Shown here: in pieces, positions 1 through 64,000 of the stretch
Layout: the number at the start of each line of letters is the position of its first letter
Numbering within the stretch: position 1 is the stretch's first letter
Assembly (NCBI GenBank): GCA_045612805.1
Contig: JAZKZR010000010.1
Span: 67,136-131,135, forward strand
Origin: Candidatus Enterousia sp.
GTDB lineage: Bacteria; Pseudomonadota; Alphaproteobacteria; Rs-D84
Length of the DNA stretch: 64,000 nt
Direction of reading: 5' to 3'
Position numbers and translations under genes: made by a program
Notes under the pieces: generated by a model
What the model was told of the DNA's origin: nothing
The model's database searches: none
Seen by the model: the letters and a program-made list of their open reading frames with translations, nothing else

Positions 1-848
1 GGATTAAAATTTTCCGGGTCGCGCGCCCACGCATCCATCGCCGCACGATATGCGTGAACAACACTGCCCACATAGTATTCGCTGCGATTGCGCCCTTCGA
101 TTTTAAGTGAATCCGGCGCGGATTCCAACACATCGGCCAACCGTGGCATCAAACACAAATCTTTGCTGTTCATAATATATGCGCCGCGCGCGTCTTCTTC
201 TATCGGCATTTCAATACCACTTTCGCATTCGCGCAAAACCACATCGTATTTCCACCGGCACAGTTGCGCGCACGCCCCACGATTCGCCGGCCGCCCCGTG
301 ATAAAGTTCGATAGCAAACACCGCCCCGAATATGCCATACACATTGCGCCATGCACAAAAATTTCAAGTTTAATGTCGGGACACGCCCGTCGAATAGATA
401 TGAATTCGTTGTGTGAAACTTCGCGTGCAAGCACGCACAGCGACGCACCCGCCGCCTGCCAGAACTTTACGGACGCGGCGGAACAAATGTTCGCCTGGGT
501 CGAAATATGAATCGGAATATCGGGGTGATTTTTACGCACCCACATTAAAACACCCGGGTCGGACACAATCAGCGCATCAGGCGATAAATATCGAATTATT
601 TCCGACACGCGCGGCATATTTGCAAATTCAGAATCGTGCGCAAACAGGTTGAACGCCAAATAAACTTTTTTCCCCGCCGCATGCGCAAGTTCGATTCCGG
701 TTTTAACTTCATCGGTTGAAATTTTCGCCCGCGCCCGCATTGAAAACCCGGGCAGGCCGGCATAAATCGCATCCGCACCATACAAAATCGCGGTCCGAAA
801 CGCGTCCAGCGTCCCCGCCGGCGCCAAAAGTTCAGGTAGTTTCATCAT
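1..848 (-). CDS. Peptidase U32 family protein (collagenase-like); partial, C-terminus lies beyond window start
   Basis: Hand translation of the minus strand from the ATG at 848 gives MMKLPELLAPAGTLDAFRTAILYGADAIYAGLPGFSMRARAKI...CAQLCRWKYD with no stop down to position 1. The ELLAPAG...YGADA N-terminus and the Cys-rich region are typical of the U32 family. It is absent from the ORF track because there is no in-window stop. Confidence 0.7.
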   Translation of the reverse strand, partial: MMKLPELLAPAGTLDAFRTAILYGADAIYAGLPGFSMRARAKISTDEVKTGIELAHAAGKKVYLAFNLFAHDSEFANMPRVSEIIRYLSPDALIVSDPGVLMWVRKNHPDIPIHISTQANICSAASVKFWQAAGASLCVLAREVSHNEFISIRRACPDIKLEIFVHGAMCMAYSGRCLLSNFITGRPANRGACAQLCRWKYDVVLRECESGIEMPIEEDARGAYIMNSKDLCLMPRLADVLESAPDSLKIEGRNRSEYYVGSVVHAYRAAMDAWARDPENFN

Positions 849-925
849 AAGTGTAATACTAACCCGCCCCCCGCCATTTGCAAGATTTTTTTGAAATTTG
901 TTAATGCACACTTAAAACAAACCAG

Positions 926-1006
926 GTTGATTATTCCAGAACGCCATCATACCGCCGAAGGGCGGTATCCAGTTTTTGCGAATGCAAAAACCTGCGTCGC
1001 AGACAT
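926..1006. repeat. Truncated copy (left half only) of MITE-like palindromic element family 1 (ttattccagaa...gtttttgcgaatgcaaaaacctgcgtcgcagaca)
   Basis: About 80 bp nearly identical to the left half of the elements at 3308-3494 and 33917-34096. The right arm is missing. It sits upstream of tRNA-Thr. Confidence 0.7.
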
Positions 1007-1077
1007 CAAATAAATTGTCACATCTTGAAATTTTTTCTTGCTTTACCTGGTGCGATATGTATAATTACATGCACATT

Positions 1078-1153
1078 GCCAGTTTAGCTCAGTTGGTAGA
1101 GCATCTGATTTGTAATCAGAGGGTCGTTGGTTCAAGTCCGACAACTGGCACCA
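1078..1153 (+). tRNA. tRNA-Thr (anticodon UGU)
   Basis: 76-nt cloverleaf with acceptor gccagtt/aactggc, D-arm gctcagttggtagagc, anticodon stem tctga/tcaga with loop tttgtaa (UGU), T-arm gttggttcaagtccgac and an encoded CCA. Confidence 0.9.
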
Positions 1154-1190
1154 GGAAATTTTTAAGCCCACGCACCAAGCGTGGGTTTAT

Positions 1191-1225
1191 AAAAAAAACG
1201 GAATCAGATGATTCCGTTTTTTTAA
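1191..1225. terminator. Bidirectional rho-independent terminator between tRNA-Thr and cvpA
   Basis: Hairpin aaaaaaaacggaatcagatgattccgttttttt with an A-run on one side and a T-run on the other. It serves the convergent tRNA (+) and cvpA (-). Confidence 0.7.
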
Positions 1226-1959
1226 TTTTTTCCCTGTCGTTCTTTCTCGCGCTGTTCGACCGCGTTGGCGACATTTTCAATTTGCAGTAATTGATTTTCC
1301 AGTGCGCCCCGTTCGGAATTTTTATATCCCGTTTCTTCCGCATTTGTTGGCGCGCCGTCTTTCGATTTGTTCGAATCATCAACCACACGCGGGTTTATCA
1401 GGTTATCGTAAATCCGCTGTGCTTCACGCGAACCTTCGATATCACGTAACAACAATTTACTTGTTTGCCCCGGTATAAACCATTCGTCCAACTTTAATGC
1501 CGTCACCTGCATCACCGGACGCGTGCGCGCATCGGTAATCCACGCCGGCACACTTGGCGTGTCTGAAAAATACCAAAGCGCAACCCAATAGAAAACGCCC
1601 ATCACAACAATGCCGCGGACAATTCCAAAGATTACGCCCAATGTATGGTCGGTGACACTCATCACACTGGCCTGAATTTTATCGCGCAGTTTTTGATTAA
1701 AGAATCCCACAACAAGCAATATAACAAAAAACACGATGAAATACGATGCGACCAATGTGCCCACGGTTGATTCGGGCAACCCGAACCAACCCTGAAGCAA
1801 TTTATCAAGCATCGGCGACACGAACCGCGCGGTCACCGCCGCCACAACCCAAGACAAGGTTGCGATGGTTTCATAAATTCCACCGCGTATCGTCGCCCAT
1901 ACGGTTGACGCAAGCAATATCCCAACATACGCATAATCAAGTCCGGTCAAATTAAACAT
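1222..1959 (-). CDS. cvpA: CvpA family membrane protein (colicin V production protein-like)
   Basis: 245-aa ORF with four N-terminal TM helices and a polar C-terminal tail. The sequence pattern and size match CvpA/DedE. Confidence 0.7.
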   Translation of the reverse strand: MFNLTGLDYAYVGILLASTVWATIRGGIYETIATLSWVVAAVTARFVSPMLDKLLQGWFGLPESTVGTLVASYFIVFFVILLVVGFFNQKLRDKIQASVMSVTDHTLGVIFGIVRGIVVMGVFYWVALWYFSDTPSVPAWITDARTRPVMQVTALKLDEWFIPGQTSKLLLRDIEGSREAQRIYDNLINPRVVDDSNKSKDGAPTNAEETGYKNSERGALENQLLQIENVANAVEQREKERQGKN

Positions 1960-2064
1960 CGTGCTTTCCTGTTATTCATTTCTTTTTGCGGCAAAGAACG
2001 AAAACCAATCCCACAACAAAAATCCCAAGTATTCCGTAATAGAACCAGTTCGCGTTCCATTTAA

Positions 2065-2550
2065 TTAGTTTTTTTTTGCGTCCGCGTTTTCGGTCTTTTC
2101 AACAACGCGTTCAACAACCGCCGCCGCGCGGTCCGCATGTGCACTGCGAAACGCGGCCGCATCAGATTCCATTGCTTTCTTGTTATCGGCGGCAACCCCC
2201 TTGGCGGCATCGTCCATATCAATTTCTATCGCCGCACGGATTGAATCACCCATGGAATCGCCATAACCCTGGAAACATTTTTCACCAACGACCATCACCG
2301 GCACACCACCCGATTCGTATTCGCACTTTTTAAGTGTCGCCATAAATTCATCACGATTTGCGGCGTCCATAACATTGACCGTTGTCACATTCAGATTCGG
2401 ATATTCGTAAATCAAATTCTGCGAAATAAATTCACGCGCATGATGACAGTGCGGACACGTCGGCGAATAGTAAATCGTAATATCCGCGGCCATCGCATTA
2501 CCAATAAACATCGCACCCGCAAGTGCACCAAACAAAGTTGCCTTTTTCAT
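2065..2550 (-). CDS. Secreted thioredoxin-fold thiol:disulfide oxidoreductase (DsbA/glutaredoxin-like, CPHC active site)
   Basis: Internal start MKKATLFGALAGAMFIGNAMA (signal peptide) preceded by the RBS aggagaaaaa. A CPHC motif follows the signal peptide. The track ORF extends further upstream without an RBS. Confidence 0.6.
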   Translation of the reverse strand: MKKATLFGALAGAMFIGNAMAADITIYYSPTCPHCHHAREFISQNLIYEYPNLNVTTVNVMDAANRDEFMATLKKCEYESGGVPVMVVGEKCFQGYGDSMGDSIRAAIEIDMDDAAKGVAADNKKAMESDAAAFRSAHADRAAAVVERVVEKTENADAKKN

Positions 2551-2692
2551 TTTTTCTCCTTTATTACTTTGCATGGTGATTATAGAAACATACATTATCA
2601 TAGCGCAAGTGGTTTTTAATAAAAAACAAACATTTTTTCCTATGGTCACGGCCACGTATTTTTGCAAGAATGCCCACAAAGGAGATAGAAAA

Positions 2693-3286
2693 ATGTTTAA
2701 CCTTGCCGAATATCCATTACCTTTTCGTGAAACAGACCTGGTCCCGTATATGTCGGTTGAAACGGTGCGTACGCATCACGATAAACACATGGGCGCATAC
2801 ATTGCGAACCTAAATAAACTAATCGACGGAACAGAATACGCCGACATGGATTTGCGCGAAATTATTTTGAAATCGCACAGGGATAAAAACGCGACAAAAA
2901 TTTTTAATAACGCGGCGCAAATTTTTAATCACGAATTCTTTTTCAATTGCCTTGGGCGCGGGAATACTTTGATTCCAGATTTAATATCGGATGCGTTTGG
3001 CGGCGTGTCCGAATTCAAAGAAAAATTCAAATCGGTCGCGAACGATGTCTTTGGTTCGGGCTGGGTTTGGGTTGTACAAAATTCAAATAAAAAATTTGAA
3101 ATCATATCGACCGCAAATGCGGATACACCAATTGTCCATGGGTTAAAACCTGTGCTGGTTTTGGATTTGTGGGAACACGCATATTATTTGGACTATCAAA
3201 ATCGGCGCGCGGAATTTATTGATAATTTCCTGGAATTTTTAATCGATTGGAAATTCGTTCTTGATAATTTGAATGTGGAAGGTTAA
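2693..3286 (+). CDS. sodB: Superoxide dismutase [Fe]
   Basis: Starts MFNLAEYPLPF...HHDKHH with the RBS ggagatagaaaaatg. The FNNAAQIFNHEFFF motif (AAQ-x-NH) is the Fe type rather than the Mn type, and the DLWEHAYY motif near the C-terminus is present. Confidence 0.85.
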   Translation: MFNLAEYPLPFRETDLVPYMSVETVRTHHDKHMGAYIANLNKLIDGTEYADMDLREIILKSHRDKNATKIFNNAAQIFNHEFFFNCLGRGNTLIPDLISDAFGGVSEFKEKFKSVANDVFGSGWVWVVQNSNKKFEIISTANADTPIVHGLKPVLVLDLWEHAYYLDYQNRRAEFIDNFLEFLIDWKFVLDNLNVEG

Positions 3287-3307
3287 AGCACAATTAAAAC
3301 GGAACGA

Positions 3308-3494
3308 GGTTATTATTCCAGAATGCCGTCACCCCGGCGAAGGCCGGGGCCCAGTTTTTGCGAATGCAAAAACCTGCGTCGCAGACATTTATGTTTTTCA
3401 TCGCTTTGCGATGAAAAATCCCCTGCGGGGCAAACCATCGCTGTCGCGATGCCTGGGCACCGCTCTTCAGCGGTGTGACGATTCTCTGGAATTT
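3308..3494. mobile_element. MITE-like palindromic element family 1, full-length copy (imperfect terminal inverted repeats ttattccagaa ... ttctctggaat)
   Basis: About 187 bp, non-coding, with nested hairpins (ccccggcgaaggccgggg; gcatcgctttgcgatgaaaaatc; caccgctcttcagcggtg). It shares its ends and several internal modules with 33917-34096 and with the partial copy at 926-1006. The track ORFs inside it are spurious. Confidence 0.7.
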
Positions 3495-3546
3495 TAAGTG
3501 TCACATATTAATCGTGTATTAACATAATTTGAATGTGGAATAATTT

Positions 3547-3849
3547 TTACGCGGCAAGTTTCATAAGTCTAACATCATCAAATTCCGCATACCGGTTAAA
3601 GATTGACTGCGCCCGCGGGCAAAGCGATAAAATCTTTCGATGTTCCCGGCGCGCAGATTCCACAACGCACCGCACCAGGTTTTTGCATACATCACTGTTT
3701 TCAAACGCGCCATCGATTTGCGTGGATTCAATGATTAAACGATTTGCGCCGACATAGACAATATCTATTTCACCGATTATTTTACCGTCACACTTTGCGC
3801 AAAATCCATTTCCATTTGAAAGTTTTTGGTATTCAATATCTAATGACAT
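3547..3849 (-). CDS. Small GNAT-like N-acetyltransferase (about 100 aa, YjdJ-like)
   Basis: 100-aa ORF with a beta-rich N-terminus and a ...RREHRKILSLCPRAQSIF...-type acetyl-CoA-binding segment. Assignment is by pattern only. Confidence 0.4.
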   Translation of the reverse strand: MSLDIEYQKLSNGNGFCAKCDGKIIGEIDIVYVGANRLIIESTQIDGAFENSDVCKNLVRCVVESARREHRKILSLCPRAQSIFNRYAEFDDVRLMKLAA

Positions 3850-4261
3850 ATTGCCCCCCTTATACCAAAACTATACCACGCGCGGCGTGCGGTATGAATA
3901 TGAATGTTTGCCAAAATTCGGGTATGTTTTCCGCAATATTATGCTTCGTCATCTATTAACACTTGCACAAACCTAAATATATCAACGTTATGTAATGCGC
4001 CGTTTTTTGTATTGATTTTTTACCCAATATAATGTACCATCTTGCTTGATGATGGTGGTTTGCCGTCGTCTGGAGATTCCAAACTCCATACTTCGTTGTC
4101 AGTGATGACATAAAAAATCTCCAACCTATGGGTTGGAGTGTGTGGAATATATTGAATACACACAACAATCCTCGAAGTATTGTTTTGGAAACTCCAGCCC
4201 ACTAAGATTTTTTCTTGTTGGGTATTTTTATTATACAAACAATACACAAAGGAGATTAAAA

Positions 4262-4627
4262 ATGAAATTAAACAAATTTCAAAAAGCCACTTTTGATACA
4301 ATAAAGGAATTGGCCGAAGAAAAGAAAAATCAGATAAAATTTTCGGCTGATAAAAATGGTGTGCATCGCAATTATGTTTTGCTTTCGCCCGATACGAATG
4401 AACAAATTTTTACAATAAAATTTCGCGCAGCAACCGAAAATTTACCGTGGCGTTGTGATTTAATTGTGGACGGTGAAAATGTAAATTTACCCCAAGATTC
4501 AATCTATGAAATTATGGAAATTTTGCGTGACAGACACGTCACAGGAAAAGAGATTGATAAAAAAGTTACGGAACACATGGACCAAACAAAGGTTCTAAAA
4601 TTTTTGGGCCGTTTCCAAACAAAGTAA
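4262..4627 (+). CDS. Hypothetical protein (121 aa)
   Basis: ATG with the RBS aaaggagattaaaaatg. No recognisable domain. Confidence 0.45.
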   Translation: MKLNKFQKATFDTIKELAEEKKNQIKFSADKNGVHRNYVLLSPDTNEQIFTIKFRAATENLPWRCDLIVDGENVNLPQDSIYEIMEILRDRHVTGKEIDKKVTEHMDQTKVLKFLGRFQTK

Positions 4628-4683
4628 TAAATATGGTCGGATAACACATCCGACCAATTGGATTCTGTGAAGGGGGGGTAGGT

Positions 4684-5919
4684 ATGAAAAAAATTTTAGT
4701 CGTTTTATGTTTGTATGCTATCACGGCTCCAACTTATTCCGCAACGAATTGCGTAATGATCACGCCTACCCGCGGCGAAGATACTACTACAGGTGCCTGG
4801 ATCCAAAGAACTTCTACGTATGATTATTATTACTGTGGTGAGCATACTGGGGACGATTATGGTTGCCCCAACGCTGTTGATATTTATACAAATTTTGGTC
4901 CAAGTGGTCCAGGTTTCTACACGTGTTATTCTAATATCCCCAAGTGGTCATTTGTTGAACCTACACGTTGGATTGCTGATTGTGCAAATGACCCTGTGAC
5001 AGACCGTAATGCACGTGATGAAGTTGAAGGAGATCCGGACGATTATGTGTTCTTTTATAATTATGATGTCGGTGAAAGTGCAAAAAATATATGTAAATTT
5101 TCACGAAGCGAACTTGAATCTTACACGGCGGATTGTGAATCGACTGGCGGTGAAAAAAATTTTTACAGATATCGCTGTTTGTGTTCAGATCCATACGAAA
5201 ATGATGGTCCATATAAATGTAAACCAAAATCAAAATTTAATTATAAATCCTGTTCGTCTGATTCTGATTGTACGGGCATAGATAACACAGTGCGGCCGTA
5301 TTTGCATTCGACGGCGTGGCACTGTGCGTGGCAAAGTGCGGGTGTGCGTGTTTGCACCGCAACCGCGTGTGAATCGGGGTGGACGCCGATAAATGGATAT
5401 TGCCAGGAAGATAAAAACATCCAAACACCGCAATCCGAAAATAAAAATGCCAATTCGGTATCCAATATCAAAACCGAAACGAAAGCGGGCACAAAGAAAC
5501 CCTGTACTGATTTGGATAATATGGATTCGAATTGCAAATGCATTGTTGCGGGAACTGTGGAACGTAACGGAACATGTGTTTGTTCGGATTCCGACAAAGA
5601 AATCAAAAATGGCAAATGCGAATGGACGGCAAAATATGTGGCGGGTTTGGAAAGCGACCTGGACAGCAAATTTAACGGTTTAACCGCAACGATTGGTGGG
5701 TTCGAAAAGAATGTTTGGCGTGATGAAAACGGCGAATTTAACACCGCGCGCCTTGCGTCGGACAGTATTGCGGGTGTTGTTTTGGGGACCGTTGGCGGAA
5801 TTGTGACGTCAAACCTTGTCAAAAAGGCCCAGGTTAAACAGGGCTTCGAAGACATCGGTTGCTATATCGGCGGTCAATCCGTCGCCGGCTATGGCGATGA
5901 ATTTAATGTCGGACGCTAG
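4684..5919 (+). CDS. Secreted cysteine-rich protein (411 aa, about 40 Cys) with signal peptide
   Basis: N-terminus MKKILVVLCLYAITAPTYSA preceded by the RBS ggggggtaggtatg. Cys-rich modules (CxC, CxxC spacing) run throughout, and the C-terminus is Gly-rich. No enzyme motif was found. Confidence 0.55.
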   Translation: MKKILVVLCLYAITAPTYSATNCVMITPTRGEDTTTGAWIQRTSTYDYYYCGEHTGDDYGCPNAVDIYTNFGPSGPGFYTCYSNIPKWSFVEPTRWIADCANDPVTDRNARDEVEGDPDDYVFFYNYDVGESAKNICKFSRSELESYTADCESTGGEKNFYRYRCLCSDPYENDGPYKCKPKSKFNYKSCSSDSDCTGIDNTVRPYLHSTAWHCAWQSAGVRVCTATACESGWTPINGYCQEDKNIQTPQSENKNANSVSNIKTETKAGTKKPCTDLDNMDSNCKCIVAGTVERNGTCVCSDSDKEIKNGKCEWTAKYVAGLESDLDSKFNGLTATIGGFEKNVWRDENGEFNTARLASDSIAGVVLGTVGGIVTSNLVKKAQVKQGFEDIGCYIGGQSVAGYGDEFNVGR

Positions 5920-5952
5920 TTCCCTCAAATGGGACATCACTTTCGCTGTGTA

Positions 5953-6882
5953 TCAAATCCGTGAAAAGTTTTTTTGAATTATCTTTCCGCTTTTGCGCAG
6001 TGCCGCCGATTCCGCCGGTGACATTTTTGGCGCCAATGTCGCAACAACACCGTTCGCGCCAACAATGCGTGGCAAAGACATTGCAATCACATGTGCGCCC
6101 GTGCCCGTGACGATTGATACAGTTAAAATTCTGTGCTCGTCATTTATGATGCACTTTATCAAATCTGCAACCGCGGCGCCGATTCCGTCCCATGTTGCGC
6201 CACGCCCGCGAATAATTTCATACGCCGCATTGCGAACGTGTTCTTCGATACTGGTGCGAATTGTGGCGGTCAGTGGAATTTTCACCTGGCGACAGAAATC
6301 ATCCAACGACAGTCCGCCAACCGTAATCGACGACCAATCAATAACACTGGCGTCGCCATGTTCGCCAAGGACATAGGAATGAATCGATTGCGGCGACACG
6401 GCAAGTCCCCGTGCCAATATCGTACGCAAACGCGCACTGTCCAACATTGTGCCGGTTCCAATCACGCGCGCCGGCGGCAATCCCGAAATTTCCTGGGCCA
6501 ACATAACCATTACATCCAACGGGTTCGTCACGATAATTAAAATTACACGTTTTGAATCAACGTTCGCCATCACGCGCGGCACAATATCGCGAATAACCGC
6601 GGCATTGTTTTGCAATAAATCTGTCCGTGTTTCGCCGGGCTTTTGATTCTTGCCGGCGGCAATAATAACAATGTCCGAACCACGAATTGCGCGATAATTA
6701 CTGGCCGCGGAAATGTTCACATCAAAACCAAAACTTGCCGCATGACCCAAATCTTCGGCGGCGGCACGCGCCCGCACCGCATCGCGGTCAAACAAAACAA
6801 TTTCATGCACAAGTCCCGTATTCTTTACCGCCGTCGCAACGGCCGAACCAACGGTCCCCACACCAATAATCGCCACTTTCAT
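5953..6882 (-). CDS. ldh: L-lactate dehydrogenase (LDH/MDH family, Gln at the substrate-specificity position)
   Basis: MKVAIIGVGTVGSA Rossmann fold. The AGKNQKPGETRTDLL motif (Q-type, LDH-like) and GTGTMLDSARLR are present. Confidence 0.75.
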   Translation of the reverse strand: MKVAIIGVGTVGSAVATAVKNTGLVHEIVLFDRDAVRARAAAEDLGHAASFGFDVNISAASNYRAIRGSDIVIIAAGKNQKPGETRTDLLQNNAAVIRDIVPRVMANVDSKRVILIIVTNPLDVMVMLAQEISGLPPARVIGTGTMLDSARLRTILARGLAVSPQSIHSYVLGEHGDASVIDWSSITVGGLSLDDFCRQVKIPLTATIRTSIEEHVRNAAYEIIRGRGATWDGIGAAVADLIKCIINDEHRILTVSIVTGTGAHVIAMSLPRIVGANGVVATLAPKMSPAESAALRKSGKIIQKNFSRI

Positions 6883-6916
6883 CTCTCTACTCCTTTGTGT
6901 GGATTATAGCATATTT

Positions 6917-6998
6917 TAGTGGCAAGTGTTAGTGATTAGTGTAAGTAAAAAAACACGGGCGCAACCGCGCCCGCACTAACACTAATCACTTACCACTA
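6917..6998. repeat. Palindromic intergenic element family 2 (gtgttagtg...cactaacac arms)
   Basis: tagtggcaagtgttagtgattagtg ... cactaacactaatcacttaccacta forms a long imperfect palindrome with a GC-rich centre. Related copies are at 52448-52540 and 56626-56746. It lies between the ackA stop and the ldh start. Confidence 0.7.
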
Positions 6999-8237
6999 TT
7001 TCGAAAACGAATAATCCATTTTCAGGTGATCCGGATTATACGTGCCGTTCATAATTCCGATTGTATCTTCGACGATAACGATTTCTTCGTTTGTTGGAAT
7101 CATAAATATCTTTACGCGACTGTCGTTCGCGCTGATTACAGATTCGCCCGCATCCAATCGCGCCAACGCCCGCGCATTTTTATCCGCATCGATTTTGATG
7201 CCTAATTCTTCTAATCCCTCACAGAATTTCCAGCGCAGGTAATCGTCGTTTTCGCCCACGCCCGCGGTAAAGACCAACGCGTCCACATGCCCCAGTTCCG
7301 CCATAAACGCACCGATATATTTCTTTACGCTGTGCACCTCCATTTCCAGCGACAACTTGCAATCAGGATTTGTTTCGCGGTTGCTTTCAACATCGCGGCG
7401 GTCGGCAAAGCACTTTGTAATACCGACATGCCCGGAATCTTTATTCATGTGCTTTGTCATCTGTTCCGGCGAAAGTTTTAATTTATCCATGACATAGAGC
7501 AACGCACCCGCATCCACATCGCCCGGCCGCGTTCCCATCATCAATCCCGCCGTCGGCGTCATGCCCAATGTCGTATCAACCGCGCGCCCACCCTGAATCG
7601 CAACACCCGACGCGCCCGAACCGATATGCATAGTAATCAAATTGCAATCCGAGGCTTTCCGCCCCAACATAACCGCGGCACGCTTTGACACATACAAATG
7701 GCTTGTCCCATGGAAACCATAGCGGCGCACGCCCAATTCGCGATACCACGCGTCCGGCACCGCATAGCGATACGCGTATTCCGGCATAGTTTGCAAAAAC
7801 GCGGTGTCAAAGACCGCAACCTGGGTCGCGTTCGGTAACATTTGGCGCGCGCTTTCGATGCCCATCAGTGATGCCGGAATATGCAACGGCATCAAATCGC
7901 GCCAGTTCTGAATTTCGCGCATAACTTCATCAGTAATTTCAACGGACGAAGCATATTTAGAACCGCCCATAACCACGCGGTGCCCAACACCACGAATTTC
8001 GTTCATATCGACTGATGCCGCACGCAGCATGCCCATAACGACATTTAACGCATCGTTATGATTTTGCATTGGGGTTTCTTTGCGTTCTTTTTTACCATCA
8101 GGATATTTTTGCGTGATAAAAGAATCCGGTGACCCGATTTTTTCAACATTACCACCAACAATTTGCTTTTTTGAATCGGCATCAAAGATTTGATATTTCA
8201 AACTGGATGACCCACAGTTCAGCGCCATAATATACAT
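6996..8237 (-). CDS. ackA: Acetate kinase
   Basis: 413-aa ORF starting MALNCGSSSLKYQ (conserved acetate/propionate kinase N-terminus). The HIGSGAS and EGLEELG motifs are present and the RBS is aaaggaaag. Confidence 0.85.
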   Translation of the reverse strand: MYIMALNCGSSSLKYQIFDADSKKQIVGGNVEKIGSPDSFITQKYPDGKKERKETPMQNHNDALNVVMGMLRAASVDMNEIRGVGHRVVMGGSKYASSVEITDEVMREIQNWRDLMPLHIPASLMGIESARQMLPNATQVAVFDTAFLQTMPEYAYRYAVPDAWYRELGVRRYGFHGTSHLYVSKRAAVMLGRKASDCNLITMHIGSGASGVAIQGGRAVDTTLGMTPTAGLMMGTRPGDVDAGALLYVMDKLKLSPEQMTKHMNKDSGHVGITKCFADRRDVESNRETNPDCKLSLEMEVHSVKKYIGAFMAELGHVDALVFTAGVGENDDYLRWKFCEGLEELGIKIDADKNARALARLDAGESVISANDSRVKIFMIPTNEEIVIVEDTIGIMNGTYNPDHLKMDYSFSK

Positions 8238-8331
8238 ATTCTTTCCTTTTGGTTAAAATTATTCCGTGGCAAACAATAGCAAACAAATTTGATAGTTTCA
8301 ATAAAAAACGCCCACAACCGTGGGCGTGGAT

Positions 8332-10842
8332 TTATGCGGCACGATATGCACCACGAAAAGAGGCGAATTGTGTCAAAGCATCTTTACGCATCGGTTTTTG
8401 TTTGTTTTCGGCACTGCCAAAACGCCAACTATAAAGTGGCCCAGTGTGTGAATCACGTCCGGTTTCCAAGAAATCCCAATAAGCCATAAGTTCGTTATAC
8501 ACATCGACGTGTTTTTTGTCCCACTCCCTCAATTCTTTATCGCGACGATCGATACTTGCTTGTGAATTTTTGATTTCCTCTGTGGCCTTGCGAAAATCAT
8601 TGATGTGTTGTTGCTTTTCAGCATTTTCCTGACTGATCAGTTCGTAATCTAAAACAGCGTTCTGATATCCAGGATCGACATTTTGAATGTGATCGATAAT
8701 TGCTTCTATATCAGCCACAGCAACCGTATCAATATCTACAATGCCACGACCAATAAGTCCCAAATCGATAACATCTCTAAAATTTTCCAATTGCTCTATA
8801 AGACCTTTTTTGGAATTTAACAAAGCGGTTAATTCTGCGACCTTCACGTCTTTATCTGGTCCGGCAGCCATAATAGCTGCTCGCAAAACGGGTTCCTGTG
8901 CCTCAATAGGTTCTAATTTTTTCTTGATATCATGGACTTGTTGCAATTGATTCAAAATTTGTTCATACGGTTCAAGTGCATACTGGGCTTTTAATTCATC
9001 TTGACGTCCTTTGGTATCCAAGTCTTTTTGTTTCAAATCTACATCAGCAACCCCACCACCAGGAATCCCCAAACCAACAAGTGCCGCGCCTTTCTTCATA
9101 ACATTTGCATCGCGGTTTAATGCGTCTGCAGATATACCGGCTCTATCATCTGTGACCTTCGCCACTAATGCACTCTTATCGGTAGTATTTTTTGCGTTCC
9201 ACGCAGCATAAGAACTCCTCATACCATTGTTACTAAATTTTTGGTTAAATTTACTGCCCGATTTACGTATGCCGTTAGTCAGGAAAGTTGCACCGTATCC
9301 TATGCCAATAAATGCGGCACGAACACTTTTGTCCAATGCATTGGTAACAAATTGAACCCCGGCATTTTTATTCCAAGATAATTTGTCGTTGGAAAATATA
9401 CTAAACAAATCTTTATCACTGTGCACAGCATCCATAATCTTACTGGTGGTATTGCCATACTTTATGATAGAAAGAACCTCCATCGCTATTTTTACTTGTT
9501 TAATAACATCTTCTTTTGTTTTTCCATTTTTCGGATCTTGCGCTTCTTTTGCGGCCTTCATGATAAGTTCAGAAATAAGATATTTCATTTGACGTCCGTT
9601 TTTCAGTGCACCAGCAAAAGTTTTTGACATGTTTGGATCAGATTGAAATTCTTTCAGTGTCGATTCAAGCCAATTGAACGCCGCCGTTGCATCATTTTTA
9701 CCCTTAAGATTCCCCTTGATAGCGGACGCAGATTCAACAATTTTTCCAAGTCCGTCAGACGGTTTTATATTCGATTTGTCAAGAGCCTTACAGATATCTT
9801 TGGTGGCTGGGTTAAGATATATTCTGTCGCCACGAAATTTCGTATATTTTTTGAACAGGTCTTCATATCCATCGCCAATATCTTTTTTTATCTGTTGCAA
9901 TAATGTCAGCTGGTCGGTACGTTTCGGTGTTATGTAATCTTTGGATTCGGGGTTAGCATAATCGACTTTTTCTTTTGCAACCGCGATGGCCGATGATATT
10001 TGATTGTTTTGTCCTTCGTGCTGCTTAAATGCATCTAAAACCTTTTGATTTCTATATAACAGCAACATGAAATCCGGATAATGAACCTTGAAATTTGCTA
10101 ATTTAGCAGGGTCAACTTCCGGGGTAATCCAACCAGCATAATCATTACTGATAAAACCAACATTGTTAAGACGAAACTCGTCTGCAAGGTTTTCTGCGTC
10201 CTTATCTATACCAGGGATATTTTTGCTATCATCATAAACGAATTCTGTATATTTCTGAGCAATGTTTCGAATTTCTTTTTGAAATTCTGCTTTATTATAT
10301 TCTTTTCTTGCAACCTTGGTTCTTAGTTCGTGTATGTTTACATAAGGCAACCCAAGGTAACGGAACAAATCAGGATTTTTCCTTAATAAATCTTCCAACT
10401 TTGCAACCAAATAACCAATAGCTGCCTCTGTTTCTGGTGTTGCTTTCTTTGTTTCACCCCAAGATTTATCAAATCTATCTTTGTTGTCATCTATAAAATT
10501 AACTACATCATCTTCGCCAAGATCAGCGTAAGATTTACGCTGTGCAACCAACCCAGACATAGCATTTTGCGTATTAAGAAACAATTTTTCCCAATCTTCA
10601 TCGCTTAATTCTGTCGGATTCAACGTTATAAGTTCAAAAAAAACATCCCTGTCTAACGTGAGTTCACCAGTAACAGGATCACGTTTTAACAATTTTGCCC
10701 AATCAGCCATATTTTTGGTGAGATCTTCTTTTTTTACCAAAGATTCAAATTGAACCCAGCGCTCAATATCGTCAGACTTCATCTCATTCAAACGAACAAG
10801 TTTAAAATAAGTTTCTAAAAACTTTTTCATACTCATTGCCAT
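8332..10842 (-). CDS. Large lineage-specific hypothetical protein (about 837 aa, Lys/Asp-rich, predicted coiled-coil); candidate secreted effector
   Basis: Long uninterrupted ORF. The preferred start MAMSMKKFLE has a canonical RBS (aaggag, 6 nt, atg). No enzymatic motif was recognised. Confidence 0.5.
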   Translation of the reverse strand: MAMSMKKFLETYFKLVRLNEMKSDDIERWVQFESLVKKEDLTKNMADWAKLLKRDPVTGELTLDRDVFFELITLNPTELSDEDWEKLFLNTQNAMSGLVAQRKSYADLGEDDVVNFIDDNKDRFDKSWGETKKATPETEAAIGYLVAKLEDLLRKNPDLFRYLGLPYVNIHELRTKVARKEYNKAEFQKEIRNIAQKYTEFVYDDSKNIPGIDKDAENLADEFRLNNVGFISNDYAGWITPEVDPAKLANFKVHYPDFMLLLYRNQKVLDAFKQHEGQNNQISSAIAVAKEKVDYANPESKDYITPKRTDQLTLLQQIKKDIGDGYEDLFKKYTKFRGDRIYLNPATKDICKALDKSNIKPSDGLGKIVESASAIKGNLKGKNDATAAFNWLESTLKEFQSDPNMSKTFAGALKNGRQMKYLISELIMKAAKEAQDPKNGKTKEDVIKQVKIAMEVLSIIKYGNTTSKIMDAVHSDKDLFSIFSNDKLSWNKNAGVQFVTNALDKSVRAAFIGIGYGATFLTNGIRKSGSKFNQKFSNNGMRSSYAAWNAKNTTDKSALVAKVTDDRAGISADALNRDANVMKKGAALVGLGIPGGGVADVDLKQKDLDTKGRQDELKAQYALEPYEQILNQLQQVHDIKKKLEPIEAQEPVLRAAIMAAGPDKDVKVAELTALLNSKKGLIEQLENFRDVIDLGLIGRGIVDIDTVAVADIEAIIDHIQNVDPGYQNAVLDYELISQENAEKQQHINDFRKATEEIKNSQASIDRRDKELREWDKKHVDVYNELMAYWDFLETGRDSHTGPLYSWRFGSAENKQKPMRKDALTQFASFRGAYRAA

Positions 10843-10904
10843 CGCCGACTCCTTTGGTTCTGTCTTGCCCTGGACTTTGTTATTATAGTGCAAATTTGAC
10901 AAAA

Positions 10905-11060
10905 TTTCAAGGGGGAAAGGTGGTCCCCTTCGCTGGCGAAGGGGTGGTGCCGAACGGCACCGGGGTAGTGGTATCGGCGCGTGGCGCCAACTAACTCATA
11001 CCCCACCACTTCCAGTGGTCCCCCCCTTTCCACGGGAAAGGGGAAATCCTCCCGGAATCC
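10905..11060. other. GC-rich structured intergenic element with multiple hairpins
   Basis: gggggaaaggtggtcccc, cttcgctggcgaagg, ggtgccgaacggcacc, ggcgcgtggcgcc and ccagtggtcccccctttcc form stacked hairpins. GC content is far above the surroundings and the stretch is non-coding. Confidence 0.4.
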
Positions 11061-11067
11061 ATTCACA

Positions 11068-11802
11068 ATGACAATGCCGGGCTGGTGCGGTAAAATATGG
11101 CATATGTGGGAAAAAGTCCGGGATTTTGTATTGCGTGCGTTGCCCTATGTCGCGTCCATTTTGGGCGGCGTGTTGTTGTTCACCATATCGCTTGATAATA
11201 TCCAAGACCCAAATGTTGCCGATTTAATCACAAATATATCGGCATCGCTGTTGGCGATACCGCTGGTGTTTTTGCTTTACGATTACACGAATTCGCGTGT
11301 GTCGCGGCGACTAATGGAAACAATGACGGTCAATGTAGACGATCGGATAAACACACTGGTCCTGCATGTGATTTTGGTGTTGCGAAAAATGCTTGGGATG
11401 CGTGGGCGCACGACCCTCGTCAACATAAACAAGATGCAAACACTAAGTGAATCGCACATAATCAAAAAATTGCGCATGGATGCCCGGTGCATAAATTTGC
11501 TGCACGGGTATTACAACGAATTGGAAAATATCATCTATCGATACGGGCGTGAAAGTGTGCTGTCAATTGACAATTTGCGGCTGCTGACGGAACTGGGGCG
11601 GCACATATCGCACGTGGTAAACGAACATCACCTGCGTGGAAATCGGCGAATCCTTGCGCGGCACGTCAAAAACACCATAGAAAAAGTCATAGATTGGCTG
11701 GATTCCGGGGCGGCAATCGCGATGAAGTTCGAAAAATTACTTGCCGATGCGGAATTGGCGGGGCCCGATGCCGCGGCGCAAGAAAGCGCGCCGATGAAAT
11801 AA
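11068..11802 (+). CDS. Hypothetical membrane protein (start uncertain)
   Basis: The ORF has an N-terminal TM segment (LPYVASILGGVLLFTISL). The start was chosen at the first ATG after the structured element. Alternative ATGs lie at 11086 and 11104. Confidence 0.4.
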   Translation: MTMPGWCGKIWHMWEKVRDFVLRALPYVASILGGVLLFTISLDNIQDPNVADLITNISASLLAIPLVFLLYDYTNSRVSRRLMETMTVNVDDRINTLVLHVILVLRKMLGMRGRTTLVNINKMQTLSESHIIKKLRMDARCINLLHGYYNELENIIYRYGRESVLSIDNLRLLTELGRHISHVVNEHHLRGNRRILARHVKNTIEKVIDWLDSGAAIAMKFEKLLADAELAGPDAAAQESAPMK

Positions 11803-11884
11803 TTTTTTGGCGCACACCATAATTTTCTTGCTTTTTGTGAAAAATGTGTCATAATCTGGCCCGAACTGCTGGAAAAAAAGTTCT

Positions 11885-11960
11885 GGGGCTATAGCCCAGT
11901 TGGTAGAGCAAATGACTTTTAATCATTGGGTCCAGGGTTCGAGTCCCTGTGGCCCCACCA
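11885..11960 (+). tRNA. tRNA-Lys (anticodon UUU)
   Basis: 76 nt with acceptor ggggcta/tggcccc, anticodon stem aatga/tcatt with loop cttttaa (UUU), T-arm cagggttcgagtccctg and an encoded CCA. It closely resembles the E. coli tRNA-Lys pattern. Confidence 0.9.
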
Positions 11961-12112
11961 AAATTCAAACCGACGTTACGTCGGTTTTAATTTTGGTTTG
12001 GGAAAGCAAGACGAGAACCCGTGGGTTCGACACGATAGCCGGTTTCGTAAGCATCGCGAAACGAAACCGTTGCGAGTGGAAGGGCCCCATCACGCCATAG
12101 GCGGATGGGATG

Positions 12113-12135
12113 TGCAATCCCTGTGGCCCCACCAC
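12113..12135 (+). repeat. Direct repeat of the tRNA-Lys 3' end (tccctgtggccccacca); att-like scar
   Basis: A 17-20 bp identical copy of the tRNA-Lys T-arm/acceptor 3' half lies about 155 bp downstream of the tRNA, followed by hairpins ggcctgcgcataaaagcgcaggcc and gtgtcccgccgtagccc... Confidence 0.6.
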
Positions 12136-12298
12136 AAAAATTTGTTGGCCTGCGCATAAAAGCGCAGGCCTAAAAATTTTTAGTGTCCCGCCGTAGCCCA
12201 AAAGGCGAAGGCGGACCAAACCGACACTTTTTTACTAATTTTTATGAATTGTTTATGGTATAATGCACACAGATTTATAAAAAGGAATCTGTTTAAAT

Positions 12299-13015
12299 AT
12301 GCCAGGTATATTTCATTTCAAAAAGGGTAAAATTAGTCCTGTGGTTAGCAACAGGCCGCAAACAGATGAAAACAAAATAAAAAAAGTGAACACTGCATTA
12401 CAAAAGATTGATAAGTTTTTCCATGATATAGAACCATCATTGAAAAATGGCATTTCGCGTGATGAATACTGTGAACAACACCCAGAAATAAAAGATTGCC
12501 AAAATTGCAATTTTTCTTTGACTGCCGATGAAATTATAAAACACAAAATTCCTTATAAAGTCGCGGGTTGCACAGGGCGCGCAAAATTATTTTCTAAATT
12601 TGCCCGCGATATTGGACTTACAGATTTTTTCGTTGCGCCCGCTTTTGTGATTGATGATATAGAAAGAAAAGGGCAAATCAATGGGCATGGGTTAATAGCA
12701 ATTCAATTATCTTATGGATTGTTTCTAATTGACCCAATGAAAGGGAAAACTTTTGAAACGGCAAGGATAAAGGGTAAATGCGTGGTAGATGAAAAAATTG
12801 ATGCGTCGGGAAACGGCAAAAAAGATTACACTATCGCCGCGATTTTAACACCGTACGAATACGATAAAATCAACAGTTATGCAAAAATGAAAAAGATATT
12901 TTTTGGTTGTAAAACCGCAAAAAAAATCTTGCTAAATAAAGCAACGAAAGAATTAAACAAGAAAACAGCGACACACAAAACAGCGCATATTGAAAATCAA
13001 TATCAAAACGGTTAG
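12299..13015 (+). CDS. Hypothetical protein (238 aa), lineage-specific
   Basis: ORF immediately downstream of the tRNA-Lys att-like repeat. Lys-rich, with no recognisable domain. Confidence 0.45.
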   Translation: MPGIFHFKKGKISPVVSNRPQTDENKIKKVNTALQKIDKFFHDIEPSLKNGISRDEYCEQHPEIKDCQNCNFSLTADEIIKHKIPYKVAGCTGRAKLFSKFARDIGLTDFFVAPAFVIDDIERKGQINGHGLIAIQLSYGLFLIDPMKGKTFETARIKGKCVVDEKIDASGNGKKDYTIAAILTPYEYDKINSYAKMKKIFFGCKTAKKILLNKATKELNKKTATHKTAHIENQYQNG

Positions 13016-13036
13016 TCAAAAAACTTGTGCGTTCCA

Positions 13037-14839
13037 TTAATCACTTTTCTTATTCTTAATCTGAATGTCACGCAGTTTTTTATATTCGCCGCCAAGTTTG
13101 ACCAGTTCTTCATCGGTTCCCTGTTCGACAATTTCGCCGTCTTTGATAACGCAAATTATATCGGCATCAAAAATCGTCGACAGCCGGTGAGCAATAACAA
13201 ACGTCGTCCGCCCGCGCATCAAATCGCGCAATGCCTCTTGAATTAGTTTCTCGCTTTTTGTGTCCAGTGCGGATGTTGCCTCGTCCAACAACAGTATCGG
13301 CGCATCTTTAAGAATCGCACGCGCAATCGCGATGCGTTGCTTTTGCCCGCCCGACAGCAATGCGCCACCTTCGCCAACGCATGTTTCATACCCGTGCGGA
13401 AACGCCGTGATAAAATCGTGGGCGTTCGCCGCGCGCGCCGCCGCAACAACAGCATCATGCGACGCATTTGGCGCACCGTATTTAATGTTTGCCTCTACGG
13501 TGTCATTAAACAGGAACACGTCTTGCGACACCTCTGATATATTTTTGCGCAACGAATTCAGCGTGTATTTCTTTATGTCCGTTCCGTTTATTGCAATAAA
13601 TCCATCGTCCGGGTCATAGAAACGTTCAATCAAATTAAACATTGTCGTTTTGCCACCACCACTGGGGCCGACCAGGGCGCAAACCTTGCCCGCCGGCACA
13701 TGCAGGTTGATATTGCGCAACACCGGTTCGTCCGGCACATAGGAAAATTTCACATTTTTAAATTCAACGGACGGCCGTACCGCATGCAACGCGTTTGCAC
13801 CGCGCGCATCGCGAATCGTTGGTTTCGTATCCAAGAAATCGAACAAAATTTCCGCGGCAAGTAAACCATGCTGCACCGTGTCACCGGTATTCGTAATGGA
13901 CTTTGCCGGTTTATACGCGGCGGTAAGTGCCAACAAGAACGCCGTGAAATCACCGGTTGTAATCGCACCACTTACAATAAAATGACCGCCCAAAATCATC
14001 GCCAAACACAGGCCGATTGAAATCATAACCTCTAACAATGGCGATTGCAGTCCGTTCGCCTGTGCGCTTTTATACGAATTTATCATTGAATTATTTAGCA
14101 CATTTGCGAAACGTTTTGATTCCGCATCTTCGGTGGCGAACGACTGAATAGTTTTAATTCCGCGCAGGGTTTGATTCAAATGCTGGGACACATCGTTCGC
14201 AATACCAAACGATTGCCGCGACAATTTCCGCCGCCGCCGCATAATCGCAACCATCGGCAATATAATCGCCGGCACCAAGAACAACAACACCACGCACATT
14301 TGTGGCGCATAGTAAATCATAAGGCCCACCGTGATAACCAGGGTTGCAACCTCTTGCACCACCTTGACCACGGTGCCGGTCACCAGGTTCAACACCGCGC
14401 CCGCCTGGACCCAGAAATAGTTAAGGTGTTTGCCAATCCCTTCGCCAAAAAATCCGGAAATGTCCATGCGAACCATATGATTATAAATGCGCTTTTGCAA
14501 CATCGCACTGGCGTTAAGGCCCGCCTTGGACATAAGCAGCGTCTGCGCATACCGAAACGCGCCCTTGGCGGCGAACGCGGCGATAATAAGCAGCCCGACG
14601 ATATATGTTGAATCCATATTTTTTTCGATAAACGCCTGGTCCACGACACGTTGAACAAGCGTAATCGTGTACCCTTCGGCCGCCGCGGCGCAGACCGTCG
14701 CAATAACACCGGCGATAATCCACTTTAATTGCGGCATACCGATTTCGCGCCAAATACGCACATACAGTGACCATTTAATGCGCCCGTTCTTTGGGTCGCC
14801 GTGAATAAACTTTTTAATAGAATTTATAATCTTTCTCAT
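13037..14839 (-). CDS. ABC transporter ATP-binding/permease fusion protein (MsbA-like lipid exporter family)
   Basis: 600-aa ORF with six N-terminal TM helices, then Walker A GPSGGGKTT, ABC signature LSGGQKQRIAIARA and Walker B ILLLDEATSALD. Confidence 0.85.
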   Translation of the reverse strand: MRKIINSIKKFIHGDPKNGRIKWSLYVRIWREIGMPQLKWIIAGVIATVCAAAAEGYTITLVQRVVDQAFIEKNMDSTYIVGLLIIAAFAAKGAFRYAQTLLMSKAGLNASAMLQKRIYNHMVRMDISGFFGEGIGKHLNYFWVQAGAVLNLVTGTVVKVVQEVATLVITVGLMIYYAPQMCVVLLFLVPAIILPMVAIMRRRRKLSRQSFGIANDVSQHLNQTLRGIKTIQSFATEDAESKRFANVLNNSMINSYKSAQANGLQSPLLEVMISIGLCLAMILGGHFIVSGAITTGDFTAFLLALTAAYKPAKSITNTGDTVQHGLLAAEILFDFLDTKPTIRDARGANALHAVRPSVEFKNVKFSYVPDEPVLRNINLHVPAGKVCALVGPSGGGKTTMFNLIERFYDPDDGFIAINGTDIKKYTLNSLRKNISEVSQDVFLFNDTVEANIKYGAPNASHDAVVAAARAANAHDFITAFPHGYETCVGEGGALLSGGQKQRIAIARAILKDAPILLLDEATSALDTKSEKLIQEALRDLMRGRTTFVIAHRLSTIFDADIICVIKDGEIVEQGTDEELVKLGGEYKKLRDIQIKNKKSD

Positions 14840-14970
14840 AGCGGTTTGATTATAGATAGTTATTCGGGTGGTGTAAAGACATTTATTTCCTATGGATTTT
14901 TACGAAAAAAACTTATTTATTTGCGTTTTTGAAAAAAATACTATAACATACGACAGTAAAAGACGGTTTC

Positions 14971-15064
14971 GGATGGTTGGCAGAGCGGTTGAATGCATCC
15001 GACTTGAAATCGGACAAGGTATGAAATAAGACCTTCGGGGGTTCAAATCCCTCACCATCCGCCA
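14971..15064 (+). tRNA. tRNA-Ser (anticodon UGA)
   Basis: 94 nt with acceptor ggatggt/accatcc, D-arm gcagagcggttgaatgc, anticodon loop cttgaaa (UGA), a long variable arm (aaggt...acctt), T-arm gggggttcaaatccctc and an encoded CCA. Confidence 0.85.
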
Positions 15065-15065
15065 C

Positions 15066-15100
15066 AAAAATCAAACGCCCATTCGGGCGTTTTATTTTTG
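15066..15100 (+). terminator. Rho-independent terminator after tRNA-Ser
   Basis: Hairpin aacgcccattcgggcgtt followed by ttatttttg. Confidence 0.7.
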
Positions 15101-15227
15101 TCTTGTATGGCATCGGGTTGGGCACTGGCAACATTTGTTGCCCGGGTTCACACGATAGTTGGCAAGAACAAGCGCAAAAGCGCGCGGTTCGCGCCTTACG
15201 TGTGGTGAGCGCACGCGAACAAATCCC

Positions 15228-16133
15228 TCACTTTTTCGCAAAAAAATCATAGAAATTAAACCACTGGGTTGGGGCGGCGATGGCGGCGCTTTCCAAAAAT
15301 TCGGCAAAGCCGTTCGCCATATTGTGGACATTTTTATCATCTAATTTTTTAATAACCAATTTATACTTTTCGGCACCAATGTTTAATAAGGCCACCGCAA
15401 ATACGGGGTGCGACATGGCACGCGCAAACCTGAACACACCAATCGGCAATTCGCAATCGCGCCCCAGTATTTGCGCACTTATTGTCTTGCCCGGCGTTGC
15501 GGCGGATACCCGATCGCCCGCCATCATAACCAATTCGCCGTTAGCCAGGGAATCAAACATTTCGCCGGCCGTTCCAACATTCATATCTTCCACCGCATGA
15601 ATAATCGTGTTCGGTCGCACGGAATGCGCGGATATAAAACGATAAAAAACGCCTGTTTGCCCAATTTGTTGAAATGCGTGAATTTTTATATCTTGGCCAC
15701 CAGGGAACGCGGACAATGCACCGATATTACCGACATGACCGCAAATTAAAAAAGCACCCATTTTTTGTTTAATCAGATTTTGAAATTCGCGCCAATCGGC
15801 ATCTTCTTGGACGATAAATTTTATGCGATTTTTTTTGTCGCACATCGCCACCATTTTATCGACCAAGGAATCCGCAAAACACCGAATATGCCGCGCGGGG
15901 GAAAATATTGTCGGTTCCGTATTTCGTGCAATTTGATATTCATTCAAAATTCGCCGATATTCGCGCGAAAACCGCCTGGTGGATTTTGCGCCCATACCGA
16001 TTACGGTTGCAATAATGCGGACCCAAAATTTCATAAACCGGATGCCAAAAATTCGGTACACCCACAACAACAGCCCCAATCGCCACATGCCCGCACCACG
16101 TTCCTGTTGCTGATACCATTTCCCTGTGTTCAA
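15228..16133 (-). CDS. Lipid A biosynthesis lauroyl/myristoyl acyltransferase-like protein (LpxL/HtrB family), APE-cluster associated
   Basis: 301 aa with an N-terminal TM segment and an LpxL-like acyltransferase fold pattern. It sits at the edge of the APE-like cluster. Confidence 0.55.
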   Translation of the reverse strand: MNTGKWYQQQERGAGMWRLGLLLWVYRIFGIRFMKFWVRIIATVIGMGAKSTRRFSREYRRILNEYQIARNTEPTIFSPARHIRCFADSLVDKMVAMCDKKNRIKFIVQEDADWREFQNLIKQKMGAFLICGHVGNIGALSAFPGGQDIKIHAFQQIGQTGVFYRFISAHSVRPNTIIHAVEDMNVGTAGEMFDSLANGELVMMAGDRVSAATPGKTISAQILGRDCELPIGVFRFARAMSHPVFAVALLNIGAEKYKLVIKKLDDKNVHNMANGFAEFLESAAIAAPTQWFNFYDFFAKK

Positions 16134-16165
16134 AGTGACTTGCCTTTGGTTGTTTTTATTTTATA

Positions 16166-16669
16166 ATGCGTTTTATGCAGGTATTTATAGCAAACATTGA
16201 TTCAATAAGCAAGAACACCGATGATTTTATGGCACTGTTGTCGGCCGATGACCGTGCGCGCGCGAAAAAATTCCAAAAACAAACACGCAAATTGCAATTT
16301 GTATTGGGGCATTTAATGGTGGCAAACATCGGCAAAAAATATGCATCTATTGCGCACAGGGATAATGTAGTTGTTGTTGCAACCGCTTCAAATGCGCGCC
16401 TTGGTGTTGATATAGAAAATGCATCTGTTAAACGTGACTTTGTTGCAGCGTCGGAAATTATTGGGATAAAGCCGTCAAAAACATTATTCAATTTTTATAA
16501 AAACTTCACAGAATCCGAGGCGATATATAAACTGGGGACCACGCCGGCGTGCACCCATTTTATAACATATGGCGATTATTTAATCTGTGTTGTGGCAAAT
16601 AAAAAATTTGCAATGCCGCGCGTGCATAATTTTGATGCGCTATCAATTTTGACGGCAAAACAGGAATAA
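16166..16669 (+). CDS. 4'-phosphopantetheinyl transferase (Sfp/EntD type)
   Basis: 167 aa with ...RARAKKFQKQTRKLQFVLGHLM... and the GVDIE motif. Size and motifs are typical of PPTases. It is adjacent to a cluster with two ACPs. Confidence 0.6.
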   Translation: MRFMQVFIANIDSISKNTDDFMALLSADDRARAKKFQKQTRKLQFVLGHLMVANIGKKYASIAHRDNVVVVATASNARLGVDIENASVKRDFVAASEIIGIKPSKTLFNFYKNFTESEAIYKLGTTPACTHFITYGDYLICVVANKKFAMPRVHNFDALSILTAKQE

Positions 16670-18790
16670 AGATATCAAATACCCAAATGTCAATCCCAAT
16701 CCCAGTGTAATACCCATTGATTGAATTAAAAAGAAACTTGCAAACGCCAATATTCCAAACCCAACCAAACTGGTCAGGAAAGAAAACAAAACTGGTTTTA
16801 TTTCGTGGCTGTCCATCGCGTTAATATGAAAAATTGAATAATCCAAGCTTAGACCAATAACTATGAATAAACTTAATAAATGAAAGAATGTTATCGGTTG
16901 CCCAAACCATGTTAATACTGCGGCGGTTAGTCCAATGGCTAATACGGATGGTGCCAAATAAATCAAAGCTTTTTTCCTGTATAAAAATAGTAATAATAAC
17001 AACAATGCAACACCACACACGGCCAATAATTGATACGATTCATGCGAATACCGTTCCATTAAATCGTTCATTTGTTGTGCGGGCGAAATGGTTATCGCGT
17101 TTGGGGACGTTGTTGCAAAATCGGCATTAACATGTGCAACAAGATACATATATTTTCCATCATCAAACATAAATTTGCCTAATAGATTTTCCAATGTTTT
17201 ATTATCACGAATATCAGAAATTTGAATAGCCGGCGTTTCAACAAATTTTGGTGCCTTCCGAATCCCCAGCTCTTTTTGAATTTTTCGTGATTCCGATTTA
17301 TATAACGCACGAATTAGGTTTTGATTTTCAATTTGCCTTTCGATTGATGGAATAATGGTTGCGATATCAAAAAAATATCCTGATTCATCTTTGATTATTT
17401 CAGAAGTGCGTAAAGCATCATTTAGTGTTTCACCACGAATAAGCAAAAATTTAGACGTATTTACCCCGTTCAGGTCTTGCATTAACGATTCTGCGGCCAA
17501 TAGTTCCGAATTTGGTCGATATAATTGCGACATATTGTTTTTCGTTTTCATAAAAGGTATTGTTGCGACTATCGCCAAAATTATTGCACCGATTACAAAC
17601 GGACGATATTTTTTAGAAACGGCATGTGGCATTTTTACGGATGTTTTTTTTGCATCTATTTTTGTTGGCATAAATATCCGCCAACCTAAATAAATCGTGG
17701 CAAGCCCGGTAATGGTAAACACGGAAATCTGTTGCAACAAAGATACCCCGGAAAAAGCCAGTGGCAAAAAGCACACAACCGTCGTTAAAAAAGAATGCAA
17801 AATGTTTTTATGGATATTGTTGGCGTCTTTGTGAATCATCGCACTGATGAAATGGAACGAATAATCTATGCCCAATCCAATCAATGTCACACCAAACACA
17901 AATGTCAAAATATGCGGTTCGGCAAAACATAAAAATAAAGCCAACGCCCCAGATACAAACCCCAATCCCAAACTTAATACAACGGGCAACAGTGTCGCGG
18001 TTCTGCGAAATAATAACCAATTTAGCAATATGGCCATGGCCAACGCCAGAAATGAAAAAACACTTAATTGCAATTTGCTTGTTTGAGTCATATTCGCAGT
18101 GTGTATCGGGATTCCAGACAAGAAAACCCGCGCATCATCACCATTGTATTTTTTTATCATATTCGTCAAAGAATCAACGGTTTTTACCATGTCGTTCGTG
18201 TCGCGTGCATTAACATCCATGGAAATCAAAATATAATGATCGGGGGCAACATATTGCCATAAAAATCCGTCACGCGCGGTCCATTTGCCGTTCACCAATT
18301 TCAATTCGTTTACATAATTTGTGGACAAAAGAAAGGGGTCGTCGGTCAAACTTAAAACACTTGGCGCCATTGACCCCGAAACACTTGCAACCGCATTATC
18401 TGTAATTTTGGCAAATTCACCATTTTGAAGTATTTCGCGATAATTCGAACTTAAAAAAGAATTCCTGTGAATACGTAATTGGTTGATTGTATCAGATACG
18501 GAAAAATCGGTGGTTATAATCGATAATTTATCAAATTCATCCGCATCCAAAATGCGCGTTATTTCATTTGCGGTCTGTTTTGCGGTATTTAGATTTTCAG
18601 ATTTAATGACAACGTTAACAACATTTGAAAATTTGTTTGTTAAATTCCCGATGGGCCAATCGGCATAATTTATTTCGATCAAAGAATTAAGGTTGGTCTG
18701 AATCGACAATGGCGTGCGCCAAAGGCAAGTCGCCAAGAAAGCCACCAAACACACGATTCCAAAGATAATTTTTTTAACATTTAATTTCAT
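16643..18790 (-). CDS. MMPL/RND-superfamily membrane exporter (ApeM-like)
   Basis: 715 aa with two blocks of TM helices separated by large periplasmic domains, the typical MMPL architecture. It is adjacent to the GT-LolA-like gene. Confidence 0.7.
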   Translation of the reverse strand: MKLNVKKIIFGIVCLVAFLATCLWRTPLSIQTNLNSLIEINYADWPIGNLTNKFSNVVNVVIKSENLNTAKQTANEITRILDADEFDKLSIITTDFSVSDTINQLRIHRNSFLSSNYREILQNGEFAKITDNAVASVSGSMAPSVLSLTDDPFLLSTNYVNELKLVNGKWTARDGFLWQYVAPDHYILISMDVNARDTNDMVKTVDSLTNMIKKYNGDDARVFLSGIPIHTANMTQTSKLQLSVFSFLALAMAILLNWLLFRRTATLLPVVLSLGLGFVSGALALFLCFAEPHILTFVFGVTLIGLGIDYSFHFISAMIHKDANNIHKNILHSFLTTVVCFLPLAFSGVSLLQQISVFTITGLATIYLGWRIFMPTKIDAKKTSVKMPHAVSKKYRPFVIGAIILAIVATIPFMKTKNNMSQLYRPNSELLAAESLMQDLNGVNTSKFLLIRGETLNDALRTSEIIKDESGYFFDIATIIPSIERQIENQNLIRALYKSESRKIQKELGIRKAPKFVETPAIQISDIRDNKTLENLLGKFMFDDGKYMYLVAHVNADFATTSPNAITISPAQQMNDLMERYSHESYQLLAVCGVALLLLLLFLYRKKALIYLAPSVLAIGLTAAVLTWFGQPITFFHLLSLFIVIGLSLDYSIFHINAMDSHEIKPVLFSFLTSLVGFGILAFASFFLIQSMGITLGLGLTFGYLISLFLFCRQN

Positions 18791-20072
18791 CGGGCGAATC
18801 CGTTTTTATGCGTTTGAAATCAATCGTAATAGTCATGCCATTTTTATATGTGATAACAATTTGTTTCAAATCTTTTGTATCCCCGGTCAGTGTCAAAGAT
18901 TCCAAAAATTCGGCCACAGCGGAAATTTTGGGGGTCGCAACCAACACCCAATTCTTTTTAATTTCCGTATAATCCGCGTTAAAAGCGGTCAAAAACATGC
19001 CCATATCGCCGTCCATCATATCTTTTATCATGGATTGAACCTGGGAAAAATGGGGCAGGGCAGATAGAGCATTCGTATCACCATTTATACAATACGAATC
19101 CAGTGTGGACGTGAAGTCAAAGGCATTTGGTTTTTGCTGTTTCCATTTGAAGCCTGCGCCCTTTACAAATTTTACTGTGCCGGTTGCACGAAAAGTTTTG
19201 GTCGATTCCGGTAAAGTTTTTGTTTGCGTATATGATGCGTGCACGGTTCCCAAATTGTCGGTAAAGGTTTTTAATGTGGCGGGCATTTCGGTGATGTTTT
19301 GCGCATTGGCCGCGCCACAGATTATCATTGACACCAAAAATAAATTTTTAACCTTTTTGAACGCTTTCTTAATCAACCACCACGGCAATCCACAACATAG
19401 GTATATATGCAGCAAACTTATATAAAAATTATCCCGCCAAACATGGAAATGCGATATTCCGGTTTTGGGGTATATAACACGCGTTTCCGTGGTGACAATC
19501 CGAACCCCCGCGCGGTACAGTTTTACAAAAATTTCAATATCAATACCCATACGCAAAAAATGCAAAGATGATAATACGCGTTCGGTTTCGGCCAATGGAT
19601 ACACGCGAAATCCGCACATCGCATCGGGCATGTGCCGGTTCATTGTTTCAACCGCAACCCAAAAATTTGTAATTTTGCGCCCAATCAACCGGGACCGTGG
19701 TGCCGATGAATCATACACCGGTTGCCCCATAACAAGTGTATTTGGATTTTTTCTGGCAAGTTCTATGAATCTTGTAATATCATTTATATCATGTTGTCCA
19801 TCCGCATCAATTTGCAGTGCATTCGAAAACCCAAGTTGTAATGCCTTTCTAAACCCGGTTATCATGGCGGCACCCTTGCCGGCATTTTTTTCGTGTTTTA
19901 TATATGTATAACCATATTTTGTGCATGTGTGTTGTAATTTTTTAGATTGTTCCTTCATACTGCCGTCATCGACAACAATCACCGGAATTTTATGTTCATA
20001 AATTTGGCCGGCAACCCCAACAAATGCATCCGCATGATTAAAACAAGGTATTATTATGACGGGCTTAAACAT
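18774..20072 (-). CDS. Fusion protein: N-terminal family-2 glycosyltransferase, TM helix, C-terminal LolA-like outer-membrane-lipoprotein-carrier domain (ApeJ plus ApeL equivalents)
   Basis: Single 432-aa frame. Residues 1-230 have GT2 motifs (IIIPCFN, VVDDGS, DADGQHD, CGFRVY). A hydrophobic segment GLPWWLIKKAFKKVKNLFLVSMIICGAANA follows, then a beta-rich domain resembling LolA/LppX. No stop separates the domains. Confidence 0.6.
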   Translation of the reverse strand: MFKPVIIIPCFNHADAFVGVAGQIYEHKIPVIVVDDGSMKEQSKKLQHTCTKYGYTYIKHEKNAGKGAAMITGFRKALQLGFSNALQIDADGQHDINDITRFIELARKNPNTLVMGQPVYDSSAPRSRLIGRKITNFWVAVETMNRHMPDAMCGFRVYPLAETERVLSSLHFLRMGIDIEIFVKLYRAGVRIVTTETRVIYPKTGISHFHVWRDNFYISLLHIYLCCGLPWWLIKKAFKKVKNLFLVSMIICGAANAQNITEMPATLKTFTDNLGTVHASYTQTKTLPESTKTFRATGTVKFVKGAGFKWKQQKPNAFDFTSTLDSYCINGDTNALSALPHFSQVQSMIKDMMDGDMGMFLTAFNADYTEIKKNWVLVATPKISAVAEFLESLTLTGDTKDLKQIVITYKNGMTITIDFKRIKTDSPDEIKC

Positions 20073-20074
20073 CT

Positions 20075-21772
20075 TTATTCCTTTATAACAATTTTACCGG
20101 CCGAATATTTTACATCGCCATTTTCATAACAGAAACTAAATTCATCTTCATTTAATTTATTTAATTCAAAATGCACCATTGTATCCGGCAAAATCAAATT
20201 GGTAAATTTTAGTTTTATAATATCATAAGTTTTAACATTTTTATGAAAAAACATTTGAATGAATTTAATAACGAAATGCAGTTGCATCACACCCGGTAAA
20301 ATAGGGCAATTTTCAAAATGTCCCTTGAAATATGCGGAATCCCCCAAAAAGATAAAATCCGCGGATAAAAAATTGTCGTTTTTTACCAAGTTTTTTGCGA
20401 TTGGGTCCGCCACCGCGGAACGCAAAATTTCGGCAATTTCGGACTTTAATATCTTGCCTTGGGTATTCATCGGTATTTTATTAACAATTCTAATTTTTCG
20501 TGGCAATGCGACATTTGGAAAATATACCGACAGCCAATTTTTTATATCAGATACAAATTCATGCCGCCCATGCGCGGTTATAAAATCTTTGCCCGCATCG
20601 GTTAGGGTTAAAACGCACCCAATAACAATTCGTCCATTTTGATTCACGGTTGTCACATAACAACCATCAACGAATTTATGCGACCCCAATTTTTCTTCGT
20701 ATTCCGGCAATGATATTCGTTCTTCGGCAATTTTAACAATTCTGTCTGCACGCCCCTTTAACAAGAATTGCCTTTCATTTTGCACCTCTATCACATCCGA
20801 CATTTGAAAAGGACGTGCACAGCAAAATTCCGAATCCGCAATTATACAATTATTTTCATCTAAACCGATTTTAACATCATCAAAAGCCGTCCAAGACGGC
20901 CCGTTTTTCTGTTGCCGAAATGCAACGCCACCGGTTTCGGTACTGCCAAAAACCTCAAAAGGTGATGCGCCAAAGATTTCGAATGCTTTTTGCGATGTTT
21001 CAGGCCTTAACAAACTGCCCGAAGAAAAAATGCCAATGCAATTATTTGGAAAATCGTATTGGTTTTGATATTTTGTTATACCATCCAAGAACGAAGGTGT
21101 GGTCGCAAATAATACATTGGCAAATTTATGTTGCGATGCCTGTAATTCTTCGGGTGTAAAAATCATATTTGTGTCAACCGCGATGCCGGCGGAAAGTGGA
21201 ATTAAAAAACGCCACAGCAAACCGTACATATGATATGGTGCGATTGATGCAATCATCACGGGATTTTTGACAAAATTATCGTGTTGCATTTTATTATGCA
21301 TGGCAACTTCGGCCGCCAGATTATGAAATGTTTTACAGATTTTTTTTGGTGCGCCGGTACTGCCCGATGTGAAAAAATATATCAATCGGTCATCCATATC
21401 ACAGAAATCCCAATTGCCACCAAAATCTTGATTGATATCAACAAATGTAAAGCCGGCAAAATCAAATTTTTGGTCGGTCACAATTGTGTCGGTTAATTCA
21501 CGCAGTGTATCGATATTTTGTTCCGTTAGCATCGCGGGCAAAATCACATCTTTGCCGGCCTGCATCAACCCCATAAAGGTCACATAAAACATATAAATAT
21601 CATTTGGAATAAATAAAATCACCGTCTTGGCATCCGTGCGGGCAAATATGTTCGCCATGCGCGCAACATCGTTTGAAAATTCATGGAACGACACACCCGT
21701 CCCACCGCGATAGAAAACCGTCCGTGTCGGTGCGATATTATTGATAAAAAACTTATTTATTTCCGCGAACAT
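20075..21772 (-). CDS. Fusion protein: AMP-dependent synthetase/ligase (acyl-ACP synthetase-like adenylating enzyme) plus C-terminal FabA/FabZ-like hotdog dehydratase (ApeH plus ApeI equivalents)
   Basis: About 565 aa. The adenylation motifs FFTSGSTGAPKK, FGSTETGG and ...GKILKSE are followed by hotdog-fold motifs AYFKGHFENCPILPGVMQLHFV. Confidence 0.65.
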   Translation of the reverse strand: MFAEINKFFINNIAPTRTVFYRGGTGVSFHEFSNDVARMANIFARTDAKTVILFIPNDIYMFYVTFMGLMQAGKDVILPAMLTEQNIDTLRELTDTIVTDQKFDFAGFTFVDINQDFGGNWDFCDMDDRLIYFFTSGSTGAPKKICKTFHNLAAEVAMHNKMQHDNFVKNPVMIASIAPYHMYGLLWRFLIPLSAGIAVDTNMIFTPEELQASQHKFANVLFATTPSFLDGITKYQNQYDFPNNCIGIFSSGSLLRPETSQKAFEIFGASPFEVFGSTETGGVAFRQQKNGPSWTAFDDVKIGLDENNCIIADSEFCCARPFQMSDVIEVQNERQFLLKGRADRIVKIAEERISLPEYEEKLGSHKFVDGCYVTTVNQNGRIVIGCVLTLTDAGKDFITAHGRHEFVSDIKNWLSVYFPNVALPRKIRIVNKIPMNTQGKILKSEIAEILRSAVADPIAKNLVKNDNFLSADFIFLGDSAYFKGHFENCPILPGVMQLHFVIKFIQMFFHKNVKTYDIIKLKFTNLILPDTMVHFELNKLNEDEFSFCYENGDVKYSAGKIVIKE

Positions 21773-22310
21773 CCATATGCCTTTTGTGAATAATAAACAC
21801 AACCACGATCATCATAGCAATCAGAATATAGGAAATCAAACCGTTAAACAAAACCCAAATTTCATCAGATAAAAATACGGTTACGCAAGAAACCGCCGCC
21901 AAACAAAACATAAAAATCGCCCACGCATATGTTGCCCGATGCGCATATTGTTTGTCGGTCGCGCCCAATTTATACCCCATCTTTGTTGCAAACTTTTCAA
22001 TCAAAGGCACCCCACGTAATGATAGCGCGAACATTAAACACACCGAAATATTCATCAAAACGGGGTACAGTTTTAGAAAAACATCATCATTAAATATAAT
22101 TAAACCCAAACCAAACAATAAAACGCATATAAATATCCATATGTTTTTATTGCGTACAAACGAAATACCCGCGGCGGCCAATAAAAATAGTGCCAAAAAA
22201 CGCACCGCAACGTGCCGCTTTAACGCAAAAAACACGACAAACGGATAGATAACAGTAAACCCAACACCAAGAACCTTAATGATTTTTATTAACGATTTTT
22301 TCAATGGCAT
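21753..22310 (-). CDS. Integral membrane protein of the APE-like cluster (ApeG-like); start uncertain, overlaps ACP gene
   Basis: Four to five TM helices. The ATG chosen is at MPLKKS. The track ORF extends to 22409, overlapping the upstream ACP. Confidence 0.45.
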   Translation of the reverse strand: MPLKKSLIKIIKVLGVGFTVIYPFVVFFALKRHVAVRFLALFLLAAAGISFVRNKNIWIFICVLLFGLGLIIFNDDVFLKLYPVLMNISVCLMFALSLRGVPLIEKFATKMGYKLGATDKQYAHRATYAWAIFMFCLAAVSCVTVFLSDEIWVLFNGLISYILIAMMIVVVFIIHKRHMDVRGNK

Positions 22311-22530
22311 CAACCATGTCTTGTAAAGTGCGAATTTGTTTGAAATCATCGGGTTCAACCTTGCAGCCAATGATTTTTTGCAATCGAACCACAAGGTCCA
22401 CGGCATCAATTGAATCCAAATCTAAATCTTCAATCAATAATGATTCTGGTTTCAATTTGTCCGAATCTATATCAAATTCTTTGACCAAGATATTTTTTAT
22501 TTCTTTAAAAATTTCGTCTTTTGTGTACAT
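22276..22530 (-). CDS. Acyl carrier protein
   Basis: 84 aa with the DLDSIDAVDL phosphopantetheine-attachment motif. Confidence 0.8.
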   Translation of the reverse strand: MYTKDEIFKEIKNILVKEFDIDSDKLKPESLLIEDLDLDSIDAVDLVVRLQKIIGCKVEPDDFKQIRTLQDMVDAIEKIVNKNH

Positions 22531-22536
22531 ATCAAT

Positions 22537-22812
22537 TTACTCCAATGTAATGTTTTTTGATTCCGCAATATACGTTGCCAAACGTGCCACAGATTTGAAA
22601 TATTCCTTGTTGGCTTCTTTATCCGCCTTAAAATTTACCTGATATTTTTTCTTTAGCGCCATACCCAATTCCAACGCATCAATGGAATCAAGCCCAAGCC
22701 CAGTTCCAAAAAGTGGCGCAGACGCATCAATATCATCGGCCGTCACGTCTTCTAAATCCAACGCAGATACGATTAGTTCTTTGATTTCACGTTCCAATAA
22801 TTCCCGTTTCAT
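22537..22812 (-). CDS. Acyl carrier protein (second tandem ACP)
   Basis: 91 aa with the LGLDSIDALEL motif. Confidence 0.8.
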   Translation of the reverse strand: MKRELLEREIKELIVSALDLEDVTADDIDASAPLFGTGLGLDSIDALELGMALKKKYQVNFKADKEANKEYFKSVARLATYIAESKNITLE

Positions 22813-22872
22813 ATCACATCCTTATGCAGGCAATACTAACAATATACAAATAAAAATTCAAGGAAATTATAC

Positions 22873-23607
22873 CTAAAACAATATGTTTTTGGCTTTTTCT
22901 GTGATATCAACCGCGATGGCGCGTTTATTTGTTTTTTTTATCGTATTATAACAAATCAATGACATGGGGATAATATCATACACGGACGTCTTATTCCCGA
23001 TGCCCCACCATTTTTGTGTTTTCCCCAATATTGGTGGTGTATTGGTAATTTTTATGGGCAAAATGTTTGCCCCGGTCGCCATTTGCAGGTATGCAAACCC
23101 GCGGTGCAATCGTATTATTTTGTTCGACACCGTCCGTGTTCCTTCGGGAAAAATAACGATATTATATCCCCGTGCCAAAATATCCGAACCGTTCGCAATA
23201 AATTCGTCTGGCTTCATCGTGTTGGACAGATATGTGTTGCCGATAACCCGGCGAACAAACACATTTCTAAATAAACTTTCCTTTACAACACACACTGAAT
23301 TTGGAATTCGTGATACCAAGATAACAACATCAATCAAAGAAGGGTGGTTGGCAATCACAATTGTCCCACGCAGTTTTTTTAATTGTTTGCACGCCGGGCA
23401 ATTTACCCTGATTAAACGCAAAGCACACAATAACCATATGAACGCACGCCAAGAAAGATGAATTGTGTTTATAAAAATTTTTCGCTGTTTATCGGACCTG
23501 GACACCAATAAAATAACGGGGAATATCGCGGACCCAATCAGCAAACCGCCCAATCCAAAGATACAAAAACAAAACGCACAAAGAAGTGACCGTATAAATT
23601 TAATCAT
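22873..23607 (-). CDS. 1-acyl-sn-glycerol-3-phosphate acyltransferase-like (lysophospholipid acyltransferase family, ApeD-like)
   Basis: 244 aa with an N-terminal TM segment. The NHPSLIDV (HX4D) and FPEGTR motifs are present. Confidence 0.75.
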   Translation of the reverse strand: MIKFIRSLLCAFCFCIFGLGGLLIGSAIFPVILLVSRSDKQRKIFINTIHLSWRAFIWLLCALRLIRVNCPACKQLKKLRGTIVIANHPSLIDVVILVSRIPNSVCVVKESLFRNVFVRRVIGNTYLSNTMKPDEFIANGSDILARGYNIVIFPEGTRTVSNKIIRLHRGFAYLQMATGANILPIKITNTPPILGKTQKWWGIGNKTSVYDIIPMSLICYNTIKKTNKRAIAVDITEKAKNILF

Positions 23608-24232
23608 TTTGCATTGTCCAACTTTTTGTTGTCACGCAATTTGTTCGCCCTTGCAAAAAATCCACCATTGTTTCCAATGTTAAAAGATTTGCATCGCAAT
23701 CGCCTTTTGTGATTTTAATTCCGCGTTTGCCGTGTTTTTTTATCATAAATGCCAATCCAAATGCGTTGTGTGGCGTGTCCAACAATGGCGCGTACATATC
23801 CGGATTATGTTCACCCGCAAACACAACCATAACATCGCAGGGTTCCATTAACGCCTTTAATATCGCCATTCCAAGGGTGTTATCGCCCGCCGCAATTGAT
23901 GTATAACTGTTTGTGTTTCGGGTAAGTAATGAAAACAGCCCCGCGGCGGCATTATGCACAGAATTACTGAATCCCGCCGGTGACATTTCATGTTCTTCAA
24001 AAAATTGTTTGATTAACTGTATCGTTTGTCCCCATTCGCCGAATTTAGATGCAAACACGGTCGTATAATCTTGTGCCCCTTGGACAATTTTCCCGGCGAT
24101 TCCAACGGCGATTTTTTCAATGTTCGACATACGACGACGAACCATGGATGGAATAAAAGAAAAATCCGGCAATTTTTCATCCGCTGATTCTTGCCAAATA
24201 ATAAAATCATCAATATAGATTTTGTTGTTCAT
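23600..24232 (-). CDS. Beta-ketoacyl synthase N-terminal-like protein lacking the active-site Cys (chain-length-factor-like, ApeC-like)
   Basis: About 210 aa. Internal ATG at MNNKIYIDDFIIW. A KS-like fold with FSNSVHNAAAG in place of the catalytic Cys. Confidence 0.5.
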   Translation of the reverse strand: MNNKIYIDDFIIWQESADEKLPDFSFIPSMVRRRMSNIEKIAVGIAGKIVQGAQDYTTVFASKFGEWGQTIQLIKQFFEEHEMSPAGFSNSVHNAAAGLFSLLTRNTNSYTSIAAGDNTLGMAILKALMEPCDVMVVFAGEHNPDMYAPLLDTPHNAFGLAFMIKKHGKRGIKITKGDCDANLLTLETMVDFLQGRTNCVTTKSWTMQND

Positions 24233-24308
24233 ACTTGAAAAATACTTTTTTTTATAGCACAGTGGCATTATATGAAAAAAATCATAATTTGCAAGCGGGT
24301 TTATGTAT

Positions 24309-25445
24309 ATGTCGGTGATATTACAAGATTTGGGTTTTGTTTGTGCGCTTGGGGTGTCGCACGATGAAATTGTTGAAAACGCACGGCGCGGCGACACGTC
24401 GGGTATGTTTCGTGTGATGCCGACCGTGGCGGAAACATCGGTTCCGTTTGGTTCGGTGAATATCGAAACGCACGAAATAATGCGATGCTATGATTTATTA
24501 CTTGCGGCATTGCGACAAATTGAACCGGCAATATCGAAATTAAAATCTGATTATGCACCGGACAGAATTGGAATAGTTATCGGTGCAAGTAATACCGGCG
24601 TGCACGAGGCGCAAAAACATTTAAACATTGCATTGGGAACAGGCAAATTGCCACATGAATTTTCCTTGTCCGAACTAGAATTATATTCACCAACCGCATT
24701 TTTGGTTGAAAAAACTGGGTTCGCCGGCCCCGCATATACCGTATCAACGGCCTGTTCATCCAGTGCCAAGGTTTTTCAAGATGCCAAGGATTTAATAGAA
24801 CAGGACATCTGTGACGCGGTTTTGGTTGGTGGTGTTGATGCGCGTTGTGATTTTGCACTGAACGGGTTTAATGCACTATCGGCACTTAGTTATAAACACA
24901 CAAACCCAATGTCGCAAAATCGTGACGGAATCAACCTTGGCGAAGGCGCGGCTCTTTTCATAATGACGCGTGGGGCGGTCGGTATAAAAATGTTGGGCGT
25001 GGGCGAAAGTTCCGATGCGTATCATTTAACAAGTCCGGATCCAACCGGGGCCGGTGCCATTGCTTCTATGAATTCTGCATTATTAAATGCTGGTTTAACG
25101 CCGGAAAAAATTGATTTTATAAATATGCACGGAACGGGAACGATTGCCAACGATGCGATGGAATCTTTGGCTATAAATTCGGTTTTTGGTGATAAAACGT
25201 TGTGTGCATCAACAAAACCATTAACCGGTCACACCCTTGGGGCGGCCGGCGCGGTAAGTGTGGCACTATCGTGGCTTATGATAAAACACCAATTTGTAAT
25301 ACCGCACATTTTTGATGGTGAATATGGTGCGGATTGTGCAAAGATAAATTTGGCGACCACGCAATGCAAAAAAAACATAAACAATGTGTTGTGCAACGCC
25401 TTTGCTTTCGGGGGCAGCAACGCAAGTGTAATAATTGGACGGTAA
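24309..25445 (+). CDS. Beta-ketoacyl-ACP synthase (KS, ApeO-like)
   Basis: Active-site TACSSS. The HGTGT and GHTLGAAG motifs are present. Divergent from the CLF-like gene. Confidence 0.8.
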   Translation: MSVILQDLGFVCALGVSHDEIVENARRGDTSGMFRVMPTVAETSVPFGSVNIETHEIMRCYDLLLAALRQIEPAISKLKSDYAPDRIGIVIGASNTGVHEAQKHLNIALGTGKLPHEFSLSELELYSPTAFLVEKTGFAGPAYTVSTACSSSAKVFQDAKDLIEQDICDAVLVGGVDARCDFALNGFNALSALSYKHTNPMSQNRDGINLGEGAALFIMTRGAVGIKMLGVGESSDAYHLTSPDPTGAGAIASMNSALLNAGLTPEKIDFINMHGTGTIANDAMESLAINSVFGDKTLCASTKPLTGHTLGAAGAVSVALSWLMIKHQFVIPHIFDGEYGADCAKINLATTQCKKNINNVLCNAFAFGGSNASVIIGR

Positions 25446-25446
25446 A

Positions 25447-25917
25447 ATGGGCAAATATGATTTAACAAAACTTATACCACAACGCACGCCGATGATTTTC
25501 TTGTCGGACATTGAAAATTTTGATTATGAAAACCAAACCTTGGTTGCGCGGGTTGATGTTCGTGATCCAGATTTATTGTTTGATAAAAATCTTGGTGGCA
25601 TTCCGTCTTGGGCGTGTTTGGAATTTATGGCACAAAGTGTCGCGGCCTATGTCGGATTGGGCGATTTGCATGAAGACCCAAATGCAATGCCCGCGGTCGG
25701 GTTTGTTTTGGGGTCGCGCAAAATATCTGTATCGGCCCCCGTGTATTTGGCCGGACATTCATACTTTGTGCATGTTAAATCTTTATTTTGTGACCAAAAC
25801 ATTGCGTCATTTGATTGTCAGATTCTTGATGAAAATAACAATGTCGTTGCGGCCGGCGCACTAAACGCCTTTCGACCGGATGATATAACAAAATTTATGG
25901 AGAACAGAAATGAATAA
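25447..25917 (+). CDS. Hotdog-fold 3-hydroxyacyl-ACP dehydratase (ApeP-like)
   Basis: About 156 aa with a hotdog pattern (...GIPSWACLEFMAQSVAAYVGL...). It is translationally coupled to the upstream KS. Confidence 0.6.
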   Translation: MGKYDLTKLIPQRTPMIFLSDIENFDYENQTLVARVDVRDPDLLFDKNLGGIPSWACLEFMAQSVAAYVGLGDLHEDPNAMPAVGFVLGSRKISVSAPVYLAGHSYFVHVKSLFCDQNIASFDCQILDENNNVVAAGALNAFRPDDITKFMENRNE

Positions 25918-26635
25918 AACGGTTCTTATTACGGGTGCAAGTCGTGGCATAGGGCGCGCAATCGCGATATATCTTGCGCGGGCGGGTTATGATTTGGTGT
26001 TACATTATAATTCAAATTCTGCAGCGGCGAATGAAACACTAAACGCGGTTAAATCGTTTGGTGCGCGGGCGCGGTTATTGTGTTTTGATATCGCCAACCG
26101 TGTGCAGACAAATGATGTTATAAACGCGGATATTGCACAGTATGGCGCATATTGGGGCGTTATTTGCAACGCGGGGATAAACCAAGATGCCCCGTTCCCA
26201 GCGATTGAACCCGACGCATGGGACAGGGTGGTTCACACAAACCTGGACGGACTTTATAATGTGTTGCATGCGACGGTTATGCCGATGATTTCTGCGCGCG
26301 CCGGCGGTCGCATCGTGGCGTTGTCGTCCGTGTCGGGATTGATTGGTAACCGTGGCCAGGCAAACTATGCCGCATCCAAGGCCGGAATTATTGGCGCGTG
26401 TAAATCTTTGGCAATTGAATTGGCGCGACGTAATATAACGGTAAATTGTATTGCGCCGGGTATTATCGAAACTGATATGACCGCTGATTTGCCTGATGGT
26501 ATTGTTGATCAGGCAATACCGATGCGTCGCGCCGGTCGGCCCGACGAAGTGGCAAGTTTGGTTGCGTATTTATTATCTGACGATGCGGGTTATATCACGC
26601 GCCAGGTTATATCTGTAAATGGGGGGCTTATCTAA
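25910..26635 (+). CDS. fabG: 3-oxoacyl-ACP reductase (SDR family, FabG/ApeQ-like)
   Basis: TGASRGIGRAIA cofactor motif. Catalytic S...YAASKAG, and the IAPGIIETDM motif. Confidence 0.85.
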   Translation: MNKTVLITGASRGIGRAIAIYLARAGYDLVLHYNSNSAAANETLNAVKSFGARARLLCFDIANRVQTNDVINADIAQYGAYWGVICNAGINQDAPFPAIEPDAWDRVVHTNLDGLYNVLHATVMPMISARAGGRIVALSSVSGLIGNRGQANYAASKAGIIGACKSLAIELARRNITVNCIAPGIIETDMTADLPDGIVDQAIPMRRAGRPDEVASLVAYLLSDDAGYITRQVISVNGGLI

Positions 26636-26636
26636 A

Positions 26637-27869
26637 ATGACAAGACGCGTTGTTGTGACCGGAATGGGGTTGGTTAGTGCACTGGGGAATGACCCTGATT
26701 CCGCATTTAATCGTTTGCACACATATAAAAACACAATTCGTGAAATTGAAGGTTTGTCCGCGATACACGGGTTAAATTCACATTTGGCATCTTTGGTTCA
26801 TTTTTCTATTCCGGACCATTTTAATCGCAAGGTTTTGCGTACAATGGGACCGGTATCTGTTTTGGCGGTGTATTCGGCGGAAAACGCGTTAAATGATGCG
26901 GGTTTGTTGGGTGATTCTGTGATAACAAACGGTCGTACGGGTGTCGCATATGGTTCGTCGTTTGGTTCGGCGGGCCCCGTTGCGGATTTCTTTTCCATGG
27001 TAAAAACAAATGAAATCGGGAACATTACATCTTCGTCGTATATCAAGATTATGCCGCAAACAACGGCGGTCAATATATCGTTATACTTCAAAACCACGGG
27101 GCGTTTAATCCCAAGTGGTACCGCCTGTACTTCGGGCAGTTTGGCAATCGGTTTTGCATATGAAAATATAAAATCCGGCGCCCAAGATATAATGATTGCG
27201 GGCGGTGCCGAAGAATTTGACCCGACCCAGGTTGCCGTGTTTGATACCCTTTATGCAACCAGTACGAAAAACGATACACCCGACAAAACCCCGTCACCAT
27301 TTGATGCAAACCGTGATGGTTTGGTTATTGGTTGTGGTGCCGGAACATTGATATTGGAAGAACGCGAACATGCATTGGCGCGCGGGGCCAAGATTTATGC
27401 CGAACTTGTTGGTTTTGGTACGAACACGGACGGAACGCATATCACACAACCAAATTCGGATACAATGGCAAACTGTTTGGAATTGGCGTTGGAATCGGCA
27501 AAACTAAAACCCACGGACATCGGATATATATGCCTGCACGGAACGGGGACAACATTTGGCGATATCGCCGAATCAATTGCAACAAATCGCGTCTTTGGTG
27601 ATAAAACCCCGGCCAGCAGTTTGAAAAGTTATGTCGGACATACCCTTGGTGCATGTGGTGCGTTGGAATCAATTTGGTCGATTCAGATGATGAATAATGA
27701 TTGGTTTGCGCCGACATTGAATTTGAATACGGTGGACGAAAAATGCGGTGCATTGGATTATATAACAAAAACCGGTCGCAATTTTAGTGCCGATTTTGTA
27801 ATGAACAACAATTTTGCCTTTGGCGGAATAAACACATCACTAATCTTTAAAAAAGGAGGAAAAAAATGA
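26637..27869 (+). CDS. Beta-ketoacyl-ACP synthase II-like (KS, ApeR-like)
   Basis: MTRRVVVTGMGLVS N-terminus. Active-site GTACTSGS, and the HGTGT and GHTLGACG motifs. A track alternative start lies at 26619. Confidence 0.85.
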   Translation: MTRRVVVTGMGLVSALGNDPDSAFNRLHTYKNTIREIEGLSAIHGLNSHLASLVHFSIPDHFNRKVLRTMGPVSVLAVYSAENALNDAGLLGDSVITNGRTGVAYGSSFGSAGPVADFFSMVKTNEIGNITSSSYIKIMPQTTAVNISLYFKTTGRLIPSGTACTSGSLAIGFAYENIKSGAQDIMIAGGAEEFDPTQVAVFDTLYATSTKNDTPDKTPSPFDANRDGLVIGCGAGTLILEEREHALARGAKIYAELVGFGTNTDGTHITQPNSDTMANCLELALESAKLKPTDIGYICLHGTGTTFGDIAESIATNRVFGDKTPASSLKSYVGHTLGACGALESIWSIQMMNNDWFAPTLNLNTVDEKCGALDYITKTGRNFSADFVMNNNFAFGGINTSLIFKKGGKK

Positions 27870-28282
27870 AAACATTAATATCACTTTTGTCTGTGGGAAC
27901 TTTGGCGGCATGCAGTGCGGCGGGCCCAATTATGCGCCCGATTCATGAAGACCTACATTCTGCGCGTGCCGACGGTTTTCTAAATCCATCGATTGAACTA
28001 TCTTTTGGAAAGTCAGAAATTACAGGTAAAAATCTTGGAACATGGGTGTCCAACAAGAAAACAAACTCCGTAAACAAAGATGCGTCCACGGCATGTCAAA
28101 TCGCGTTCCTGTCCGCGGTAAAATCATTACAGGATAGGGCTGTTCGTGAAGGCGGCAACGCGGTGACAAATATTCATAGTTTCTATGACAAAGTTCCAGA
28201 ATGGAGTGAAACGACATACCGTTGTAAAGACGGCCATTTGATGAGTGGCGTGGCCCTGCGTGGAACGGTGGTGAAAAAATAA
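27866..28282 (+). CDS. Cluster-associated lipoprotein (138 aa)
   Basis: Signal peptide with the lipobox LAAC. It overlaps the KS stop (coupled). Terminal gene of the + operon. Confidence 0.55.
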   Translation: MKTLISLLSVGTLAACSAAGPIMRPIHEDLHSARADGFLNPSIELSFGKSEITGKNLGTWVSNKKTNSVNKDASTACQIAFLSAVKSLQDRAVREGGNAVTNIHSFYDKVPEWSETTYRCKDGHLMSGVALRGTVVKK

Positions 28283-28312
28283 CAAACGCCCGTTTGGGCG
28301 TTTTTTATTTTA
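28283..28312 (+). terminator. Rho-independent terminator closing the + operon of the APE-like cluster
   Basis: aacgcccgtttgggcgtt followed by ttttatttt. Confidence 0.75.
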
Positions 28313-28724
28313 ATTTTTCCTGGTATCTTTGTATTTCGCGCAATAATTGATTCTGGGTCGAATCAAATTCCGCAACGCGGGCATTTGCAACGGAATCATT
28401 ACAATTCGCAATCCACCCAAGGCGTGAAATCAAGCGTTGATTTTTTTCGAATTCTTCTAAATTTTCCAGAGCCAAATTATTATTTGCTCGTGCAAGCGAA
28501 TCAATAACCAGGCGCAGATGTTTGTTTTGCGTAATTTCTGGTGCGGTTGCTATATATATTCGCCGTGCCTCTGCATTGTCGCGCAATTTAAATTCACAAT
28601 TTTCAATTTTTTTGCGTGCCTCTTTACGACCCTGATAGTGGCTTACAATCATCACACCCGCCAATATCAGTATGGCGACGGTCGCACCCACCGCAATTCC
28701 ATGCCAATCTGTGTTTTTGCTCAT
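28305..28724 (-). CDS. Hypothetical single-pass membrane protein with coiled-coil
   Basis: 139 aa with an N-terminal TM segment (GIAVGATVAILILAGVMIV). Confidence 0.4.
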   Translation of the reverse strand: MSKNTDWHGIAVGATVAILILAGVMIVSHYQGRKEARKKIENCEFKLRDNAEARRIYIATAPEITQNKHLRLVIDSLARANNNLALENLEEFEKNQRLISRLGWIANCNDSVANARVAEFDSTQNQLLREIQRYQEKLK

Positions 28725-28832
28725 GTGTTTACCCCTTTGTTCGTACTGTTTTTATACCACATGGAAATAAAAAATCAACCAATGTATAAAAAATCGCCGT
28801 ATTCACGGCGATTTGTATGTCATTTTATTTGT

Positions 28833-29834
28833 TTACAACAATTTTCCCATTGCAACGGCGGTATCACTCATACGATTTGAAAATCCCCATTCGTTGTCAT
28901 ACCACGCGGTCACATGAACCAAGCGACCATCAATCACATGCGTTTGCGTCGAATCGAAAATCGAACTGTGTGCATCGTGCGTAAAGTCGATTGAAACCAA
29001 CGGCAATTCATTATATCCAAACGTCTTGGATTCGGCCGCACGCATAGCGTCGTTTATTGAATCCACGGTTGCATCTTTGTTCAAGTTTACAACTAATTCC
29101 ACAACAGAAACATCCGGTGTTGGAACGCGGATTGCAATTCCGTCCAATTTCCCCGCCAAATTCGGCAACACCAAACCAATCGCCTTGGCGGCGCCGGTAC
29201 TGGTTGGAATCATGGACATTGCCGCCGCACGTGCGCGCCGGAAATCTTTGTGATTTTTATCCAATAATTGCTGGTCCCCGGTATATGCGTGCACGGTTGT
29301 CATCCAACCCGACACAATTCCGAATTTTTCATCCAAAACCTTTGCCACCGGCGCAAGACAATTCGTTGTACAGGACGCATTTGATACAATAATATCATCG
29401 CGGGTCAATGTGTCTTGGTTCACGCCGAACACAATCGTTTTATCCGCACCCGCGGACGGTGCCGAAACCAAAACGCGCCGGGCCCCACAATCAATATGCA
29501 CGCGTGCCTTGTCCGCCGCGGTGAAAATCCCCGTGCATTCCATTACGATATCAACCCCCAATTCACGCCATGGCAATTTTGTTGGGTCTTTTTCCGAAAC
29601 ACATTTGATTTTCTGCTTGCCGACAATAATCGTGTCGCCGTCCAGTTTAACATCCATCGGCAAATTCCCGTGCACAGAATCGTGTTGCAGCAAATATGCG
29701 TTTTGTTCCGCCGGTGCCAAATCGTTCACCGCAACAAATTCAATATCATCGCGCCCAGATTCCAATGCCGCACGTAAAACCAAACGACCAATACGGCCAA
29801 AGCCATTTATTGCAACTTTTATTTTTTTTGACAT
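28833..29834 (-). CDS. gap: Glyceraldehyde-3-phosphate dehydrogenase, type I
   Basis: INGFGRIGR N-terminus, catalytic SCTTNCLAP, 333 aa. Confidence 0.9.
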   Translation of the reverse strand: MSKKIKVAINGFGRIGRLVLRAALESGRDDIEFVAVNDLAPAEQNAYLLQHDSVHGNLPMDVKLDGDTIIVGKQKIKCVSEKDPTKLPWRELGVDIVMECTGIFTAADKARVHIDCGARRVLVSAPSAGADKTIVFGVNQDTLTRDDIIVSNASCTTNCLAPVAKVLDEKFGIVSGWMTTVHAYTGDQQLLDKNHKDFRRARAAAMSMIPTSTGAAKAIGLVLPNLAGKLDGIAIRVPTPDVSVVELVVNLNKDATVDSINDAMRAAESKTFGYNELPLVSIDFTHDAHSSIFDSTQTHVIDGRLVHVTAWYDNEWGFSNRMSDTAVAMGKLL

Positions 29835-29951
29835 AACATACCTTCCTTTATTTTGTTTAATGCCGACTTATCATAGCACCATTCGCCAAAAAATCCAATC
29901 TGAATTTTGCGCCCGCTTGAATTTGCCAAATCGTGCGGTATAATTCTACTT

Positions 29952-30833
29952 ATGAATACAAAAAGCGCATACATTATCGCCGGTCCAACCGCATCAGGCA
30001 AATCAGATTTTGCCCATAAATTGGCGCGTGCAGTTCATGGCGCGATTATAAACTGTGACAGTGTGCAAATATATCGCGGCATTGAAAATATATCGGCAAG
30101 TCCTTTTGCCGGCCGTGAAATATCGGATGAAATTGACGGCGTACCATATCGGTTGTTTTCGATTCTGCCATTGTCAGAACAAATAAGTGTCGCGGACTAT
30201 ATCGCACTGGCGCGCCGTGAATATGATGCGGCGCGTGCAAATGGTTTCGTCCCGATTTTTGTGGGCGGAACGGGGTATTATATAAATGGCCTTGTAAATG
30301 GTATCGCGGAAATTCCGGAAATATCACCGGAAAATCGCGCCCGTGCGCGTGAAATGGTCGCACATGATTTAGATGCGGCGCGTGCGATGGTGGCGGAAAC
30401 CGGCGCATCGGATTCGCAACGCGTTGCCCGCGCGGTGGAGGTTTTTTTGCAAACCGGCCGTCAAATAACCGAATGGTGGAACGAACCACGCGTGGGCGCA
30501 ATTACGCCGACACCATATAAAATATTGATAAACCCACCGCTAAATGTATTGCACGAACGTATCGCCGCGCGAATCCCAAAAATGCTTTCGGGCGGTGCGG
30601 TAAGTGAGGCAAAATATATCATTGAAAATAATCTAAATTCATCACGTGCCATCGGGGTAGGGCAATTATGTGACTTTTTAACCAGAAAAATAACACGCGA
30701 TGCGGCAATTGAAAACTGGATAACCAAAACCAACCAATACGCCAAACGTCAGCGGACATGGTTCAAAACACAATTTGCGCCCGATATAACGATAAATCAT
30801 ATCCCTGACGCTGATGATTCAATGTTGTTCTGA
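29952..30833 (+). CDS. miaA: tRNA dimethylallyltransferase
   Basis: IIAGPTASGKS P-loop, DSVQIYRG, GGTGYY. Confidence 0.85.
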   Translation: MNTKSAYIIAGPTASGKSDFAHKLARAVHGAIINCDSVQIYRGIENISASPFAGREISDEIDGVPYRLFSILPLSEQISVADYIALARREYDAARANGFVPIFVGGTGYYINGLVNGIAEIPEISPENRARAREMVAHDLDAARAMVAETGASDSQRVARAVEVFLQTGRQITEWWNEPRVGAITPTPYKILINPPLNVLHERIAARIPKMLSGGAVSEAKYIIENNLNSSRAIGVGQLCDFLTRKITRDAAIENWITKTNQYAKRQRTWFKTQFAPDITINHIPDADDSMLF

Positions 30834-31546
30834 TTTTGCTGTTCTGCCTCTGCGGCCGCACGCGCCTGTTGACGTTCCAACTGTCGTTGCTGTTTTGCGG
30901 CAACTTTTTCAAGAATCGTATTGTATTCATCACGAATAGCATCGTTCAAACCGGATTTGCGCATCGCACTTGAATACGCGGTCGCGTTTGCAAATTCGGT
31001 TTCCAATTTCCCCCATCCGGCATATTCCCAATCGATAATTCCAACAATATCCATGGTTGCGGGATCAACAATTATATTATTACAAAGGTCATTATGATTC
31101 CAACCATCGCCATCGCCGGTTTTCAAATCATCAATACCTTCGGGCCGGGAATTGTGAACTTTATATATAAAACTTGCAATTTGTTTTGCCAACTTTTCGC
31201 GATTAGCCGTTATTTTCTTTACACCCATAAGGTTTAGGTTTTTTCCGGGTATATACGGATATTTATAGAATATGTATTCGCCCGCCGGAACAACGCGTAT
31301 GGACAAAATACGCACCGGCGAAAATGGCGCAAGCGCGTCGGTTATACGCTTTTCACGTATGATTTTGTCCCGGGGAACCGCCGTATCATTATGCTTTCTA
31401 ACCTTAAACACAAATTTATTTTCGACGATAAATCCGATATTCCAACCACCCTTTACCATTTTTACGTCCATAAAGTCCAATTTCGGAAACGTTCGTTTAA
31501 GTGCGTTATATTTCCGATACCAATCAAACAACTTTACGCGCCGCAT
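30797..31546 (-). CDS. Phosphotransferase-family kinase (APH/choline-kinase-like fold); start uncertain
   Basis: WNHNDLCNNIIVD (Brenner HxD) and IIDWEYAG (DxD) motifs. Gln/Ala-rich C-terminal tail. The track ORF extends to 31675. Confidence 0.5.
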   Translation of the reverse strand: MRRVKLFDWYRKYNALKRTFPKLDFMDVKMVKGGWNIGFIVENKFVFKVRKHNDTAVPRDKIIREKRITDALAPFSPVRILSIRVVPAGEYIFYKYPYIPGKNLNLMGVKKITANREKLAKQIASFIYKVHNSRPEGIDDLKTGDGDGWNHNDLCNNIIVDPATMDIVGIIDWEYAGWGKLETEFANATAYSSAMRKSGLNDAIRDEYNTILEKVAAKQQRQLERQQARAAAEAEQQNQNNIESSASGI

Positions 31547-31688
31547 ATACACACGCCACCGACGCACCGGTATAAATCGACACAGGAAATCACAAACCGC
31601 GAAAAAATACATCCACATCAGTTTTCCTTTTATAAATGTTTTATTAAATACTATTGAAACCCACGAAAAAAACAAGTATTTTGTTTAT

Positions 31689-33881
31689 ATGTTTAATAAA
31701 GGCACAATTGTAAAAGTTCTTGTCCCAAATGTGGTAAACCATGGTTATGATTACCGCCTGGGCACTGATGCGGATTTGGGAACTTTTGTCGGGTGCAACG
31801 TTATGAATCGCCCATATATCGGTATCATTTACGGTATCGGCGATAGTAATTTGCCCCCCGAAAAGATAAAAGATGTTGGCAACGTTTTCCCATATAAATT
31901 GCCGGTCGCGACACTACAATGGATTCAGAAAATGTCCGAATGGACACTTATGGCGCCTGGGGCGGTGTTGCGATTGATTCTAAATGTGCCGGACGCGTTT
32001 AATGAACCAAAGACCGAACAACTTTACGCATATAATTTTGAATCTAAAAATGCGAAAATGACCGAAAATCGCCAAATGGTTTTGGATGCGTTTCAAATAA
32101 ATAACAACGAACCAATGTCGGCGACAGATATTCAAAATATCGCGCGTGTCGGTCCGTCTGTGGTCAAAACGATGATTGCGCGCGAAATGTTATTGCCGGT
32201 ATCAACGCGTCGCGTTACCGAAAGTTTCAATTATAAATACGCTGATATGGGTAATGTTGAACTGAACCCGGAACAACGTGCCGCCGCCGACAGCATCGGT
32301 CGCGATATCGCGCACGGCGGATTTTCGGTGAACCTTATTGACGGCATCACGGGCAGTGGTAAAACCCAAGTATATTTTGATTCCGTATGGCGTGCATACA
32401 GTGCGGGTCGTTCGGTGTTGCTTATGATGCCGGAAATTGCCCTTACAACACAATTTATAAAGCGGTTTGAATCGCGCTTTGGTGCACCGCCCATTGTGTG
32501 GCACAGCAATCTAACTGCGGCGCGCCGTCGTGATATTTGGCGCGGTGTTTTAACGGGCGAAATAAAAATAATCGTCGGCACGCGCAGCGCACTGTTTTTG
32601 CCATGGCAAGATTTGGGCTTAATTATAATTGATGAAGAACACGATTCATCTTATAAACAGGAAGATATGGGAAATTATCATGGTCGCGATATGGCGATAC
32701 TTCGCGCAAAACTTGAAAAAATCCCCGTTGTATTGGCAAGTGCGACGCCGTCCGAAGAAACAATGAATAATGTAGAGTTAGGGCGATACGGCCACCATGT
32801 TTTGAAATCGCGATACGGTGGTGCGGAATTACCAAAAATTGAAACAATCGATTTGCGCGAACACCGACCGGAAGAATACAAGATAAATGATGAAACGCGC
32901 CCCGGTGCGCTGTCGCCGATTCTGTGCGATGCAATCCGCGAAACAATTCAAAATCATCGCCAGGTTATGTTGTTTATAAATCGGCGTGGTTTTGCCCCAA
33001 TTACCCAGTGTAAAAAATGCGGTTGGGTTGCGACATGCCCCGATTGTTCGGTCGGTATGACATACCATAAAAAGTTGGGAAAATTGTTGTGTCATGTTTG
33101 CGGTCGGACAAAAACATTGCCCGACAAATGCCCAGAATGTGGTGACGCGGTTTCCATGCGTGGCGCGGGACTTGAAAAGGTGGAAGAAGAGGTCGCCATA
33201 AAATTCCCCGGGGCAAAAACCGCCCTGGTGTCAAGTGATACGATGGTGTCACGCGGGGCATTGGAAAGATTGGTTGAAAAAATGGAATCGGGCGAATTGG
33301 ACATCATTATCGGCACGCAAATTTTGGCCAAGGGCCACCATTTTCCGAACCTGACGCTGGTTGGTGTGGTGGACAGTGATATGGGCCTGTTCGGAACGGA
33401 TTTTCGCGCCGCAGAACACACATTTCAACAGTTATTCCAAGTTGCCGGCCGTGCCGGGCGTGGCAAAATTCCGGGGCGCGTAATGTTGCAAACATATCAA
33501 CCAACGAATCCCGTTTTAACCGCAATTTGCGCGGGCAATCGCGATGAATTTTTGCACGGCGATATGGATGTGCGCAGGGCTGCAAAAATGCCACCATTTG
33601 GCCAATTGATTGCGATAATCGTCGAATCAAAAAAAGAATCGTTGTTAAAGGATTTTTGCGAGACGCTTGCACGGCAAAGGCCAAATGTGAACGGCGCGCG
33701 CATAATGGGCCCGATTGTCGCACAAATGTACCAAGTCCGCGGATTTTACCGTATGCGGTTTTTAATTGCGGGTGATGCGCGTGCATATTTGCAACCAATC
33801 GTGAAAAAATGGATGTCGCACATAAATGTCCCGGCAAACATCCGAATCAAAATCGATGTCAACCCCCAGAATTTTATGTAA
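31689..33881 (+). CDS. priA: Primosomal protein N' (replication restart helicase)
   Basis: About 730 aa. Walker A GITGSGKT, the DEEH box, and two Cys4 zinc-binding modules (CKKCGW...CPDC, CHVCG...CPEC). The start was chosen at MFNKGTIVKV, because the longer track ORF overlaps the upstream gene. Confidence 0.85.
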   Translation: MFNKGTIVKVLVPNVVNHGYDYRLGTDADLGTFVGCNVMNRPYIGIIYGIGDSNLPPEKIKDVGNVFPYKLPVATLQWIQKMSEWTLMAPGAVLRLILNVPDAFNEPKTEQLYAYNFESKNAKMTENRQMVLDAFQINNNEPMSATDIQNIARVGPSVVKTMIAREMLLPVSTRRVTESFNYKYADMGNVELNPEQRAAADSIGRDIAHGGFSVNLIDGITGSGKTQVYFDSVWRAYSAGRSVLLMMPEIALTTQFIKRFESRFGAPPIVWHSNLTAARRRDIWRGVLTGEIKIIVGTRSALFLPWQDLGLIIIDEEHDSSYKQEDMGNYHGRDMAILRAKLEKIPVVLASATPSEETMNNVELGRYGHHVLKSRYGGAELPKIETIDLREHRPEEYKINDETRPGALSPILCDAIRETIQNHRQVMLFINRRGFAPITQCKKCGWVATCPDCSVGMTYHKKLGKLLCHVCGRTKTLPDKCPECGDAVSMRGAGLEKVEEEVAIKFPGAKTALVSSDTMVSRGALERLVEKMESGELDIIIGTQILAKGHHFPNLTLVGVVDSDMGLFGTDFRAAEHTFQQLFQVAGRAGRGKIPGRVMLQTYQPTNPVLTAICAGNRDEFLHGDMDVRRAAKMPPFGQLIAIIVESKKESLLKDFCETLARQRPNVNGARIMGPIVAQMYQVRGFYRMRFLIAGDARAYLQPIVKKWMSHINVPANIRIKIDVNPQNFM

Positions 33882-33916
33882 ATAATCATGTTAATGCAAA
33901 ATTAAAATGGGACAGT

Positions 33917-34096
33917 GGTTATTATTCCAGAATGCCGTCATCCCGCGGTAGCGCGGGATCCAGGCCGAGCGTAGCGAGGACTTGCGTCGCAGACAGTTTG
34001 TCGTCGCATTGCGACGACAAATACCCTGCGGGGCAAGTTTTTGCATTCGCAAAAACTGGGCACCGCTCTTCAGCGGTGTGACGCGTCTCTGGAATT
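33917..34096. mobile_element. MITE-like palindromic element family 1, full-length copy
   Basis: Shares its termini (ggttattattccagaatgccgtca ... caccgctcttcagcggtgtgacg.gtctctggaatt) and internal modules with 3308-3494. The central module is in inverted orientation (gtttttgcattcgcaaaaac versus gtttttgcgaatgcaaaaac). Confidence 0.7.
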
Positions 34097-34142
34097 ATGT
34101 AATTTTTGTTGAAAATTACATTTTTATGATAAAATACCAATA

Positions 34143-34961
34143 ATGGTAAATGACGATGCTTTTTGGTGTGATGAATCTGGTAAAGCCATAACTTGCTTTC
34201 ATGGCACTTATTATGATTTTGATTACTTCTTCCCGTTGACTCATTTTGGGTCCAAGGCTTCTGCACAAACGGTATTAAAAGAAGGTAAATGGAAACGTGA
34301 TAAAAATATAGATATAAACAAACCAAAAATAATCCCTGTGCATTTTAGAAAGGGGTTTTATTTAGAAATACCAGATTTGAATAATCATTATGTGGAAGAT
34401 TGGCGGGCAATAATTTTAGCATTTTTATTAGATAAAACCATTATTGAAGATATAGATAATCTGCACAAGTGGGACGATATTCAAAAAAAATGTGAAATGG
34501 CGGCATTAAAAAAATTACCCCATCAATACGATTTTATTGCGCAATCGGTTGGCGATGATAAAATTAAACAAGAAATATCGTATGAATCTTTGTATGATAA
34601 GGCAAATGCTGAAAATTTGTTTTTACAACGAATTATAAGATTTTTCGAATCTGTTGGTATAGACGGTTTTTATTATAAAAATTTTACAGAATGTGGCGGC
34701 GATAATTCATACATTATATTCAGACAGAACAATGTGGTGCGAACGGATAAAAAATTGTCGCCTATGAAAACACATGTTGATGCTGAAAAACTAAAACATA
34801 TAGAACAAGAATTTGTAAAAAATTATGTCCCGCGCTGTTTAACAGCCCAAGAAAAAGAAAAATGGATAAAGCAATTGCGTGACTTTTATGATTTCAGAAT
34901 TGATGAAATTGCGTGGCAAAAACAGAAATTAAACGTATGTAAAAACGCGTTATCACTTTGA
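34143..34961 (+). CDS. Hypothetical protein (272 aa), lineage-specific; candidate effector
   Basis: ATG immediately after the MITE. No recognisable domain. Lys/Glu/Asp-rich. Confidence 0.45.
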   Translation: MVNDDAFWCDESGKAITCFHGTYYDFDYFFPLTHFGSKASAQTVLKEGKWKRDKNIDINKPKIIPVHFRKGFYLEIPDLNNHYVEDWRAIILAFLLDKTIIEDIDNLHKWDDIQKKCEMAALKKLPHQYDFIAQSVGDDKIKQEISYESLYDKANAENLFLQRIIRFFESVGIDGFYYKNFTECGGDNSYIIFRQNNVVRTDKKLSPMKTHVDAEKLKHIEQEFVKNYVPRCLTAQEKEKWIKQLRDFYDFRIDEIAWQKQKLNVCKNALSL

Positions 34962-35108
34962 TGGGTTTTTGTGTGCCAGTGGGGCATGATTAGTTAAAGT
35001 GGCAAACCAGGACGCCGCACTGGCCGCGTAAAAACACCGCCCCAAAGATTCAACCCCTGGGGCGGCGTTCATGTATAACCCTTTTAAGTTATTTTGCGCG
35101 GTTTGAAA

Positions 35109-35495
35109 CTATTTTCCATGTTCCGGTTCCGGTGACATGCGCCGTTGAAAACCGAATATGTGCAATGCGCCATCCGTTAATCTTTGAATCATTTTTTGGC
35201 GTTTTGCTTGTTTTTCTGTGTATCGTTGCACAATTTCTTCTTCGCGACTTGGCTGTTGAGGTTCAACAATACCAAGTAATTCATGTACAACATCTAAATC
35301 TTTATACAGCATGTTTAAATGATGCCCCCCGGGTTCTTCATGATTCCTAATCTGCGATAGTATTCTGTTTGCTTCATTTGTTAAAAATTCAACATATGCC
35401 CCCTGGTTAAGGATGTTACCTTTATTATCTATAATTCCTTTTGTGGACATGCTACCAAGAATCATTTGTTTTACTTCCTGTAAATAATCAGACAT
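35109..35495 (-). CDS. Hypothetical protein (128 aa)
   Basis: Located downstream of the VirB11-like gene in the same orientation. No domain recognised. Confidence 0.4.
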   Translation of the reverse strand: MSDYLQEVKQMILGSMSTKGIIDNKGNILNQGAYVEFLTNEANRILSQIRNHEEPGGHHLNMLYKDLDVVHELLGIVEPQQPSREEEIVQRYTEKQAKRQKMIQRLTDGALHIFGFQRRMSPEPEHGK

Positions 35496-35520
35496 TTTTT
35501 TCTTCCTTTTGTTTGTTAAA

Positions 35521-36516
35521 TTAAACCACCTCGGTCACGGCGCGCAGTGAACCGTCGCGTGACAGTTGCACAACACGAATCTTTTGCTTCATTTCCGCAA
35601 TCAAATCCGTGCGGTTATATGCGGGTTGCGTGTGCAAAATCCTGTCGGCGAATGCGGCATAGGCGGCTTCGGCACTTTCCGCGTGAATCGTTGTATAAAA
35701 ATGTTCGTGCCCGGTCCCAAGCATTTCCCAAAGAACCGACGCATTATCCGTTGATATTTCGCCACCAATAATTACGTCCGGTGTCATACGAACAACCAAA
35801 TCAAGCAATCGCGCATAATTAAAATCATTTGTTTGCTCTGTTCGCGACAATACAAAATGCACATGATTTTTCTGTGGAACGCGAACTTCGCGCGCATCTT
35901 CGACGGTAATAACACGACTGTTTTGGTCAATAAGGGTCAACATATGATTCAAAAATGTTGTTTTACCCGTCGCGGTCGCACCGCTTATCAAAATCGGACT
36001 GCCGTCGTTTATTGCGGACATCAATCTGTCGTATGGGTCGTCGGGCCGATTCGTTTTTCGTGGTTTTACCTTCATCAATTTTTTACCCCGTTCCAGGTGG
36101 TATTCGCCGAACGAAGTTTCCGCCACGCCGCCACCACGTATATTTAGCGCAACACCGCCCGTTATATCGCGTTCGTCATATTGCACATTTGGCCCGGCAA
36201 TCGCACTGAATCGATGGTTGCCCGGCAAAGTCGCATAAACGACCGGGATCCCATGTATCGGATCAAACGGTCGTTCATAAATGTTTGCAATCGTATGAAT
36301 TAAATCGACAAGGTATTGCTTGCTAAGCACCGGGGCATCATACGCAACCCACGGCACACGCGCCCCATGCAGGCGCATCCACACTTCGCCCGCATGGTTT
36401 ATCGCGATTTCTTCGACGAAACTTGGCCGATAAAATTCCGATATAGGTTTCAATAAAGATTCTAATACAACATTTGTCATCAAATTCATTTTATCATAAA
36501 TCGCCACTTGAATCAA
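35521..36516 (-). CDS. Type IV secretion ATPase, VirB11/TrbB family
   Basis: 331 aa. Walker A ISGATATGKTT, the RVITVEDAREV motif, an Asp box and a His box. Size fits VirB11 rather than CpaF/PilB. Confidence 0.6.
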   Translation of the reverse strand: MIQVAIYDKMNLMTNVVLESLLKPISEFYRPSFVEEIAINHAGEVWMRLHGARVPWVAYDAPVLSKQYLVDLIHTIANIYERPFDPIHGIPVVYATLPGNHRFSAIAGPNVQYDERDITGGVALNIRGGGVAETSFGEYHLERGKKLMKVKPRKTNRPDDPYDRLMSAINDGSPILISGATATGKTTFLNHMLTLIDQNSRVITVEDAREVRVPQKNHVHFVLSRTEQTNDFNYARLLDLVVRMTPDVIIGGEISTDNASVLWEMLGTGHEHFYTTIHAESAEAAYAAFADRILHTQPAYNRTDLIAEMKQKIRVVQLSRDGSLRAVTEVV

Positions 36517-36556
36517 AAAAGTTTATTTGTTAGAATCAAAAAAAAGAGAGAAGGAA

Positions 36557-37105
36557 ATGAAGAAACTATTTTTTATATTTTTGGTCGGAACGCTTGGGTT
36601 GGCGGGCTGTTCGGAATATAACCGTCGCGATTTTGCAAATGGTGGCGATGACGCACCGTATTACAATGAACGCACAAGTACGTTTATGCAATCGGATAAT
36701 GAATACGCCGGAATCGATTCTTATCGTCCAAAAACCGATAGGGAACTTGATGAAATGGAAACCAAATGGAACACATCGCGCATGGAAACCCGGTGGCAAG
36801 AATACCGTGGTGCGATGGTTCGTGTTCAAATCTTGCTTGGGAATACCGATATGCGTGAAATGCGCCTGCGTTTGATACAAAATGCGGACGGTATGGATGT
36901 CGATGGCGATATTCGCAGTGTCCTGTCCCGTGTGGCGGATTATGAAATGAAGCGTGTCTGTGGCCGTAATGCCGACAGTATCGTTTTGATTTATGATCGC
37001 CCATCCGTAGAGGCAATGCGCCCAACACCGTATTTCGATTATAGAATAGAAGCCGAAGGCGCGACAATGCGCGAATATGGTTTCCGATGCGTTTACAACA
37101 ACTAA
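36557..37105 (+). CDS. Hypothetical lipoprotein (182 aa)
   Basis: RBS aaggaaatg. Signal peptide MKKLFFIFLVGTLGLAGCS (lipobox). Confidence 0.5.
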   Translation: MKKLFFIFLVGTLGLAGCSEYNRRDFANGGDDAPYYNERTSTFMQSDNEYAGIDSYRPKTDRELDEMETKWNTSRMETRWQEYRGAMVRVQILLGNTDMREMRLRLIQNADGMDVDGDIRSVLSRVADYEMKRVCGRNADSIVLIYDRPSVEAMRPTPYFDYRIEAEGATMREYGFRCVYNN

Positions 37106-37141
37106 AAACAAACTAAACCAAAAAAACAAAAAGGAAAAAAA

Positions 37142-37474
37142 ATGAAAAAAATGCTTGGTGTATTTGGTCTGTGTGGTGCACTGGTGTGCGCGGGATGTGA
37201 TGCGGGCGATGTGACCGCACAAAACGGTGATACGGTTATCATCAACTTTGCGGGCTATTTGGATGGCGTCGCGTTCGAAGGCGGAACCGCAGAATCTTAT
37301 CCGTTGGTTTTGGGCAGTGGTCAATTCGTTCCGGGTTTCGAAGAACAATTGATTGGTGCGAAAAAGGGTGAAGAACGTGATTTGAATATCACTTTCCCGG
37401 AACAATATGTCCCAAGTTTGGCCGGCAAAGACGTCGTATTCAAGGTCAAGGTTGTTGATATTCAAAAGAAATAA
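37142..37474 (+). CDS. FKBP-type peptidyl-prolyl cis-trans isomerase lipoprotein
   Basis: Lipobox LVCAGC. FKBP domain motifs GDTVIINFAGYLDG, LVLGSGQFVPGFEEQLIG and VFKVKVVDI. Confidence 0.7.
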   Translation: MKKMLGVFGLCGALVCAGCDAGDVTAQNGDTVIINFAGYLDGVAFEGGTAESYPLVLGSGQFVPGFEEQLIGAKKGEERDLNITFPEQYVPSLAGKDVVFKVKVVDIQKK

Positions 37475-37485
37475 TTTGAAAATCT

Positions 37486-37522
37486 GTCGAACAAAAACGC
37501 CGGAATTTTCCCGGCGTTTTTT
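37486..37522. terminator. Bidirectional rho-independent terminator
   Basis: aaacgccggaattttcccggcgttttttt between convergent genes. Confidence 0.7.
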
Positions 37523-39012
37523 TACCTGTTATTCGATTTTGTTTTTTTTGCCAATGCAATGTTTACCAACTTTACATAATCATCATACGTTCGACAATTT
37601 GACAGCTTATACACAGATACACCAACACCGATTTCATTTTTTAAAACGCTTCTAAGGTGTTCAAACTTTATAGCATGATTAAGTGCTGCCCACAACGGTT
37701 CCATGTCTTCAAGTGCAATATATGTGGCTTCAGATTTCCCCCGCATTACCATAGAATCATGCACAGCACAACAAATATCCCCAACTTTTAAATACGGATC
37801 TGTCATATCTATTTTGATTTTGTGTTCGTTTTCCAAATTTTCGAATGTTTTTTCTAAATTAATTACTTTTTCTTGGTTGTCGTGTATCTTACTTAATAAG
37901 TTGCTAACCTTGGTATAAGATTGAACACTGCGTTCAAGAGAAACGGCGTGATTAATTTCGTATATAATATCCCGAAAAATTTCATGCCTTGGTTTATTTT
38001 CATGGGGCCCTTTGTTTTTATTTACAATATTTTCGATTGTTTTTTGTTTTCCGAATAATATGTTCCGCAATTCTTCAGAATGATTTGCTTTTTCATAAAC
38101 ATACCAATAAAGCCGGCTTAATTTTGTGCCGGAAATATCATAATCAACCGTTATTCCAAAGGTGTTTTGTACATTTTGTTTAATGGATTTCGCCTTATTG
38201 GTATCAATCAAAGTTTCGGAAATACCGTGGCATAGATTGATTTCGCTGTTATCAAATACAATTTCATTAATTTTATTTTTCACTAATAATTTGATAACAT
38301 ACCCATCCAAATCTTCATAAGATTTAACGTTTGATATGGTTTTTATCGACGGCCGAATTCCAAACTTTTCTCGTAAAATATTTACTAGTGTATTGAACGT
38401 CATTGATGTCCTAATTGGCACCCACAAAGGGCTCATACCGGCACACTCAACCTTTGGATCTATGGCTTTGCCGTATTTAACCAAAGCGTATGTTACCTGG
38501 TTCACAATGTTATAAACCGTCATTTCTGGCTTTAATTTTGTATCCGATGTTATATTTATGGGGACACCAAAAGACAGATACAATAGTTCTGATAATACTT
38601 TATCAACCCCTTTTCCTGCTTTTGTTTCAATTTCTGTTTTCAACTTGCAAATTGGTTCAGTTGGAAAAATACGACGTCCAAGTAAACTGTTAAACACACC
38701 CAAAGTAATGGCAAAAACTTCATGACTGTTCAGTAAATTTTTCTCAGCGGATATTTCTTTCTGTGTAATCTTTTTGCTTTCTGAACATCGCACAAACTCG
38801 TAAACTTGTTTGCAAATTTCATCGGTGGTCATGCCAGATATTTTACAATCTAACTTTAAGCCAAAAAGTTTTTTTATAGACCTTTTTATATGGTATTCGT
38901 CAAAAGGGGATATCTGCACGATATCACCGATTTTTTTGGACGTGTCTTCATCCCCAAAACAGGGCATAAAGATAATATGCTTGATTCTTTTGTCTAAATA
39001 TTTGTATTGCAT
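37522..39012 (-). CDS. Large hypothetical protein (about 496 aa), lineage-specific; candidate effector
   Basis: Long ORF with no TM segment or signal peptide and no recognised domain. Alternative GTG starts lie at 39021 and 39024. Confidence 0.45.
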   Translation of the reverse strand: MQYKYLDKRIKHIIFMPCFGDEDTSKKIGDIVQISPFDEYHIKRSIKKLFGLKLDCKISGMTTDEICKQVYEFVRCSESKKITQKEISAEKNLLNSHEVFAITLGVFNSLLGRRIFPTEPICKLKTEIETKAGKGVDKVLSELLYLSFGVPINITSDTKLKPEMTVYNIVNQVTYALVKYGKAIDPKVECAGMSPLWVPIRTSMTFNTLVNILREKFGIRPSIKTISNVKSYEDLDGYVIKLLVKNKINEIVFDNSEINLCHGISETLIDTNKAKSIKQNVQNTFGITVDYDISGTKLSRLYWYVYEKANHSEELRNILFGKQKTIENIVNKNKGPHENKPRHEIFRDIIYEINHAVSLERSVQSYTKVSNLLSKIHDNQEKVINLEKTFENLENEHKIKIDMTDPYLKVGDICCAVHDSMVMRGKSEATYIALEDMEPLWAALNHAIKFEHLRSVLKNEIGVGVSVYKLSNCRTYDDYVKLVNIALAKKTKSNNR

Positions 39013-39081
39013 CGATTTCACCACTAGTTTTTTTTTATGACAGTGGCGTATTTTATACTAAATAAAACTGCTGTCAACAAA

Positions 39082-39894
39082 TTATTCGTCCACGGCCATA
39101 ATGAAAATCCCGCGTTCGTTTGCGCGTTTTATCACCGCGTCTCGATTCACAACAAAGCAGGTTTTTGTGTTCACGATAATTCCATGCAATTTCGCATCCG
39201 CAACCGCGTTCACCGTGTCAATACCGATTGCCGGAATGTCAATATGCAAATCTTGACCTGGTTTGGTCATTTTTGCAAATACGCCACCGCTTTTTTTGCG
39301 ATTCTTTCGCATTTCAACAACGCGGTCCAACATTTTTGCGGTACCTTCGGCGGCCTCTACCGCGATGACCTGTTTGTCCACAACGACCGATGCGCCAATA
39401 TCCGCGGCCCCGATAGTATGTGAAACATCAATCGCGCGTTCAATGTTCGCCATGTCGCCACGCGCCGGTTTCTTTTTTGTAAGCACGCCCGCGTGTTCAA
39501 AGGTCAGTTCCGGTGCCACATCTTGGGCCGCAACAACATCGAACCCCGCATCCGTCATAATTTTATTCAATGCAACCGCCATAGAATCATACCCCCGTTG
39601 ATGTTTTAACATTTTGAAAAGTGCAAAAAAAGTCCACAAATCCGGCCGTAAATCGGACAAATTCGGATGCCCAATTGCACCAACAAATGTGACCTTTTTA
39701 ATTCCCATTTTTCGTGCCGCATGCACCGCACGTCCCGCACCCCCCAATCGAATGACCAAGTCCGGATTTAACCGCGGGTCATAAAAGTTTTTAAGTCCGA
39801 TTACAAACACGTCCCACCCCCGCCGTCGCAACGCGTCACGCGTCAAAATCGGCAGATCCAGCGCCCCGGCAACAATCGCAATCTTCTTTTTCAT
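39082..39894 (-). CDS. lpxI: UDP-2,3-diacylglucosamine diphosphatase LpxI (DUF1009 family)
   Basis: MKKKIAIVAG N-terminus and C-terminal ...CFVVNRD..., the two-domain LpxI pattern. Confidence 0.65.
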   Translation of the reverse strand: MKKKIAIVAGALDLPILTRDALRRRGWDVFVIGLKNFYDPRLNPDLVIRLGGAGRAVHAARKMGIKKVTFVGAIGHPNLSDLRPDLWTFFALFKMLKHQRGYDSMAVALNKIMTDAGFDVVAAQDVAPELTFEHAGVLTKKKPARGDMANIERAIDVSHTIGAADIGASVVVDKQVIAVEAAEGTAKMLDRVVEMRKNRKKSGGVFAKMTKPGQDLHIDIPAIGIDTVNAVADAKLHGIIVNTKTCFVVNRDAVIKRANERGIFIMAVDE

Positions 39895-39983
39895 ATGTTT
39901 AAGTTTAGTCATAAATCATACTGGAATCAAGTCGGATTTTATGATATAATACCACAGAATTATAAATCAGGTGGAATTACCAA

Positions 39984-40841
39984 ATGAAAAAAATATCTTG
40001 TTTTTTGTTGGGTGTGTTGGTTTGCGTGTTCACCGCGGATGCCGATGCCAAAAGTTTAACCAGTGAAATTCGCAGCGGTCTTAAAAGTTCCGCATACGGT
40101 GGTTCGGCGCGTGCACCACGTTCAACGCGTACGCGTCGTCGGGCCGTAAATTACACGGCGGGCAATACGGTTGATACGGCCGTTTACGAAATGTCTGATA
40201 CAATCGTTAATGTTGATGCCGGCGAAATGGGAAGCGAGGTTTTCTATGACGAAAAACCGGTCGAATATGACGAAGACGAAGAATATCGTTTGTTTATTCC
40301 AACATCAATGTATATGCGTGCGGGGGGCGGTATGAACCTTGGGTTCGCAACGAAAAAGGCGCGTGTTGGAAATGAAACATATCCGTCCAAAGATTCATGG
40401 ACCATGTTGTTTGGGCTTGGGTGGAATATGTCATCGTATGTTCGTACGGAATTGGAATTTCAACGTTCGGTATTTCGGTTTAATGATTTGGGTGACGAAA
40501 GTGCATATTACAACATGATAAATGGCATGCTGTATTTCGATTTGGCGCGTCGCTATGTCCAAGACGGCGATATCACATACCGCCGCACGATTGTTCCGTT
40601 TATGGGCTTTGGCGCGGGAATCGGTATGTATGATTTCAAAGGTGGCGCGGGCGCAAGTGGCCTAATGGTTCCGGTGCCACGCGCGGAATTGGGACTAAAT
40701 TTCATGATTACCGATATGATCGGGATTGATATTTATTATCAATACCAATTGTTTGTTGAACGCGGTTTTGGTTGGAATACAACAAAGCACAGTGCCGACA
40801 GCGTCAGCAATGTCATGTTGTCATTTCGTATGAATTTCTGA
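39984..40841 (+). CDS. Outer-membrane beta-barrel protein (OmpA-like/OMP_b-brl family)
   Basis: Signal peptide MKKISCFLLGVLVCVFTADA. Alternating amphipathic beta strands. C-terminal ...SFRMNF (terminal Phe). Confidence 0.6.
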   Translation: MKKISCFLLGVLVCVFTADADAKSLTSEIRSGLKSSAYGGSARAPRSTRTRRRAVNYTAGNTVDTAVYEMSDTIVNVDAGEMGSEVFYDEKPVEYDEDEEYRLFIPTSMYMRAGGGMNLGFATKKARVGNETYPSKDSWTMLFGLGWNMSSYVRTELEFQRSVFRFNDLGDESAYYNMINGMLYFDLARRYVQDGDITYRRTIVPFMGFGAGIGMYDFKGGAGASGLMVPVPRAELGLNFMITDMIGIDIYYQYQLFVERGFGWNTTKHSADSVSNVMLSFRMNF

Positions 40842-40852
40842 TGGGGGACGAT

Positions 40853-41491
40853 ATGAAAAAATTATTGATTTGTCTTTTTTGTTTTGTGCCGATGATGGCG
40901 AATGCGGAAATCACATACCGCGTACAGAAAACATGGACGGAACGGGGCGAAAACGCCGTACGTGATACGTATGCATCCAAGCATCGTTTCTATGCGGGTG
41001 CGATGTATAACTTTTCAATATGGCAAGATTACACCACCGATGACAACATAACCGCGAACGGCCACGACACATCGGGTTTTGACGTAATGCTTGGGATTCG
41101 TTGGTTTGACACTTTCCGGATAGAGGCCGATTATTTCACGGCCAAGGCAAAGTGGAACGGTTTCGCAATAAACACGAATACGGCGTTTTTGAATTTACTT
41201 GTTGATGCAAGAATCGATAGTTTATATCGCATGTTTTATAAACAAAAACTTATTCCATACATCGGCGCGGGCGTTGGTGCAACCTGGACAGATGGCAAGG
41301 ACATTGTCGTCGATAATGATACGGTTGCGTCATTTGCGGTGATGGCGGGTCTTGGAATTGAATTCAACGATTGGTTCACACTTGATATCGGATATCGGTA
41401 TATGTATATGTTAAAGCCGGGAATTGATGGGTTCCGCGACCTGGCACCGAACGCAAATCAGATTCGCGTCGGCGCGCGCGTGAATTTCTAA
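40853..41491 (+). CDS. Outer-membrane beta-barrel protein, paralog of the upstream gene
   Basis: Signal peptide MKKLLICLFCFVPMMANA. C-terminal ...RVGARVNF. Same family pattern as the upstream gene. Confidence 0.6.
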   Translation: MKKLLICLFCFVPMMANAEITYRVQKTWTERGENAVRDTYASKHRFYAGAMYNFSIWQDYTTDDNITANGHDTSGFDVMLGIRWFDTFRIEADYFTAKAKWNGFAINTNTAFLNLLVDARIDSLYRMFYKQKLIPYIGAGVGATWTDGKDIVVDNDTVASFAVMAGLGIEFNDWFTLDIGYRYMYMLKPGIDGFRDLAPNANQIRVGARVNF

Positions 41492-41514
41492 ACGGCGAAC
41501 ATGGGGCGGATAAA

Positions 41515-42480
41515 GTGATAAAGACATGCCCATTATTTTCAATCTGTGGCGGGTGCGTATATGATTTTGCATCACCGAATTACCGCGCGGAAAAAATCAA
41601 AAAATTAAATGGATGGGATTTGTCATCCGAACCGTTTTGGACGGATGCGGGGCAACGCCGTCGCGCAGATTTCTGTTTTTCCGGATGCGAATTTGGTTTT
41701 TATCAGCGCGGAACAAAAAATATAATTCGTGTTGACCGGTGCCCGAATTTATTGCCGGAAATAAATGCGATTTTGCCAAAACTGGCCACGTTGCCGTGGG
41801 TTGGCACGGGTTCGGCACTGGTGACGGTTTGCGATAACGGAATCGATTTGGGTGTTGTTTCTGATGTTCCGTATTTCACACGCGAATTCAAAGAATCGGT
41901 TGAAAAATTGCCACTTATACGCGTAACATGGAACGGCAACATCGTTATGCAAAAAACGCAACCAAAAATAAGTTTTGCGGGCCACACTGTGGACTATATA
42001 CCAAACGCATTTTTGCAACCGACCGCGCAAAGCGAATCCGCAATGCGCGAATTTGTGGCATCGCATATTGATGATGGCGCGCGCGCGGCGGATTTATTTT
42101 GCGGGCTTGGCAATTTTACATTTGTGGCGAACGCGGACGGACAAGGTCGCGACGGAGTGAGCAAAGCGAACATAGACGGATTTGATGTGGTTGGCATCGG
42201 TGCAAAGCGCGATTTATTCAAAAATCCTTTATCAGTAAAGATGCTAAACACATACGACGTAATAATCATGGACCCACCGCGCGCCGGCGCATTGGCGCAA
42301 ACAAAACTTATCGCCGAATCAAATGTAAAGAAAGTAATTTATGTTTCGTGCAATCCGATAACTTTGCGTCGAGATGCAAAAATACTAACTAATGCAGGAT
42401 ATAAAATCACCGCCACCGCCGCATTCGATCAATTCGTCGGCACCGACCATTGGGAATTGGTGGTTGTGTTTGAAAAGTAA
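41515..42480 (+). CDS. 23S rRNA (uracil-C5)-methyltransferase RlmD/RumA-like (class I SAM-dependent, TrmA family)
   Basis: GTG start. N-terminal Cys cluster CPLFSICGGC, SAM motif DLFCGLGNFT, IIMDPPRAG, and the catalytic nucleophile region YVSCNP. Confidence 0.75.
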   Translation: MIKTCPLFSICGGCVYDFASPNYRAEKIKKLNGWDLSSEPFWTDAGQRRRADFCFSGCEFGFYQRGTKNIIRVDRCPNLLPEINAILPKLATLPWVGTGSALVTVCDNGIDLGVVSDVPYFTREFKESVEKLPLIRVTWNGNIVMQKTQPKISFAGHTVDYIPNAFLQPTAQSESAMREFVASHIDDGARAADLFCGLGNFTFVANADGQGRDGVSKANIDGFDVVGIGAKRDLFKNPLSVKMLNTYDVIIMDPPRAGALAQTKLIAESNVKKVIYVSCNPITLRRDAKILTNAGYKITATAAFDQFVGTDHWELVVVFEK

Positions 42481-42485
42481 AGAAA

Positions 42486-42512
42486 CACCGCCGTTGCCGG
42501 CGGTATTCTTCG
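42486..42512 (+). terminator. Rho-independent terminator after the rlmD-like gene
   Basis: caccgccgttgccggcggtattctt. Confidence 0.6.
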
Positions 42513-42853
42513 AACGGCTTTGAAAGGAAGGAAAGGAGAAAAAGAAATAAGCCGTTCTAAACTTTGCTGGGGTCCAGAGTCCAGAGGAGAGAGAATGTAG
42601 GAGGGAGTCTGGAATCTCTGGGCCCCACGAACATTTTCATGCTCGGTCAGGGATTGTTGCCTCTCTGACAATCGAAAATATAATACAACGAAAACTGTTT
42701 GTCAAGGCCTTTTGTCAAAAAAATTTTTTGGGTATTTATAATTGGGTTAAAAATCCGCTGAAAACCCCGGAAACCTTAGGAAATTGTGCTTGTTGCGACC
42801 CGGCACCACACGCGTTAAAATATAATCAAATTTAATAAAAAAAGGAAAAAATT

Positions 42854-43102
42854 ATGACACATGAAGATGTTTGGCGCGCGATAGAGCGATTCGCAATGGA
42901 ACATGGAATGTCATGTTCGGGTCTGGCGCGGTGCAGTGGTTTAGACCCGACGACCTTTAATAAAAGCAAGCGTTGGACCAAGGAAGGTCAACCCCGTTGG
43001 CCATCCACCAACAGCATATCAAAGATTTTGTCGTCGACTGGGGCGTCAATCCAGGAATTTACCAAGTTTATTGATAATCCTGGGCCTGAACGTGCCGGAT
43101 GA
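42854..43102 (+). CDS. LexA/phage-repressor-like HTH DNA-binding protein lacking the S24 peptidase domain (82 aa)
   Basis: The pattern DVWRAIERFAMEHGMSCSGLARCSGLDPTTFNKSKRWTKEGQPRWPSTNSISKIL matches the N-terminal HTH of alphaproteobacterial S24-family repressors. The ORF ends right after the HTH. Confidence 0.55.
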   Translation: MTHEDVWRAIERFAMEHGMSCSGLARCSGLDPTTFNKSKRWTKEGQPRWPSTNSISKILSSTGASIQEFTKFIDNPGPERAG

Positions 43103-43205
43103 TGGCAAAATGTGGGCCTCAGAGCAGCCAAAACCGATACGCGCCTGCGCGTATCGGTTCCCCTTTTTTATAGACAGTTGAATTTTTGCGTATTATCATA
43201 AACCT

Positions 43206-43625
43206 ATGTTATCTGGATTCAAAATTTTTTCATCTGACCCCGTATGGCAACAGATTGTCACGGAATTTGGGGGTATGGTCACGACCGATTCGGTGTTGTG
43301 CGATGTGAATATGGACACGTTGAATTTGAAAACGCCAGTTTCGCCATCACTATTAAAATCATCAATTATTGCGACAACGGACAATACCGCGATTATCGAT
43401 TCTGTTTTTGGGGAACATGTTTCACTTTCACCCATACAATCACAAATCGTGACATTGCTTTATAAAACCGGCGGCATGTCCGCGGATGATTTAAAGGTTG
43501 CACTTGGGTATGCGCCGGATGCAACAACGCACAGTGTGGAAACCGCGATATACGAATTGCGCAAACTGTACGGTCATGACTTTATAAAAAACATAAACGG
43601 AATTTTCAAACTTGGGCGGATATAA
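43206..43625 (+). CDS. Hypothetical protein with C-terminal OmpR-type winged-helix-like segment
   Basis: The C-terminal ...LSPIQSQIVTLLYKTGG..SADDL...AIYELRKLYG resembles a trans_reg_C domain. Weak. Confidence 0.35.
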   Translation: MLSGFKIFSSDPVWQQIVTEFGGMVTTDSVLCDVNMDTLNLKTPVSPSLLKSSIIATTDNTAIIDSVFGEHVSLSPIQSQIVTLLYKTGGMSADDLKVALGYAPDATTHSVETAIYELRKLYGHDFIKNINGIFKLGRI

Positions 43626-44277
43626 AGTTTTTTCTTTTGATAAAATTCAAAGCACGCAAGATTATGCGTATGATATGATTGCAAATGGCACCGCGCGCGA
43701 TCACTGTGTTGTCACGGCACTGGCGCAATCCGCGGGACGCGGGCGTTATCGGCGTAAATGGGTGTCGCATCATGGAAATTTGTACGCAAGTTTTATATTC
43801 GATTCACCCGAACGCGATCCACGACTTTCGTACGCGGTGGCGGTCGCAATTGCGGAAACACTTATCACATTTGGAATACACCCAACAATAAAATGGCCAA
43901 ATGATATTTTAATTTCCGGGAAAAAAATATCGGGCGTTCTAATTGAATACGCGGGGCGATTCGTTATTGTCGGAATTGGAATAAATGTTCACACCAATCC
44001 AACGGTCGCGGAATACGAAACAACGCGCACCGATAAATATACGCGCGCGGATATCGCAGAAATTTTTTCCGCACTTACAAAAAATCTTGATAAATGGATG
44101 AACGCAAAATTCGATTCGGTGCGTGATGTGTGGATGAAACTTGCCATCGGAATAAATGCGCCGGTTAAATATCGCGGCGAAATTGTGGAACTGATTGGTA
44201 TAAACGATTCGGGGGCGTTGGTCGTACGACGGGGGTCGGAATACCTGTGGATTCACGGCGATGAAATAATGGTTTGA
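43612..44277 (+). CDS. birA: Biotin--[acetyl-CoA-carboxylase] ligase
   Basis: GRGRYRRKWVSHHGNLYASF (biotin-binding GRGRxGR motif), KWPNDIL, GVLIE. TTG start. No N-terminal HTH (group I BirA). Confidence 0.75.
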   Translation: MGGYKVFSFDKIQSTQDYAYDMIANGTARDHCVVTALAQSAGRGRYRRKWVSHHGNLYASFIFDSPERDPRLSYAVAVAIAETLITFGIHPTIKWPNDILISGKKISGVLIEYAGRFVIVGIGINVHTNPTVAEYETTRTDKYTRADIAEIFSALTKNLDKWMNAKFDSVRDVWMKLAIGINAPVKYRGEIVELIGINDSGALVVRRGSEYLWIHGDEIMV

Positions 44278-44438
44278 ACATCGCAGAAAACCGGTGTCGC
44301 AAACAATTGTCTTGACTTTTACATCGTTTTATGATACACTATTACTATCAACAGGAGAGATTATATGGTTCGCGCTTTTTAAGTGCGGATTTTTTTTATG
44401 CCACGCGATACGCGTGGCTTTTTACATGGGGAAAAATC

Positions 44439-44849
44439 ATGCAAATGGAAATAATAGAGGCGCACGATGAAACAACCACATTGGCGTATGCGGTCGCGCG
44501 AATCGTTTATGCGGAAACACTTGCAAAATCTTTGCGCGTCGTCGAAGCATTAACATCAATGATTTTTAACGCCGCGAATCACGACATAAAAAATATCAAA
44601 CGCATTATATCGAATTCTAGGATGTTCGAATCGCTATGCACAGAATCAACGCGTCATGAATTTTTATCTGTGGATGCGTCGCGTCGCGATTTTCAAATGT
44701 GCCTGCGCGTGGCGAAAACCATGTTGCACGGAAATTTGCCGGACACGTGTTGTCATGCAACAATGTTTCATCGTGCGGAATTCTTGCCGTCTTGGGCGGT
44801 TGCACGTGGATACATTTGCGACATTGATGGAATTTTATTTTACATATAA
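44439..44849 (+). CDS. Cell-wall hydrolase, SleB-like (possible phage-associated lysin)
   Basis: About 136 aa. ...VVEALTSMIFNAANHD... and C-terminal HATMFHRAEFLPSWA...GYICDIDGILFY resemble the SleB/CwlJ family. Pattern-level only. Confidence 0.45.
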   Translation: MQMEIIEAHDETTTLAYAVARIVYAETLAKSLRVVEALTSMIFNAANHDIKNIKRIISNSRMFESLCTESTRHEFLSVDASRRDFQMCLRVAKTMLHGNLPDTCCHATMFHRAEFLPSWAVARGYICDIDGILFYI

Positions 44850-44867
44850 TTTTTACACGGGGGCAAC

Positions 44868-45056
44868 ATGAGCAAATTTTTTCGTGGTGGATTCTTTGCG
44901 AATCGCCGAACACAAATAATGACCGCATGTGGAATTATGTCTGCGTTGTGTGCATACCTTGTTGGCGATTCGGATCTGTTTGCCACAATCCAGGCATTGA
45001 TCGCCGTTGGCGGTGTTTATCTGTTGCATAAAACAAATCAACAAAAAGGAAAATGA
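44868..45056 (+). CDS. Small membrane protein (62 aa)
   Basis: RBS acgggggcaacatg. One TM helix. Located between the hydrolase and the phage scaffold gene (holin-like position). Confidence 0.35.
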   Translation: MSKFFRGGFFANRRTQIMTACGIMSALCAYLVGDSDLFATIQALIAVGGVYLLHKTNQQKGK

Positions 45057-45057
45057 A

Positions 45058-45714
45058 ATGGAAAAAGTACCAGAAAAATTTTTAAACGAAGATGGAACAT
45101 TAAACAGTGACGCATTGATAAAATCATACAACGAACTTGAAAAAAAGATTGGCGGAATGATAACAGTGCCGGATGAAAAATCTGACGAATCGGTGCGAAA
45201 CCGCTTTATGCGCGCGATTGGTGTTCCCGAAAGCCCCGATGAATATCCACATAATGAATTGTTTGATGATGAAAATGTGCGCAAAGAATTTCATAAAATT
45301 GGTTTAACAAATTCGCAGGTTGAAAAAATTTATAACATTGCACAAGAATTTTTATCGCCAATCATATCTGAAATTTTTACGACACAACAAGAAGCAGATG
45401 CAATATCAAAATTAAAAAATTTTTTTGGTGGTGAAGAAAAAATGCATAATGCATTTGTTGCAATAAAATCATTTGGCGAAAGATTTTTACCCGTTGACGC
45501 GTTTAATGAATTATGCTCTACACCCCAAGGAATTCAAGGTGTTTACAAGATGATGCAATCAATGGAACCGCATGTAGAAACGGAAGGTAATGCACCGGAA
45601 AAATTATCTGAATCTGATTTGCGAGACATGATGCGCGATCCAAAATATTGGCGCGATCATGATGCAGAATACATTCGCAAAATTGAAAACGGTTTTAAAA
45701 AATTATATTCGTAA
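45058..45714 (+). CDS. Phage capsid assembly scaffolding protein (T7 gp9-like)
   Basis: RBS aaaaaggaaaatgaaatg. Acidic, helical, 218 aa. Immediately upstream of a T7-gp10-like capsid gene. Assignment is mainly by synteny. Confidence 0.45.
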   Translation: MEKVPEKFLNEDGTLNSDALIKSYNELEKKIGGMITVPDEKSDESVRNRFMRAIGVPESPDEYPHNELFDDENVRKEFHKIGLTNSQVEKIYNIAQEFLSPIISEIFTTQQEADAISKLKNFFGGEEKMHNAFVAIKSFGERFLPVDAFNELCSTPQGIQGVYKMMQSMEPHVETEGNAPEKLSESDLRDMMRDPKYWRDHDAEYIRKIENGFKKLYS

Positions 45715-45831
45715 TGAATTTTTTTTATAAAAATTCACTTTTCTTCTTTACTAATTTTTTTGTTTAATATAAAATAGAACTAAGAACAAAAGAAATTTGT
45801 TCTATCCAAAAAAAATAGAAAGGAGAGATGA

Positions 45832-46113
45832 ATGGCATTCACATTCTTGAAGACTGCGGCAAAGAAACCTGCTGCGAAAAAAACTGTTGCGGCTAAAAAG
45901 CCTGCGGCAAAGAAACCTGCTGCGAAAAAACCTGCGGCGAAAAAGCCGGCTGTGAAGAAAGTTGCGGCAAAGAAACCGGTTGCAAAAAAGACCGTTGCAA
46001 AGAAACCAGCGGCGAAAAAAGTTGCTGTGAAAAAAGTTGCGGCGAAAAAACCGGTTGCAAAAAAGACCGTTGCGAAAAAACCTTGCGCAAAAAAATGCGT
46101 TAAGAAAAAATAA
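45832..46113 (+). CDS. Histone H1-like lysine/alanine-rich DNA-binding protein (KKPAAKK repeats)
   Basis: 93 aa with about 16 tandem AAKKP(A/V) heptad-like repeats (codon-level repeats gcgaaaaaacctgc...). Strong RBS gaaaggagagatgaatg and its own terminator. Confidence 0.7.
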
Positions 46114-46127
46114 TTTTTCGCTAAATC

Positions 46128-46160
46128 TATAAAATGCCCGCAAGTGCGGGCATTTTTAAT
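46128..46160 (+). terminator. Rho-independent terminator after the H1-like gene
   Basis: aaaatgcccgcaagtgcgggcatttttaat. Confidence 0.75.
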
Positions 46161-46334
46161 TCGTAAAATTTTTCAGTCAGATTTGATCGGTCTGACTGAA
46201 TTTTTTTACTTGGATAATCCGGTATTCCGGACCCGTTTAATTTTGTTCTTTGGCGCATACGTGCATAACCAGAAAACAATTTTTGGTTCGGTGAATTTTT
46301 TCATCATGTATAACGTTTAACAAAAGGAATAATA

Positions 46335-47153
46335 ATGTCTGTTTCCATAGATCAAGTATTTGTGAAACAATTCGAAGCCGATGTCCATTTGGCTTATCAA
46401 CAGATGGGCACCAAATTGCGTTCAACCGTGCGCAGCAAATCCGGTGTTGTTGGCAAATCTACAACATTTCAAAAAATCGGTAAAGGCACCGCCAGTACAA
46501 AATCCCGTCATGGAATTGTGCCGGTTATGAATCTGAATCATGAACCTGTGGAATGCAATTTGCAAGATTACTATGCGGGTGATTGGGTTGATGCGTTGGA
46601 TGAATTAAAGGTCAATATTGATGAGCGCCGTGTCGTTGCGTCCGCGGGTGCGTATGCATTGGGGCGTAAAACTGATGAATTGATTATCAATGCGATGACC
46701 GCAACAACCCAGAATTCTGGTGATTATTCGACAGGCCTGACCAAGGCGATTGTTTTGGGTGCATTGGAAAAATTAAATGAAAATGATGTACCGGATGATG
46801 GTCGCCGTTTTGCGGTTGTTGGTGTAAAACAATGGAACGAATTGCTTGCCATTGATGAATTTTCATCCGCGGAATATGTTGGGGATGATTTGCCATTTAT
46901 TAACGGTGGTGAAGTCAAAAGATGGCTTGGCATTACATGGTTGATGCACAACGGTTTGCCGTTGTCTTCGTCAACGCATCGCGATTGCTTTATCTATCAT
47001 GCATCTTGCATTGGTCATGCGTGTGGGCAAGAAGTGAAAACCGATATTTCGTGGCACGGTGAACGTGCGGCGCACTTTATTAGCAACAGTATGTCCCAAG
47101 GCGCGGTGCTGATTGATAACAGTGGAATTGTCCGTCTTAAGTGCGGCGAATAA
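46335..47153 (+). CDS. Phage major capsid protein (T7 gp10-like)
   Basis: 272 aa. Segment-by-segment resemblance to T7 gp10A recalled from memory: QFEADVHLAYQQ...RSKSG..GKSTTFQKIG versus FGGEVLTAFARTS...SISSGKSAQFPVLG. The C-terminal GQEVKTDIS...AVLIDNSGIV resembles T7 AVGTVKLRD...AAGAVVF. RBS aaaggaataataatg. Confidence 0.65.
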   Translation: MSVSIDQVFVKQFEADVHLAYQQMGTKLRSTVRSKSGVVGKSTTFQKIGKGTASTKSRHGIVPVMNLNHEPVECNLQDYYAGDWVDALDELKVNIDERRVVASAGAYALGRKTDELIINAMTATTQNSGDYSTGLTKAIVLGALEKLNENDVPDDGRRFAVVGVKQWNELLAIDEFSSAEYVGDDLPFINGGEVKRWLGITWLMHNGLPLSSSTHRDCFIYHASCIGHACGQEVKTDISWHGERAAHFISNSMSQGAVLIDNSGIVRLKCGE

Positions 47154-47177
47154 CATCAATAACCAAGAGGAAAAACA

Positions 47178-47411
47178 ATGGCTTTTCAAAACAAAAATTT
47201 GTCGGTAATTGCATATGCAAATGGGTTCACGTTGTGGCACTATGTTGAAAGCGCAACATTGGCAACAATCACGGCAAGCGGTTATTTCGATGCGGTGGCA
47301 ACACTTATGAACAATGGTGATATTGTTATTATCAATGGTTCGGACAAAACATCGATAAAGAAAATCGCGGTTAGTGATGCCGGCGTTGTGACGACCGCCA
47401 CATTGGACTAA
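47178..47411 (+). CDS. Small phage structural-module protein (77 aa), function unknown
   Basis: RBS agaggaaaaacaatg. Located between the capsid and gp11-like genes. Confidence 0.4.
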   Translation: MAFQNKNLSVIAYANGFTLWHYVESATLATITASGYFDAVATLMNNGDIVIINGSDKTSIKKIAVSDAGVVTTATLD

Positions 47412-47488
47412 GGTTGATTATTGTTTGCAAAAATATAGGGCCGATTCTTTTCGGCCCTTTTTTCAATTTTTTAGAATAGGGGAAAATA

Positions 47489-48007
47489 ATGCTAACGAAA
47501 ATAGATTTGTGTTCTATGGCATTGTTGAAATTGGGTGAAAATCCGATTCAATCTTTGTCAGATGATACCGCGGCGGCAAAACTGGGACGAACGCTTGTTG
47601 ACTTTGTCATAGACACATTATTGGCAATGCATCCGTGGCGGTTTGCGTGTCGCACATATAATATCATACGTAACGAAAACGGAGATTTTATTATACCATC
47701 GGATGTGTTAAGGGTTATAAAAACCAACGGTAAAATTATCGGAAATCAAATTATATCCAATACAGATACCTTAAACCTGGTGGCCATAGTTCGTGTGACA
47801 CCGGATGTTTTCCCAAGTTATTTCGCATCACTTGTCGCGACAAAACTTGCGGTGGAATTTTGTATGCCGCTTATTTCCGATCAAACGGTATTCAGAACAT
47901 TGGTTGCACTTTATGAAAACGAATTACAAACCGCAAAATTTATAGACAGCACAACATCGGTGAATACGGGGATAGAAAATTTTTCATTGATAGATAGTCG
48001 TTTTTAA
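47489..48007 (+). CDS. Phage tail tubular protein A (T7 gp11-like)
   Basis: 172 aa. N-terminal ...LCSMALLKLGENPIQSLSDDTAAAKLGRTL...HPWRF parallels T7 gp11 ...[34 protein letters not shown]...RGWTF, recalled from memory. Confidence 0.55.
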   Translation: MLTKIDLCSMALLKLGENPIQSLSDDTAAAKLGRTLVDFVIDTLLAMHPWRFACRTYNIIRNENGDFIIPSDVLRVIKTNGKIIGNQIISNTDTLNLVAIVRVTPDVFPSYFASLVATKLAVEFCMPLISDQTVFRTLVALYENELQTAKFIDSTTSVNTGIENFSLIDSRF

Positions 48008-48028
48008 CAAGCCAAAGGAGATTTTAAT

Positions 48029-49732
48029 ATGGGAAATTTTATAAAAACCGAGAAATCTTTTACTAATGGTGAAGTTTCAATAAACTTTTTTGAAAACGAT
48101 GATATCCAAGGCCTTAGGTTTATGGAAAATTTTGATGTGTGTGCGGGTGGTGGCCTTGTGCGGCGGCCTGGTCTAAAAAAATCCACACAATTGATTTCTG
48201 ATGCAAGATTGGTATCTTTTTCATTATCGGAATCCCAAGAATATATTTTGGCAATGATGAACGGACGCATAAGAATTTATGCGAACAATACTTTCGTGCA
48301 AGATGTATTAACACCATGGCCAAGTTCCGTGATTCCGAAATTACAATACACGCAACGTTTTGGCACAATGATATTTGTGCATCCAGATTACGCGCCAATG
48401 GTTTTATATTACGAAAATGGGCTTTTCAAAATTAAAAATTTCACTTTTTCAAAATCGCCGGATACCGGGAATTTGCAAATACCCTTTATGCGATTCGAAG
48501 ATTCCGAAGATGTCACAATAACCATAACAAATTCGGGTGGCATCACACATTTCATAGCAAGTGAAGATTTTTGGACCCAGAATAATGTTGGTGGGCATTT
48601 GTTTGCAATTGGAAAAAGTTGGTTGGTAAATTCGTATGTAAGTGCCACAGATATAACGGTAATATGCAACGGCACATATACAATACCGAATGACCCAATT
48701 TCAGATTGGCAAGAAGCCGCGTTTAGTCCACGTCGCGGTTGGCCATCATCGATAACTTTTCACCAAGATAGGTTGGTTTTTGGTGGTGCTAAATCATGGC
48801 CGGGTGGAATATGGTTGTCGCATGTTGGTGGGCACAGAAATTTTGACCCTGGGACCGGATTGGATGACGAAGCAATATTTTTCACACTATTGTCAGACCA
48901 CAGACAGCATGTTTGCACACTGGTCAGCAGTGATAATTTACAGATACTTACATCCGAAGGGGAATGGGCGGTTTCCAACAAACCACTTACCCCAGAATCA
49001 GTCGATATAAAAACGCATACATCGATTGGCAGCCCCGCGGACAGATATCTTGCGCCACAACAAATCGAAGGCAAAACTATATTCGTCGCAAAAAATAAAG
49101 AAATCCGACAACTGTGTCTTGATAGTTTGGGCGAAAATTACGATGCCAACAATTTATGTGCATTTGCCGAACATTTGATAACGAACCCCGTCGATATTTC
49201 TTACAATAAAAACAATAAAAAACTTTTTGTTGTTATGTCTGATGGAAATATGGCGGTATTGAATTATGACACATCGCACGGAATATCTGCTTGGGGACGA
49301 TACACAACGGATGGAAAGTTTACATCAACCACAACGTACGATGACAAAACATTTGTCGTTGTAAAACGTGGTGACGATTTTTTCCTTGAATATTTTGATG
49401 ATTCAGAATTCGTTGATGCAGATAGTCACACATACACCGCGACGGCATACGGATTACCACTTTTAACATCGGGACATAATGCAAAATATATCAGAATCAC
49501 AAAAATAACAGTTCGCGTTTATAATACCAAGACATTATTCATAAACGATGAACGGGTGGTTTTGCCAAACGATGTTTATTCCGATGATTCGGTCGGGTTC
49601 AGTGGTGATGCATCTATAAATGTATTGGGAACAAGTGCAGATTTAATTGATGCGCCATGGAAAATTTCTACGACAGACAATTTGCCATTAAAAATATTGT
49701 CGGTGACAATATACGGAAGATATCAAATATAA
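48029..49732 (+). CDS. Phage tail tubular protein B (T7 gp12-like), shortened
   Basis: 567 aa. ITFHQDRLVFGG...LQILTSEGEWAVSNKPLTPESVDIKT resembles T7 gp12 VFFFRNRLGFLSG...LLIWSDEAQFVLTASGTLTSKSVELNLTT, recalled from memory. Confidence 0.5.
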   Translation: MGNFIKTEKSFTNGEVSINFFENDDIQGLRFMENFDVCAGGGLVRRPGLKKSTQLISDARLVSFSLSESQEYILAMMNGRIRIYANNTFVQDVLTPWPSSVIPKLQYTQRFGTMIFVHPDYAPMVLYYENGLFKIKNFTFSKSPDTGNLQIPFMRFEDSEDVTITITNSGGITHFIASEDFWTQNNVGGHLFAIGKSWLVNSYVSATDITVICNGTYTIPNDPISDWQEAAFSPRRGWPSSITFHQDRLVFGGAKSWPGGIWLSHVGGHRNFDPGTGLDDEAIFFTLLSDHRQHVCTLVSSDNLQILTSEGEWAVSNKPLTPESVDIKTHTSIGSPADRYLAPQQIEGKTIFVAKNKEIRQLCLDSLGENYDANNLCAFAEHLITNPVDISYNKNNKKLFVVMSDGNMAVLNYDTSHGISAWGRYTTDGKFTSTTTYDDKTFVVVKRGDDFFLEYFDDSEFVDADSHTYTATAYGLPLLTSGHNAKYIRITKITVRVYNTKTLFINDERVVLPNDVYSDDSVGFSGDASINVLGTSADLIDAPWKISTTDNLPLKILSVTIYGRYQI

Positions 49733-49751
49733 ACGAACAAGAGGTATAAAA

Positions 49752-50096
49752 ATGGGACAAATTATTTCAGATGTTACAGATATTTTGAATTATAAAGAAA
49801 ATAAAAATGCGGCCGAAAAAAACAAAAAAAAGATTTTATCAGATATTGCATCGGACGAAGTAGAAAAACAAAACATTGTGAAAAAAGTGCTTGCCATGCA
49901 ACGCGCAAAATACGGCGCATCCGGCATGTCGGCCAATGGAATAACGGAAAAAAATGTTATGCACAGGTTGCAACAGGAAATCGAAACCCCGTATGACAAT
50001 AAAATAAAAACAAACATGGCAAAATTAAATAGTATCGGCGTAAAAAAGAAAAATATGCTGACATCAATTTTGGAACACCTGGATAAACTGGTTTGA
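49752..50096 (+). CDS. Hypothetical phage protein (114 aa); position suggests terminase small subunit
   Basis: RBS aagaggtataaaaatg. Lys-rich and helical. Sits immediately upstream of the terminase large-subunit fragment. Confidence 0.3.
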   Translation: MGQIISDVTDILNYKENKNAAEKNKKKILSDIASDEVEKQNIVKKVLAMQRAKYGASGMSANGITEKNVMHRLQQEIETPYDNKIKTNMAKLNSIGVKKKNMLTSILEHLDKLV

Positions 50097-50695
50097 AAAC
50101 CATGAATCAATACAATGAATTTTTGGATTCTTGGAATCATGTATTGGGATATGAAACGCCGGCGCATCACCGTGATATGATGAATTTTTTAACAAGTGTA
50201 ATCACCGGCGATTCGCACCGGGGGTTGCTTATGGCGTTCCGTCATTCAGGCAAATCAACAATTGTCGGAATTTTTGCCGCGTGTGTATTATATCGGCGAC
50301 CCGAAACACGGATTTTGATTTTATCCGCGGAAACACATTTGGCAACAAGGATGGTTATGCATATTCGCAATGTTTTGGAAAATCATCCTTGGTGTGCGGA
50401 TATGATTCCAAAAAATAAACGCGAATGGGCGGAAAATAAAATAACCATAAACCGCCCCATCGGAATTCGTGAACCATCCGTTGTTTGCCAAGGCGTTTAT
50501 GGCAACATCACCGGTATGCGTGCGGATTTAATAATATGTGACGATGTCGAAGTTCCAAATACTTGTAATACAATAAAAAAACGGGCCGGTCTGCGCGACA
50601 GATTGCGCGAACTGGATTTTATCCTGTCACCAAATGGAACGATGATTTATATTGGAACGCCACACACACTGGATACAATATACCGAATATCTTAG
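50093..50695 (+). pseudogene. Terminase large subunit, N-terminal ATPase fragment (T7 gp19-like), terminated after motif C
   Basis: Walker A LLMAFRHSGKST, Walker B LIICDDVE, motif C IYIGTP, then a TAG stop. The nuclease domain is absent here and found at 54064-54927. Confidence 0.6.
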
Positions 50696-51345
50696 GCCGC
50701 ATCATGCGACGGCATAGAACTAAGCAACCCGTGTAAACGGTGCAACATCTTTTTGCCTTCATCACCAAACATTGGTAAATACGTTTCATATTCCGGCATG
50801 TCTACCTGCAGATTTGCGCGTGCGCGTTCGGTAATGGGTTTAGATAATACATCGTTCGCGTTGTCCCACATACGATAAGCCGTGGCCGCGCGAACAATAT
50901 CATCAAATTTTCGTAATGCTTCGGGATTGTTGAACAATGCGTTTTTGGACCGCGACACCCAATCGTCACCGAATTTTTTAATGATCGGATTCGCCATGAA
51001 TCGATTTATGCCATCAAGATCTGGGTTAAACGAATCAATTGCCGAAATCAATTGCTGTAATTCATCATCCGCCATGTCTGATGCATCCGCAGATTCATTC
51101 ATCATGCCACCATACGGCAACAATTCGCGCGCAATAGAATCCATTGGTGTTGTGCCGTCACGTAAATTTTTAATATGTTGAATCAACATTTTTCCGGTGG
51201 GTAAATCTTGCAATTCGTGCAAAATCTCATCGGTTGCTTCGTCAACAAAAACACGATTCACTGCGCGCCATCCACCGACGATAACATGCGCCTGGCGATA
51301 AAGATTCAAAAGTTTTTGTGCAATAACACTTGCCCTTGCTTTCAT
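50692..51345 (-). CDS. Hypothetical protein (217 aa) within the block inserted in the terminase gene
   Basis: ORF on the opposite strand to the phage structural genes. No domain recognised. Confidence 0.4.
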   Translation of the reverse strand: MKARASVIAQKLLNLYRQAHVIVGGWRAVNRVFVDEATDEILHELQDLPTGKMLIQHIKNLRDGTTPMDSIARELLPYGGMMNESADASDMADDELQQLISAIDSFNPDLDGINRFMANPIIKKFGDDWVSRSKNALFNNPEALRKFDDIVRAATAYRMWDNANDVLSKPITERARANLQVDMPEYETYLPMFGDEGKKMLHRLHGLLSSMPSHDAA

Positions 51346-51371
51346 CCCGATTATTCCCCCGCGGTGGTGTT

Positions 51372-52382
51372 TTATTCGGCCAAAATCATTATAACCTTGT
51401 GCATTGTCGGCGCAGAAATCTTTTCATCGGGCGAAACCATTTGACCATAAATTTTGCCCTTGGAATCTTTACGCACAACGGCGATATTGGCGGTTGTTTT
51501 TTCCTCGGACTTTAGCGAATTAAATTCCGCATCAACGAAAACAGCCAAATCACCCGGAACAACGTTTGCCTTTGCATCCGCAAAAACATATGATTTTTCC
51601 GGTATAAATCCGCCCAAGCGTTTAGAATTAGGAATGACCGCATATACATTACGACGACCTTCAAGATTTGCCGGTGCGGCAATCATTTTTGATTCAGACC
51701 GTACAAAACTCATAACCTTGCCATCGGGCCGCCCAAACACAGGAATCAATTTACGCCGCGCATTATCATAAAGTTTTGCACCGTACAAATGCCCATGCGT
51801 TTCATCAAAATCATTGGACGAATCACCTGGTACCAAAACGGCCTGAACACGTTCTTTGACCTTGTTCATCTGTTTGGTAAGTTCGCCAGATTTATAAAGT
51901 TCGGCAATTTTATCAAACAAACTTTCGACAGAATGTGCAAAAGATTTTGCCAAAGGTTCAATTTCGTTTTTATAAACCTCGCGTTGACCAACCTCTATCT
52001 TATGATACACCGAAAGTGTCATGCCGGCATCTTTGGCGGCCTGGGCAATTGTTTTGCCAGATTGTTGACGTATTTTGCGCAATCCGGTACCAAACACCTT
52101 AAGACCACCGTCTTCGTTATCATTCATACGACGGGTAATTTCATTTTGCCATTTTGACGCAACCTCGTCAGTGTCTTTGATGAAAATATCGGACAATTTG
52201 CACCCCAAGATGTTGCAGATATTCAATAACTGTTTCTGATTAAGGCGACGAACACCCTTTTCAATCTTGGAAACAGCGGACAGCGATAAATTCGAACGCC
52301 GTGCCAGTTCGGTCATTTTCATACCAGTGGCAAGACGTATATTACGAATATTATTCGGAAAAATGATTTCTTCTTGGGCCAT
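51372..52382 (-). CDS. XRE-family transcriptional regulator with tandem HTH domains and a C-terminal LexA/CI-like beta domain
   Basis: Start MAQEEIIF with canonical RBS aaggag(6)atg. Two HTH_XRE-like segments (IRNIRLATGMKMTELARRSNLSLSAVSKIEKG; LRKIRQQSGKTIAQAAKDAGMTLSVYHKIEVG). The C-terminal domain is CI/S24-like but has no clear Ser-Lys dyad. Confidence 0.55.
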   Translation of the reverse strand: MAQEEIIFPNNIRNIRLATGMKMTELARRSNLSLSAVSKIEKGVRRLNQKQLLNICNILGCKLSDIFIKDTDEVASKWQNEITRRMNDNEDGGLKVFGTGLRKIRQQSGKTIAQAAKDAGMTLSVYHKIEVGQREVYKNEIEPLAKSFAHSVESLFDKIAELYKSGELTKQMNKVKERVQAVLVPGDSSNDFDETHGHLYGAKLYDNARRKLIPVFGRPDGKVMSFVRSESKMIAAPANLEGRRNVYAVIPNSKRLGGFIPEKSYVFADAKANVVPGDLAVFVDAEFNSLKSEEKTTANIAVVRKDSKGKIYGQMVSPDEKISAPTMHKVIMILAE

Positions 52383-52447
52383 AAAAAACTCCTTGGGTAA
52401 ATCTTGACAAAATGATAAGCGATTTTTTGAATTATGGCAAGGAAAAA

Positions 52448-52540
52448 GTGATAGAGTGTTAGTGGTTAGTCGTTTCTGGAATAAATTCGCAATTACAAGA
52501 TAATTCCAGAAATTACTAACCACTAACACTAGCCACTATT
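52448..52540. repeat. Palindromic intergenic element family 2 copy (with nested ttctggaat...attccagaa inverted repeat)
   Basis: gagtgttagtggttagtcg ... ctaaccactaacactagccacta arms flank a tctggaataaattcgcaattacaagataattccaga core. Lies between the regulator start and the dnaB stop. Confidence 0.7.
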
Positions 52541-54089
52541 ATTCGAATTCATCTGGAATTTCATCAATATCAATCGACATTGGGGCGTCGACCGGTTCGG
52601 CAACTGGCGGCATATCCGGTGCAAATTCTACACCGCGTCCCGCCATTTCGCCAAGGTTGTCGAACAAACTATATTCCGCCAAGAATGCGACCGTGACCGT
52701 ATCCGTTCGGCCGTGACGGTTCTTGCCAATGATAATGTCCGCCTTGCCCTTGGCCTTTTCAAGCCGGTTTTGCCACGAATCGACGGACTTTTCACTTGGC
52801 GTATTTGAAAGTCGCCGTGACGGGTCACGATTTTGCAGATAGTATTCTTCACGATATGTGAACATAACAATGTCGGCGTCTTGTTCAATTGAACCTGATT
52901 CACGCAAATCGGCAAGTTGTGGCCGTTTATCATCACGATTTTCAACACTGCGCGACAATTGCGACAGGGCGATAACCGGGACATTAAATTCCTTGGCCAT
53001 CATTTTAAGGCCACGCGTGATTTCGGACAATTCTTGAACACGATTGTCGCTGCGTTTCCCGCCCGGCAAAGTCAGTAATTGCAAATAATCGATAACGATA
53101 AGTGCAATGCCATTATATTTCCGCGCAAGACGCCGCACCCGCGTGCGAATCATCGGCAAAGACATGCCAGGCGTATCATCAATGAACAACGGAATCCGCC
53201 CGATTGCATCTGAAAACTGGGCCATTTTAAGGAAATCTTCATCCGTTAGTGAACCTTCACGCATTGCGGAAGACGGAATTCGTGCCTGGGAAGCCAAAAC
53301 GCGCGCCGCCAATTCAGACGCACCCATTTCAAGACTAAAAAACGCGACCGCGCCCTTATATTGTTCGTTCGCGCGACTGGAATAAATCGCATTCGCGGCA
53401 TTGAACGCGATATTCATGGCAAGCGTGGTTTTACCCATACCCGGACGACCCGCGATAATAAGCAAATTTGATTTATGCAAACCACTTATTGCGCGGTCCA
53501 AATCGGTAAGTCCCGTGGTAAGTCCCGAAAGTTTTCCGTCCGCCTTGTATGCAATTTCCGCCTCACTCAGGGCATCTTTTAACGCGTTTGCAATCGGCAC
53601 GACATCGCGTGACGCATCGCCGGTCATTGCCAAATTGAACAATTTTTGTTCGGCGGATTCAATCTGTGACGACACCGGGTTATCAAGGTCTTCGACAAAC
53701 GCGGCATCGGTGACCGATTGCCCAAAATCGATAAGTTCGCGCCGCACCGCGTTTTCATGAACGATTCGACCGTATTGTTCGACATTTACAACGGTTGCGC
53801 CGGCACTTGCCAACTGGGTCAAATATTCAACGCCACCAACAGATTCCAATGTCCCTTGCTGGTCCAAATAGTTTTTTGCGGTGATTATATCAAACGGAAT
53901 TCCGGCGGCAAATTGGCGCAGGGCAAGTTTATAAATTTCTTGGTGCGCGGGATGCGAAAAATCTTCCGGTCGCAAAAATTCGGAAATTTTTTCAAGTGCC
54001 CGATTCTTCATTAAAACCGCGGCAAGAACGGCCTGTTCGGCCTCTAAATTCGTTGGCAAAGTTTTGGGAGTAAAGTCCATGTCAAACAT
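52539..54089 (-). CDS. dnaB: Replicative DNA helicase DnaB
   Basis: 516 aa. N-terminal domain LEAEQAVLAAVLM. Walker A GRPGMGKTT, SLEMG, Walker B LIVIDYLQL, arginine finger region IIGKNRHG. Acidic C-terminal tail. Confidence 0.85.
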   Translation of the reverse strand: MFDMDFTPKTLPTNLEAEQAVLAAVLMKNRALEKISEFLRPEDFSHPAHQEIYKLALRQFAAGIPFDIITAKNYLDQQGTLESVGGVEYLTQLASAGATVVNVEQYGRIVHENAVRRELIDFGQSVTDAAFVEDLDNPVSSQIESAEQKLFNLAMTGDASRDVVPIANALKDALSEAEIAYKADGKLSGLTTGLTDLDRAISGLHKSNLLIIAGRPGMGKTTLAMNIAFNAANAIYSSRANEQYKGAVAFFSLEMGASELAARVLASQARIPSSAMREGSLTDEDFLKMAQFSDAIGRIPLFIDDTPGMSLPMIRTRVRRLARKYNGIALIVIDYLQLLTLPGGKRSDNRVQELSEITRGLKMMAKEFNVPVIALSQLSRSVENRDDKRPQLADLRESGSIEQDADIVMFTYREEYYLQNRDPSRRLSNTPSEKSVDSWQNRLEKAKGKADIIIGKNRHGRTDTVTVAFLAEYSLFDNLGEMAGRGVEFAPDMPPVAEPVDAPMSIDIDEIPDEFE

Positions 54090-54927
54090 AGTATACGAAA
54101 AAAATGTTTTTTCAACGCCTTTTTTATCGGGTTATTCGGAATTGAAAATTCCAATAATTGACAGTGACGGAAACCCGGCGTGGCCGGCGGTTTTCCCAAT
54201 TGAAAAAATCGATAAAATCCGCAAAACCGTGGGCGAACGACATTTTTCGGCACAAATGATGTTGCAATATATCGCGCCCGATAAAATCCGCCTTGACCCG
54301 GGGGGAATAAAATTATATGACGCGGAATTTGATCCGCACGGGTGCCGAATTGACGAAATGCCAATAACCGGTGCGACAATATATTGGGATCCGTCGGGTG
54401 GGCGACGAAATTCGGATAACAGTGTTTGCGTGATTATTTATCGTGATGACCGAACGCATCGCGCGTTTATTCACGATATGATTTATTTGGTTGTCCCAGA
54501 CGAAGTTGAATATCCACTTGCATACCAATGTGAAAAGGTTTTGTCGTTTGTGCGCGCACACCGGCAAAGAACCCTTGCACTTGAAACAAACGGAATTGGT
54601 GCGGCGTTGCCGGAAATTATGCGTGAAACAATTGCGCGCGCGGGCTATGAAATACAAATCCGCCCGATAAGCAACAGCCACCGCAAAGAAGACCGAATCT
54701 TGGACGCAATCGAACCGTTGCTTACGACCGGGCGACTTTACGCGCATCGGCGCATAACGCAAACCCCGTTTATCTCGGAAATGTTGGCATGGACACCGAT
54801 TGGTGGCGGCGAACATGACGACGGATTGGACGCGGTTGCGGGGGCAATTTTATGTTCGCCCAGCCCCGTGCGTCCCATTGGAACAAACGTTCGCCCATTT
54901 ATCGCGAACACAGAATTCAAACTTTAA
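54064..54927 (+). pseudogene. Terminase large subunit, C-terminal nuclease-domain fragment (T7 gp19-like)
   Basis: IYWDPSGG...D.SVCVIIY (RNase-H-like nuclease Asp motif) and DDGLDAVAGAI (terminal Asp motif), parallel to T7 gp19 AGIDSQ... and NEALDCFVYALAA. In-frame continuation of the 50093-50695 fragment is impossible, because about 3.4 kb of opposite-strand genes intervene. Confidence 0.6.
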
Positions 54928-54942
54928 CCAAAAGGAAGAAAA

Positions 54943-56169
54943 ATGAAATATGACTTACAACAAATGTATTCACATGCATTGGCTCTGCGCGAACCATGGA
55001 TTAAACGTTGGTCTGATGCGCGCCGTTACACTATGCCTACAACCGATGAAGAAATCGCGACACTGTTCGATGGAACAGCGGCGGACGCGGCAGATAATTT
55101 GGCGGCGTGTATGTATTCATTACTAACCCCGCCGGAATCATTGTGGTTGAACCTTATTCCGGAATCCGAAGATTCCCCGGATGCGGCAACGGCGACAATG
55201 GCATTACGTTCGAACCTAAACGAATCAAATTTTTATACAACGGTGCACCAATGTTATCTTGATTTGGTGACGGTTGGAACGGCGTGTCTGTTTATGTCCG
55301 AATCACCAATTGGCGCGGCAAGTGCGTTTAACTTTACCGCGATTCCGATGACGGATATTGCGATTTTGCCGAACGCGGTGTTTCACACGGCAACCATGAC
55401 CGCCCAAGAAGTTGCGCGCCGTTATCCCGAATGGACACCACCACACGCAATCCTTGACGCGATGAAGCAAAATCCGGAATACCAATTGCGCCTTGTTCAG
55501 GCATTGGTTGACACGGAATTCACCGCATGGATAGATGTCGGTGGCAATCTTGAAAACAACATTGTGTCGCGTGGCACATTTGAAACGAACCCATACATCA
55601 TATTCCGCTGGGCCGTGTCCAGTGGTGAACTGTACGGCCGCGGGCCGGTGCTGCGCGCGTTGCCCGATATCAAAACCGCGAACAAGGTCGTCGAACTTGT
55701 CCTAAAAAACGCAACCATCGCGGTCAGTGGCATATGGCAGGCCGACGATGATGGCGTCATAAACCTTGGCAACATAAACCTTACCCCGGGTGCAATTATA
55801 CCCAAAGCGGTGGGCAGTACCGGCCTTACACCACTTGCAACGGGTGCAAATTTTGATGTGTCGCAAATAATTCTAAAAGACCTGCGCGAACGCATCCGCC
55901 ACACAATGCTTGCGGACAGAATCGGCACACTTTCGGACAAAGAAATGACCGCAACGGAAATACTTGCGCGGAATGCGGACATGTTGCGTATATTGGGCGC
56001 GACATATGGACGATTGCTGCACGAATTTATCCGGCCGCTTTGCGACCGCGGATTGCAAATCCTTGCACGGCGCGGGGTAATCGACAAAATATCACTGCAC
56101 AGTGACGCGGAATTAAAATACATTGCCCCGATTGCACAAATGGTCGCGGAAAACGGAACATTGATATAG
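54943..56169 (+). CDS. Phage portal/head-to-tail connector protein (T7 gp8-like), shortened
   Basis: 408 aa. AACMYSLLTPPESLWLNLIPESE / YLDLVTVGTACLFMSE parallel T7 gp8 LASKLMLALFPMQTWMRLTISEYE / LKQLVVAGNVLLYLPE, recalled from memory. RBS aaaggaagaaaaatg. Confidence 0.55.
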   Translation: MKYDLQQMYSHALALREPWIKRWSDARRYTMPTTDEEIATLFDGTAADAADNLAACMYSLLTPPESLWLNLIPESEDSPDAATATMALRSNLNESNFYTTVHQCYLDLVTVGTACLFMSESPIGAASAFNFTAIPMTDIAILPNAVFHTATMTAQEVARRYPEWTPPHAILDAMKQNPEYQLRLVQALVDTEFTAWIDVGGNLENNIVSRGTFETNPYIIFRWAVSSGELYGRGPVLRALPDIKTANKVVELVLKNATIAVSGIWQADDDGVINLGNINLTPGAIIPKAVGSTGLTPLATGANFDVSQIILKDLRERIRHTMLADRIGTLSDKEMTATEILARNADMLRILGATYGRLLHEFIRPLCDRGLQILARRGVIDKISLHSDAELKYIAPIAQMVAENGTLI

Positions 56170-56178
56170 GGGGCGCGT

Positions 56179-56385
56179 ATGGAAAAAATTGCACACGAAT
56201 ACGCCCGCACCTTTGCGGGCGCATCGGGGCGGGCGGTCATTGAACACCTGCGCCGGATAACAATCGAAAGGGTGCTGGGGCCACATGCAACGGACGGCGA
56301 ATTGCGCGCACTGGAAGGTGCGCGCGCGATCGTGCATCAAATTGAAACTTTAATTGAACGGGGGCGCGGCAATGCCAAAATCTAA
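56179..56385 (+). CDS. Small hypothetical phage-module protein (68 aa)
   Basis: Follows the portal gene. No RBS evidence. Low confidence. Confidence 0.3.
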   Translation: MEKIAHEYARTFAGASGRAVIEHLRRITIERVLGPHATDGELRALEGARAIVHQIETLIERGRGNAKI

Positions 56386-56629
56386 TGGATTCGCAAACAT
56401 CATCGACACATTACGCAGTGGTTGGTTCATTATCGCGTTTATTGCGGGCATGATATATTGGGTGGCGCGCCAAGATAACGCCCTGGTCGAACTTGACCGA
56501 TTGACGACACGCATAACGACACTTGAAAATCGCACAACGATTTTGGAAACCGGAATAGGGCAATTGCAATTAAAAATCGACGGCATCAAAGAAGACCTGA
56601 CCCTTATCAAAACCGCAGTGATAAAGTAG
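56372..56629 (+). CDS. Small membrane protein with coiled-coil (85 aa), phage module
   Basis: Start MPKSNGF. One TM helix (WFIIAFIAGMIYWV), then a coiled coil. Confidence 0.35.
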   Translation: MPKSNGFANIIDTLRSGWFIIAFIAGMIYWVARQDNALVELDRLTTRITTLENRTTILETGIGQLQLKIDGIKEDLTLIKTAVIK

Positions 56630-56746
56630 TGTTAGTGGGAAATGCAAGTGGTTAGTGTTAGTGTGTCCTGGAATAACTTCGAGATTACGGATTGATTCCA
56701 GAAGACGACTAACCACTATCCACTAACACTTACCCCTACCCACTAA
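56626..56746. repeat. Palindromic intergenic element family 2 copy marking the right end of the phage-like module
   Basis: agtgttagtgggaaatgcaagtggttagtgttagtg ... cactatccactaacacttacccctacccacta with nested cctggaata...attccagaag. Abuts the yraN stop. Confidence 0.7.
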
Positions 56747-57084
56747 AACGCATTCTTCGTCCAATCGATATGTCGGCCGTGGACAATTATAACATCGAAC
56801 CGTGCGTCGCCCGTCCATCGCCGTTGCAGTAAATATGTTTCCGCCGCCAATCGCAACCGCCGTTGTTGCGCGGGCGTAATTGCGCCCCACGCGGTCATTA
56901 CATCTTTGCGTTTTTTTACTTCAACAAAAATAATCAACTTTCCGCGTTTGGCGATAATATCAATTTCTGCGCGCCCAGTGTTTCGCCCGGTTGTATAACG
57001 CCGATGCAAAATCCTAAACCCGTGCAGAATTAAAAACGCGCACGCAAAAAATTCTGAAAAAATTCCGGTTTTATAAGAATCCAT
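56743..57084 (-). CDS. yraN: YraN family (UPF0102) predicted endonuclease
   Basis: 113 aa. GE..A..FL...G..IL.RN(Y)....GEIDIIA....L.FVEVK.R pattern (GRAEIDIIAKRGKLIIFVEVKKR). Confidence 0.75.
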   Translation of the reverse strand: MDSYKTGIFSEFFACAFLILHGFRILHRRYTTGRNTGRAEIDIIAKRGKLIIFVEVKKRKDVMTAWGAITPAQQRRLRLAAETYLLQRRWTGDARFDVIIVHGRHIDWTKNAF

Positions 57085-57087
57085 ATC

Positions 57088-57885
57088 TTAAAACGCATAC
57101 GGTTTCGCGGCAAAGTTATCTTGGGAATGTTGCGCGTTAAGGGCGCTGTCTTCCGTATGTTTGCCACAATCAATCAATTCCAATTCGCCCGAATACGCCG
57201 TCATCATCGGGTCAAAAGAATTATCCGAACTTGCCCAACGCGAATTACCAGCATTTGGTGCACCGTATTTATCAACAACATTTTGCCACCAATACATTGT
57301 TTTTTTGTCGCGTTGATTTTCGAATTTTTCCGCGTCGCCCTCTATTTCATCTGTGTCATTTCGATATACGATTTTCCACACGACATTATCGGTTGCGTTG
57401 CTTGTGAAAAACACATCAATCGTTTCGCCCGTGACATCCCGCACCAAGTGCAATTCCGACGCATACAAAACCCCACGATTCCGCGCAAGTGAATTTATAC
57501 ATTTTTCCAACGCCGCCGGTGCATAGATTTTCTGTTGCCGGCATTCGTAATCAAGATTATATTTCCAATCCGGGTGTATCGAATACACAACACTATTTTT
57601 CGGCCGTTCGGTATAAAGCCCATCGACGGCGGCGATAAATTTAACCTCGTCAAAATCCATACCCAACATTATCCCCGCAATATCAAAGTCCGCAACCGGC
57701 AACACCGTCGCACCGGCATTCAATGACATCGTATCCAAACTGCACTCAATATCACCCGTATCCGGCGTTTCGATATAGTAATCATCAAAATTGATATTTT
57801 CATCGGCCAATACATCATCAAATTCATCCGCGCGCGCGCAGATTGAAAGCAAACATACAAAAATTCCAACAATAATTTTTTTCAA
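57088..57885 (-). CDS. Secreted hypothetical protein (265 aa) with signal peptide
   Basis: MKKIIVGIFVCLLSICARA signal peptide. Acidic. No domain recognised. Same strand and operon as the VirB8-like genes. Confidence 0.5.
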   Translation of the reverse strand: MKKIIVGIFVCLLSICARADEFDDVLADENINFDDYYIETPDTGDIECSLDTMSLNAGATVLPVADFDIAGIMLGMDFDEVKFIAAVDGLYTERPKNSVVYSIHPDWKYNLDYECRQQKIYAPAALEKCINSLARNRGVLYASELHLVRDVTGETIDVFFTSNATDNVVWKIVYRNDTDEIEGDAEKFENQRDKKTMYWWQNVVDKYGAPNAGNSRWASSDNSFDPMMTAYSGELELIDCGKHTEDSALNAQHSQDNFAAKPYAF

Positions 57886-57887
57886 CT

Positions 57888-58541
57888 TTATTTCTCTTCG
57901 ACCAAGACCCGTTGCACATTGAACACAAACACCAACGCCGGATCAATACCATCTTTTAATGCCCCGTGAACATCGCCTTCGCGGACATTGCCGATACTGT
58001 TTACCCAATCATCATCGCCCAAATCAAGATACATTGTTCCACGCGTTATCTTTGGACTTTCCGACATGTCATTTGGTTTATACCATGTTTTAAGTTCATA
58101 ATCAACCCGCCAATAATTACTTGACGCCGGGCGATAGATTTCATTAAACACCGTCACCGTCCGCCGCGCGCCATTTGCAACCAAACCTTCTATTTCCGGC
58201 AATTCATTTTGCCGCCAATAATCAAACGCCGCCGTCCCCGACATTCGCGCCAGTGTTGACCGCCGCGTTGTCCGTCGCGCAATGTTTTCTTCGTCCGGCA
58301 CGGCATAAAAGTATTCCGTCACATATTTTTGAACAAGCCAATCGCGCAACTTGCGTTTTCCAACCTCGGCCCAGGAATGCGGCATGCCGGGCAAATCGTT
58401 AGATTGAATACTGGTGCGTAAAAAACGCGGTTCAACGGCAAACCGTTCGGACGTATCATAAATCGACGCGGCAACATAAATCGCGCCAAAGACCATAATC
58501 ATGGTCGCAAATCCGAACAAAAATCCAAAAAGTTTCTTCAT
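57888..58541 (-). CDS. Bitopic membrane protein, VirB8/DotI-like (T4SS inner-membrane component), paralog 1
   Basis: 217 aa with an N-terminal TM helix and a periplasmic domain. The C-terminal DPALVFVFNVQ resembles the VirB8 NPxG-LVVTSYQ end motif. Weaker than paralog 2. Confidence 0.4.
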   Translation of the reverse strand: MKKLFGFLFGFATMIMVFGAIYVAASIYDTSERFAVEPRFLRTSIQSNDLPGMPHSWAEVGKRKLRDWLVQKYVTEYFYAVPDEENIARRTTRRSTLARMSGTAAFDYWRQNELPEIEGLVANGARRTVTVFNEIYRPASSNYWRVDYELKTWYKPNDMSESPKITRGTMYLDLGDDDWVNSIGNVREGDVHGALKDGIDPALVFVFNVQRVLVEEK

Positions 58542-59239
58542 TACTGTTCCCTGAACGCGTTAAATTCCGTCACATAAAACCCAAGTGTTTGCGGATACCG
58601 TTCCACATCACGCGCGATTTTTACATACGCAATCACATCAAAATCGCCGTTCAAATTCGACCGCACCGACGTCCGCACGACCCAGGTTCCGCCATCTTTG
58701 GTTATTTCACCACTGGGCATAACACTAATTTTTTTCGTATCAACATACCAACGTTGCCCCATAGATTCATACGACCGATACATCGGCAAAACCTTTTCGG
58801 TAAAGGAATGAAACATATTGTCGCCCGCCATACAATATAAATCGCAACCGGCATCCGATTCAAAAGTGTTGCTTATGCGGTCGGCACAATCGGCACCCCG
58901 ATTACACGTCGCCCAATTTTTTGCATTCAATGTCGGGTTATCGGAAATAGTGAACCATTTTTTCGTAAAAATCCCGGCCAATGCACGCTGGGCGGAATCA
59001 TAATACGGCACAACGATATTCGGCCGAACCTGGCCCACCAATTGCCAATTCCCGCGCATACCATCAACATAAATCACATACGGACTAACGGTGCGACTGT
59101 TTTGCAACCACGGTATCGCAACACAGCATGCGATGGTCAAAAAGAACGCAACCATCACCCACACACCAAACGTGCGGGAAATCGCAATCCGTTTCCCTGC
59201 GGGAAATGCGGGCGTATCAAAATCTTCTGGGTAATCCAA
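58541..59239 (-). CDS. Bitopic membrane protein, VirB8-like (T4SS component), paralog 2
   Basis: 232 aa. Cytoplasmic N-terminus, a TM helix, then PYVIYVDGMRG (compare VirB8 PVYLWIRPDGT), GTWVVRTSVR (compare TWTATVRYE) and C-terminal YPQTLGFYVTEF (compare NPGGLVVTSY). Comparisons are to A. tumefaciens VirB8 recalled from memory. Confidence 0.5.
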   Translation of the reverse strand: MDYPEDFDTPAFPAGKRIAISRTFGVWVMVAFFLTIACCVAIPWLQNSRTVSPYVIYVDGMRGNWQLVGQVRPNIVVPYYDSAQRALAGIFTKKWFTISDNPTLNAKNWATCNRGADCADRISNTFESDAGCDLYCMAGDNMFHSFTEKVLPMYRSYESMGQRWYVDTKKISVMPSGEITKDGGTWVVRTSVRSNLNGDFDVIAYVKIARDVERYPQTLGFYVTEFNAFREQ

Positions 59240-59267
59240 AATTCCCCCCTACGCGGTGCCGCGCCGA

Positions 59268-59414
59268 CTATGCGCGATAAACCATAATGCATGCGCACGG
59301 ACTAAGTTTCAATTCGTTTGTGTCATATCCAATTCCAACCGGTTCGCGGTCATAAATCTGGCCACAGCCGGCAAGCGTCAGTCCCAAAAACATGGCAAGT
59401 ATAAACTTTTTCAT
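59268..59414 (-). CDS. Small lipoprotein (about 48 aa), VirB7-like position
   Basis: RBS aagggggaaagtgatg. MKKFILAMFLGLTLAGCGQ lipobox. Immediately upstream of the VirB8-like genes. Confidence 0.4.
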   Translation of the reverse strand: MKKFILAMFLGLTLAGCGQIYDREPVGIGYDTNELKLSPCACIMVYRA

Positions 59415-59486
59415 CACTTTCCCCCTTTGCTTTTTTTGATTATAAAAAAATCTTCCGCCCCCGGTCAAGTGTAAATAAAAGGTAAG

Positions 59487-61745
59487 TTAAAACTGGGTTT
59501 CAAACGAAAGCAAGAAACGGCGTTCGCGGTCATGCGGACCGGTTTTTAGTGGCCAACCCCAACTGAAATTCATCGGCCCCATCGGCGTGTTCCAATATAT
59601 ACCAAACCCCGCAGATGTACGCCAACCACTTTCGATATAATTCGGTTGCCCAAGGTAAGTGTCTTCACGCGCGGGCGGTTTGCCAAGTATACCGTAATCC
59701 ATAAACACAAAACCCTTTATCTGGTATTCATCGGGGATAAATATCGGGAAATTCAGTTGCGTTGAACCATTTGCCTTCCACATACCGCCCAATGAATATG
59801 ACGGATATGCCCAATTACGACTGCCCACGCCGGCAACATCAAACCCGCGCAATGATTCACCACCCAAAAAGTACCGATACACACGCGGCACATAATCGCC
59901 ACCAATCGTTTGAATATAACCAAATTCTAATGAAGAACGTAACTGCCACCGGTCGTCCCAAAAATTCACCATTCCAATCACGTCGGCATTATACCGGAAA
60001 AATTCTTCCGTTCCGCCAAACCCGGTATACGCAACGCCGATATTTCCAACAACCCCGGTGTGGGTGTTTTGTTCAAAATTCGTATTCAAATTATGATACT
60101 TAAAATATGTCCCAAGGGTATACAGCGTCGCATCGCGCCACCCGCCTTCTTGCAAATCATAGTTTTGATCAAATGCCGCCGAAAGGCGTAAAATCTGGGT
60201 CCAATGGTCGGTCAGTTGCCACCCAAGCCGCCCCGCAATGGTAAGTGAATCGCGGTCATACCCAAAACCACCAAGTTTTTTATAGTTATACATTGTGTAC
60301 GACACATCAAACCCCGCCGATAGCGCGCGCCCAAACAGGAACGGTTCGGTAAAACTGAACAACGCTTGCTTTTGATATTGGGCGATTGAACCGCGTAATT
60401 GCACCGTTTGACCGCGTCCCATAAAGTTATTTTCCGTAATACCCGCATCAACCATAAACCCGTTTATATTCGACCAACCAAACCCGCCCGACAATTCGCC
60501 CGTCGGTTGTTCTTCGACCTTGATATCCAAATTCATCATATTCGCATCGGGAATACGACTTGGCACCATTTGAACATCTTTGAAATAACGCGTACGCATC
60601 AAACGTTGCCGACCCTGTTCAATTGTTTGCAACGAAAACGGGTCACCCGCGCGCATCGGAATCAATTGATTTATCACGGAATCAAACGTCCGCACATTGC
60701 CAAGTATATTGATAGAATTCAAATAAATTCGATTTGTTTTTTGAATTTTGAATTTCAAATCAATCGTGCGCGTGTCATCGTTTTTCTGTGGAATCGGGTC
60801 AACACTTATGAATGCATAGCCATAGTCCGCAACCGCACCACGAAGGGCGGAAATTGTTGCTTCGACATCGTCAACATTATACGTGTCGCCGGTGGAAATT
60901 TTCATAACATCAAACAGTTCTGCATCCGTGACATCCGAAAAAGGATTATCCAATTCAACCTTGCCAATCTTGTATTTTTCACCTTCGTCCACATTGAAAA
61001 CCACAGAATAAAATTGTCGGTCGGGCGTAAATGTTCCCTTGGCACTTTTAACCTGAAAATCGACATACCCATTACGCAAATAAAATTGACGCAGCATTTG
61101 TTGATCGTATTGAATTCTATCTTCGTCATACACATCAAATTGCGACATAAAACGCCACCACGCGTGTTCGCGCGAAAGAATTTCCCCGCGCAATGTCCGG
61201 TCACTAAACCGTTCGTTGCCTTCGAATTCAATCGATTCAATGTATGTCGGATGCCCTTCGGTAATTTCATAGACAACATTCACGCGGTTGTCGTCTAACA
61301 AGATTTTTTTTGGTTCAACCTTTGTGCCGAAAAAACCCTTGCGCTGGTAAACCGTAAGGATGCGACCAACATCCGCACCAACGACCGATTCATCAAACGC
61401 CGCGCGTTCGGCAAGTTTAATTTCCTTTTTCAAATCATCGGTTGAAACATCATCGTTCCCTTCGACCGTGACCATATTCACAATTGGGGCCTCGGTCACG
61501 CGGATTTGAAGCACATCGCCGACATTTTGCACGGATACCTTGGAAAAATATCCGCTTTCTTGCAATTTTTTTGCAATTTGGTTTGCGCGTTCCACGCCCA
61601 CATTTTCGCCGCGTTTAACATCCGCCAGAATTCGAACAGATTCCGCATCCATACGTTTATTGCCCATAACATCGATGCGCGAAATACCCGCGTGCGCCAC
61701 GCCCATCACAAACAAAGCCAAACAAAAAATAATCTTTTTCATCAT
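59487..61745 (-). CDS. bamA: Outer membrane protein assembly factor BamA
   Basis: 752 aa. Signal peptide, POTRA repeats, and a C-terminal 16-strand barrel ending ...LSFETQF. Confidence 0.9.
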   Translation of the reverse strand: MMKKIIFCLALFVMGVAHAGISRIDVMGNKRMDAESVRILADVKRGENVGVERANQIAKKLQESGYFSKVSVQNVGDVLQIRVTEAPIVNMVTVEGNDDVSTDDLKKEIKLAERAAFDESVVGADVGRILTVYQRKGFFGTKVEPKKILLDDNRVNVVYEITEGHPTYIESIEFEGNERFSDRTLRGEILSREHAWWRFMSQFDVYDEDRIQYDQQMLRQFYLRNGYVDFQVKSAKGTFTPDRQFYSVVFNVDEGEKYKIGKVELDNPFSDVTDAELFDVMKISTGDTYNVDDVEATISALRGAVADYGYAFISVDPIPQKNDDTRTIDLKFKIQKTNRIYLNSINILGNVRTFDSVINQLIPMRAGDPFSLQTIEQGRQRLMRTRYFKDVQMVPSRIPDANMMNLDIKVEEQPTGELSGGFGWSNINGFMVDAGITENNFMGRGQTVQLRGSIAQYQKQALFSFTEPFLFGRALSAGFDVSYTMYNYKKLGGFGYDRDSLTIAGRLGWQLTDHWTQILRLSAAFDQNYDLQEGGWRDATLYTLGTYFKYHNLNTNFEQNTHTGVVGNIGVAYTGFGGTEEFFRYNADVIGMVNFWDDRWQLRSSLEFGYIQTIGGDYVPRVYRYFLGGESLRGFDVAGVGSRNWAYPSYSLGGMWKANGSTQLNFPIFIPDEYQIKGFVFMDYGILGKPPAREDTYLGQPNYIESGWRTSAGFGIYWNTPMGPMNFSWGWPLKTGPHDRERRFLLSFETQF

Positions 61746-62797
61746 AACCCAAACACCCGCGCTATATCATTCCACATGGTCAGCATGAATACAAAACCCA
61801 AAAAAATCCAACCGCACACGATTACGATTTCCATACCCTTACCACCTAATTTTTTGCGTGTCACCGCTTCGATAAGTAATATCAGCAAATAACCGCCGTC
61901 CAACACCGGCAACGGAAGCAAGTTTATCACACCCAAATTCACCGACAACAACGCAATAATGGACAGCAAAGCAAAGAATCCCGCCGCCAATGCCTGGCCA
62001 GATACTTGGGCAATGGTGATAAATGAACCCAATTGTTTCGAAGACCGATCGCCGGTTATGATTTGTTTTAACACAACAACCAATGTTCGCGATTGATAAT
62101 ATGTTTCGCGCGCGCCGGCATATAACGCCCCAAAGAACCCCTTTTTACGAAGTTCGGTTTTTGAACCGTCCGCAACCAGGCCCCACCGCGCCGCCGGCGA
62201 CAACTTTACATTTACGATTTCACCGTCGCGCATAATCACAACATCCGCATCGTGTGTGCCGGCCAATTCCTTGGCAATAACCAATTCGCCCCAGTTTGTA
62301 ATTTCCGCATCATCTATTTTGACTATTGTATCGCCCGGTTTAACGCCGGCATTGAATGCGACACTTTCCTGAATAACCTGACCAACCACGGGTAATTGCA
62401 CATCGCGCGGTTTGAACATAAATATCGCAGAATAAATTGCCCATGCCAAAACAAAGTTCATAAACACGCCCGCACCGATAATAATCATTTGCTTCCACGC
62501 CGGCGCCGACAGGTAATGCCCAACCTTTTTTGCCTTTGGTAAATCATTGTATTTTTTACGATTGAACATATCTTCTTGACCATAAATGGAAACATATCCA
62601 CCAAGGGGCAAACATGCAATTTTCCACACGGTGCCCCGTTTGTCGTGCCATTTTATAATCGCGGGGCCAAATCCAATAGAAAACGCATCAACGCGTACGC
62701 CGGCCCATCGCGCCGCTAAAAAATGCCCAAGTTCGTGAATAAACACCACGACCCCAAGGACAATCAATAATGCAATAATCGTTGTTATCGTATGCAT
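61742..62797 (-). CDS. rseP: RIP metalloprotease RseP (site-2 protease)
   Basis: HELGH zinc motif in TM1, a PDZ domain, and the LDGG motif (NLLPLPVLDGG). Confidence 0.85.
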   Translation of the reverse strand: MHTITTIIALLIVLGVVVFIHELGHFLAARWAGVRVDAFSIGFGPAIIKWHDKRGTVWKIACLPLGGYVSIYGQEDMFNRKKYNDLPKAKKVGHYLSAPAWKQMIIIGAGVFMNFVLAWAIYSAIFMFKPRDVQLPVVGQVIQESVAFNAGVKPGDTIVKIDDAEITNWGELVIAKELAGTHDADVVIMRDGEIVNVKLSPAARWGLVADGSKTELRKKGFFGALYAGARETYYQSRTLVVVLKQIITGDRSSKQLGSFITIAQVSGQALAAGFFALLSIIALLSVNLGVINLLPLPVLDGGYLLILLIEAVTRKKLGGKGMEIVIVCGWIFLGFVFMLTMWNDIARVFGL

Positions 62798-62812
62798 TTT
62801 CTTTTTTCCCCC

Positions 62813-63463
62813 CTACGCAAGTATCATCCAAATCAGTGGCAACACATAAATCCAACCATCTGTGCGGTCGATAATTCCACCATGCGCGCCAAGGACATGA
62901 CTAAAATCTTTTATCTTTAACCGGCGTTTAACAAAACTTGCGGTCAAATCGCCATATTGCGACAGCAACGAAATACTAATTCCAATCCAGAGCAATTGTG
63001 GCGCAAACGCACCAAGTGTCAAATATCCATACAGAACCGCAACCGCCGTTCCGCCAATAACACCGAAAATTTGCCCGGCCCACGTTTTATGTTCCGAAAT
63101 TCGTTCCCAAAGTTTATCGCCACCAATTATACGCCCAAACAGCCACGCGCAAACATCCGCCGCACATATCACACACAGCACAAACAACAATAACATCGGC
63201 CGATGTCCAAGTGTCAAAAGCGAAACAAAATCAACCCCCAACAGACCAAGGAAAATTCCGAATAAAACAAGATTTTTTACATTGAACATAATCGCACGTG
63301 GCGCATTCCAAAGGCAATACGCAAATTCGCCAATCATCGCCAAACCCACGATGATACAAAGCCAATAAACACCGTGAATCCCCAAAAATTCCAACCATGC
63401 GGCGGCACCGATAACGAACGCCAAACCGGCCGCGACCAAAATCCTGTTCATTGTATCCGACAT
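62813..63463 (-). CDS. cdsA: Phosphatidate cytidylyltransferase
   Basis: C-terminal signature SQYGDLTASFVKRRLKIKDFSHVLGAHGGIIDRTDG. Multi-TM. Confidence 0.8.
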   Translation of the reverse strand: MSDTMNRILVAAGLAFVIGAAAWLEFLGIHGVYWLCIIVGLAMIGEFAYCLWNAPRAIMFNVKNLVLFGIFLGLLGVDFVSLLTLGHRPMLLLFVLCVICAADVCAWLFGRIIGGDKLWERISEHKTWAGQIFGVIGGTAVAVLYGYLTLGAFAPQLLWIGISISLLSQYGDLTASFVKRRLKIKDFSHVLGAHGGIIDRTDGWIYVLPLIWMILA

Positions 63464-63466
63464 TTT

Positions 63467-64000
63467 TTATTTATCCTTTTTCCCAGAATAATTTGCTTTC
63501 TTGCCACCACCAAACCGACGATTGCGCTTGGCATATTCGTCCAAAACAAATTGCCAAAGTTTTTCGGACTTTACCAAATCCGGCCAATGTTGTGGCACGA
63601 ACAGTAATTCCGCATACGCCAATTTCCATAGCAAGAAATTCGAAATCCTAAATTCATTACTTGTTCGCACCATCAAATCAATAGGTAACAAATCCCCCGT
63701 ATCAAGGAATGTTTCAAATGTTTCACGTGTGACCGGCGCGCCCGCATCAATCGCGGCATTTACGGCGTTCACAATTTCATCTTGCCCGCCATAGTTCAGT
63801 GCGAACACAACCGTGCCACCGGTGTTTTCTGCAGATTTTTCTTCCAATTCGTCGCACATTTTTGCCAATTTTTTGGGAAGTCTATCGCGCGTCCCAATCA
63901 CCCGATAACGCAGATTTTTTTCCAATGCGTGTTTCAAATTCTTTTCCAATTCGGTATAAAACAGGTCCATAAGGAAATTCACTTCTTCTTCGGACCGGTT
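63467..64000 (-). CDS. uppS: Isoprenyl transferase (undecaprenyl diphosphate synthase); partial, N-terminus beyond window end
   Basis: The reading frame stays open through position 64000 (...NRSEEEVNFLMDLF...), matching the UppS STENW..P..EV..LM.LF region. The track 'M' at 63982 is a GTG inside the gene. The RSNEFRISNFLLWQ signature is present. Confidence 0.85.
   Translation of the reverse strand, partial: NRSEEEVNFLMDLFYTELEKNLKHALEKNLRYRVIGTRDRLPKKLAKMCDELEEKSAENTGGTVVFALNYGGQDEIVNAVNAAIDAGAPVTRETFETFLDTGDLLPIDLMVRTSNEFRISNFLLWKLAYAELLFVPQHWPDLVKSEKLWQFVLDEYAKRNRRFGGGKKANYSGKKDK

Follow-up and report, generated by a model that had tools for sequence, protein, structure and literature searches.

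A streamlined aryl-polyene-type lipid cluster in two divergent operons of a host-associated alphaproteobacterium

The genes at 15228-28282 of the window (the whole 64-kb stretch of DNA analysed here) form a compact cluster of the aryl-polyene (APE) kind with a terminator at each end, the left one separating tRNA-Ser from the end of the acyltransferase gene (Table 1). The hairpin type of both boundaries was also found in related loci, and this recurrence marks it as a generic terminator of these genomes. According to Pfam, the minus strand carries Ketoacyl-synt_2, Acyltransferase, two PP-binding, IspA-like, AMP-binding plus ApeI-like, Glycos_transf_2 plus LolA, MMPL and Lip_A_acyltrans genes, and the plus strand carries a ketosynthase (KS), an ApeP-like dehydratase (DH), an SDR-type ketoreductase (KR) and a second KS, followed by a 138-aa ORF. 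Neighbouring genes overlap tightly. All but the last have counterparts, in conserved order, in the APE cluster of E. coli CFT073, X. doucetiae or A. baumannii. Blastp gave collinear one-to-one partners for E. coli ApeC, D, E, F, G, H, I, J, L, M, O, P, Q and R, and likewise for the A. baumannii cluster; identities to the E. coli/X. doucetiae apeA-R (APEL) proteins were 21-57%, highest in E. coli for ApeR (57%), ApeQ (57%) and ApeE (56%). The original prediction had described this content, order, strands and boundaries, and the Pfam and terminator scans agreed with it except for the strand of the phosphopantetheinyl transferase (PPTase) gene and the start of the chain-length factor (CLF) gene. 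The predicted divergence of two operons from a 76-bp region was borne out, with start codons conserved in orthologues. A candidate minus-operon promoter (TTGCAA-16-TATAAT, 24294-24267) is a pattern match from a scan that yielded 44 matches against 43.1 expected, overall not above chance. Globally, we estimate a probability of roughly 80% that, judging by its sequence, this is a functional cluster for APE lipid biosynthesis and export, in a streamlined layout, in an uncultured organism.

Table 1. Coordinates of the cluster features and the evidence for each.
Feature	Position	Strand	Evidence
Bidirectional intrinsic terminator	15073..15092	.	AAACGCCC-N4-GGGCGTTT hairpin, T-runs both sides; left boundary
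Stand-alone acyltransferase, 301 aa	15228..16133	-	Pfam Lip_A_acyltrans E 1.9e-5
Compact Sfp-type 4'-phosphopantetheinyl transferase, 164 aa	16175..16669	+	orthologue profile, predicted fold
ApeM-like MMPL/RND exporter, 715 aa	16643..18790	-	Pfam MMPL, NCBIfam HAE3/HpnN-like
ApeJ GT2 (residues 1-230) + ApeL LolA-like (~258-432) fusion, 432 aa	18774..20072	-	Pfam GT2 + LolA
ApeH-ApeI fusion, 565 aa (ORF up to 575)	20075..21772	-	Pfam AMP-binding + ApeI-like
ApeG-like polytopic membrane protein, ~185 aa from conserved Met	21753..22310	-	Pfam IspA; hydropathy
ApeF-like ACP, 84 aa	22276..22530	-	NCBIfam PRK05350, 107 bits vs cut-off 65
ApeE-like starter ACP, 91 aa	22537..22812	-	NCBIfam PRK09184, 97 bits vs cut-off 70
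ApeD-like lysophospholipid acyltransferase, 244 aa	22873..23607	-	Pfam Acyltransferase E 4e-15; HX4D, FPEGTR motifs
ApeC-like chain-length factor, 210 aa	23600..24232	-	Pfam Ketoacyl-synt_2 E 8e-39; first minus-operon gene
Divergent intergenic region, 76 bp	24233..24308	.	bounds are start codons conserved in orthologues
ApeO-like elongating ketosynthase	24309..25445	+	NCBIfam PRK09185, 420 bits vs cut-off 407
ApeP-like dehydratase subunit	25435..25917	+	Pfam ApeP-like E 1e-14; PDB 6qsr_B E 4e-11
ApeQ-like ketoreductase (FabG2)	25910..26635	+	NCBIfam TIGR01831, 359 bits vs cut-off 339; 57% identity to EcApeQ
ApeR-like ketosynthase, initiating homodimeric type	26637..27869	+	NCBIfam PRK09116, 622 bits vs cut-off 470
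Small lipoprotein, 138 aa	27866..28282	+	LAAC lipobox; weakly YbjQ-like
Bidirectional intrinsic terminator	28284..28303	.	hairpin as at 15073..15092; right boundary

Housekeeping type II fatty-acid synthesis (FabF/FabB/FabG/FabZ/AcpP) has folds and the chemistry of condensation, reduction and dehydration in common with APE synthesis, and the FabF, FabB and FabG models matched here with strong E-values. Nevertheless, the FabF/FabB NCBIfam models remained under their curated cut-offs, whereas the APE-type models for both KSs, FabG2 and both ACPs were over theirs. The top solved-structure matches were ApeO/ApeC, ApeP and ApeR, well over FabF/FabB. The ApeO-like KS, whose Cys-His-His triad is complete, scored 269 bits with 6qsp_A and 217 bits with 7f28_B against 157 for the best FabF. 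The ApeR-like KS matched 7f27_A (A. baumannii ApeR) with E 8e-139 versus 1e-76 for FabB, and reached 466-486 bits with 7f27_A and 4ewg_A versus 262 bits for the best FabF/FabB. For the CLF, ApeC proteins were the only PDB matches (A. baumannii 7f28_A, E 1e-16; X. doucetiae 6qsp_B, E 4.5e-10); its listed ORF (265 aa, GTG start) was rejected as over-long, the start kept in orthologues being the ATG at 24232. Catalytic motifs were complete in the KS, KR, DH, ACP, LPLAT, GT2 and A-domain proteins, and the ApeP-like subunit, which starts at TTG 25435 or ATG 25447, aligned with the LEFMAQ glutamate in place. No FabH, FabD, FabI or FabZ gene is present in the cluster. The original prediction had named such a fabH, fabD, fabZ set, or KSs and a CLF that group with housekeeping FabF/FabB, as contrary evidence, and these results do not refute it. 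Unlike the housekeeping system, this one combines KSs nearer ApeO/ApeR with a CLF partner and with linked genes for glycolipid assembly and export.

Flexirubin (with dialkylresorcinol) and xanthomonadin clusters belong to the same APE superfamily and share the aryl starter, the type II PKS-like polyene synthase and LolA/MMPL export; the LolA2 and FlxB models matched weakly. However, these flexirubin-specific NCBIfam equivalogs fell far under cut-off (score versus cut-off 45 vs 125 for LolA2, 268 vs 340 for FlxB and 16.5 vs 550 for DarB), and no DarA, DarB or TAL gene is present. A housekeeping or flexirubin/dialkylresorcinol-type cluster is thus effectively refuted. The structure and NCBIfam matches support the call that this host-associated alphaproteobacterium carries a type II PKS/FAS-like lipid cluster of the APE family, which shares with E. 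coli and X. doucetiae the KS-CLF, dual-DH and tandem-ACP logic as well as the lipid-anchoring and export modules.

The minus operon supplied further APE-type features. The ApeE-like ACP, 53% identical to A. baumannii ApeE, aligned with the ApeE-specific Gly-rich motif and 6-residue loop (lid) insertion, both described features of ApeE (PMC12624758), and the ApeF-like ACP (48% identity to EcApeF) has the serine motif DSID. Blastp matched the ApeD-like protein to A. baumannii ApeD (E 8e-31) and EcApeD (4e-25), the ApeG-like protein to the same species' ApeG (1e-24 and 7e-10), and the full-length exporter to their ApeM (7e-35 and 1e-26). The ApeH-ApeI fusion joins a predicted aryl-acid adenylating/ACP-loading domain to a FabZ-like dehydratase domain with its catalytic His (GHF motif); it matched EcApeH (E 2e-42), EcApeI (1e-10) and the fused A. 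baumannii protein (2e-57). The top NCBIfam model of its ApeH domain, TIGR02372, gave 89 bits, compared with 87, 95 and 99 for ApeH of E. coli, A. baumannii and C. metallidurans CH34, and identity to studied ApeH enzymes was a low 26-28%. Both fused gene pairs of the original prediction exist, and the H-I fusion is not new: A. baumannii and C. metallidurans have it as well, and one-piece tblastn matches suggest it in Ralstonia and Caballeronia too.

The second fusion joins ApeJ and ApeL in frame and arose within the alphaproteobacterial clade, in the window's lineage. Its GT2 part is 44% identical to EcApeJ residues 5-234, with polyprenyl-P-GalNAc synthase PpgS as the top NCBIfam match, and its LolA half matched EcApeL (E 2e-4) and A. 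baumannii LolA (2e-9). In the linker, a hydrophobic helix is combined with a K-rich loop and with a segment, NLFLVSMIICGAANA|Q, that still resembles a signal peptide; at the equivalent place, the sister-clade genes without the fusion encode a classical signal peptide. The fusion is kept down to ~55% identity with a dN/dS of ~0.1. The edge gene that had been termed LpxL-like proved to be the detached C-terminal acyltransferase half of ApeJ (EcApeJ residues 246-549, E 3e-17; A. baumannii acyltransferase, E 4e-24). In A. baumannii, too, a gene of its own encodes this half.

A PPTase had been placed at the cluster edge; it is there and is Sfp-type, on the plus strand, convergent with apeM and overlapping its 3' end by 27 nt. 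The ORF had no Pfam match. The orthologue profile found Sfp as its best PDB match, and Foldseek with the AlphaFold2 model (pLDDT 91.8) ranked Sfp 1qr0 (E 2.6e-8) and 4mrt_A (TMq 0.76) first and human AASDHPPT next, so the fold is confirmed at the level of the predicted model. Invariant H64, D82, E84, E118 and K122 (167-aa ORF numbering) align with Sfp H90, D107, E109, E151 and K155. An antisense 111-aa ORF was rejected as the gene of this locus, having stops in three orthologous loci; the plus-strand frame is intact in all orthologues. At the other edge, an ATGA overlap couples translation of the lipoprotein gene to that of apeR. The lipoprotein had no Pfam match itself, and 17 of the 32 members of its family weakly match YbjQ_1. 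In a strain with 97% identity, the slot of this gene is taken by an unrelated lipoprotein of 143 aa, and in another species by argS; the gene is absent from related loci L005-L008. The lipoprotein, predicted as a plus-operon member, is therefore a strain-variable passenger and not a conserved APE component.

Tblastn over the 64 kb with E. coli and A. baumannii proteins found no ApeA, ApeB, ApeK, ApeN, aromatic lyase or FAD oxidoreductase. This bore out the predicted lack of a thioesterase (ApeK) and a methyltransferase (ApeB). The predicted lack of a lyase also stood, but it is not unusual, since the E. coli cluster has none either. The missing LolB-like ApeN (DUF3261) had been overlooked; ApeGLMN has been called conserved across APE BGCs (PMC8253772). 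We counted against a functional cluster the absence of ApeK and ApeN, the lack of a 4-HBA source in the examined parts, and the acyltransferase HX4E motif, which reads HVGNIG with Glu changed to Gly. A decaying, non-functional remnant would account for the loss of ApeK, ApeN and ApeB, three genes of the E. coli, A. baumannii and C. metallidurans clusters (ApeK and ApeN present in all three), and for the damaged motif, whose E138G change recurs in L002 and L003. Yet no fewer than 7 related MAG loci keep the entire architecture, each with its 15 conserved ORFs intact and free of frameshifts, and the gene set persists between species down to ~55% protein identity. With dN/dS of 0.02-0.31 for all genes across several MAG species, the acyltransferase included (0.04-0.15), all cluster genes are under purifying selection, and decay is very improbable.

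Enzyme presence was taken from homology, chemistry from the E. coli, X. doucetiae and A. baumannii systems, and pathway roles from published work (PMC8253772; bioRxiv 10.1101/2020.12.19.423268). The mini-PPTase would convert both ACPs to their holo forms, and the ApeH-I adenylation domain would activate an aromatic acid (4-hydroxybenzoate in studied APE systems) and load it straight onto the ApeE-like ACP; given the 26-28% identity, the starter is only presumed aromatic. ApeR would begin elongation and the ApeO:ApeC KS-CLF heterodimer repeat it with malonyl-ACP, each round followed by beta-keto reduction by ApeQ and dehydration by a composite enzyme with the His from the ApeI domain and the Glu from ApeP. 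Since there is no enoyl reductase, a conjugated polyene would accumulate. The ApeF-like ACP may carry the extender and/or a second conjugated fatty acyl chain. ApeD would acylate a lysophospholipid, the GT2 domain would add a hexosamine, and the stand-alone ApeJ-C-type acyltransferase would move the polyene from ACP to sugar, a direct transfer that would make the ApeK thioesterase unnecessary. ApeG, the RND/MMPL pump ApeM and the LolA-like domain would bring the lipid to the outer membrane, the last reaching the periplasm through the internal signal-peptide-like segment, with possible cleavage at ANA|Q. Without ApeB the head group should be unmethylated. On this analysis the likely product is an aryl-polyene glycolipid without head-group methylation that is delivered to the outer membrane.

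A polyene lipid lacking the aryl head, either a cFA-type chain alone or one built on a non-aromatic starter by a drifted A-domain, is a less probable product of the same machinery, though not a negligible one. The low ApeH identity favours it, as does the lack of a 4-HBA source (UbiC, TAL/HAL or another lyase) in the cluster or the examined window parts. In addition, X. doucetiae APE lipids have a second, non-aryl conjugated acyl chain for which the same enzymes are proposed, and rumen Alphaproteobacteria have reduced genomes, reported at ~1 Mb (PMC9177762), in orders outside which this organism may lie. By contrast, the ApeE-type starter ACP retains aryl-accommodating features, at family level the A-domain profile cannot be told apart from that of the proven 4-HBA-loading ApeH enzymes, and the E. 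coli cluster likewise lacks its own 4-HBA source. The rumen is also rich in free phenolic acids, which again argues for the aryl product.

E. coli has 18 genes in one unidirectional operon, with the PPTase gene acpT adjoining, whereas here two operons diverge, ApeA, ApeB, ApeK and ApeN are lacking, H is joined to I, the two halves of ApeJ are separate, with the GT2 half joined to ApeL and the acyltransferase half moved to the cluster end, and the mini-PPTase has no detectable similarity to AcpT (E 0.018). A. baumannii (7f28, 7f27; PMC8358021, PMC12624758), which ranked first or close to first in blastp for ApeC, ApeG, ApeH-I, ApeM, the LolA domain and the acyltransferase, has an H-I fusion of 552 aa with separate GT2 (246 aa) and acyltransferase (308 aa) genes. 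Its genes run in one direction in the order J-AT-lyase-TE-L, whereas here none of AT, lyase and TE lies between J and L; its aromatic amino-acid lyase, thioesterase, FAD oxidoreductase and DUF3261 protein are all missing here. The C. metallidurans CH34 megaplasmid cluster likewise has H fused to I and agrees in its core genes and their order, but is unidirectional and keeps ApeK, ApeN and the FAD oxidoreductase. The original prediction overstated the novelty: APE clusters have been reported in Alphaproteobacteria (Acetobacteraceae, PMC8776678), and surveys of rumen MAGs list APE as one of the most frequent BGC calls (PMC9177762, PMC9769736). This clade is set apart by its two diverging operons, by having lost ApeB, ApeK and ApeN, by a dedicated mini-PPTase and by the in-frame ApeJ(GT2)-ApeL(LolA) fusion with its internal signal peptide. 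The organization found here is thus a streamlined variant of a known APE cluster type.

Overall, the cluster matched the APE (aryl-polyene) family, whose common trait, predicted here as well, is a membrane-lipid-bound aryl-polyene chromophore that is yellow and absorbs at about 400-460 nm. The gene content and order put forward in the original prediction were reproduced by ORF listing and Pfam, as listed in the table. All proteins of an annotated E. coli APE cluster (L010), in which the genes run from a lipoprotein, a methyltransferase and the CLF to a KS and acpT, served as the comparison set. For every protein in the stretch from the CLF to the MMPL protein, and in the stretch bounded by the two KSs (both included), the best match was the corresponding E. 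coli Ape protein, in collinear order (ApeC, D, E, F, G, H+I, J(N)+L and M; ApeO, P, Q and R).

Genes of the APE-type cluster, in window coordinates
Feature	Position	Strand	Basis
CLF, ApeC	23600-24232	-	PF13723, E 8e-39
LPLAT, ApeD	22873-23607	-	Pfam, E. coli ApeD match
ACP, ApeE-like (91 aa)	22537-22812	-	PRK09184
ACP, ApeF-like	22276-22530	-	PRK05350
Polytopic membrane protein, ApeG	21753-22310	-	E. coli ApeG match
AMP-binding + ApeI-like dehydratase, one ORF (H+I)	20075-21772	-	Pfam
GT2 + LolA, one ORF (J(N)+L)	18774-20072	-	Pfam
MMPL protein, ApeM	16643-18790	-	Pfam, NCBIfam
Lip_A_acyltrans protein	15228-16133	-	Pfam
Mini-PPTase	16175-16669	+	Fold and orthologues
KS, ApeO	24309-25445	+	PRK09185
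ApeP-like DH	25435-25917	+	Pfam, 6qsr_B
KR, ApeQ	25910-26635	+	TIGR01831
Second KS, ApeR	26637-27869	+	PRK09116
Lipoprotein	27866-28282	+	Without Pfam or NCBIfam match

ApeO scored 420 bits with its family model against a cut-off of 407, and among solved structures it was closest to X. doucetiae ApeO (6qsp_A, E 5e-79, 269 bits, versus 157 bits for the best FabF), with A. baumannii ApeO (7f28_B) also among the top matches. ApeR scored 622 bits against a cut-off of 470, and matched A. baumannii ApeR (7f27_A) at E 8e-139 versus E 1e-76 for FabB. For ApeC, ApeC chains were the sole PDB matches. A housekeeping type II FAS was rejected: the two KSs scored 206 and 357 bits with the fabF model TIGR03150 (cut-off 494) and 131 and 317 bits with the FabB model PRK07967 (cut-off 630), and the cluster contained no FabH, FabD, FabZ or FabI. 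The structure and NCBIfam scores thus placed the KSs and the CLF with the Ape types rather than with FabF/FabB. This comparison had been set beforehand as a possible refutation, and it supports the APE assignment. A flexirubin/dialkylresorcinol cluster was likewise rejected, with all three equivalogs under their cut-offs (DarB 16.5 bits versus 550, FlxB 268 versus 340, LolA2 45 versus 125).

The remaining enzymes agreed with this picture. Both ACPs exceeded the cut-offs of their models, with 56% identity to E. coli ApeE and 48% to E. coli ApeF, and the 91-aa ACP keeps a Gly-rich motif and a six-residue loop insertion, which are features of ApeE, the starter ACP taking p-hydroxybenzoate from ApeH (PMC12624758). 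Of the two dehydratases, the ApeI-like domain matched its Pfam model at the gathering cut-off (28.5 bits); the ApeP-like protein also had a Pfam match, and its top solved structure was ApeP (6qsr_B, E 4e-11). Together they provide a complementary dehydratase site, with the GHF His in ApeI and the LEFMAQ Glu in ApeP. ApeQ scored 359 bits with the FabG2 model (cut-off 339) and shares 57% identity with E. coli ApeQ. Catalytic motifs were intact in these enzymes: Cys-His-His in both KSs, Ser-Tyr-Lys in the KR, the DSID serine in both ACPs, HX4D and FPEGTR in ApeD, DXD in the GT2 domain (44% identical to the N-terminal part of E. coli ApeJ), and the core A-domain motifs in ApeH. An ApeH homologue is present (E 2e-42 to E. 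coli ApeH, E 2e-57 to A. baumannii ApeH-I), and its best family is the same as for proven ApeH enzymes; at an identity of 26-28%, loading of an aryl acid on ACP is its putative role. An export set is present as well, consisting of the RND/MMPL protein ApeM, ApeG, and the LolA-like ApeL, which forms the C-terminal part of the J-L fusion.

Neighbouring cluster genes mostly overlap or abut, and of all terminator-like hairpins in the region, the best two lie exactly at the cluster ends (15073-15092 and 28284-28303). At both borders the hairpin has an 8-bp stem, AAACGCCC-N4-GGGCGTTT, with T-runs on either side, and serves as a bidirectional terminator. Two identical boundary hairpins could also mark a mobile unit; we rejected this reading because the same hairpin recurs elsewhere in related genomes (L001, L002, L004, L005 and L008). 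The divergent intergenic region is indeed 76 bp long, as predicted, and includes a single good -35/-10 match that would serve the minus operon. Overall, however, the promoter scan was at chance (44 found versus 43.1 expected), so promoter assignments here are weak and carry little weight. The only Rfam matches were three tRNAs.

Two gene pairs had been predicted to be fused. Both fusions are real; however, that of ApeH and ApeI (H-I) is not unusual. Single-piece tblastn matches of about 95% coverage were found in plasmid and chromid records of Acinetobacter, Cupriavidus, Caballeronia and Ralstonia, the A. baumannii cluster annotates H-I as one 552-aa gene, and both domains occur in all of the 120 best database homologues (560-570 aa). 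The J-L fusion has a narrower spread: its full-length homologues of 430-438 aa extend only down to about 55% identity, and below that level the closest relatives are GT2 proteins of about 245 aa that stand alone. In one such relative, L011, separate genes encode J (249 aa), a 39-aa ORF and L (189 aa), and the L protein opens with a classical signal peptide, MRYIVLFLSFISCGVYA|AD. The window lacks this spacer, and the matching segment, NLFLVSMIICGAANA|Q, lies inside the fused protein after a Lys-rich loop. We infer that the LolA-like domain is still exported by way of this internal segment, with possible cleavage there; alternatively, translation could begin at an internal start codon.

The gene at the cluster edge that had been called LpxL-like does match the Lip_A_acyltrans Pfam family; by blastp, however, it is the detached acyltransferase half of ApeJ. 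Its whole sequence aligned with positions 246-549 of E. coli ApeJ (558 aa; E 3e-17) and with a separate 308-aa acyltransferase of A. baumannii (E 4e-24), and is therefore this half of ApeJ rather than an extra gene. In A. baumannii the GT2 and the acyltransferase are already separate genes, in the order J-AT-lyase-TE-L. At residue 138, the HX4E motif of the acyltransferase reads HVGNIG (Glu to Gly) in the window, L002 and L003, while the Glu is retained in L005, L006, L007, L011, L013 and E. coli ApeJ; the gene with HVGNIG is under purifying selection (dN/dS 0.04-0.15).

Using E. coli and A. baumannii queries, tblastn over the 64-kb window gave no match to ApeA, ApeB (methyltransferase), ApeK (thioesterase), ApeN, an aromatic lyase or an FAD oxidoreductase. 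The original prediction was therefore right about ApeB, ApeK and the lyase, but it did not notice the loss of ApeN (DUF3261, LolB-like), which is also absent from L011 and L013. Absence of the lyase is not unusual because E. coli also lacks a cluster lyase and uses UbiC-derived 4-HBA (PMC8253772). On the other hand, ApeK and ApeN are present in the clusters of E. coli, A. baumannii and C. metallidurans (gene content of the last derived by tblastn from a PLSDB record without annotation), so their loss here is a real departure. ApeGLMN have been called conserved across APE clusters (PMC8253772). ApeN lies outside the core set defining ape BGCs (bioRxiv 10.1101/2020.12.19.423268) and is an accessory export gene. 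ApeB and ApeK also count as accessory, and E. coli apeB and apeK deletion mutants are still pigmented (PMC8253772).

A PPTase at the cluster edge had also been predicted. It is present, and fold and orthologues locate its gene in a short plus-strand ORF. The Pfam ACPS model misses this ORF, and it had no Pfam or NCBIfam match, as was the case for a 111-aa antisense ORF, the lipoprotein and orf139. Its database homologues (about 50 clusters) are all unannotated. Nevertheless, the profile of its orthologues had Sfp as the best PDB match, and an AlphaFold2 model of the family, built from 21 homologues, reached pLDDT 91.8 and retrieved Sfp, human AASDHPPT and PcpS in Foldseek, each with probability 1.00. 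Residues aligned with Sfp H90, D107, E109, E151 and K155 were invariant in sets of 6 and 21 orthologues. The modelled fold points to a pseudo-dimeric, Sfp-type 4'-phosphopantetheinyl transferase, with those five as its putative Mg/CoA-binding residues. Wobble positions are common to the PPTase frame and the antisense ORF, so codon-position periodicity could not tell them apart. The antisense ORF, a candidate gene on the opposite strand, contains stop codons in three orthologous loci and the PPTase frame never does; these stops and the predicted fold decided for the PPTase frame and ruled out the antisense ORF. There is precedent for a PPTase neighbour in E. coli, where acpT adjoins the APE cluster (PMC8253772). 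Within 16140-16177, a TTGCCT-16-TATAAT match ends 8 nt before the conserved ATG at 16175 (a pattern match alone); if it is a promoter, the PPTase mRNA would be leaderless or near-leaderless.

The lipoprotein belongs to a widespread, weakly YbjQ-like family, and its single-sequence AlphaFold2 model reached only pLDDT 33. It could stand in for ApeA or ApeN; we dropped this candidate because the family profile had no match in the PDB, family members gave weak YbjQ_1 matches only, and blastp matches (E >= 0.011) were limited to the signal peptide. The slot coupled to the apeR end by an ATGA overlap holds an unrelated 143-aa lipoprotein in a 97%-identical strain (L001 4504-4935), and argS without a lipoprotein in a more distant species. 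This slot is a variable lipoprotein cassette, and the terminal lipoprotein is not a conserved part of the cluster.

We scanned one genome per species with a back-translated pattern of the first plus-strand KS. The scan returned nine loci at 78-97% protein identity, all in MAGs of uncultured bacteria from rumen or gut that carry the label Alphaproteobacteria or "uncultured proteobacterium" (RUG774, RGIG2769, RGIG837 and others). The predicted host-associated alphaproteobacterium is right. An exact-sequence look-up of the window ApeO protein gave no record. The full layout recurs in L002-L007, L011 and L013, with divergent operons, fused H-I, an antisense PPTase, a terminal acyltransferase and no K, N or B. 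Pairwise dN/dS against four relatives was 0.02-0.31 for every gene (about 0.1 for J-L). Low dN/dS and recurrence together indicate that the cluster is maintained by selection and is not decaying. When window 24000-27900 was compared with L002 (MAG SRR6425765_bin.2) 10000-13560, identity was 95-98% over apeO-apeR, with dS of 0.05-0.15 versus 0.46-1.3 elsewhere, and 80-87% across the minus operon and both flanks; the apeO-apeR tract looks like a recent homologous recombination of the core polyketide operon between rumen species.

The window also encodes an acetate kinase (6996-8237), an Ldh/Mdh (5953-6882) and a Fe/Mn superoxide dismutase (2573-3286). In an apparently fermentative gut bacterium, the superoxide dismutase and an APE cluster, the product of which reportedly guards against reactive oxygen species, may point to contact with oxygen or with oxidants from the host. 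All three enzymes fit the fermentative rumen Alphaproteobacteria of orders Rs-D84 and UBA3830, with genomes of about 1 Mb (PMC9177762), as a candidate placement. A T7-like (podovirus-type) structural module occupies 44331-56169 on the plus strand, with an endolysin-like ORF, scaffold, major capsid protein, two tail proteins, terminase large subunit and portal. The terminase is split into two ORFs, 50093-50695 (phrog_38 positions 273-458) and 54064-54927 (481-705). Between them, about 3.4 kb on the minus strand carry a 217-aa ORF and genes for a double-HTH regulator and a DnaB helicase. The module may be a disrupted prophage or a domesticated remnant. Three further ORFs had no Pfam match at E <= 1e-4: 8332-10902 (856 aa), 37522-39024 (500 aa) and 4684-5919 (411 aa).

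No BGC family is more widespread among Gram-negative bacteria than the APE clusters, and standard BGC tools would probably label this one "arylpolyene". In open-access full text we found no paper on this alphaproteobacterial layout. APE clusters have been reported in alphaproteobacterial Acetobacteraceae (PMC8776678), and in MAG catalogues from rumen and caprine gut they rank with the most frequent antiSMASH calls (PMC9177762, PMC9769736). Taken as a naturally minimal APE system, the cluster is of modest worth.

The presence, integrity and conservation of each enzyme are established here by sequence comparison, and the mechanism is carried over from E. coli, X. doucetiae and A. baumannii (PMC8253772; bioRxiv 10.1101/2020.12.19.423268; PMC12624758). 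By analogy, synthesis would begin with an aromatic starter acid. The GT2 domain would add a hexosamine; its best NCBIfam match was the polyprenyl-P-GalNAc synthase PpgS, at 61 bits only, consistent with GalNAc found in X. doucetiae APE lipids. The polyene would leave the ACP without a thioesterase, the head group would be unmethylated, as in the X. doucetiae apeB deletion mutant (bioRxiv 10.1101/2020.12.19.423268), and export would proceed without a LolB-like acceptor. We give roughly one chance in five to the fuller reading that a gut and rumen clade of uncultured Alphaproteobacteria, possibly genome-reduced, keeps a natural minimal 15-gene APE system with its own mini-PPTase and without thioesterase, methyltransferase or LolB-like ApeN. 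The starters of such a system would be phenolic acids scavenged from the rumen, with no 4-HBA synthesis of its own; the polyene would pass directly from ACP to glycolipid, and the LolA-like carrier would reach the periplasm after being cut at the internal signal peptide off the cytoplasmic glycosyltransferase.

APE lipids are thought to shield Gram-negative bacteria from reactive oxygen species and to influence biofilm formation. Many uncultured Alphaproteobacteria of gut and rumen retain the variant described here under purifying selection, and it shows that ApeK, ApeB and the LolB-like ApeN are dispensable in nature. A compact 13-kb cluster with its own PPTase is also suited to heterologous expression. 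If the minimal-system reading is true, the cluster would define the smallest gene set with which APE lipids can be assembled and exported; it would also reveal an unusual route by which one ORF gives rise to two proteins of different location.

Follow-up and report, generated by a model that had tools for sequence, protein, structure and literature searches.

The window, a 64,000-nt stretch of a Candidatus Enterousia sp. contig (JAZKZR010000010.1), carries an aryl-polyene (APE)-type gene cluster, a kind that ranks, according to published descriptions, with the most widespread biosynthetic gene clusters of bacteria. When compared with the APE core-gene list in a figure legend of the Grammbitter preprint (bioRxiv 10.1101/2020.12.19.423268), Pfam matches in the cluster cover KS, CLF, ApeI- and ApeP-type dehydratases, KR, AMP-ligase, ApeD-type acyltransferase, and ApeM transporter, and two ACP ORFs with an LDSID motif are also present. 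Between the AMP-ligase/dehydratase gene and the ApeM-type gene lies a single ORF of 432 aa (computed mass, 48.7 kDa) that opens with ATG, has no internal stops, and combines a GT2 glycosyltransferase (GT) of the ApeJ type with a LolA-like domain of the ApeL type (Table 1). At the stop frequency of the window, the chance of 432 stop-free codons is ~8e-8. The first 17 nt of the ApeM-type gene are shared with the 3′ end of the fused ORF, an overlap that is conserved in relatives and puts the LolA-like half in the ApeL position, and the upstream gene is 2 nt away.

Table 1. Features of the fused gene and its neighbors (positions in the window).
Feature	Position	Strand	Basis
Whole fused ORF, ApeJ-type GT2 plus ApeL-type LolA-like domain	18774..20072	-	ORF, Pfam, NCBIfam, homologs
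GT-A (GT2) catalytic domain, residues 1-213	19434..20072	-	Pfam, NCBIfam, alignment, AF2, Foldseek
Helix A, residues 214-233 (DNFYISLLHIYLCCGLPWWL)	19374..19433	-	Alignment, AF2, hydrophobicity
Basic stretch, residues 234-243 (IKKAFKKVKN; 5 Lys)	19344..19373	-	Alignment, codon comparison
Putative signal-peptide h and c regions, residues 244-257 (LFLVSMIICGAANA)	19302..19343	-	Alignment, AF2
Predicted mature LolA-fold domain, residues 258-432, 19.5 kDa	18777..19301	-	Pfam, NCBIfam, AF2, Foldseek
Cys pair of the LolA-fold domain, C328 and C432	19089-19091 and 18777-18779	-	Co-variation
V241 codon (GTT)	19350-19352	-	Position of ancestral LolA start codon
ApeM-type RND/MMPL (HAE3/HpnN-like) transporter gene	16643..18790	-	ORF list, domain matches, relatives
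AMP-ligase (ApeH-like) fused to ApeI-like dehydratase, upstream gene	20075..21802	-	ORF list, domain matches
Acyltransferase, separate gene	15228-16133		

Pathway roles have been proposed for ApeJ, ApeL, and ApeM (PMC8253772; bioRxiv 10.1101/2020.12.19.423268), although those of ApeL, ApeM, and ApeN were assigned by weak homology only (PMC8253772). ApeJ, ApeL, and ApeM of E. coli and Xenorhabdus are alike in operon position (after the AMP-ligase/dehydratase and before the RND transporter), and the GT2 and LolA-like families and their proposed roles, GalNAc head-grouping followed by outer-membrane export, are alike as well (PMC8253772; bioRxiv 10.1101/2020.12.19.423268). In contrast to these systems, ApeJ and ApeL form one ORF in the window without ApeK, and ApeH and ApeI are fused too. 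Pfam gave no 4HBT match for an ApeK thioesterase among the cluster ORFs, while relatives (L001, L011-16) have a thioesterase, and no match to the ApeN (DUF3261, LolB-like) partner was found among the same ORFs. The ORF at 16166-16669 (+) was considered as an ApeN/LolB-like partner and gave a weak PPTase (HetI) match instead. E. coli ApeJ bears the annotation glycosyl/acyltransferase; the window protein has the GT domain only, with an acyltransferase encoded separately.

The N-terminal half matches GT-A enzymes in sequence, motifs, and modeled fold. At 55.5 bits, the Pfam Glycos_transf_2 match (residues 6-131) clears its cut-off of 23.3. The acidic motifs DDGS (D35, D36) and QIDADGQHD (D89, D91) are of the DXD type; in 29 homologs, fused and unfused, D36, D89, and D91 never vary and D35 hardly does. 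In the AF2 model, the GT domain has a pLDDT of >90, and Foldseek matched it to ArnC and GtrB with E-values of ~1e-9 to 1e-10; as modeled, it resembles these polyprenyl-phosphate glycosyltransferases. The best NCBIfam match of this half was PpgS-like (residues 6-195). GtrB, ArnC, and PpgS share with the window GT the GT-A fold, the DXD/DAD motif, and a membrane-proximal C-terminal helix, but the window GT scores far below the equivalog cut-offs of these families and has one hydrophobic helix rather than a two-helix transmembrane (TM) hairpin. As acceptor, it probably uses an intermediate of the glycerophospholipid type and not polyprenyl phosphate. For ApeJ of X. doucetiae, the proposed role is the addition of a GalNAc head group to the APE lipid (bioRxiv 10.1101/2020.12.19.423268), and the PpgS-like sequence of the window protein is only suggestive of such a transfer. 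Helix A, which is also found at the C-terminus of unfused GTs in the alignment, is short, uniformly hydrophobic, and conserved, with a near-invariant GLP kink and a hydrophobic moment of 0.08. It would be a monotopic or re-entrant membrane anchor.

The C-terminal half matched Pfam LolA marginally (residues 274-425; 24.4 bits against a cut-off of 23.6) and NCBIfam LolA2_flexi-like over residues 244-425 (E = 7e-12), the 45 bits of the latter lying below the cut-off of 125, so that the domain is no equivalog. In the AF2 model (mean pLDDT of the full model, 84.8), the LolA-like domain has a pLDDT of 86-92, and Foldseek matched it to the LolA structures 8t5j (TM 0.78, E = 7e-11), 2w7q, 4ki3, 6f3z, and 7z6x. 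The original prediction of one 432-aa frame that contains both GT2 and LolA-like domains with no stop was borne out by the ORF, Pfam, and NCBIfam results, and the LolA-like fold expected of the C-terminal domain was recovered by AF2 and Foldseek. With LolA proper, the domain has in common the fold (TM 0.78 being to Francisella LolA), and its ancestral form would likewise be soluble in the periplasm and carry a signal of the signal peptidase I type. It differs from LolA in having 13-19% identity, no LolCDE association, an internal signal peptide, and a cargo that is presumably the APE lipid. C328 and C432 co-vary and are both present in 34 of 34 sequences, a pattern that suggests a disulfide.

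A hydrophobic, signal-anchor-like segment had been expected to separate the two domains. An export-type segment does lie there, but the proposal of a newly evolved anchor did not hold: free LolA-like relatives bear N-terminal signal peptides that are homologous to the internal segment, which, going by the alignment, is the ancestral Sec signal peptide of that gene in its entirety, conserved in 30 fused proteins. Its layout consists of a basic n-region, an h-region of ~10-12 residues, G at -5, and A-x-A, placed between a cytoplasmic-side and a periplasmic module as in a polyprotein. Among the 30 fused proteins, the n-region holds 2-6 K/R (5 in the window), A occupies -3 in 28 and -1 in 29, and G occupies -5 in 27. 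The apolar run has not lengthened relative to free signals (median, 12 versus 12; p = 0.11), and residues 244-257 are the sole stretch of the AF2 model with a pLDDT of <50. A signal peptidase I site is predicted at A257|Q258 (ANA|QN). Two elements absent from the earlier description, the second hydrophobic helix (~216-233) and the basic stretch, precede LFLVSMIICGAANA, and the basic stretch is made up of the ancestral GT's C-terminal tail and the n-region of the former LolA signal peptide. Lipoprotein processing was considered and rejected, as an h-region Cys occurs in only 7 of 75 sequences, without lipobox context, and the fused proteins have no conserved lipobox.

The same architecture, for which a database search had been proposed, recurs in ~30 fused homologs (protein clusters) of 430-438 aa from independent assemblies with 55-93% identity, and the fused ORF was found again in independent MAGs at 97-71% identity (L006-L010); the bacteria that carry the fusion are an uncultured rumen and gut group. 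Values of dN/dS were 0.04-0.23 in every segment (GT, linker, and LolA half). The fusion is real and maintained by selection. That the ORF reflects a frameshift introduced by assembly at a homopolymer, or a gene pair in decay, is scarcely credible: the junction is A-rich and the unfused state of L067 is just a 1-nt frame change away, but many independent assemblies have the in-frame junction, encoded by differing nucleotides, all segments show dN/dS well under 1, and the catalytic residues are invariant. Because the fusion is shared by independent MAGs and ~30 protein clusters, it is not a sequencing artefact.

Four states of the gene pair were seen among syntenic relatives: (i) GT, thioesterase (TE), and LolA as successive genes (L001, L011-16, L018); (ii) GT and LolA as adjoining genes (L004, L017, L032); (iii) an ATGA overlap of the two with an SD-like sequence (L066/67); and (iv) the fused gene (window, L003, L006-10). 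The separate order GT, thioesterase, LolA, given as the usual one in the original prediction, is indeed that of L001, L011-L016, and E. coli ApeJ/ApeK/ApeL (PMC8253772). An unfused member nests inside the fused clade in 200/200 bootstraps, and the fusion arose independently at least two times. That the boundary between fused and unfused states has been crossed repeatedly argues that the covalent link adds little mechanism. A third fusion type, seen in another lineage, has the same layout but joins the AMP-ligase-dehydratase to the LolA-like gene; an ApeM homolog lies downstream.

We consider it probable that the ORF encodes a fused ApeJ-type/ApeL-type precursor whose enzyme part stays inside and whose carrier part is exported, which would be cut at ANA|QN, and that the fusion mainly fixes co-expression and targeting. 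Cleavage into two proteins is favored over a permanent bitopic enzyme-carrier because the signal is kept in 30 fused proteins and has the length of that in free homologs. The predicted placement of a cytoplasmic GT and a periplasmic LolA-like domain accords with this probable topology. Helix A, being uniformly hydrophobic, could in principle be a true transmembrane helix, which would invert it. Nevertheless, the internal segment might instead serve as a permanent signal anchor, keeping the LolA-like domain on a tether of ~7 residues at the periplasmic side of the inner membrane as the first acceptor beside ApeM, an outcome we regard as possible but rather doubtful. Evidence on topology is the same for both readings, the uncharged span N243-T261 (19 residues) is barely enough to cross the membrane, and a large N-terminal domain can reportedly block cleavage of an internal signal, as in a eukaryotic protein (Schmid and Spiess 1988, cited in PMC2120157). 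In addition, a LolB-like receptor was not found in the cluster, and long-range shuttling is not obviously needed. However, A-x-A and G at -5 are kept in 27-29 of the 30 diverged proteins, although the conserved ANAQNITEMP block could have a reason other than cleavage; the h-region is no longer than in cleaved free signals, whereas the h-regions of signal anchors usually exceed those of signal peptides in length by a considerable margin (PMC2120157); and the interconversion of fused and unfused states in one clade implies functional equivalence with a soluble carrier. If the chain did remain whole, enzyme and LolA-fold carrier would stay linked across the inner membrane and might form, with the ApeM pump, one synthesis-and-export unit, a tentative picture in which repeated evolution would follow from the same layout of the AMP-ligase-dehydratase-LolA fusions. 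LppX, which has a LolA-like fold, would then be a parallel (with MmpL7) for a membrane-bound carrier, as would LptC, the tether of LppX being lipidation while that in the window would be a transmembrane link to a biosynthetic enzyme. The mycobacterial MmpL7 and LppX also resemble the window in pairing an RND/MMPL lipid exporter with a carrier (PMC11539658). The idea that the enzyme hands the lipid straight to its own carrier domain found no support; the lipid must still cross the membrane, presumably via the ApeM RND transporter.

GtrB and ArnC have two C-terminal TM helices, and the GT half resembles both. Helix A, uniformly hydrophobic, and the signal-like segment could accordingly be imagined as such a hairpin, which would leave the LolA-like domain as a cytoplasmic lipid-binding module. 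This arrangement is improbable. Unfused homologs stop after one hydrophobic helix and a basic tail, unlike a GtrB/ArnC-type hairpin, and the second hydrophobic segment of the fusion is the LolA signal peptide. The connecting loop with its 2-6 K/R would be cytoplasmic by the positive-inside rule, and free homologs have N-terminal Sec signals. Disulfides form in the periplasm, where the co-varying Cys pair would also place the domain, although ApeL has been termed a "cytoplasmic" LolA-like protein in the Grammbitter preprint (bioRxiv 10.1101/2020.12.19.423268). We find it still harder to credit that the LolA-like protein is made separately from a start inside the ORF with the fused chain as a by-product. 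L003 does retain a strong SD and the old LolA start within its fused ORF (GGGGGGG-AAA-ATG), and Met is kept there in clade members P0012, P0013, P0016, P0027, and P0028, but at that position the window and L006-L008 read GTT, L009 reads ATC, and L010 reads ATT. Among the codons inspected near the old start of the window, no alternative start gives an exportable LolA product: the nearest TTG, GTG, or ATG (L246, V247, M249) would yield no n-region and a truncated h-region, and an SD at proper distance was not found. Since the old start codon is GTT, the carrier of the window can be made only as part of the fusion.

Going by the states seen in relatives, the fusion arose in the following steps: (i) the intervening thioesterase gene was lost; (ii) the GT stop was then lost at an ATGA-type stop/start overlap, for which a 1-nt change in an A-run suffices; and (iii) the entire Sec signal peptide of the carrier thereby became internal to the protein. 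In the present-day protein, the GT domain would fold in the cytoplasm and be held on the inner leaflet by helix A, and the basic stretch would remain cytoplasmic while the internal signal peptide inserts N-in/C-out via Sec, exporting the LolA-like domain. Signal peptidase I would then probably cleave ANA|QN. One product would be a 29.3-kDa GT, anchored in the membrane at its C-terminus by what had been the signal peptide; the other would be a periplasmic carrier of 19.5 kDa, released to act together with the neighboring ApeM RND transporter, just as the carrier does in unfused clusters. The effect of the fusion would chiefly be to set 1:1 co-expression and membrane targeting, with no new mechanism.

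To our knowledge, the joining of a cytoplasmic enzyme and an exported domain by a retained, probably cleavable internal signal peptide is uncommon in bacteria, and the fusion seems to be a naturally recurring case of it, brought about when single nucleotides change where stop and start codons overlap. The Bradyrhizobium FbcH cytochrome b/c1 precursor is a bacterial polyprotein that is cleaved at an internal signal peptide after export. Like the window gene, it is one ORF with membrane/cytoplasm-side and periplasmic modules and a signal-peptide-like segment between them, but the families and pathway are unrelated, and cleavage is established for FbcH and predicted for the window protein. The fusion is a real but modest variation on the known APE pigment-lipid pathway. 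The fusions tie ApeJ to ApeL in function and stoichiometry, show that the thioesterase is dispensable in the lineage of the window, and constrain the membrane topology of ApeJ: for the LolA domain to be exported, the ApeJ C-terminus has to lie in the cytoplasm. If cleaved, they would form a class of bacterial polyproteins that has arisen repeatedly in nature and that signal peptidase I separates, and their junctions would be natural topology reporters that place the ApeJ C-terminus in the cytoplasm.

Several other candidate fusions were set aside. A GT-TE-LolA triple fusion in L011-L016 was rejected, as GT and LolA share a frame but stops come after the GT, and in Dyella (L032) the two overlapping ORFs lie in different frames. 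A word-index search with the LolA half returned only 9 matches, missed the fused clade, and yielded P0121; the long LolA-half matches P0227 (an esterase with an N-terminal LolA-like region), P0208, and P0153 were unrelated or repeat-driven. The fused ORFs currently carry only "glycosyltransferase" as their database label, which hides the carrier.

The original prediction placed a GT2 glycosyltransferase (GT), a hydrophobic segment, and a LolA-like domain in one 432-aa frame, and this was borne out as written. The open reading frame starts with ATG and has 0 internal stops; at the stop-codon frequency of the window, 432 stop-free codons would arise by chance with a probability of ~8e-8. Pfam assigns residues 6-131 to Glycos_transf_2 (55.5 bits; cut-off, 23.3) and residues 274-425 to LolA (24.4 bits; cut-off, 23.6), and the hydrophobic segment LFLVSMIICGAANA occupies residues 244-257. 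The NCBIfam matches, both well under their equivalog cut-offs, are PpgS-like (polyprenyl-phospho-GalNAc synthase) for residues 6-195 and flexirubin LolA2-like for residues 244-425 (E 7e-12). An AlphaFold2 model from an 81-sequence alignment had a mean pLDDT of 84.8 (GT domain, >90; LolA half, 86-92); residues 211-251 form one long helix, and the sole stretch below 50 is the signal h-region at residues 244-256. Using Foldseek against the PDB, the N-terminal half matched ArnC and GtrB, membrane-associated polyprenyl-phosphate glycosyltransferases, and the C-terminal half matched Francisella LolA 8t5j (E 7e-11; whole-target TM 0.78) and the LolA of Pseudomonas, Yersinia, and E. coli, so that the LolA fold predicted for this domain is upheld.

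The fusion is real and lineage-conserved. When 5.8 billion proteins were searched, the fused ORF was matched by ~30 cluster representatives from many assemblies (430-438 aa; 100% query cover, 55-93% identity), followed in the ranking by unfused GTs of 238-250 aa (~50-65% identity). Of the GTDB species representatives, independent Alphaproteobacteria MAGs from the rumen and gut of cattle, goat, and sheep carry this ORF in frame as well (loci L006-L010, 97-71% identity), and 'Candidatus Enterousia' is among the unfused relatives. An artefact or pseudogene is excluded for practical purposes by the many assemblies sharing the fusion, by low dN/dS against fused relatives (0.04-0.23, alike for the GT domain, the helix/tail/signal segment, and the LolA half), and by GT acidic motifs that are invariant in the homolog alignment. 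The fused architecture is already in public data, annotated solely as 'glycosyltransferase', and none of the APE papers that we found describes a fused ApeJ-ApeL architecture.

The fused ORF sits within an aryl polyene (APE)-type cluster. In E. coli, apeJ (GT), apeK (thioesterase), apeL (LolA-like), apeM (RND), and apeN (LolB-like) are all separate genes (PMC8253772 Table 1), whereas the counterparts of apeJ and apeL form a single ORF here; ApeH and ApeI are likewise encoded by separate E. coli genes but by one ORF in the window. The latter fusion is kept in all examined relatives, whether GT and LolA are fused or not (565-575 aa). In Xenorhabdus, ApeJ has been proposed to add the GalNAc of the glycerol-phosphate-GalNAc backbone in APE lipids, with ApeL, ApeM, and ApeN proposed for outer-membrane transfer of the lipid (bioRxiv 10.1101/2020.12.19.423268). 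Judged by its PpgS-like similarity, the GT half would fit GalNAc-phospholipid chemistry. Neither an ApeK-type 4HBT thioesterase nor an ApeN (DUF3261/LolB-like) gene was detectable in the whole cluster (window 15000-28300). The parts, an ApeJ-type GT2 and an ApeL-type LolA-like protein, and the cluster type are known; what is new is the loss of ApeK and the joining of ApeJ to ApeL via a retained internal signal peptide.

Features in and around the APE-type cluster (window positions; minus-strand cluster genes in order of transcription)
Feature	Position	Strand	Remarks
CLF-like KS	23600-24397	-	
ApeD-like acyltransferase	22873-23607	-	
Two ACPs	22537-22812, 22276-22530	-	LDSID motifs
IspA-like membrane protein	21753-22409	-	
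AMP-ligase (ApeH-like) fused to ApeI-like dehydratase	20075-21802	-	575 aa; directly upstream of the GT-LolA ORF
GT-LolA ORF	18774-20072	-	432 aa
Codon of C328	19089-19091	-	
Codon of C432	18777-18779	-	C-terminal (…DEIKC)
MMPL/HAE3/HpnN-like RND transporter (ApeM)	16643-18790	-	17-nt overlap with the fused ORF
Lipid-A-type acyltransferase	15228-16133	-	
KS	24303-25445	+	
ApeP-like dehydratase, then KR	between the two KS genes	+	
Second KS	ends 27869	+	
ORF	27866-28282	+	family match not found
ORF	28305-28724	-	family match not found
Conserved ORF	16166-16669	+	167 aa; convergent with the ApeM gene, overlapping its 3' end
ORF	16156-16491	-	111 aa; overlaps the 167-aa ORF; probably spurious
ORF downstream of cluster	8332-10902	-	856 aa; no Pfam match at E ≤ 0.001
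ORF downstream of cluster	10981-11802	+	273 aa; no Pfam match at E ≤ 0.001
ORF downstream of cluster	12299-13015	+	238 aa; no Pfam match at E ≤ 0.001

The syntenic clusters of relatives present a graded series of gene states. GT, 4HBT thioesterase, LolA-like, and ApeM genes are all present in L001/2, L011-L016, and L018 of Bdellovibrionota; the thioesterase is lost, and GT and LolA are adjacent or overlapping in different frames, in L004/5 (52-nt spacer), L017, and L032 of Dyella; stop and start overlap as ATGA within an A-run, together with an SD-like GGTGAG, in L066/L067; and the genes are fused in this window, L006-L010, and L003. The tree suggests that the thioesterase was lost at least two times, in the L017 lineage and in the one from which L004, L003, and the fused clade descend. 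Free LolA-like proteins start with ordinary Sec signal peptides (MKKFLAILTILFSTTCLA/QQ, MKKLCLFLSLLIPLSAHTA/P, and MKKLILFTLLLCGTANA/QNITEMP, with slashes marking the predicted cuts). The segment inside the fused proteins is homologous to these peptides at each residue and is the ancestral signal peptide of the LolA-like gene. In L067, which is unfused yet falls within the fused clade, the overlap lies inside A-runs at 4015-4035 (GAGAAAATGAAAAAATTG). By its sequence, this junction is a slippage-prone context in which ±1 nt would toggle between two genes and one: an additional A would read ...RK-MKKL... in frame, a junction that fused members have, for example P0012 (KKMGGK-MKKLFLLF).

In neighbor-joining trees of GT and mature LolA (200 bootstraps), the fused L003 protein (P0032) was sister to unfused L004 in 200/200 bootstraps (93-99% in single-domain trees), and the other 29 fused proteins clustered with unfused L067 in 200/200, being monophyletic without it in 0/200. 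These placements imply that fusion took place independently at least twice, and that a third fusion or else a fission occurred in addition. The LolA half, searched against 1.84 billion representatives, gave 119 matches, nearly all stand-alone (180-220 aa), with the fused clade as a single representative. Two of the matches, P0171 and P0244, represent another, independent fusion type from APE-like clusters, in which AMP-ligase, ApeI dehydratase, a signal-peptide-like segment, and a LolA-like domain are joined; together with the GT-LolA proteins, they show that cytoplasmic APE enzymes have recurrently been fused to the exported carrier encoded downstream. The P0244 gene is complete, with two ACP genes before it and an ApeM homolog after it (28% identity, E 3e-38). 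In L068 (993-2924), its internal segment AFLAGIALSFLSLFAGAA/TNP is followed by a LolA_3-like domain, and GT and thioesterase are seemingly absent in between in these clusters.

Across the 30 fused proteins, the junction retains signal-peptide features, with A at position -1 in 29 (G in 1), A at -3 in 28 (V and S in 1 each), and G at -5 in 27, preceded by 2-6 K/R (median, 4) and an uncharged span of 14-17 residues to the predicted cut. The h-region sequence varies freely, and no lipobox is conserved. The longest apolar run has a median of 12, as in 68 free LolA-like signal peptides (p = 0.11), so the segment has not been lengthened toward a signal anchor, whose h-region is typically much longer (PMC2120157). 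Upstream, helix A (residues 216-229) is conserved, short, and uniformly hydrophobic; a nearly invariant GLP kink comes after it, and then a basic tail that is amphipathic. Unfused GTs likewise end with helix A. Given the strongly basic loop between helix A and the h-region, and the exported free homologs, the most economical topology would place the GT domain and basic stretch (residues 234-243) on the cytoplasmic side and the LolA domain in the periplasm, with the signal peptide inserted N-in/C-out and helix A serving as an anchor of monotopic or re-entrant type. C328 and C432 co-vary (34/34 sequences with the first Cys have the second) and are both absent from distant homologs, consistent with a periplasmic disulfide, which may pin the C-terminus of the LolA-like domain. 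A hairpin leaving the LolA domain in the cytoplasm is disfavored by the positive-inside rule, the signal peptides of free homologs, and this Cys pair.

Separate production of the carrier by internal translation initiation is plausible for L003, whose fused ORF still includes the former ribosome-binding site and start codon (GGGGGGG-AAA-ATG), but not for the window. Here and in L006-L008, the ancestral start codon is now GTT (Val241), with ATC in L009 and ATT in L010, and no other nearby start in the window would give an exportable product; the LolA-like domain of this lineage can therefore be made only as part of the fusion. In L007 (96% identity), Ala237 in the basic stretch is replaced by Met (ATG, ~3709-3711), a possible new internal start (MFKKVKNLFLV…); codon 237 is GCG or GTG in its closest relatives.

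For the precursor, the default expectation would be a signal peptidase I cut between A257 and Q258, yielding a 29.3-kDa GT that keeps the former signal peptide as its C-terminal anchor and a free 19.5-kDa carrier. Mechanistically, the closest precedent known to us comes from Bradyrhizobium, in the cytochrome b/c1 polyprotein FbcH. Fusion with cleavage would mainly secure 1:1 co-expression and membrane targeting, and, with fused and unfused states having interchanged repeatedly, the fusion seems nearly neutral functionally. The original prediction instead proposed an uncleaved, bitopic export relay. N-terminal domains can reportedly block cleavage of an internal signal, as in one study of a eukaryotic protein, and the fold of LppX is LolA-like. 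In PDIM export, this lipoprotein acts alongside the RND transporter MmpL7 (PMC11539658). However, the cleavage motif is conserved, the h-region is short, and fused forms interconvert with soluble ones, so we consider a tethered carrier less likely, and there is no indication of direct hand-over from GT to carrier across the membrane. The finding would gain interest if the chain were uncleaved.

Two observations concern neighboring genes. The conserved 167-aa ORF convergent with ApeM weakly matches a 4'-phosphopantetheinyl transferase (HetI), and its synteny extends to L001, L003, L004, and L067. The divergent longest-ORF calls for CLF and KS share ~95 nt (window 24303-24397); in relatives these genes lie ~40-50 nt apart, so both genes probably start within their calls, and the region is probably the divergent cluster promoter.

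What the first reader, a model, noticed from the sequence alone, without database searches (positions are those of the whole stretch)
45058..56629. Degraded T7-like podophage structural module in non-canonical order, lacking tail fibre, core and DNA-metabolism genes
The genes encode scaffold (gp9-like), capsid (gp10-like), gp11-like and gp12-like tubular proteins, a candidate small terminase, a large terminase (split) and a portal (gp8-like), all on the + strand. The portal follows the terminase instead of preceding the scaffold. Genes gp13-gp17.5, RNAP, DNAP and lysis genes are absent, and several genes (gp12, portal) are shortened. This looks like an old, partly domesticated T7-like remnant, rare in alphaproteobacterial symbiont-like genomes. 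It could be a defective particle or GTA-like structure, or simply a decaying prophage.
Basis: partly seen in the sequence, partly recalled or inferred. Interest (0 to 1): 0.65.

Follow-up and report, generated by a model that had tools for sequence, protein, structure and literature searches.

The report
Domesticated podophage particle genes in Enterousia
A tiny-genomed gut bacterium (Candidatus Enterousia) has kept a complete set of phage head, short-tail, DNA-packaging and lysis genes intact across hundreds of species, so this is most likely a working virus-like particle such as a gene transfer agent, not a dying prophage.

Summary
They are not decaying.

- **Conservation:** the same gene order, with every ORF intact, occurs in all of about 70-80 species-level genomes of Candidatus Enterousia (order Rs-D84, genomes under 1 Mb). 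There were 260 matches in a one-genome-per-species collection.
- **Selection:** dN/dS is 0.03-0.15. Capsid and portal evolve no faster than DnaB and co-diverge with it.
  - The host-type dnaB operon sits on the minus strand exactly inside the terminase gene. The two halves tile an intact 481-aa relative, and all catalytic motifs are invariant.
  - An endolysin-holin pair lies directly upstream.
  - A lambda-PR'-like promoter is followed by tandem terminators.
  - A covarying, Rfam-unknown RNA leader precedes the capsid gene.
  - A histone-like AKKP-repeat gene lies between scaffold and capsid.
- **Not supported:** the "small terminase". It weakly resembles an internal virion protein.
- **Not found in the window:** tail fibre, large core proteins, small terminase.

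Best reading: an independently domesticated, podovirus-derived, GTA-like particle. Particle production and DNA transfer are inferred, not shown.

The parts
44312..44340 (+). Near-consensus sigma-70 promoter of the late operon. The -35 is TTGACT; the -10 is TACACT here and TGTGATATAAT in other lineages.
   Evidence: Found by the promoter scan. Both hexamers are conserved in all 13 aligned lineages upstream of the hydrolase gene.
44367..44418 (+). Two tandem intrinsic terminators (44367-44391 and 44400-44418, each with a T-run) in the leader between the promoter and the first gene.
   Evidence: z = -4.2. Both hairpins occur at the same positions with different, compensating sequences in the other lineages.
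44439..44849 (+). SleB-type cell-wall hydrolase, 136 aa; endolysin candidate.
   Evidence: Hits phrog_938 (endolysin) at 2e-6. Orthologues carry PF07486, and sources name them 'cell wall hydrolase'. The Glu of the YAET motif is invariant. It is 25% identical (E 1e-11) to the hydrolase in the lysis cassette of phage-type contig L088. It always lies directly upstream of the scaffold gene.
44868..45056 (+). 62-aa protein with two hydrophobic segments and a basic C-terminus; holin-like.
   Evidence: Sequence and hydropathy. Orthologues are 74-79% identical, all 62 aa and at the same place. No family hit, so the assignment rests on architecture and position.
45058..45714 (+). T7-type scaffolding protein, 218 aa.
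   Evidence: PF05396 at 1.9e-10. It is 34% identical to the scaffold of phage fragment MT838907. dN/dS 0.07-0.23.
45832..46113 (+). Histone-H1-like AKKP-repeat protein. It is 36-41% Lys/Arg, starts MAFTFLK and ends CAKKxCAKKK.
   Evidence: PF07382 HC2, 60.6 bits, a compositional match. It is present between scaffold and capsid in almost all lineages, at 67-163 aa with varying repeat number. It is absent at that place in phage relatives. It is followed by two terminator hairpins at 46136-46157 and 46172-46207.
46208..46277 (+). Conserved structured RNA leader (two stem-loops with conserved internal loops) upstream of the capsid gene. A further hairpin lies at 46290-46305.
   Evidence: Of the cells, 87.6% are paired, against 26-43% when the partners are slid. 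Twelve of 15 pairs show compensatory changes, and 0 of 500 shuffles reach the observed values. There is no Rfam match. The covariance model gives one hit in the window (72.7 bits), hits in Enterousia-type loci, and none in 37 phage-type contigs.
46335..47153 (+). Major capsid protein, 272 aa (HK97 fold, Phage_capsid_2 lineage).
   Evidence: PF19821 at 6e-76 and phrog_3437 at 6e-74. It is 64% identical to MT838907 and 47% to Pelagibacter phage Hodr. Intact in 68 of 68 genomes. dN/dS 0.03-0.07. It evolves at 0.74 times the rate of DnaB.
47178..47411 (+). 77-aa protein that follows the capsid gene in phage relatives too; function unknown.
   Evidence: phrog_18004 at 4e-12. Homologues lie after the capsid gene in MT838907 and Hodr.
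47437..47458 (+). Intrinsic terminator between the capsid block and the tail genes.
   Evidence: A GC-rich hairpin with a T-run occupies this position in all 17 aligned lineages, with covarying sequence.
47489..48007 (+). gp11-like tail tubular protein A (adaptor), 172 aa.
   Evidence: phrog_394 at 1e-29. Intact in 69 of 69 genomes. dN/dS 0.06-0.13.
48029..49732 (+). gp12-like tail tubular protein B (nozzle), 567 aa.
   Evidence: phrog_376 at 1e-80. PDB tail nozzle 8ck1 at 2.6e-27. It is collinear with a 634-aa phage nozzle up to residue 467, and the C-terminus then diverges. Intact in 69 of 69 genomes.
49752..50096 (+). 114-aa protein after the nozzle gene. Probably a small internal virion protein rather than a small terminase.
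   Evidence: Eight of 25 orthologues hit phrog_418 (internal virion protein), best E 4e-4, and none hits a terminase family. There is no BLAST hit in phages. It shares a motif (QRAKYGASGMS against RRAKLGSAGITS) with the gene after the nozzle in L088, seen by eye only.
50093..50695 (+). Large terminase, N-terminal fragment: ATPase core through the C-motif, 200 aa.
   Evidence: phrog_38 positions 273-458. It aligns to T7 gp19 (PDB 8dgc) residues 41-213. Walker A, Walker B and the C-motif are invariant in 72 sequences. dN/dS 0.05-0.085.
50692..51345 (-). 217-aa conserved protein of unknown function, the last gene of the nested dnaB operon.
   Evidence: No Pfam, PHROG or NCBIfam hit. The AF2 model is all-alpha (pLDDT 83) with no PDB fold match. 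The family has 1342 proteins. It is present in every Enterousia-type locus and in no phage-type contig.
51372..52382 (-). Regulator with two XRE-type HTH domains and an unassigned C-terminal domain, 336 aa. Its own promoter lies at 52412-52440.
   Evidence: PF01381 twice. phrog_3 and phrog_8 repressors at 1e-15. The promoter TTGCCA-N17-TATCAT is conserved and overlaps a TTGAC-N9-GTCAA palindrome in other lineages.
52539..54089 (-). Replicative DNA helicase DnaB, of the host (alphaproteobacterial) type.
   Evidence: NF006606 scores 597.6 bits, above its cutoff of 540. The phage_DnaB model TIGR03600 scores 410, below its cutoff of 498.65. dN/dS 0.02-0.09.
54079..54927 (+). Large terminase, C-terminal fragment: the rest of the ATPase domain plus the RNase-H-like nuclease, 282 aa, with its own SD (GGGAG, 54066-54070) and ATG.
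   Evidence: phrog_38 positions 481-705, PF22530 and PF17289. It tiles residues 198-457 of the intact 481-aa relative P0362, while the N-fragment tiles 6-198. The nuclease motifs YWDPS.G and HDDGlDA are invariant in 79 sequences. The SD and ATG lie antisense within dnaB codons 1-4 in all lineages.
54943..56169 (+). T7-type portal protein, 408 aa.
   Evidence: PF12236 at 5.8e-82. More than 120 clusters at 79-98% identity are all 406-410 aa long. It lacks about 64 C-terminal residues and several loops relative to a 505-aa phage portal. Intact in 80 of 80 genomes. dN/dS 0.03-0.07.
56179..56385 (+). Bbp19-like small phage protein, 68 aa.
   Evidence: PF25181 at 2.2e-12. Homologues lie between portal and scaffold in MT838907, Hodr and IMG/VR phage contigs.
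56372..56629 (+). 85-aa protein with an N-terminal TM helix and a coiled coil; candidate lysis accessory.
   Evidence: Weak XhlA and Rz-spanin hits at E about 0.009. Hydropathy. A 95-aa protein of the same architecture precedes the SleB gene in phage-type contig L088. dN/dS 0.03-0.12.

Best explanation
This is a podovirus-derived structural, packaging and lysis module. It was captured by the ancestor of Candidatus Enterousia (Alphaproteobacteria, order Rs-D84) and has been inherited vertically as a host function ever since.

It most likely builds a DNA-filled, short-tailed, virus-like particle that is released by lysis. That would make it a gene-transfer-agent-like 'viriform'.

**Shown**
- T7/HTVC010P-type homology of scaffold, capsid, adaptor, nozzle, portal and large terminase.
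- An adjacent endolysin-holin pair.
- Identical synteny and intact ORFs in about 70-80 species-level genomes.
- Purifying selection as strong as on DnaB.
- Invariant ATPase and nuclease motifs in both terminase fragments.
- Conserved promoter, terminators and a covarying RNA leader.

**Inferred**
- The two terminase fragments reassemble non-covalently into an active packaging motor.
- The module is one late transcription unit. It starts at a strong promoter that is immediately blocked by tandem terminators, like lambda PR'-tR'. It is therefore expressed only when an unidentified antitermination signal lets RNA polymerase read through: across the nested histone-like gene and its terminators, across the capsid leader, and antisense through the dnaB operon into terC-portal.
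- Particles package host DNA and deliver it to sister cells.
- Missing parts (receptor-binding protein, small terminase) are either encoded elsewhere or dispensable.
For: **Ancestry**
- The concatenated terminase aligns in one piece to T7-like terL and to T7 gp19.
- The nearest phages are MT838907 and Pelagibacter phage Hodr.

**Host**
- The host lineage is Candidatus Enterousia.
- Its genomes are 0.75-1.0 Mb and about 90% coding (PMC12306168).

**Conservation**
- There are 260 matches in the one-genome-per-species collection.
- Order and strands are the same in every locus with enough flank.
- Intact ORFs: 68/68 capsid, 69/69 nozzle, 71/71 terN, 78/78 terC (excluding one cut by a locus end), 80/80 portal.

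**Selection**
- dN/dS is 0.03-0.07 for capsid and for portal.
- It is 0.05-0.085 for terN and 0.06-0.2 for terC.
- dnaB shows 0.02-0.09.
- Capsid evolves at 0.74 times and portal at 0.94 times the DnaB rate. Spearman correlation with dnaB distance is 0.73-0.85.

**Terminase**
- Walker A, Walker B, the C-motif and the nuclease acidic motifs are invariant.
- The fragments tile residues 6-198 and 198-457 of an intact 481-aa relative.
- terC has its own SD and ATG in all lineages.

**Lysis**
- The SleB hydrolase and a 2-TM protein lie upstream.
- A phage relative carries an equivalent lysis cassette: a TM-plus-coiled-coil protein, a SleB hydrolase and a holin.

**Regulation**
- A conserved promoter is followed by two covarying terminators.
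- A covarying terminator follows the capsid block.
- A structured leader precedes the capsid gene.

**Precedent**
- RcGTA-like head clusters are kept under purifying selection in reduced alphaproteobacterial endosymbionts (PMC9254644).
Against: - No particle, packaged DNA or transfer has been observed. Everything functional is inferred from sequence.
- The 64-kb window holds no tail fibre or receptor-binding protein, no recognisable small terminase and no gp15/gp16-like ejection proteins. Only about 7% of the genome was visible.
- The terminase is cut inside the ATPase domain, just after the C-motif and not at the domain linker. Activity would require fragment complementation, which is untested.
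- The portal has lost its C-terminal about 64 residues.
- No antiterminator was identified. The 217-aa protein has no fold match.
- Capsid size is unknown, so the GTA hallmark of a head too small for its own gene cluster cannot be assessed.
Confidence: 0.55

Rival explanations
1. The module makes a particle, but not for gene transfer. It could be a killing or adhesion particle (a 'podo-tailocin'), a device for releasing DNA or proteins on lysis, or a decoy against related phages.
For: - The structural and lysis genes are conserved, but no fibre, small terminase or ejection proteins are seen.
- The nozzle, its C-terminus and terC evolve about twice as fast as DnaB, as surface-interaction parts often do.
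- Related phages exist in the same habitats.
Against: - Both terminase fragments keep every ATPase and nuclease catalytic motif and are under strong purifying selection. That argues DNA packaging is part of the function.
- No toxin or effector gene lies in the module.
Confidence: 0.2
2. It is an incomplete element that depends on something else. It could be a satellite-like or helper-dependent module that borrows fibres, core proteins and small terminase from an infecting phage. Alternatively it is one part of a multi-locus prophage whose other parts lie elsewhere in the genome.
For: - Functions are missing.
- Phage relatives with 59-66% capsid identity, carrying those functions, circulate in gut and rumen metagenomes.
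- Known GTAs are multi-locus (own knowledge).
Against: - There is no integrase, replication or excision function.
- The chromosomal position is fixed, with host synteny conserved on both sides.
- Host genes are nested inside the module.
- The module co-diverges with dnaB. This is not the patchy distribution expected of a mobile satellite.
Confidence: 0.1
3. The proteins are kept for functions other than building a particle, or the DNA is kept because essential genes (dnaB, the histone-like gene) and their regulation are entangled with it.
For: - dnaB overlaps the terC start, and its promoter must lie inside terC.
- The histone-like gene is nested between scaffold and capsid.
Against: - Entanglement could conserve a few hundred bases, not low dN/dS across 9 kb of twelve co-functional virion genes.
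- The stoichiometry-type terminator after the capsid block is also conserved.
- So are the lysis cassette and the catalytic motifs.
Confidence: 0.05
4. It is a decaying cryptic prophage, as the finding's title implies.
For: - Many phage functions are absent.
- The portal and nozzle are shorter than in phages.
- The terminase is interrupted.
Against: - There are no pseudogenes in about 70-80 species.
- dN/dS is 0.03-0.15.
- Capsid evolves more slowly than DnaB.
- The host genomes are streamlined at under 1 Mb with about 90% coding density (PMC12306168).
Confidence: 0.03

Closest known systems
RcGTA-type gene transfer agents of Alphaproteobacteria, including the reduced 'head-only' clusters in Rickettsiales and Holosporaceae endosymbionts (PMC9254644)
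   Same: - A phage-derived head, packaging and tail cluster fixed in the chromosome.
- No replication or integration genes.
- Vertical inheritance and purifying selection, with head genes more constrained than tail genes.
- Retention in reduced alphaproteobacterial genomes.
   Different: - Not homologous. This module is T7/HTVC010P-like: a scaffold protein rather than a prohead protease, a PF19821 capsid, a PF12236 portal and a short gp11/gp12 tail. RcGTA is siphovirus-like.
- The terminase is split and has dnaB nested inside it.
- The lysis genes are contiguous with the head genes.
FpGTA of Faecalibacterium prausnitzii (PMC12946183)
   Same: A GTA-like element of gut bacteria inferred to have podovirus-like morphology.
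   Different: - A different phylum (Firmicutes).
- FpGTA has experimental evidence of packaged host DNA, and its two operons include a receptor-binding protein.
- Sequence relatedness to this module was not tested. No packaging data exist for Enterousia.
HTVC010P-type and T7-like podophages: Pelagibacter phage Hodr, the faecal fragment MT838907, and IMG/VR contigs such as L088 and L165
   Same: - Homologous portal, Bbp19-like protein, scaffold, capsid, 77-aa protein, adaptor, nozzle and T7-type terL.
- The same local gene order.
   Different: - The phages have a single-ORF terL (498-507 aa) and a longer portal (505-585 aa).
- They carry 3.5-6 kb of internal and fibre genes, plus early and replication genes.
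- The Enterousia module lacks these, is circularly permuted, carries nested host genes, and is fixed in the chromosome.
Lambdoid late operon control (PR'-tR' with Q antitermination) and HK022 put RNA (own knowledge)
   Same: - A strong promoter followed at once by terminators, ahead of lysis genes and then head genes.
- A two-stem-loop RNA upstream of further terminators.
   Different: - No Q-like protein was found.
- The RNA motif matches no Rfam family.
- Function is untested, so this is an analogy of layout only.

Membership tests
T7-like phage / prophage (Autographiviridae-type) | Homologous T7-type virion and packaging genes (gp8, 9, 10, 11, 12, 19) | tested here: met
   PF12236, PF05396, PF19821, phrog_394, phrog_376, phrog_38 and PF22530. 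T7 gp19 PDB 8dgc at 2e-24.
T7-like phage / prophage (Autographiviridae-type) | Phage-encoded RNA polymerase, DNA replication genes, internal core gp14-16 and a tail fibre, giving an autonomous genome | tested here: not met
   None is in the module or the 64-kb window. The flanks are host genes, and synteny with host genes is conserved.
Gene transfer agent / viriform (generic definition) | A phage-derived structural cluster in the host chromosome without replication, integration or excision functions | tested here: met
   The only replication gene present, dnaB, is the host-type equivalog.
Gene transfer agent / viriform (generic definition) | Vertical inheritance with the host clade and purifying selection | tested here: met
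Gene transfer agent / viriform (generic definition) | Particles package essentially random host DNA and transfer it to recipient cells | not testable with these tools
   This needs VLP-fraction sequencing and transfer assays. Only indirect hints exist: invariant terminase active sites and a 4.5-kb recombination tract inside the module between close relatives.
Gene transfer agent / viriform (generic definition) | Head capacity too small to carry the element's own genes | not testable with these tools
   Capsid and scaffold have the same lengths as in phage relatives. The T number cannot be read from sequence.
RcGTA-like family (Rhodobacter-type) | Homology to RcGTA head-tail genes: an HK97-type capsid with prohead protease and a siphovirus tail | tested here: not met
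   Pfam and PHROG matches are all to T7-type podovirus families. No protease, tape-measure or tail-tube genes are present.
Decaying cryptic prophage | Pseudogenes, relaxed selection and a patchy distribution among relatives | tested here: not met
   No disrupted ORFs. dN/dS 0.03-0.15. The module is present in every related locus examined.
Phage satellite (PICI-like / capsid-forming) | An integrase, replication and excision functions, and mobile, sporadic occurrence | tested here: not met
   No integrase or replication initiator is present. The position is fixed and the module co-diverges with dnaB.

The most novel reading that the evidence does not exclude
The module may be a new, independently evolved GTA family whose expression is physically wired to the cell's replication machinery.

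- A single antitermination-controlled late transcript would start at the promoter upstream of the hydrolase gene.
- It would read through six terminators and a dedicated regulatory RNA.
- It would then run antisense through the essential dnaB operon nested inside the terminase gene.
- Committing to particle production would therefore silence the replicative helicase at the same time.
- The terminase would work as two separately translated polypeptides.

The conserved capsid leader would be a new class of riboswitch or cis-antiterminator RNA.
Probability: 0.15. Interest if true: 0.9.

Novelty: new variant of a known kind. Interest (0 to 1): 0.8.

Why it matters
If it works as inferred, this would be an independent domestication of a T7/HTVC010P-type podovirus into a host-maintained particle.

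- **Where it occurs:** in a widespread, uncultured lineage of gut and rumen Alphaproteobacteria with genomes under 1 Mb. In such genomes every retained kilobase implies selection.
- **Precedent:** the library searches found no description of it. The only podovirus-like GTA reported so far is in Firmicutes (PMC12946183).
- **The open question it bears on:** why do genome-reduced, host-dependent bacteria keep phage heads (PMC9254644)? One proposal is that they escape Muller's ratchet through gene exchange. This module makes that testable with existing rumen and gut viromes, metatranscriptomes and metaproteomes.

It also offers three mechanistic oddities, each testable on its own:
- A large terminase split inside its ATPase domain, with both halves conserved.
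- An essential replication operon nested antisense within a late phage operon.
- A covarying RNA leader with no known family.

Tried and rejected
- **Exact look-up of the window's nozzle protein.** Not on record.
- **Programmed excision.** The idea was that the dnaB segment excises to restore an intact terminase gene, as sigK/skin-type elements do. No direct repeats lie at the two junctions and no recombinase is present. The idea is kept only as a remote possibility.
- **The 217-aa protein.** I asked whether it is a known regulator, loader, recombinase or Q-type antiterminator.
  - No Pfam, NCBIfam or PHROG hit.
  - No PDB sequence hit for the profile.
  - A confident all-alpha AF2 model (pLDDT 83) has no Foldseek match in the PDB.
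- **The 114-aa protein as small terminase.** No terminase hit, no phage BLAST hit and no PDB hit. It shows no similarity to the protein after the nozzle gene in Hodr.
- **Hodr terL as the terminase ancestor.** Unrelated. The terminase is T7-type.
- **C-terminal domain of the HTH regulator as a LexA/S24 peptidase.** No hit.
- **Operator palindrome of the HTH gene elsewhere in the window.** Matches do not exceed chance.
- **The 28-nt inverted repeat between dnaB and the HTH gene as a conserved regulator.** It is lineage-specific and belongs to a repeated palindromic element.
- **Rfam identity for the capsid leader.** Only chance-level hits, far below gathering scores.
- **Other phage genes in the remaining 52 kb of the window.** Only housekeeping genes and a few ORFs without any family.
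- **Uniqueness of the split terminase.** Most relatives are 450-515 aa. A few proteins of about 200 aa exist but cannot be told apart from contig-end fragments.

Full report
**What is in the sequence**

- **Scaffold:** 45058-45714, T7-type, PF05396 at 1.9e-10.
- **Capsid:** 46335-47153, Phage_capsid_2, PF19821 at 6e-76.
- **Adaptor:** 47489-48007, gp11-like, phrog_394 at 1e-29.
- **Nozzle:** 48029-49732, gp12-like, phrog_376 at 1e-80; PDB tail nozzle 8ck1 at 2.6e-27.
- **Large terminase:** two ORFs. 50093-50695 matches phrog_38 positions 273-458. 54079-54927 matches positions 481-705, plus PF22530 (T7 terminase RNase-H domain).
- **Portal:** 54943-56169, T7-type, PF12236 at 5.8e-82.

The flanks are host genes: birA on the left, and yraN, a VirB8-like gene, bamA and rseP on the right. 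The other 45 kb of the window is housekeeping: priA, an ABC transporter, acetate kinase and fatty-acid synthases. A few ORFs have no family match. No RNA polymerase, DNA polymerase, fibre or large core genes are present.

1. The 3.4 kb between the terminase halves is not junk. It holds three minus-strand genes.
   - dnaB, 52539-54089. The alphaproteobacterial replicative-helicase equivalog NF006606 scores 597.6 bits, above its cutoff of 540. The phage-DnaB model scores below its cutoff.
   - A regulator with two XRE HTH domains, 51372-52382.
   - A 217-aa protein with no family, 50692-51345.
2. Directly upstream of the scaffold gene lie two more genes.
   - A 136-aa SleB-type cell-wall hydrolase, 44439-44849. 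It hits phrog_938 (endolysin) at 2e-6. Its orthologues carry PF07486, and the catalytic-motif Glu is invariant.
   - A 62-aa protein with two hydrophobic segments and a basic tail, 44868-45056. I read these two as an endolysin-holin pair.
3. Between scaffold and capsid sits a histone-H1-like AKKP-repeat gene, 45832-46113. It is about 40% Lys/Arg.
4. After the portal come a Bbp19-like 68-aa protein (PF25181, 2e-12) and an 85-aa protein with a TM helix and a coiled coil.
5. Eight of 25 orthologues weakly match phrog_418, an internal virion protein.

**It is conserved, not decaying**

A search with the portal returned more than 120 clusters at 79-98% identity. All are 406-410 aa long. They lie on contigs of up to 915 kb, and those that carry a source name are labelled Alphaproteobacteria MAGs.

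In a one-genome-per-species collection the portal motifs gave 260 confirmed matches. The best 80 are from Candidatus Enterousia and unnamed alphaproteobacterial MAGs of rumen and gut. According to PMC12306168, Enterousia (order Rs-D84) has genomes of 0.75-1.0 Mb and about 90% coding density. It lacks glycolysis, the TCA cycle and respiration.

- **Synteny:** a tblastn table shows every locus with enough flank has the same genes, in the same order, on the same strands. This includes the minus-strand dnaB operon between the terminase halves. Gene calls on independent metagenome contigs agree, and they extend the conserved synteny to the hydrolase, the 62-aa gene and the upstream host genes.
- **Intact ORFs:** no ORF is disrupted anywhere. 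Counts are capsid 68/68, adaptor 69/69, nozzle 69/69, terN 71/71, terC 78/78 (excluding one cut by a locus end) and portal 80/80.
- **dN/dS (Nei-Gojobori) against ten relatives:**
  - capsid 0.03-0.07
  - portal 0.03-0.07
  - terN 0.05-0.085
  - terC 0.06-0.2
  - adaptor 0.06-0.13
  - nozzle 0.07-0.14
  - for comparison, dnaB 0.02-0.09 and yraN 0.04-0.15
- **Rate and co-divergence:** over 69 genomes the capsid evolves at 0.74 times and the portal at 0.94 times the protein rate of DnaB. Their pairwise distances track dnaB distances, with Spearman correlations of 0.73-0.85. This is vertical inheritance under strong constraint, in genomes that shed anything dispensable.

**The split terminase**

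- The concatenated fragments align in one piece to T7-like large terminases, covering query residues 7-470.
- They also align to T7 gp19 (PDB 8dgc), straight across the junction.
- Against an intact 481-aa relative at 51% identity, the N-fragment covers residues 6-198 and the C-fragment covers 198-457. Nothing was lost: 200 + 282 aa against 481 aa.
- The break lies just after the GTPH C-motif, inside the ATPase domain rather than at the domain linker.
- Walker A (FRHSGKST), Walker B (LIICDD.EVPNT), the C-motif (YIGTPH) and the nuclease motifs (YWDPS.G, HDDGlDA) are invariant in 72-79 sequences.
- terC has its own Shine-Dalgarno (GGGAG) and ATG. In all lineages these lie antisense within the first four codons of dnaB.
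- terN and the 217-aa gene converge with a 4-nt overlap.
- No direct repeats or recombinase suggest that the insert can excise.
- I infer that the two polypeptides reassemble. This is untested.

**Origin**

The nearest true phages are these:

- A 5-kb human-faecal phage fragment, MT838907: capsid 64% identical, portal 42%.
- HTVC010P-type Pelagibacter phage Hodr: 47% and 33%.
- Many IMG/VR contigs with capsids 59-66% identical.

Those phage contigs have a single-ORF terL (498-507 aa), a portal of 505-585 aa and a nozzle of 633-636 aa. Their order is portal, Bbp19-like, scaffold, capsid, 77-aa gene, adaptor, nozzle, then internal and fibre genes, then terL.

One relative, L088, carries a lysis cassette between terL and portal:
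- a 95-aa protein with a TM helix and a coiled coil;
- a SleB hydrolase, 25% identical to the window's, E 1e-11;
- a holin (PF11351).

The Enterousia order is a circular permutation of this map. Joining its right end (the 85-aa TM/coiled-coil gene) to its left end (hydrolase, holin-like gene) recreates such a cassette. This is inference.

IMG/VR also lists many Enterousia-type modules as 'proviruses'. All of them have the nested dnaB operon.

The portal lacks about 64 C-terminal residues and several loops. The nozzle is collinear with its phage relative up to residue 467 and then diverges.

**Regulatory anatomy (sequence shown, function inferred)**

- **Promoter and leader terminators.** Upstream of the hydrolase gene, every lineage has a near-consensus promoter: TTGACT, N17, then an extended -10 (window 44312-44340). 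It is followed within about 100 nt by two intrinsic terminators whose stems covary (44367-44391 and 44400-44418). The first gene comes after them.
- **After the histone-like gene.** This gene is followed by two more terminators (46136-46157 and 46172-46207).
- **Capsid leader RNA.** A 70-nt element follows at 46208-46277. It has two stem-loops with conserved internal loops.
  - Of the cells, 87.6% are paired, against 26-43% in slid controls.
  - Twelve of 15 pairs carry compensatory changes, and 0 of 500 shuffles reach the observed values.
  - It matches no Rfam family.
  - A covariance model finds it once in the window. It finds it in the Enterousia-type loci tested, and in none of 37 phage-type contigs.
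  - A further hairpin, terminator-like in most lineages, precedes the capsid SD.
- **After the capsid block.** A position-conserved, covarying terminator follows the capsid and 77-aa genes (47437-47458).
- **No promoter region for terC-portal.** There is no intergenic space upstream of this operon.

The simplest model treats the whole + strand module as one late unit, laid out like lambda PR'-tR' (own knowledge). It would be expressed only under processive antitermination. The nested host genes would keep their own promoters and terminators. Read-through would then run antisense across the dnaB operon. The factor responsible was not identified.

**Function**

The conserved set is what a minimal DNA-filled podovirus particle with lytic release needs:
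- endolysin and holin;
- scaffold, capsid and portal;
- adaptor and nozzle;
- a small internal protein;
- a catalytically intact packaging ATPase and nuclease.

It lacks anything for autonomous replication or mobility. I therefore favour a GTA-like particle, at confidence 0.55 for the full statement. I put far higher confidence, about 0.95, on 'domesticated and functional'.

Unresolved gaps:
- no receptor-binding protein;
- no small terminase;
- no large ejection proteins in the visible 64 kb;
- untested complementation of the split terminase.

Rivals are a particle with a non-transfer role (0.2), a helper-dependent or multi-locus element (0.1), retention through entanglement or moonlighting (0.05), and a decaying prophage (0.03).

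**Comparison and novelty**

In kind it resembles GTAs. The closest parallel is the RcGTA-like head clusters kept under purifying selection in reduced alphaproteobacterial endosymbionts (PMC9254644). It is not homologous to RcGTA.

The only podovirus-like GTA in the searched literature is FpGTA of Faecalibacterium (PMC12946183). Full-text searches for Enterousia, Rs-D84, and combinations of GTA, podovirus, T7-like and domestication found no description of this module.

I rate it a new variant of a known kind, with interest 0.8.

Noticed in passing
window 46208-46277 (+), with hairpin 46290-46305: A conserved, covarying two-stem-loop RNA lies in the capsid 5' leader. It matches no Rfam family, occurs once in the window, is present in Enterousia-type loci and is absent from related phage contigs. 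It is a candidate riboswitch or cis-antiterminator.
   Followed up: yes
window 46444-50943, compared with locus L006: DNA identity to a close relative is 95-97% on both sides but drops abruptly to 79-86% across capsid-to-terN (dS 0.6-1.3 against 0.1-0.25). This is a recombination tract of about 4.5 kb inside the module. In the window this block also has lower GC3 (0.26-0.41) than terC, portal and host genes (0.42-0.57).
   Followed up: partly
window ~6925-6940, 52455-52530, 56628-56730: A repeated palindromic intergenic element (core AGTGTTAGTGGTTAGT ... ACTAACCACTAACACT) forms long hairpins (z = -5.8). It gives 7 arm matches against 0.15 expected by chance. It is lineage-specific and REP/MITE-like.
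   Followed up: partly
window 52412-52440 (-), and the same place in L024, L031, L035, L045 and others: A conserved promoter (TTGCCA-N17-TATnAT) upstream of the double-HTH regulator overlaps a TTGAC-N9-GTCAA palindrome in most lineages. This suggests autoregulation. The palindrome is degenerate in the window, and no further copies were found there.
   Followed up: partly
L168:3338-4195 (-) and 2851-3306 (-): In a lineage with a 958,617-bp contig, a 285-aa GH108 lysozyme with a PG_binding_3 domain and a weak Phage_Mu_F signal, plus a 151-aa gene, sit immediately beside the right end of the module. They are absent at that place in the window.
   Followed up: no
L157 and L167 (IMG/VR records derived from genome entries 2778261143 and 2802429400): Higher-GC contigs carry a different permutation of the same gene set: capsid, 77-aa gene, adaptor, nozzle, portal, Bbp19-like, scaffold. 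These may be other rearranged or domesticated versions in other bacteria.
   Followed up: no
window 45832-46113 and the orthologous positions in about 50 loci: The AKKP-repeat histone-like protein varies from 67 to 163 aa through changes in repeat number. It keeps the N-terminal MAFTFLK and the C-terminal CAKKxCAKKK with two cysteines. Its role is unknown: a nucleoid protein, or a DNA-condensing virion component.
   Followed up: partly
window 42854-43102 (+) and 43206-43625 (+): An 82-aa protein with a weak Cro/C1-type HTH hit and a 139-aa protein are conserved just upstream of birA in all lineages examined. By eye, the C-terminus of the 139-aa protein resembles an OmpR-type winged helix. They are possible regulators and were not tested.
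   Followed up: no
window 8332-10902 (-), 16643-18790 (-), 37522-39024 (-): Large ORFs of 856, 715 and 500 aa have no confident family assignment: the first two gave no Pfam hit at E 1e-5, and the 500-aa ORF gave no PHROG hit and only weak Pfam hits below their cut-offs. They cannot be excluded as missing particle components such as a receptor-binding protein.
   Followed up: no
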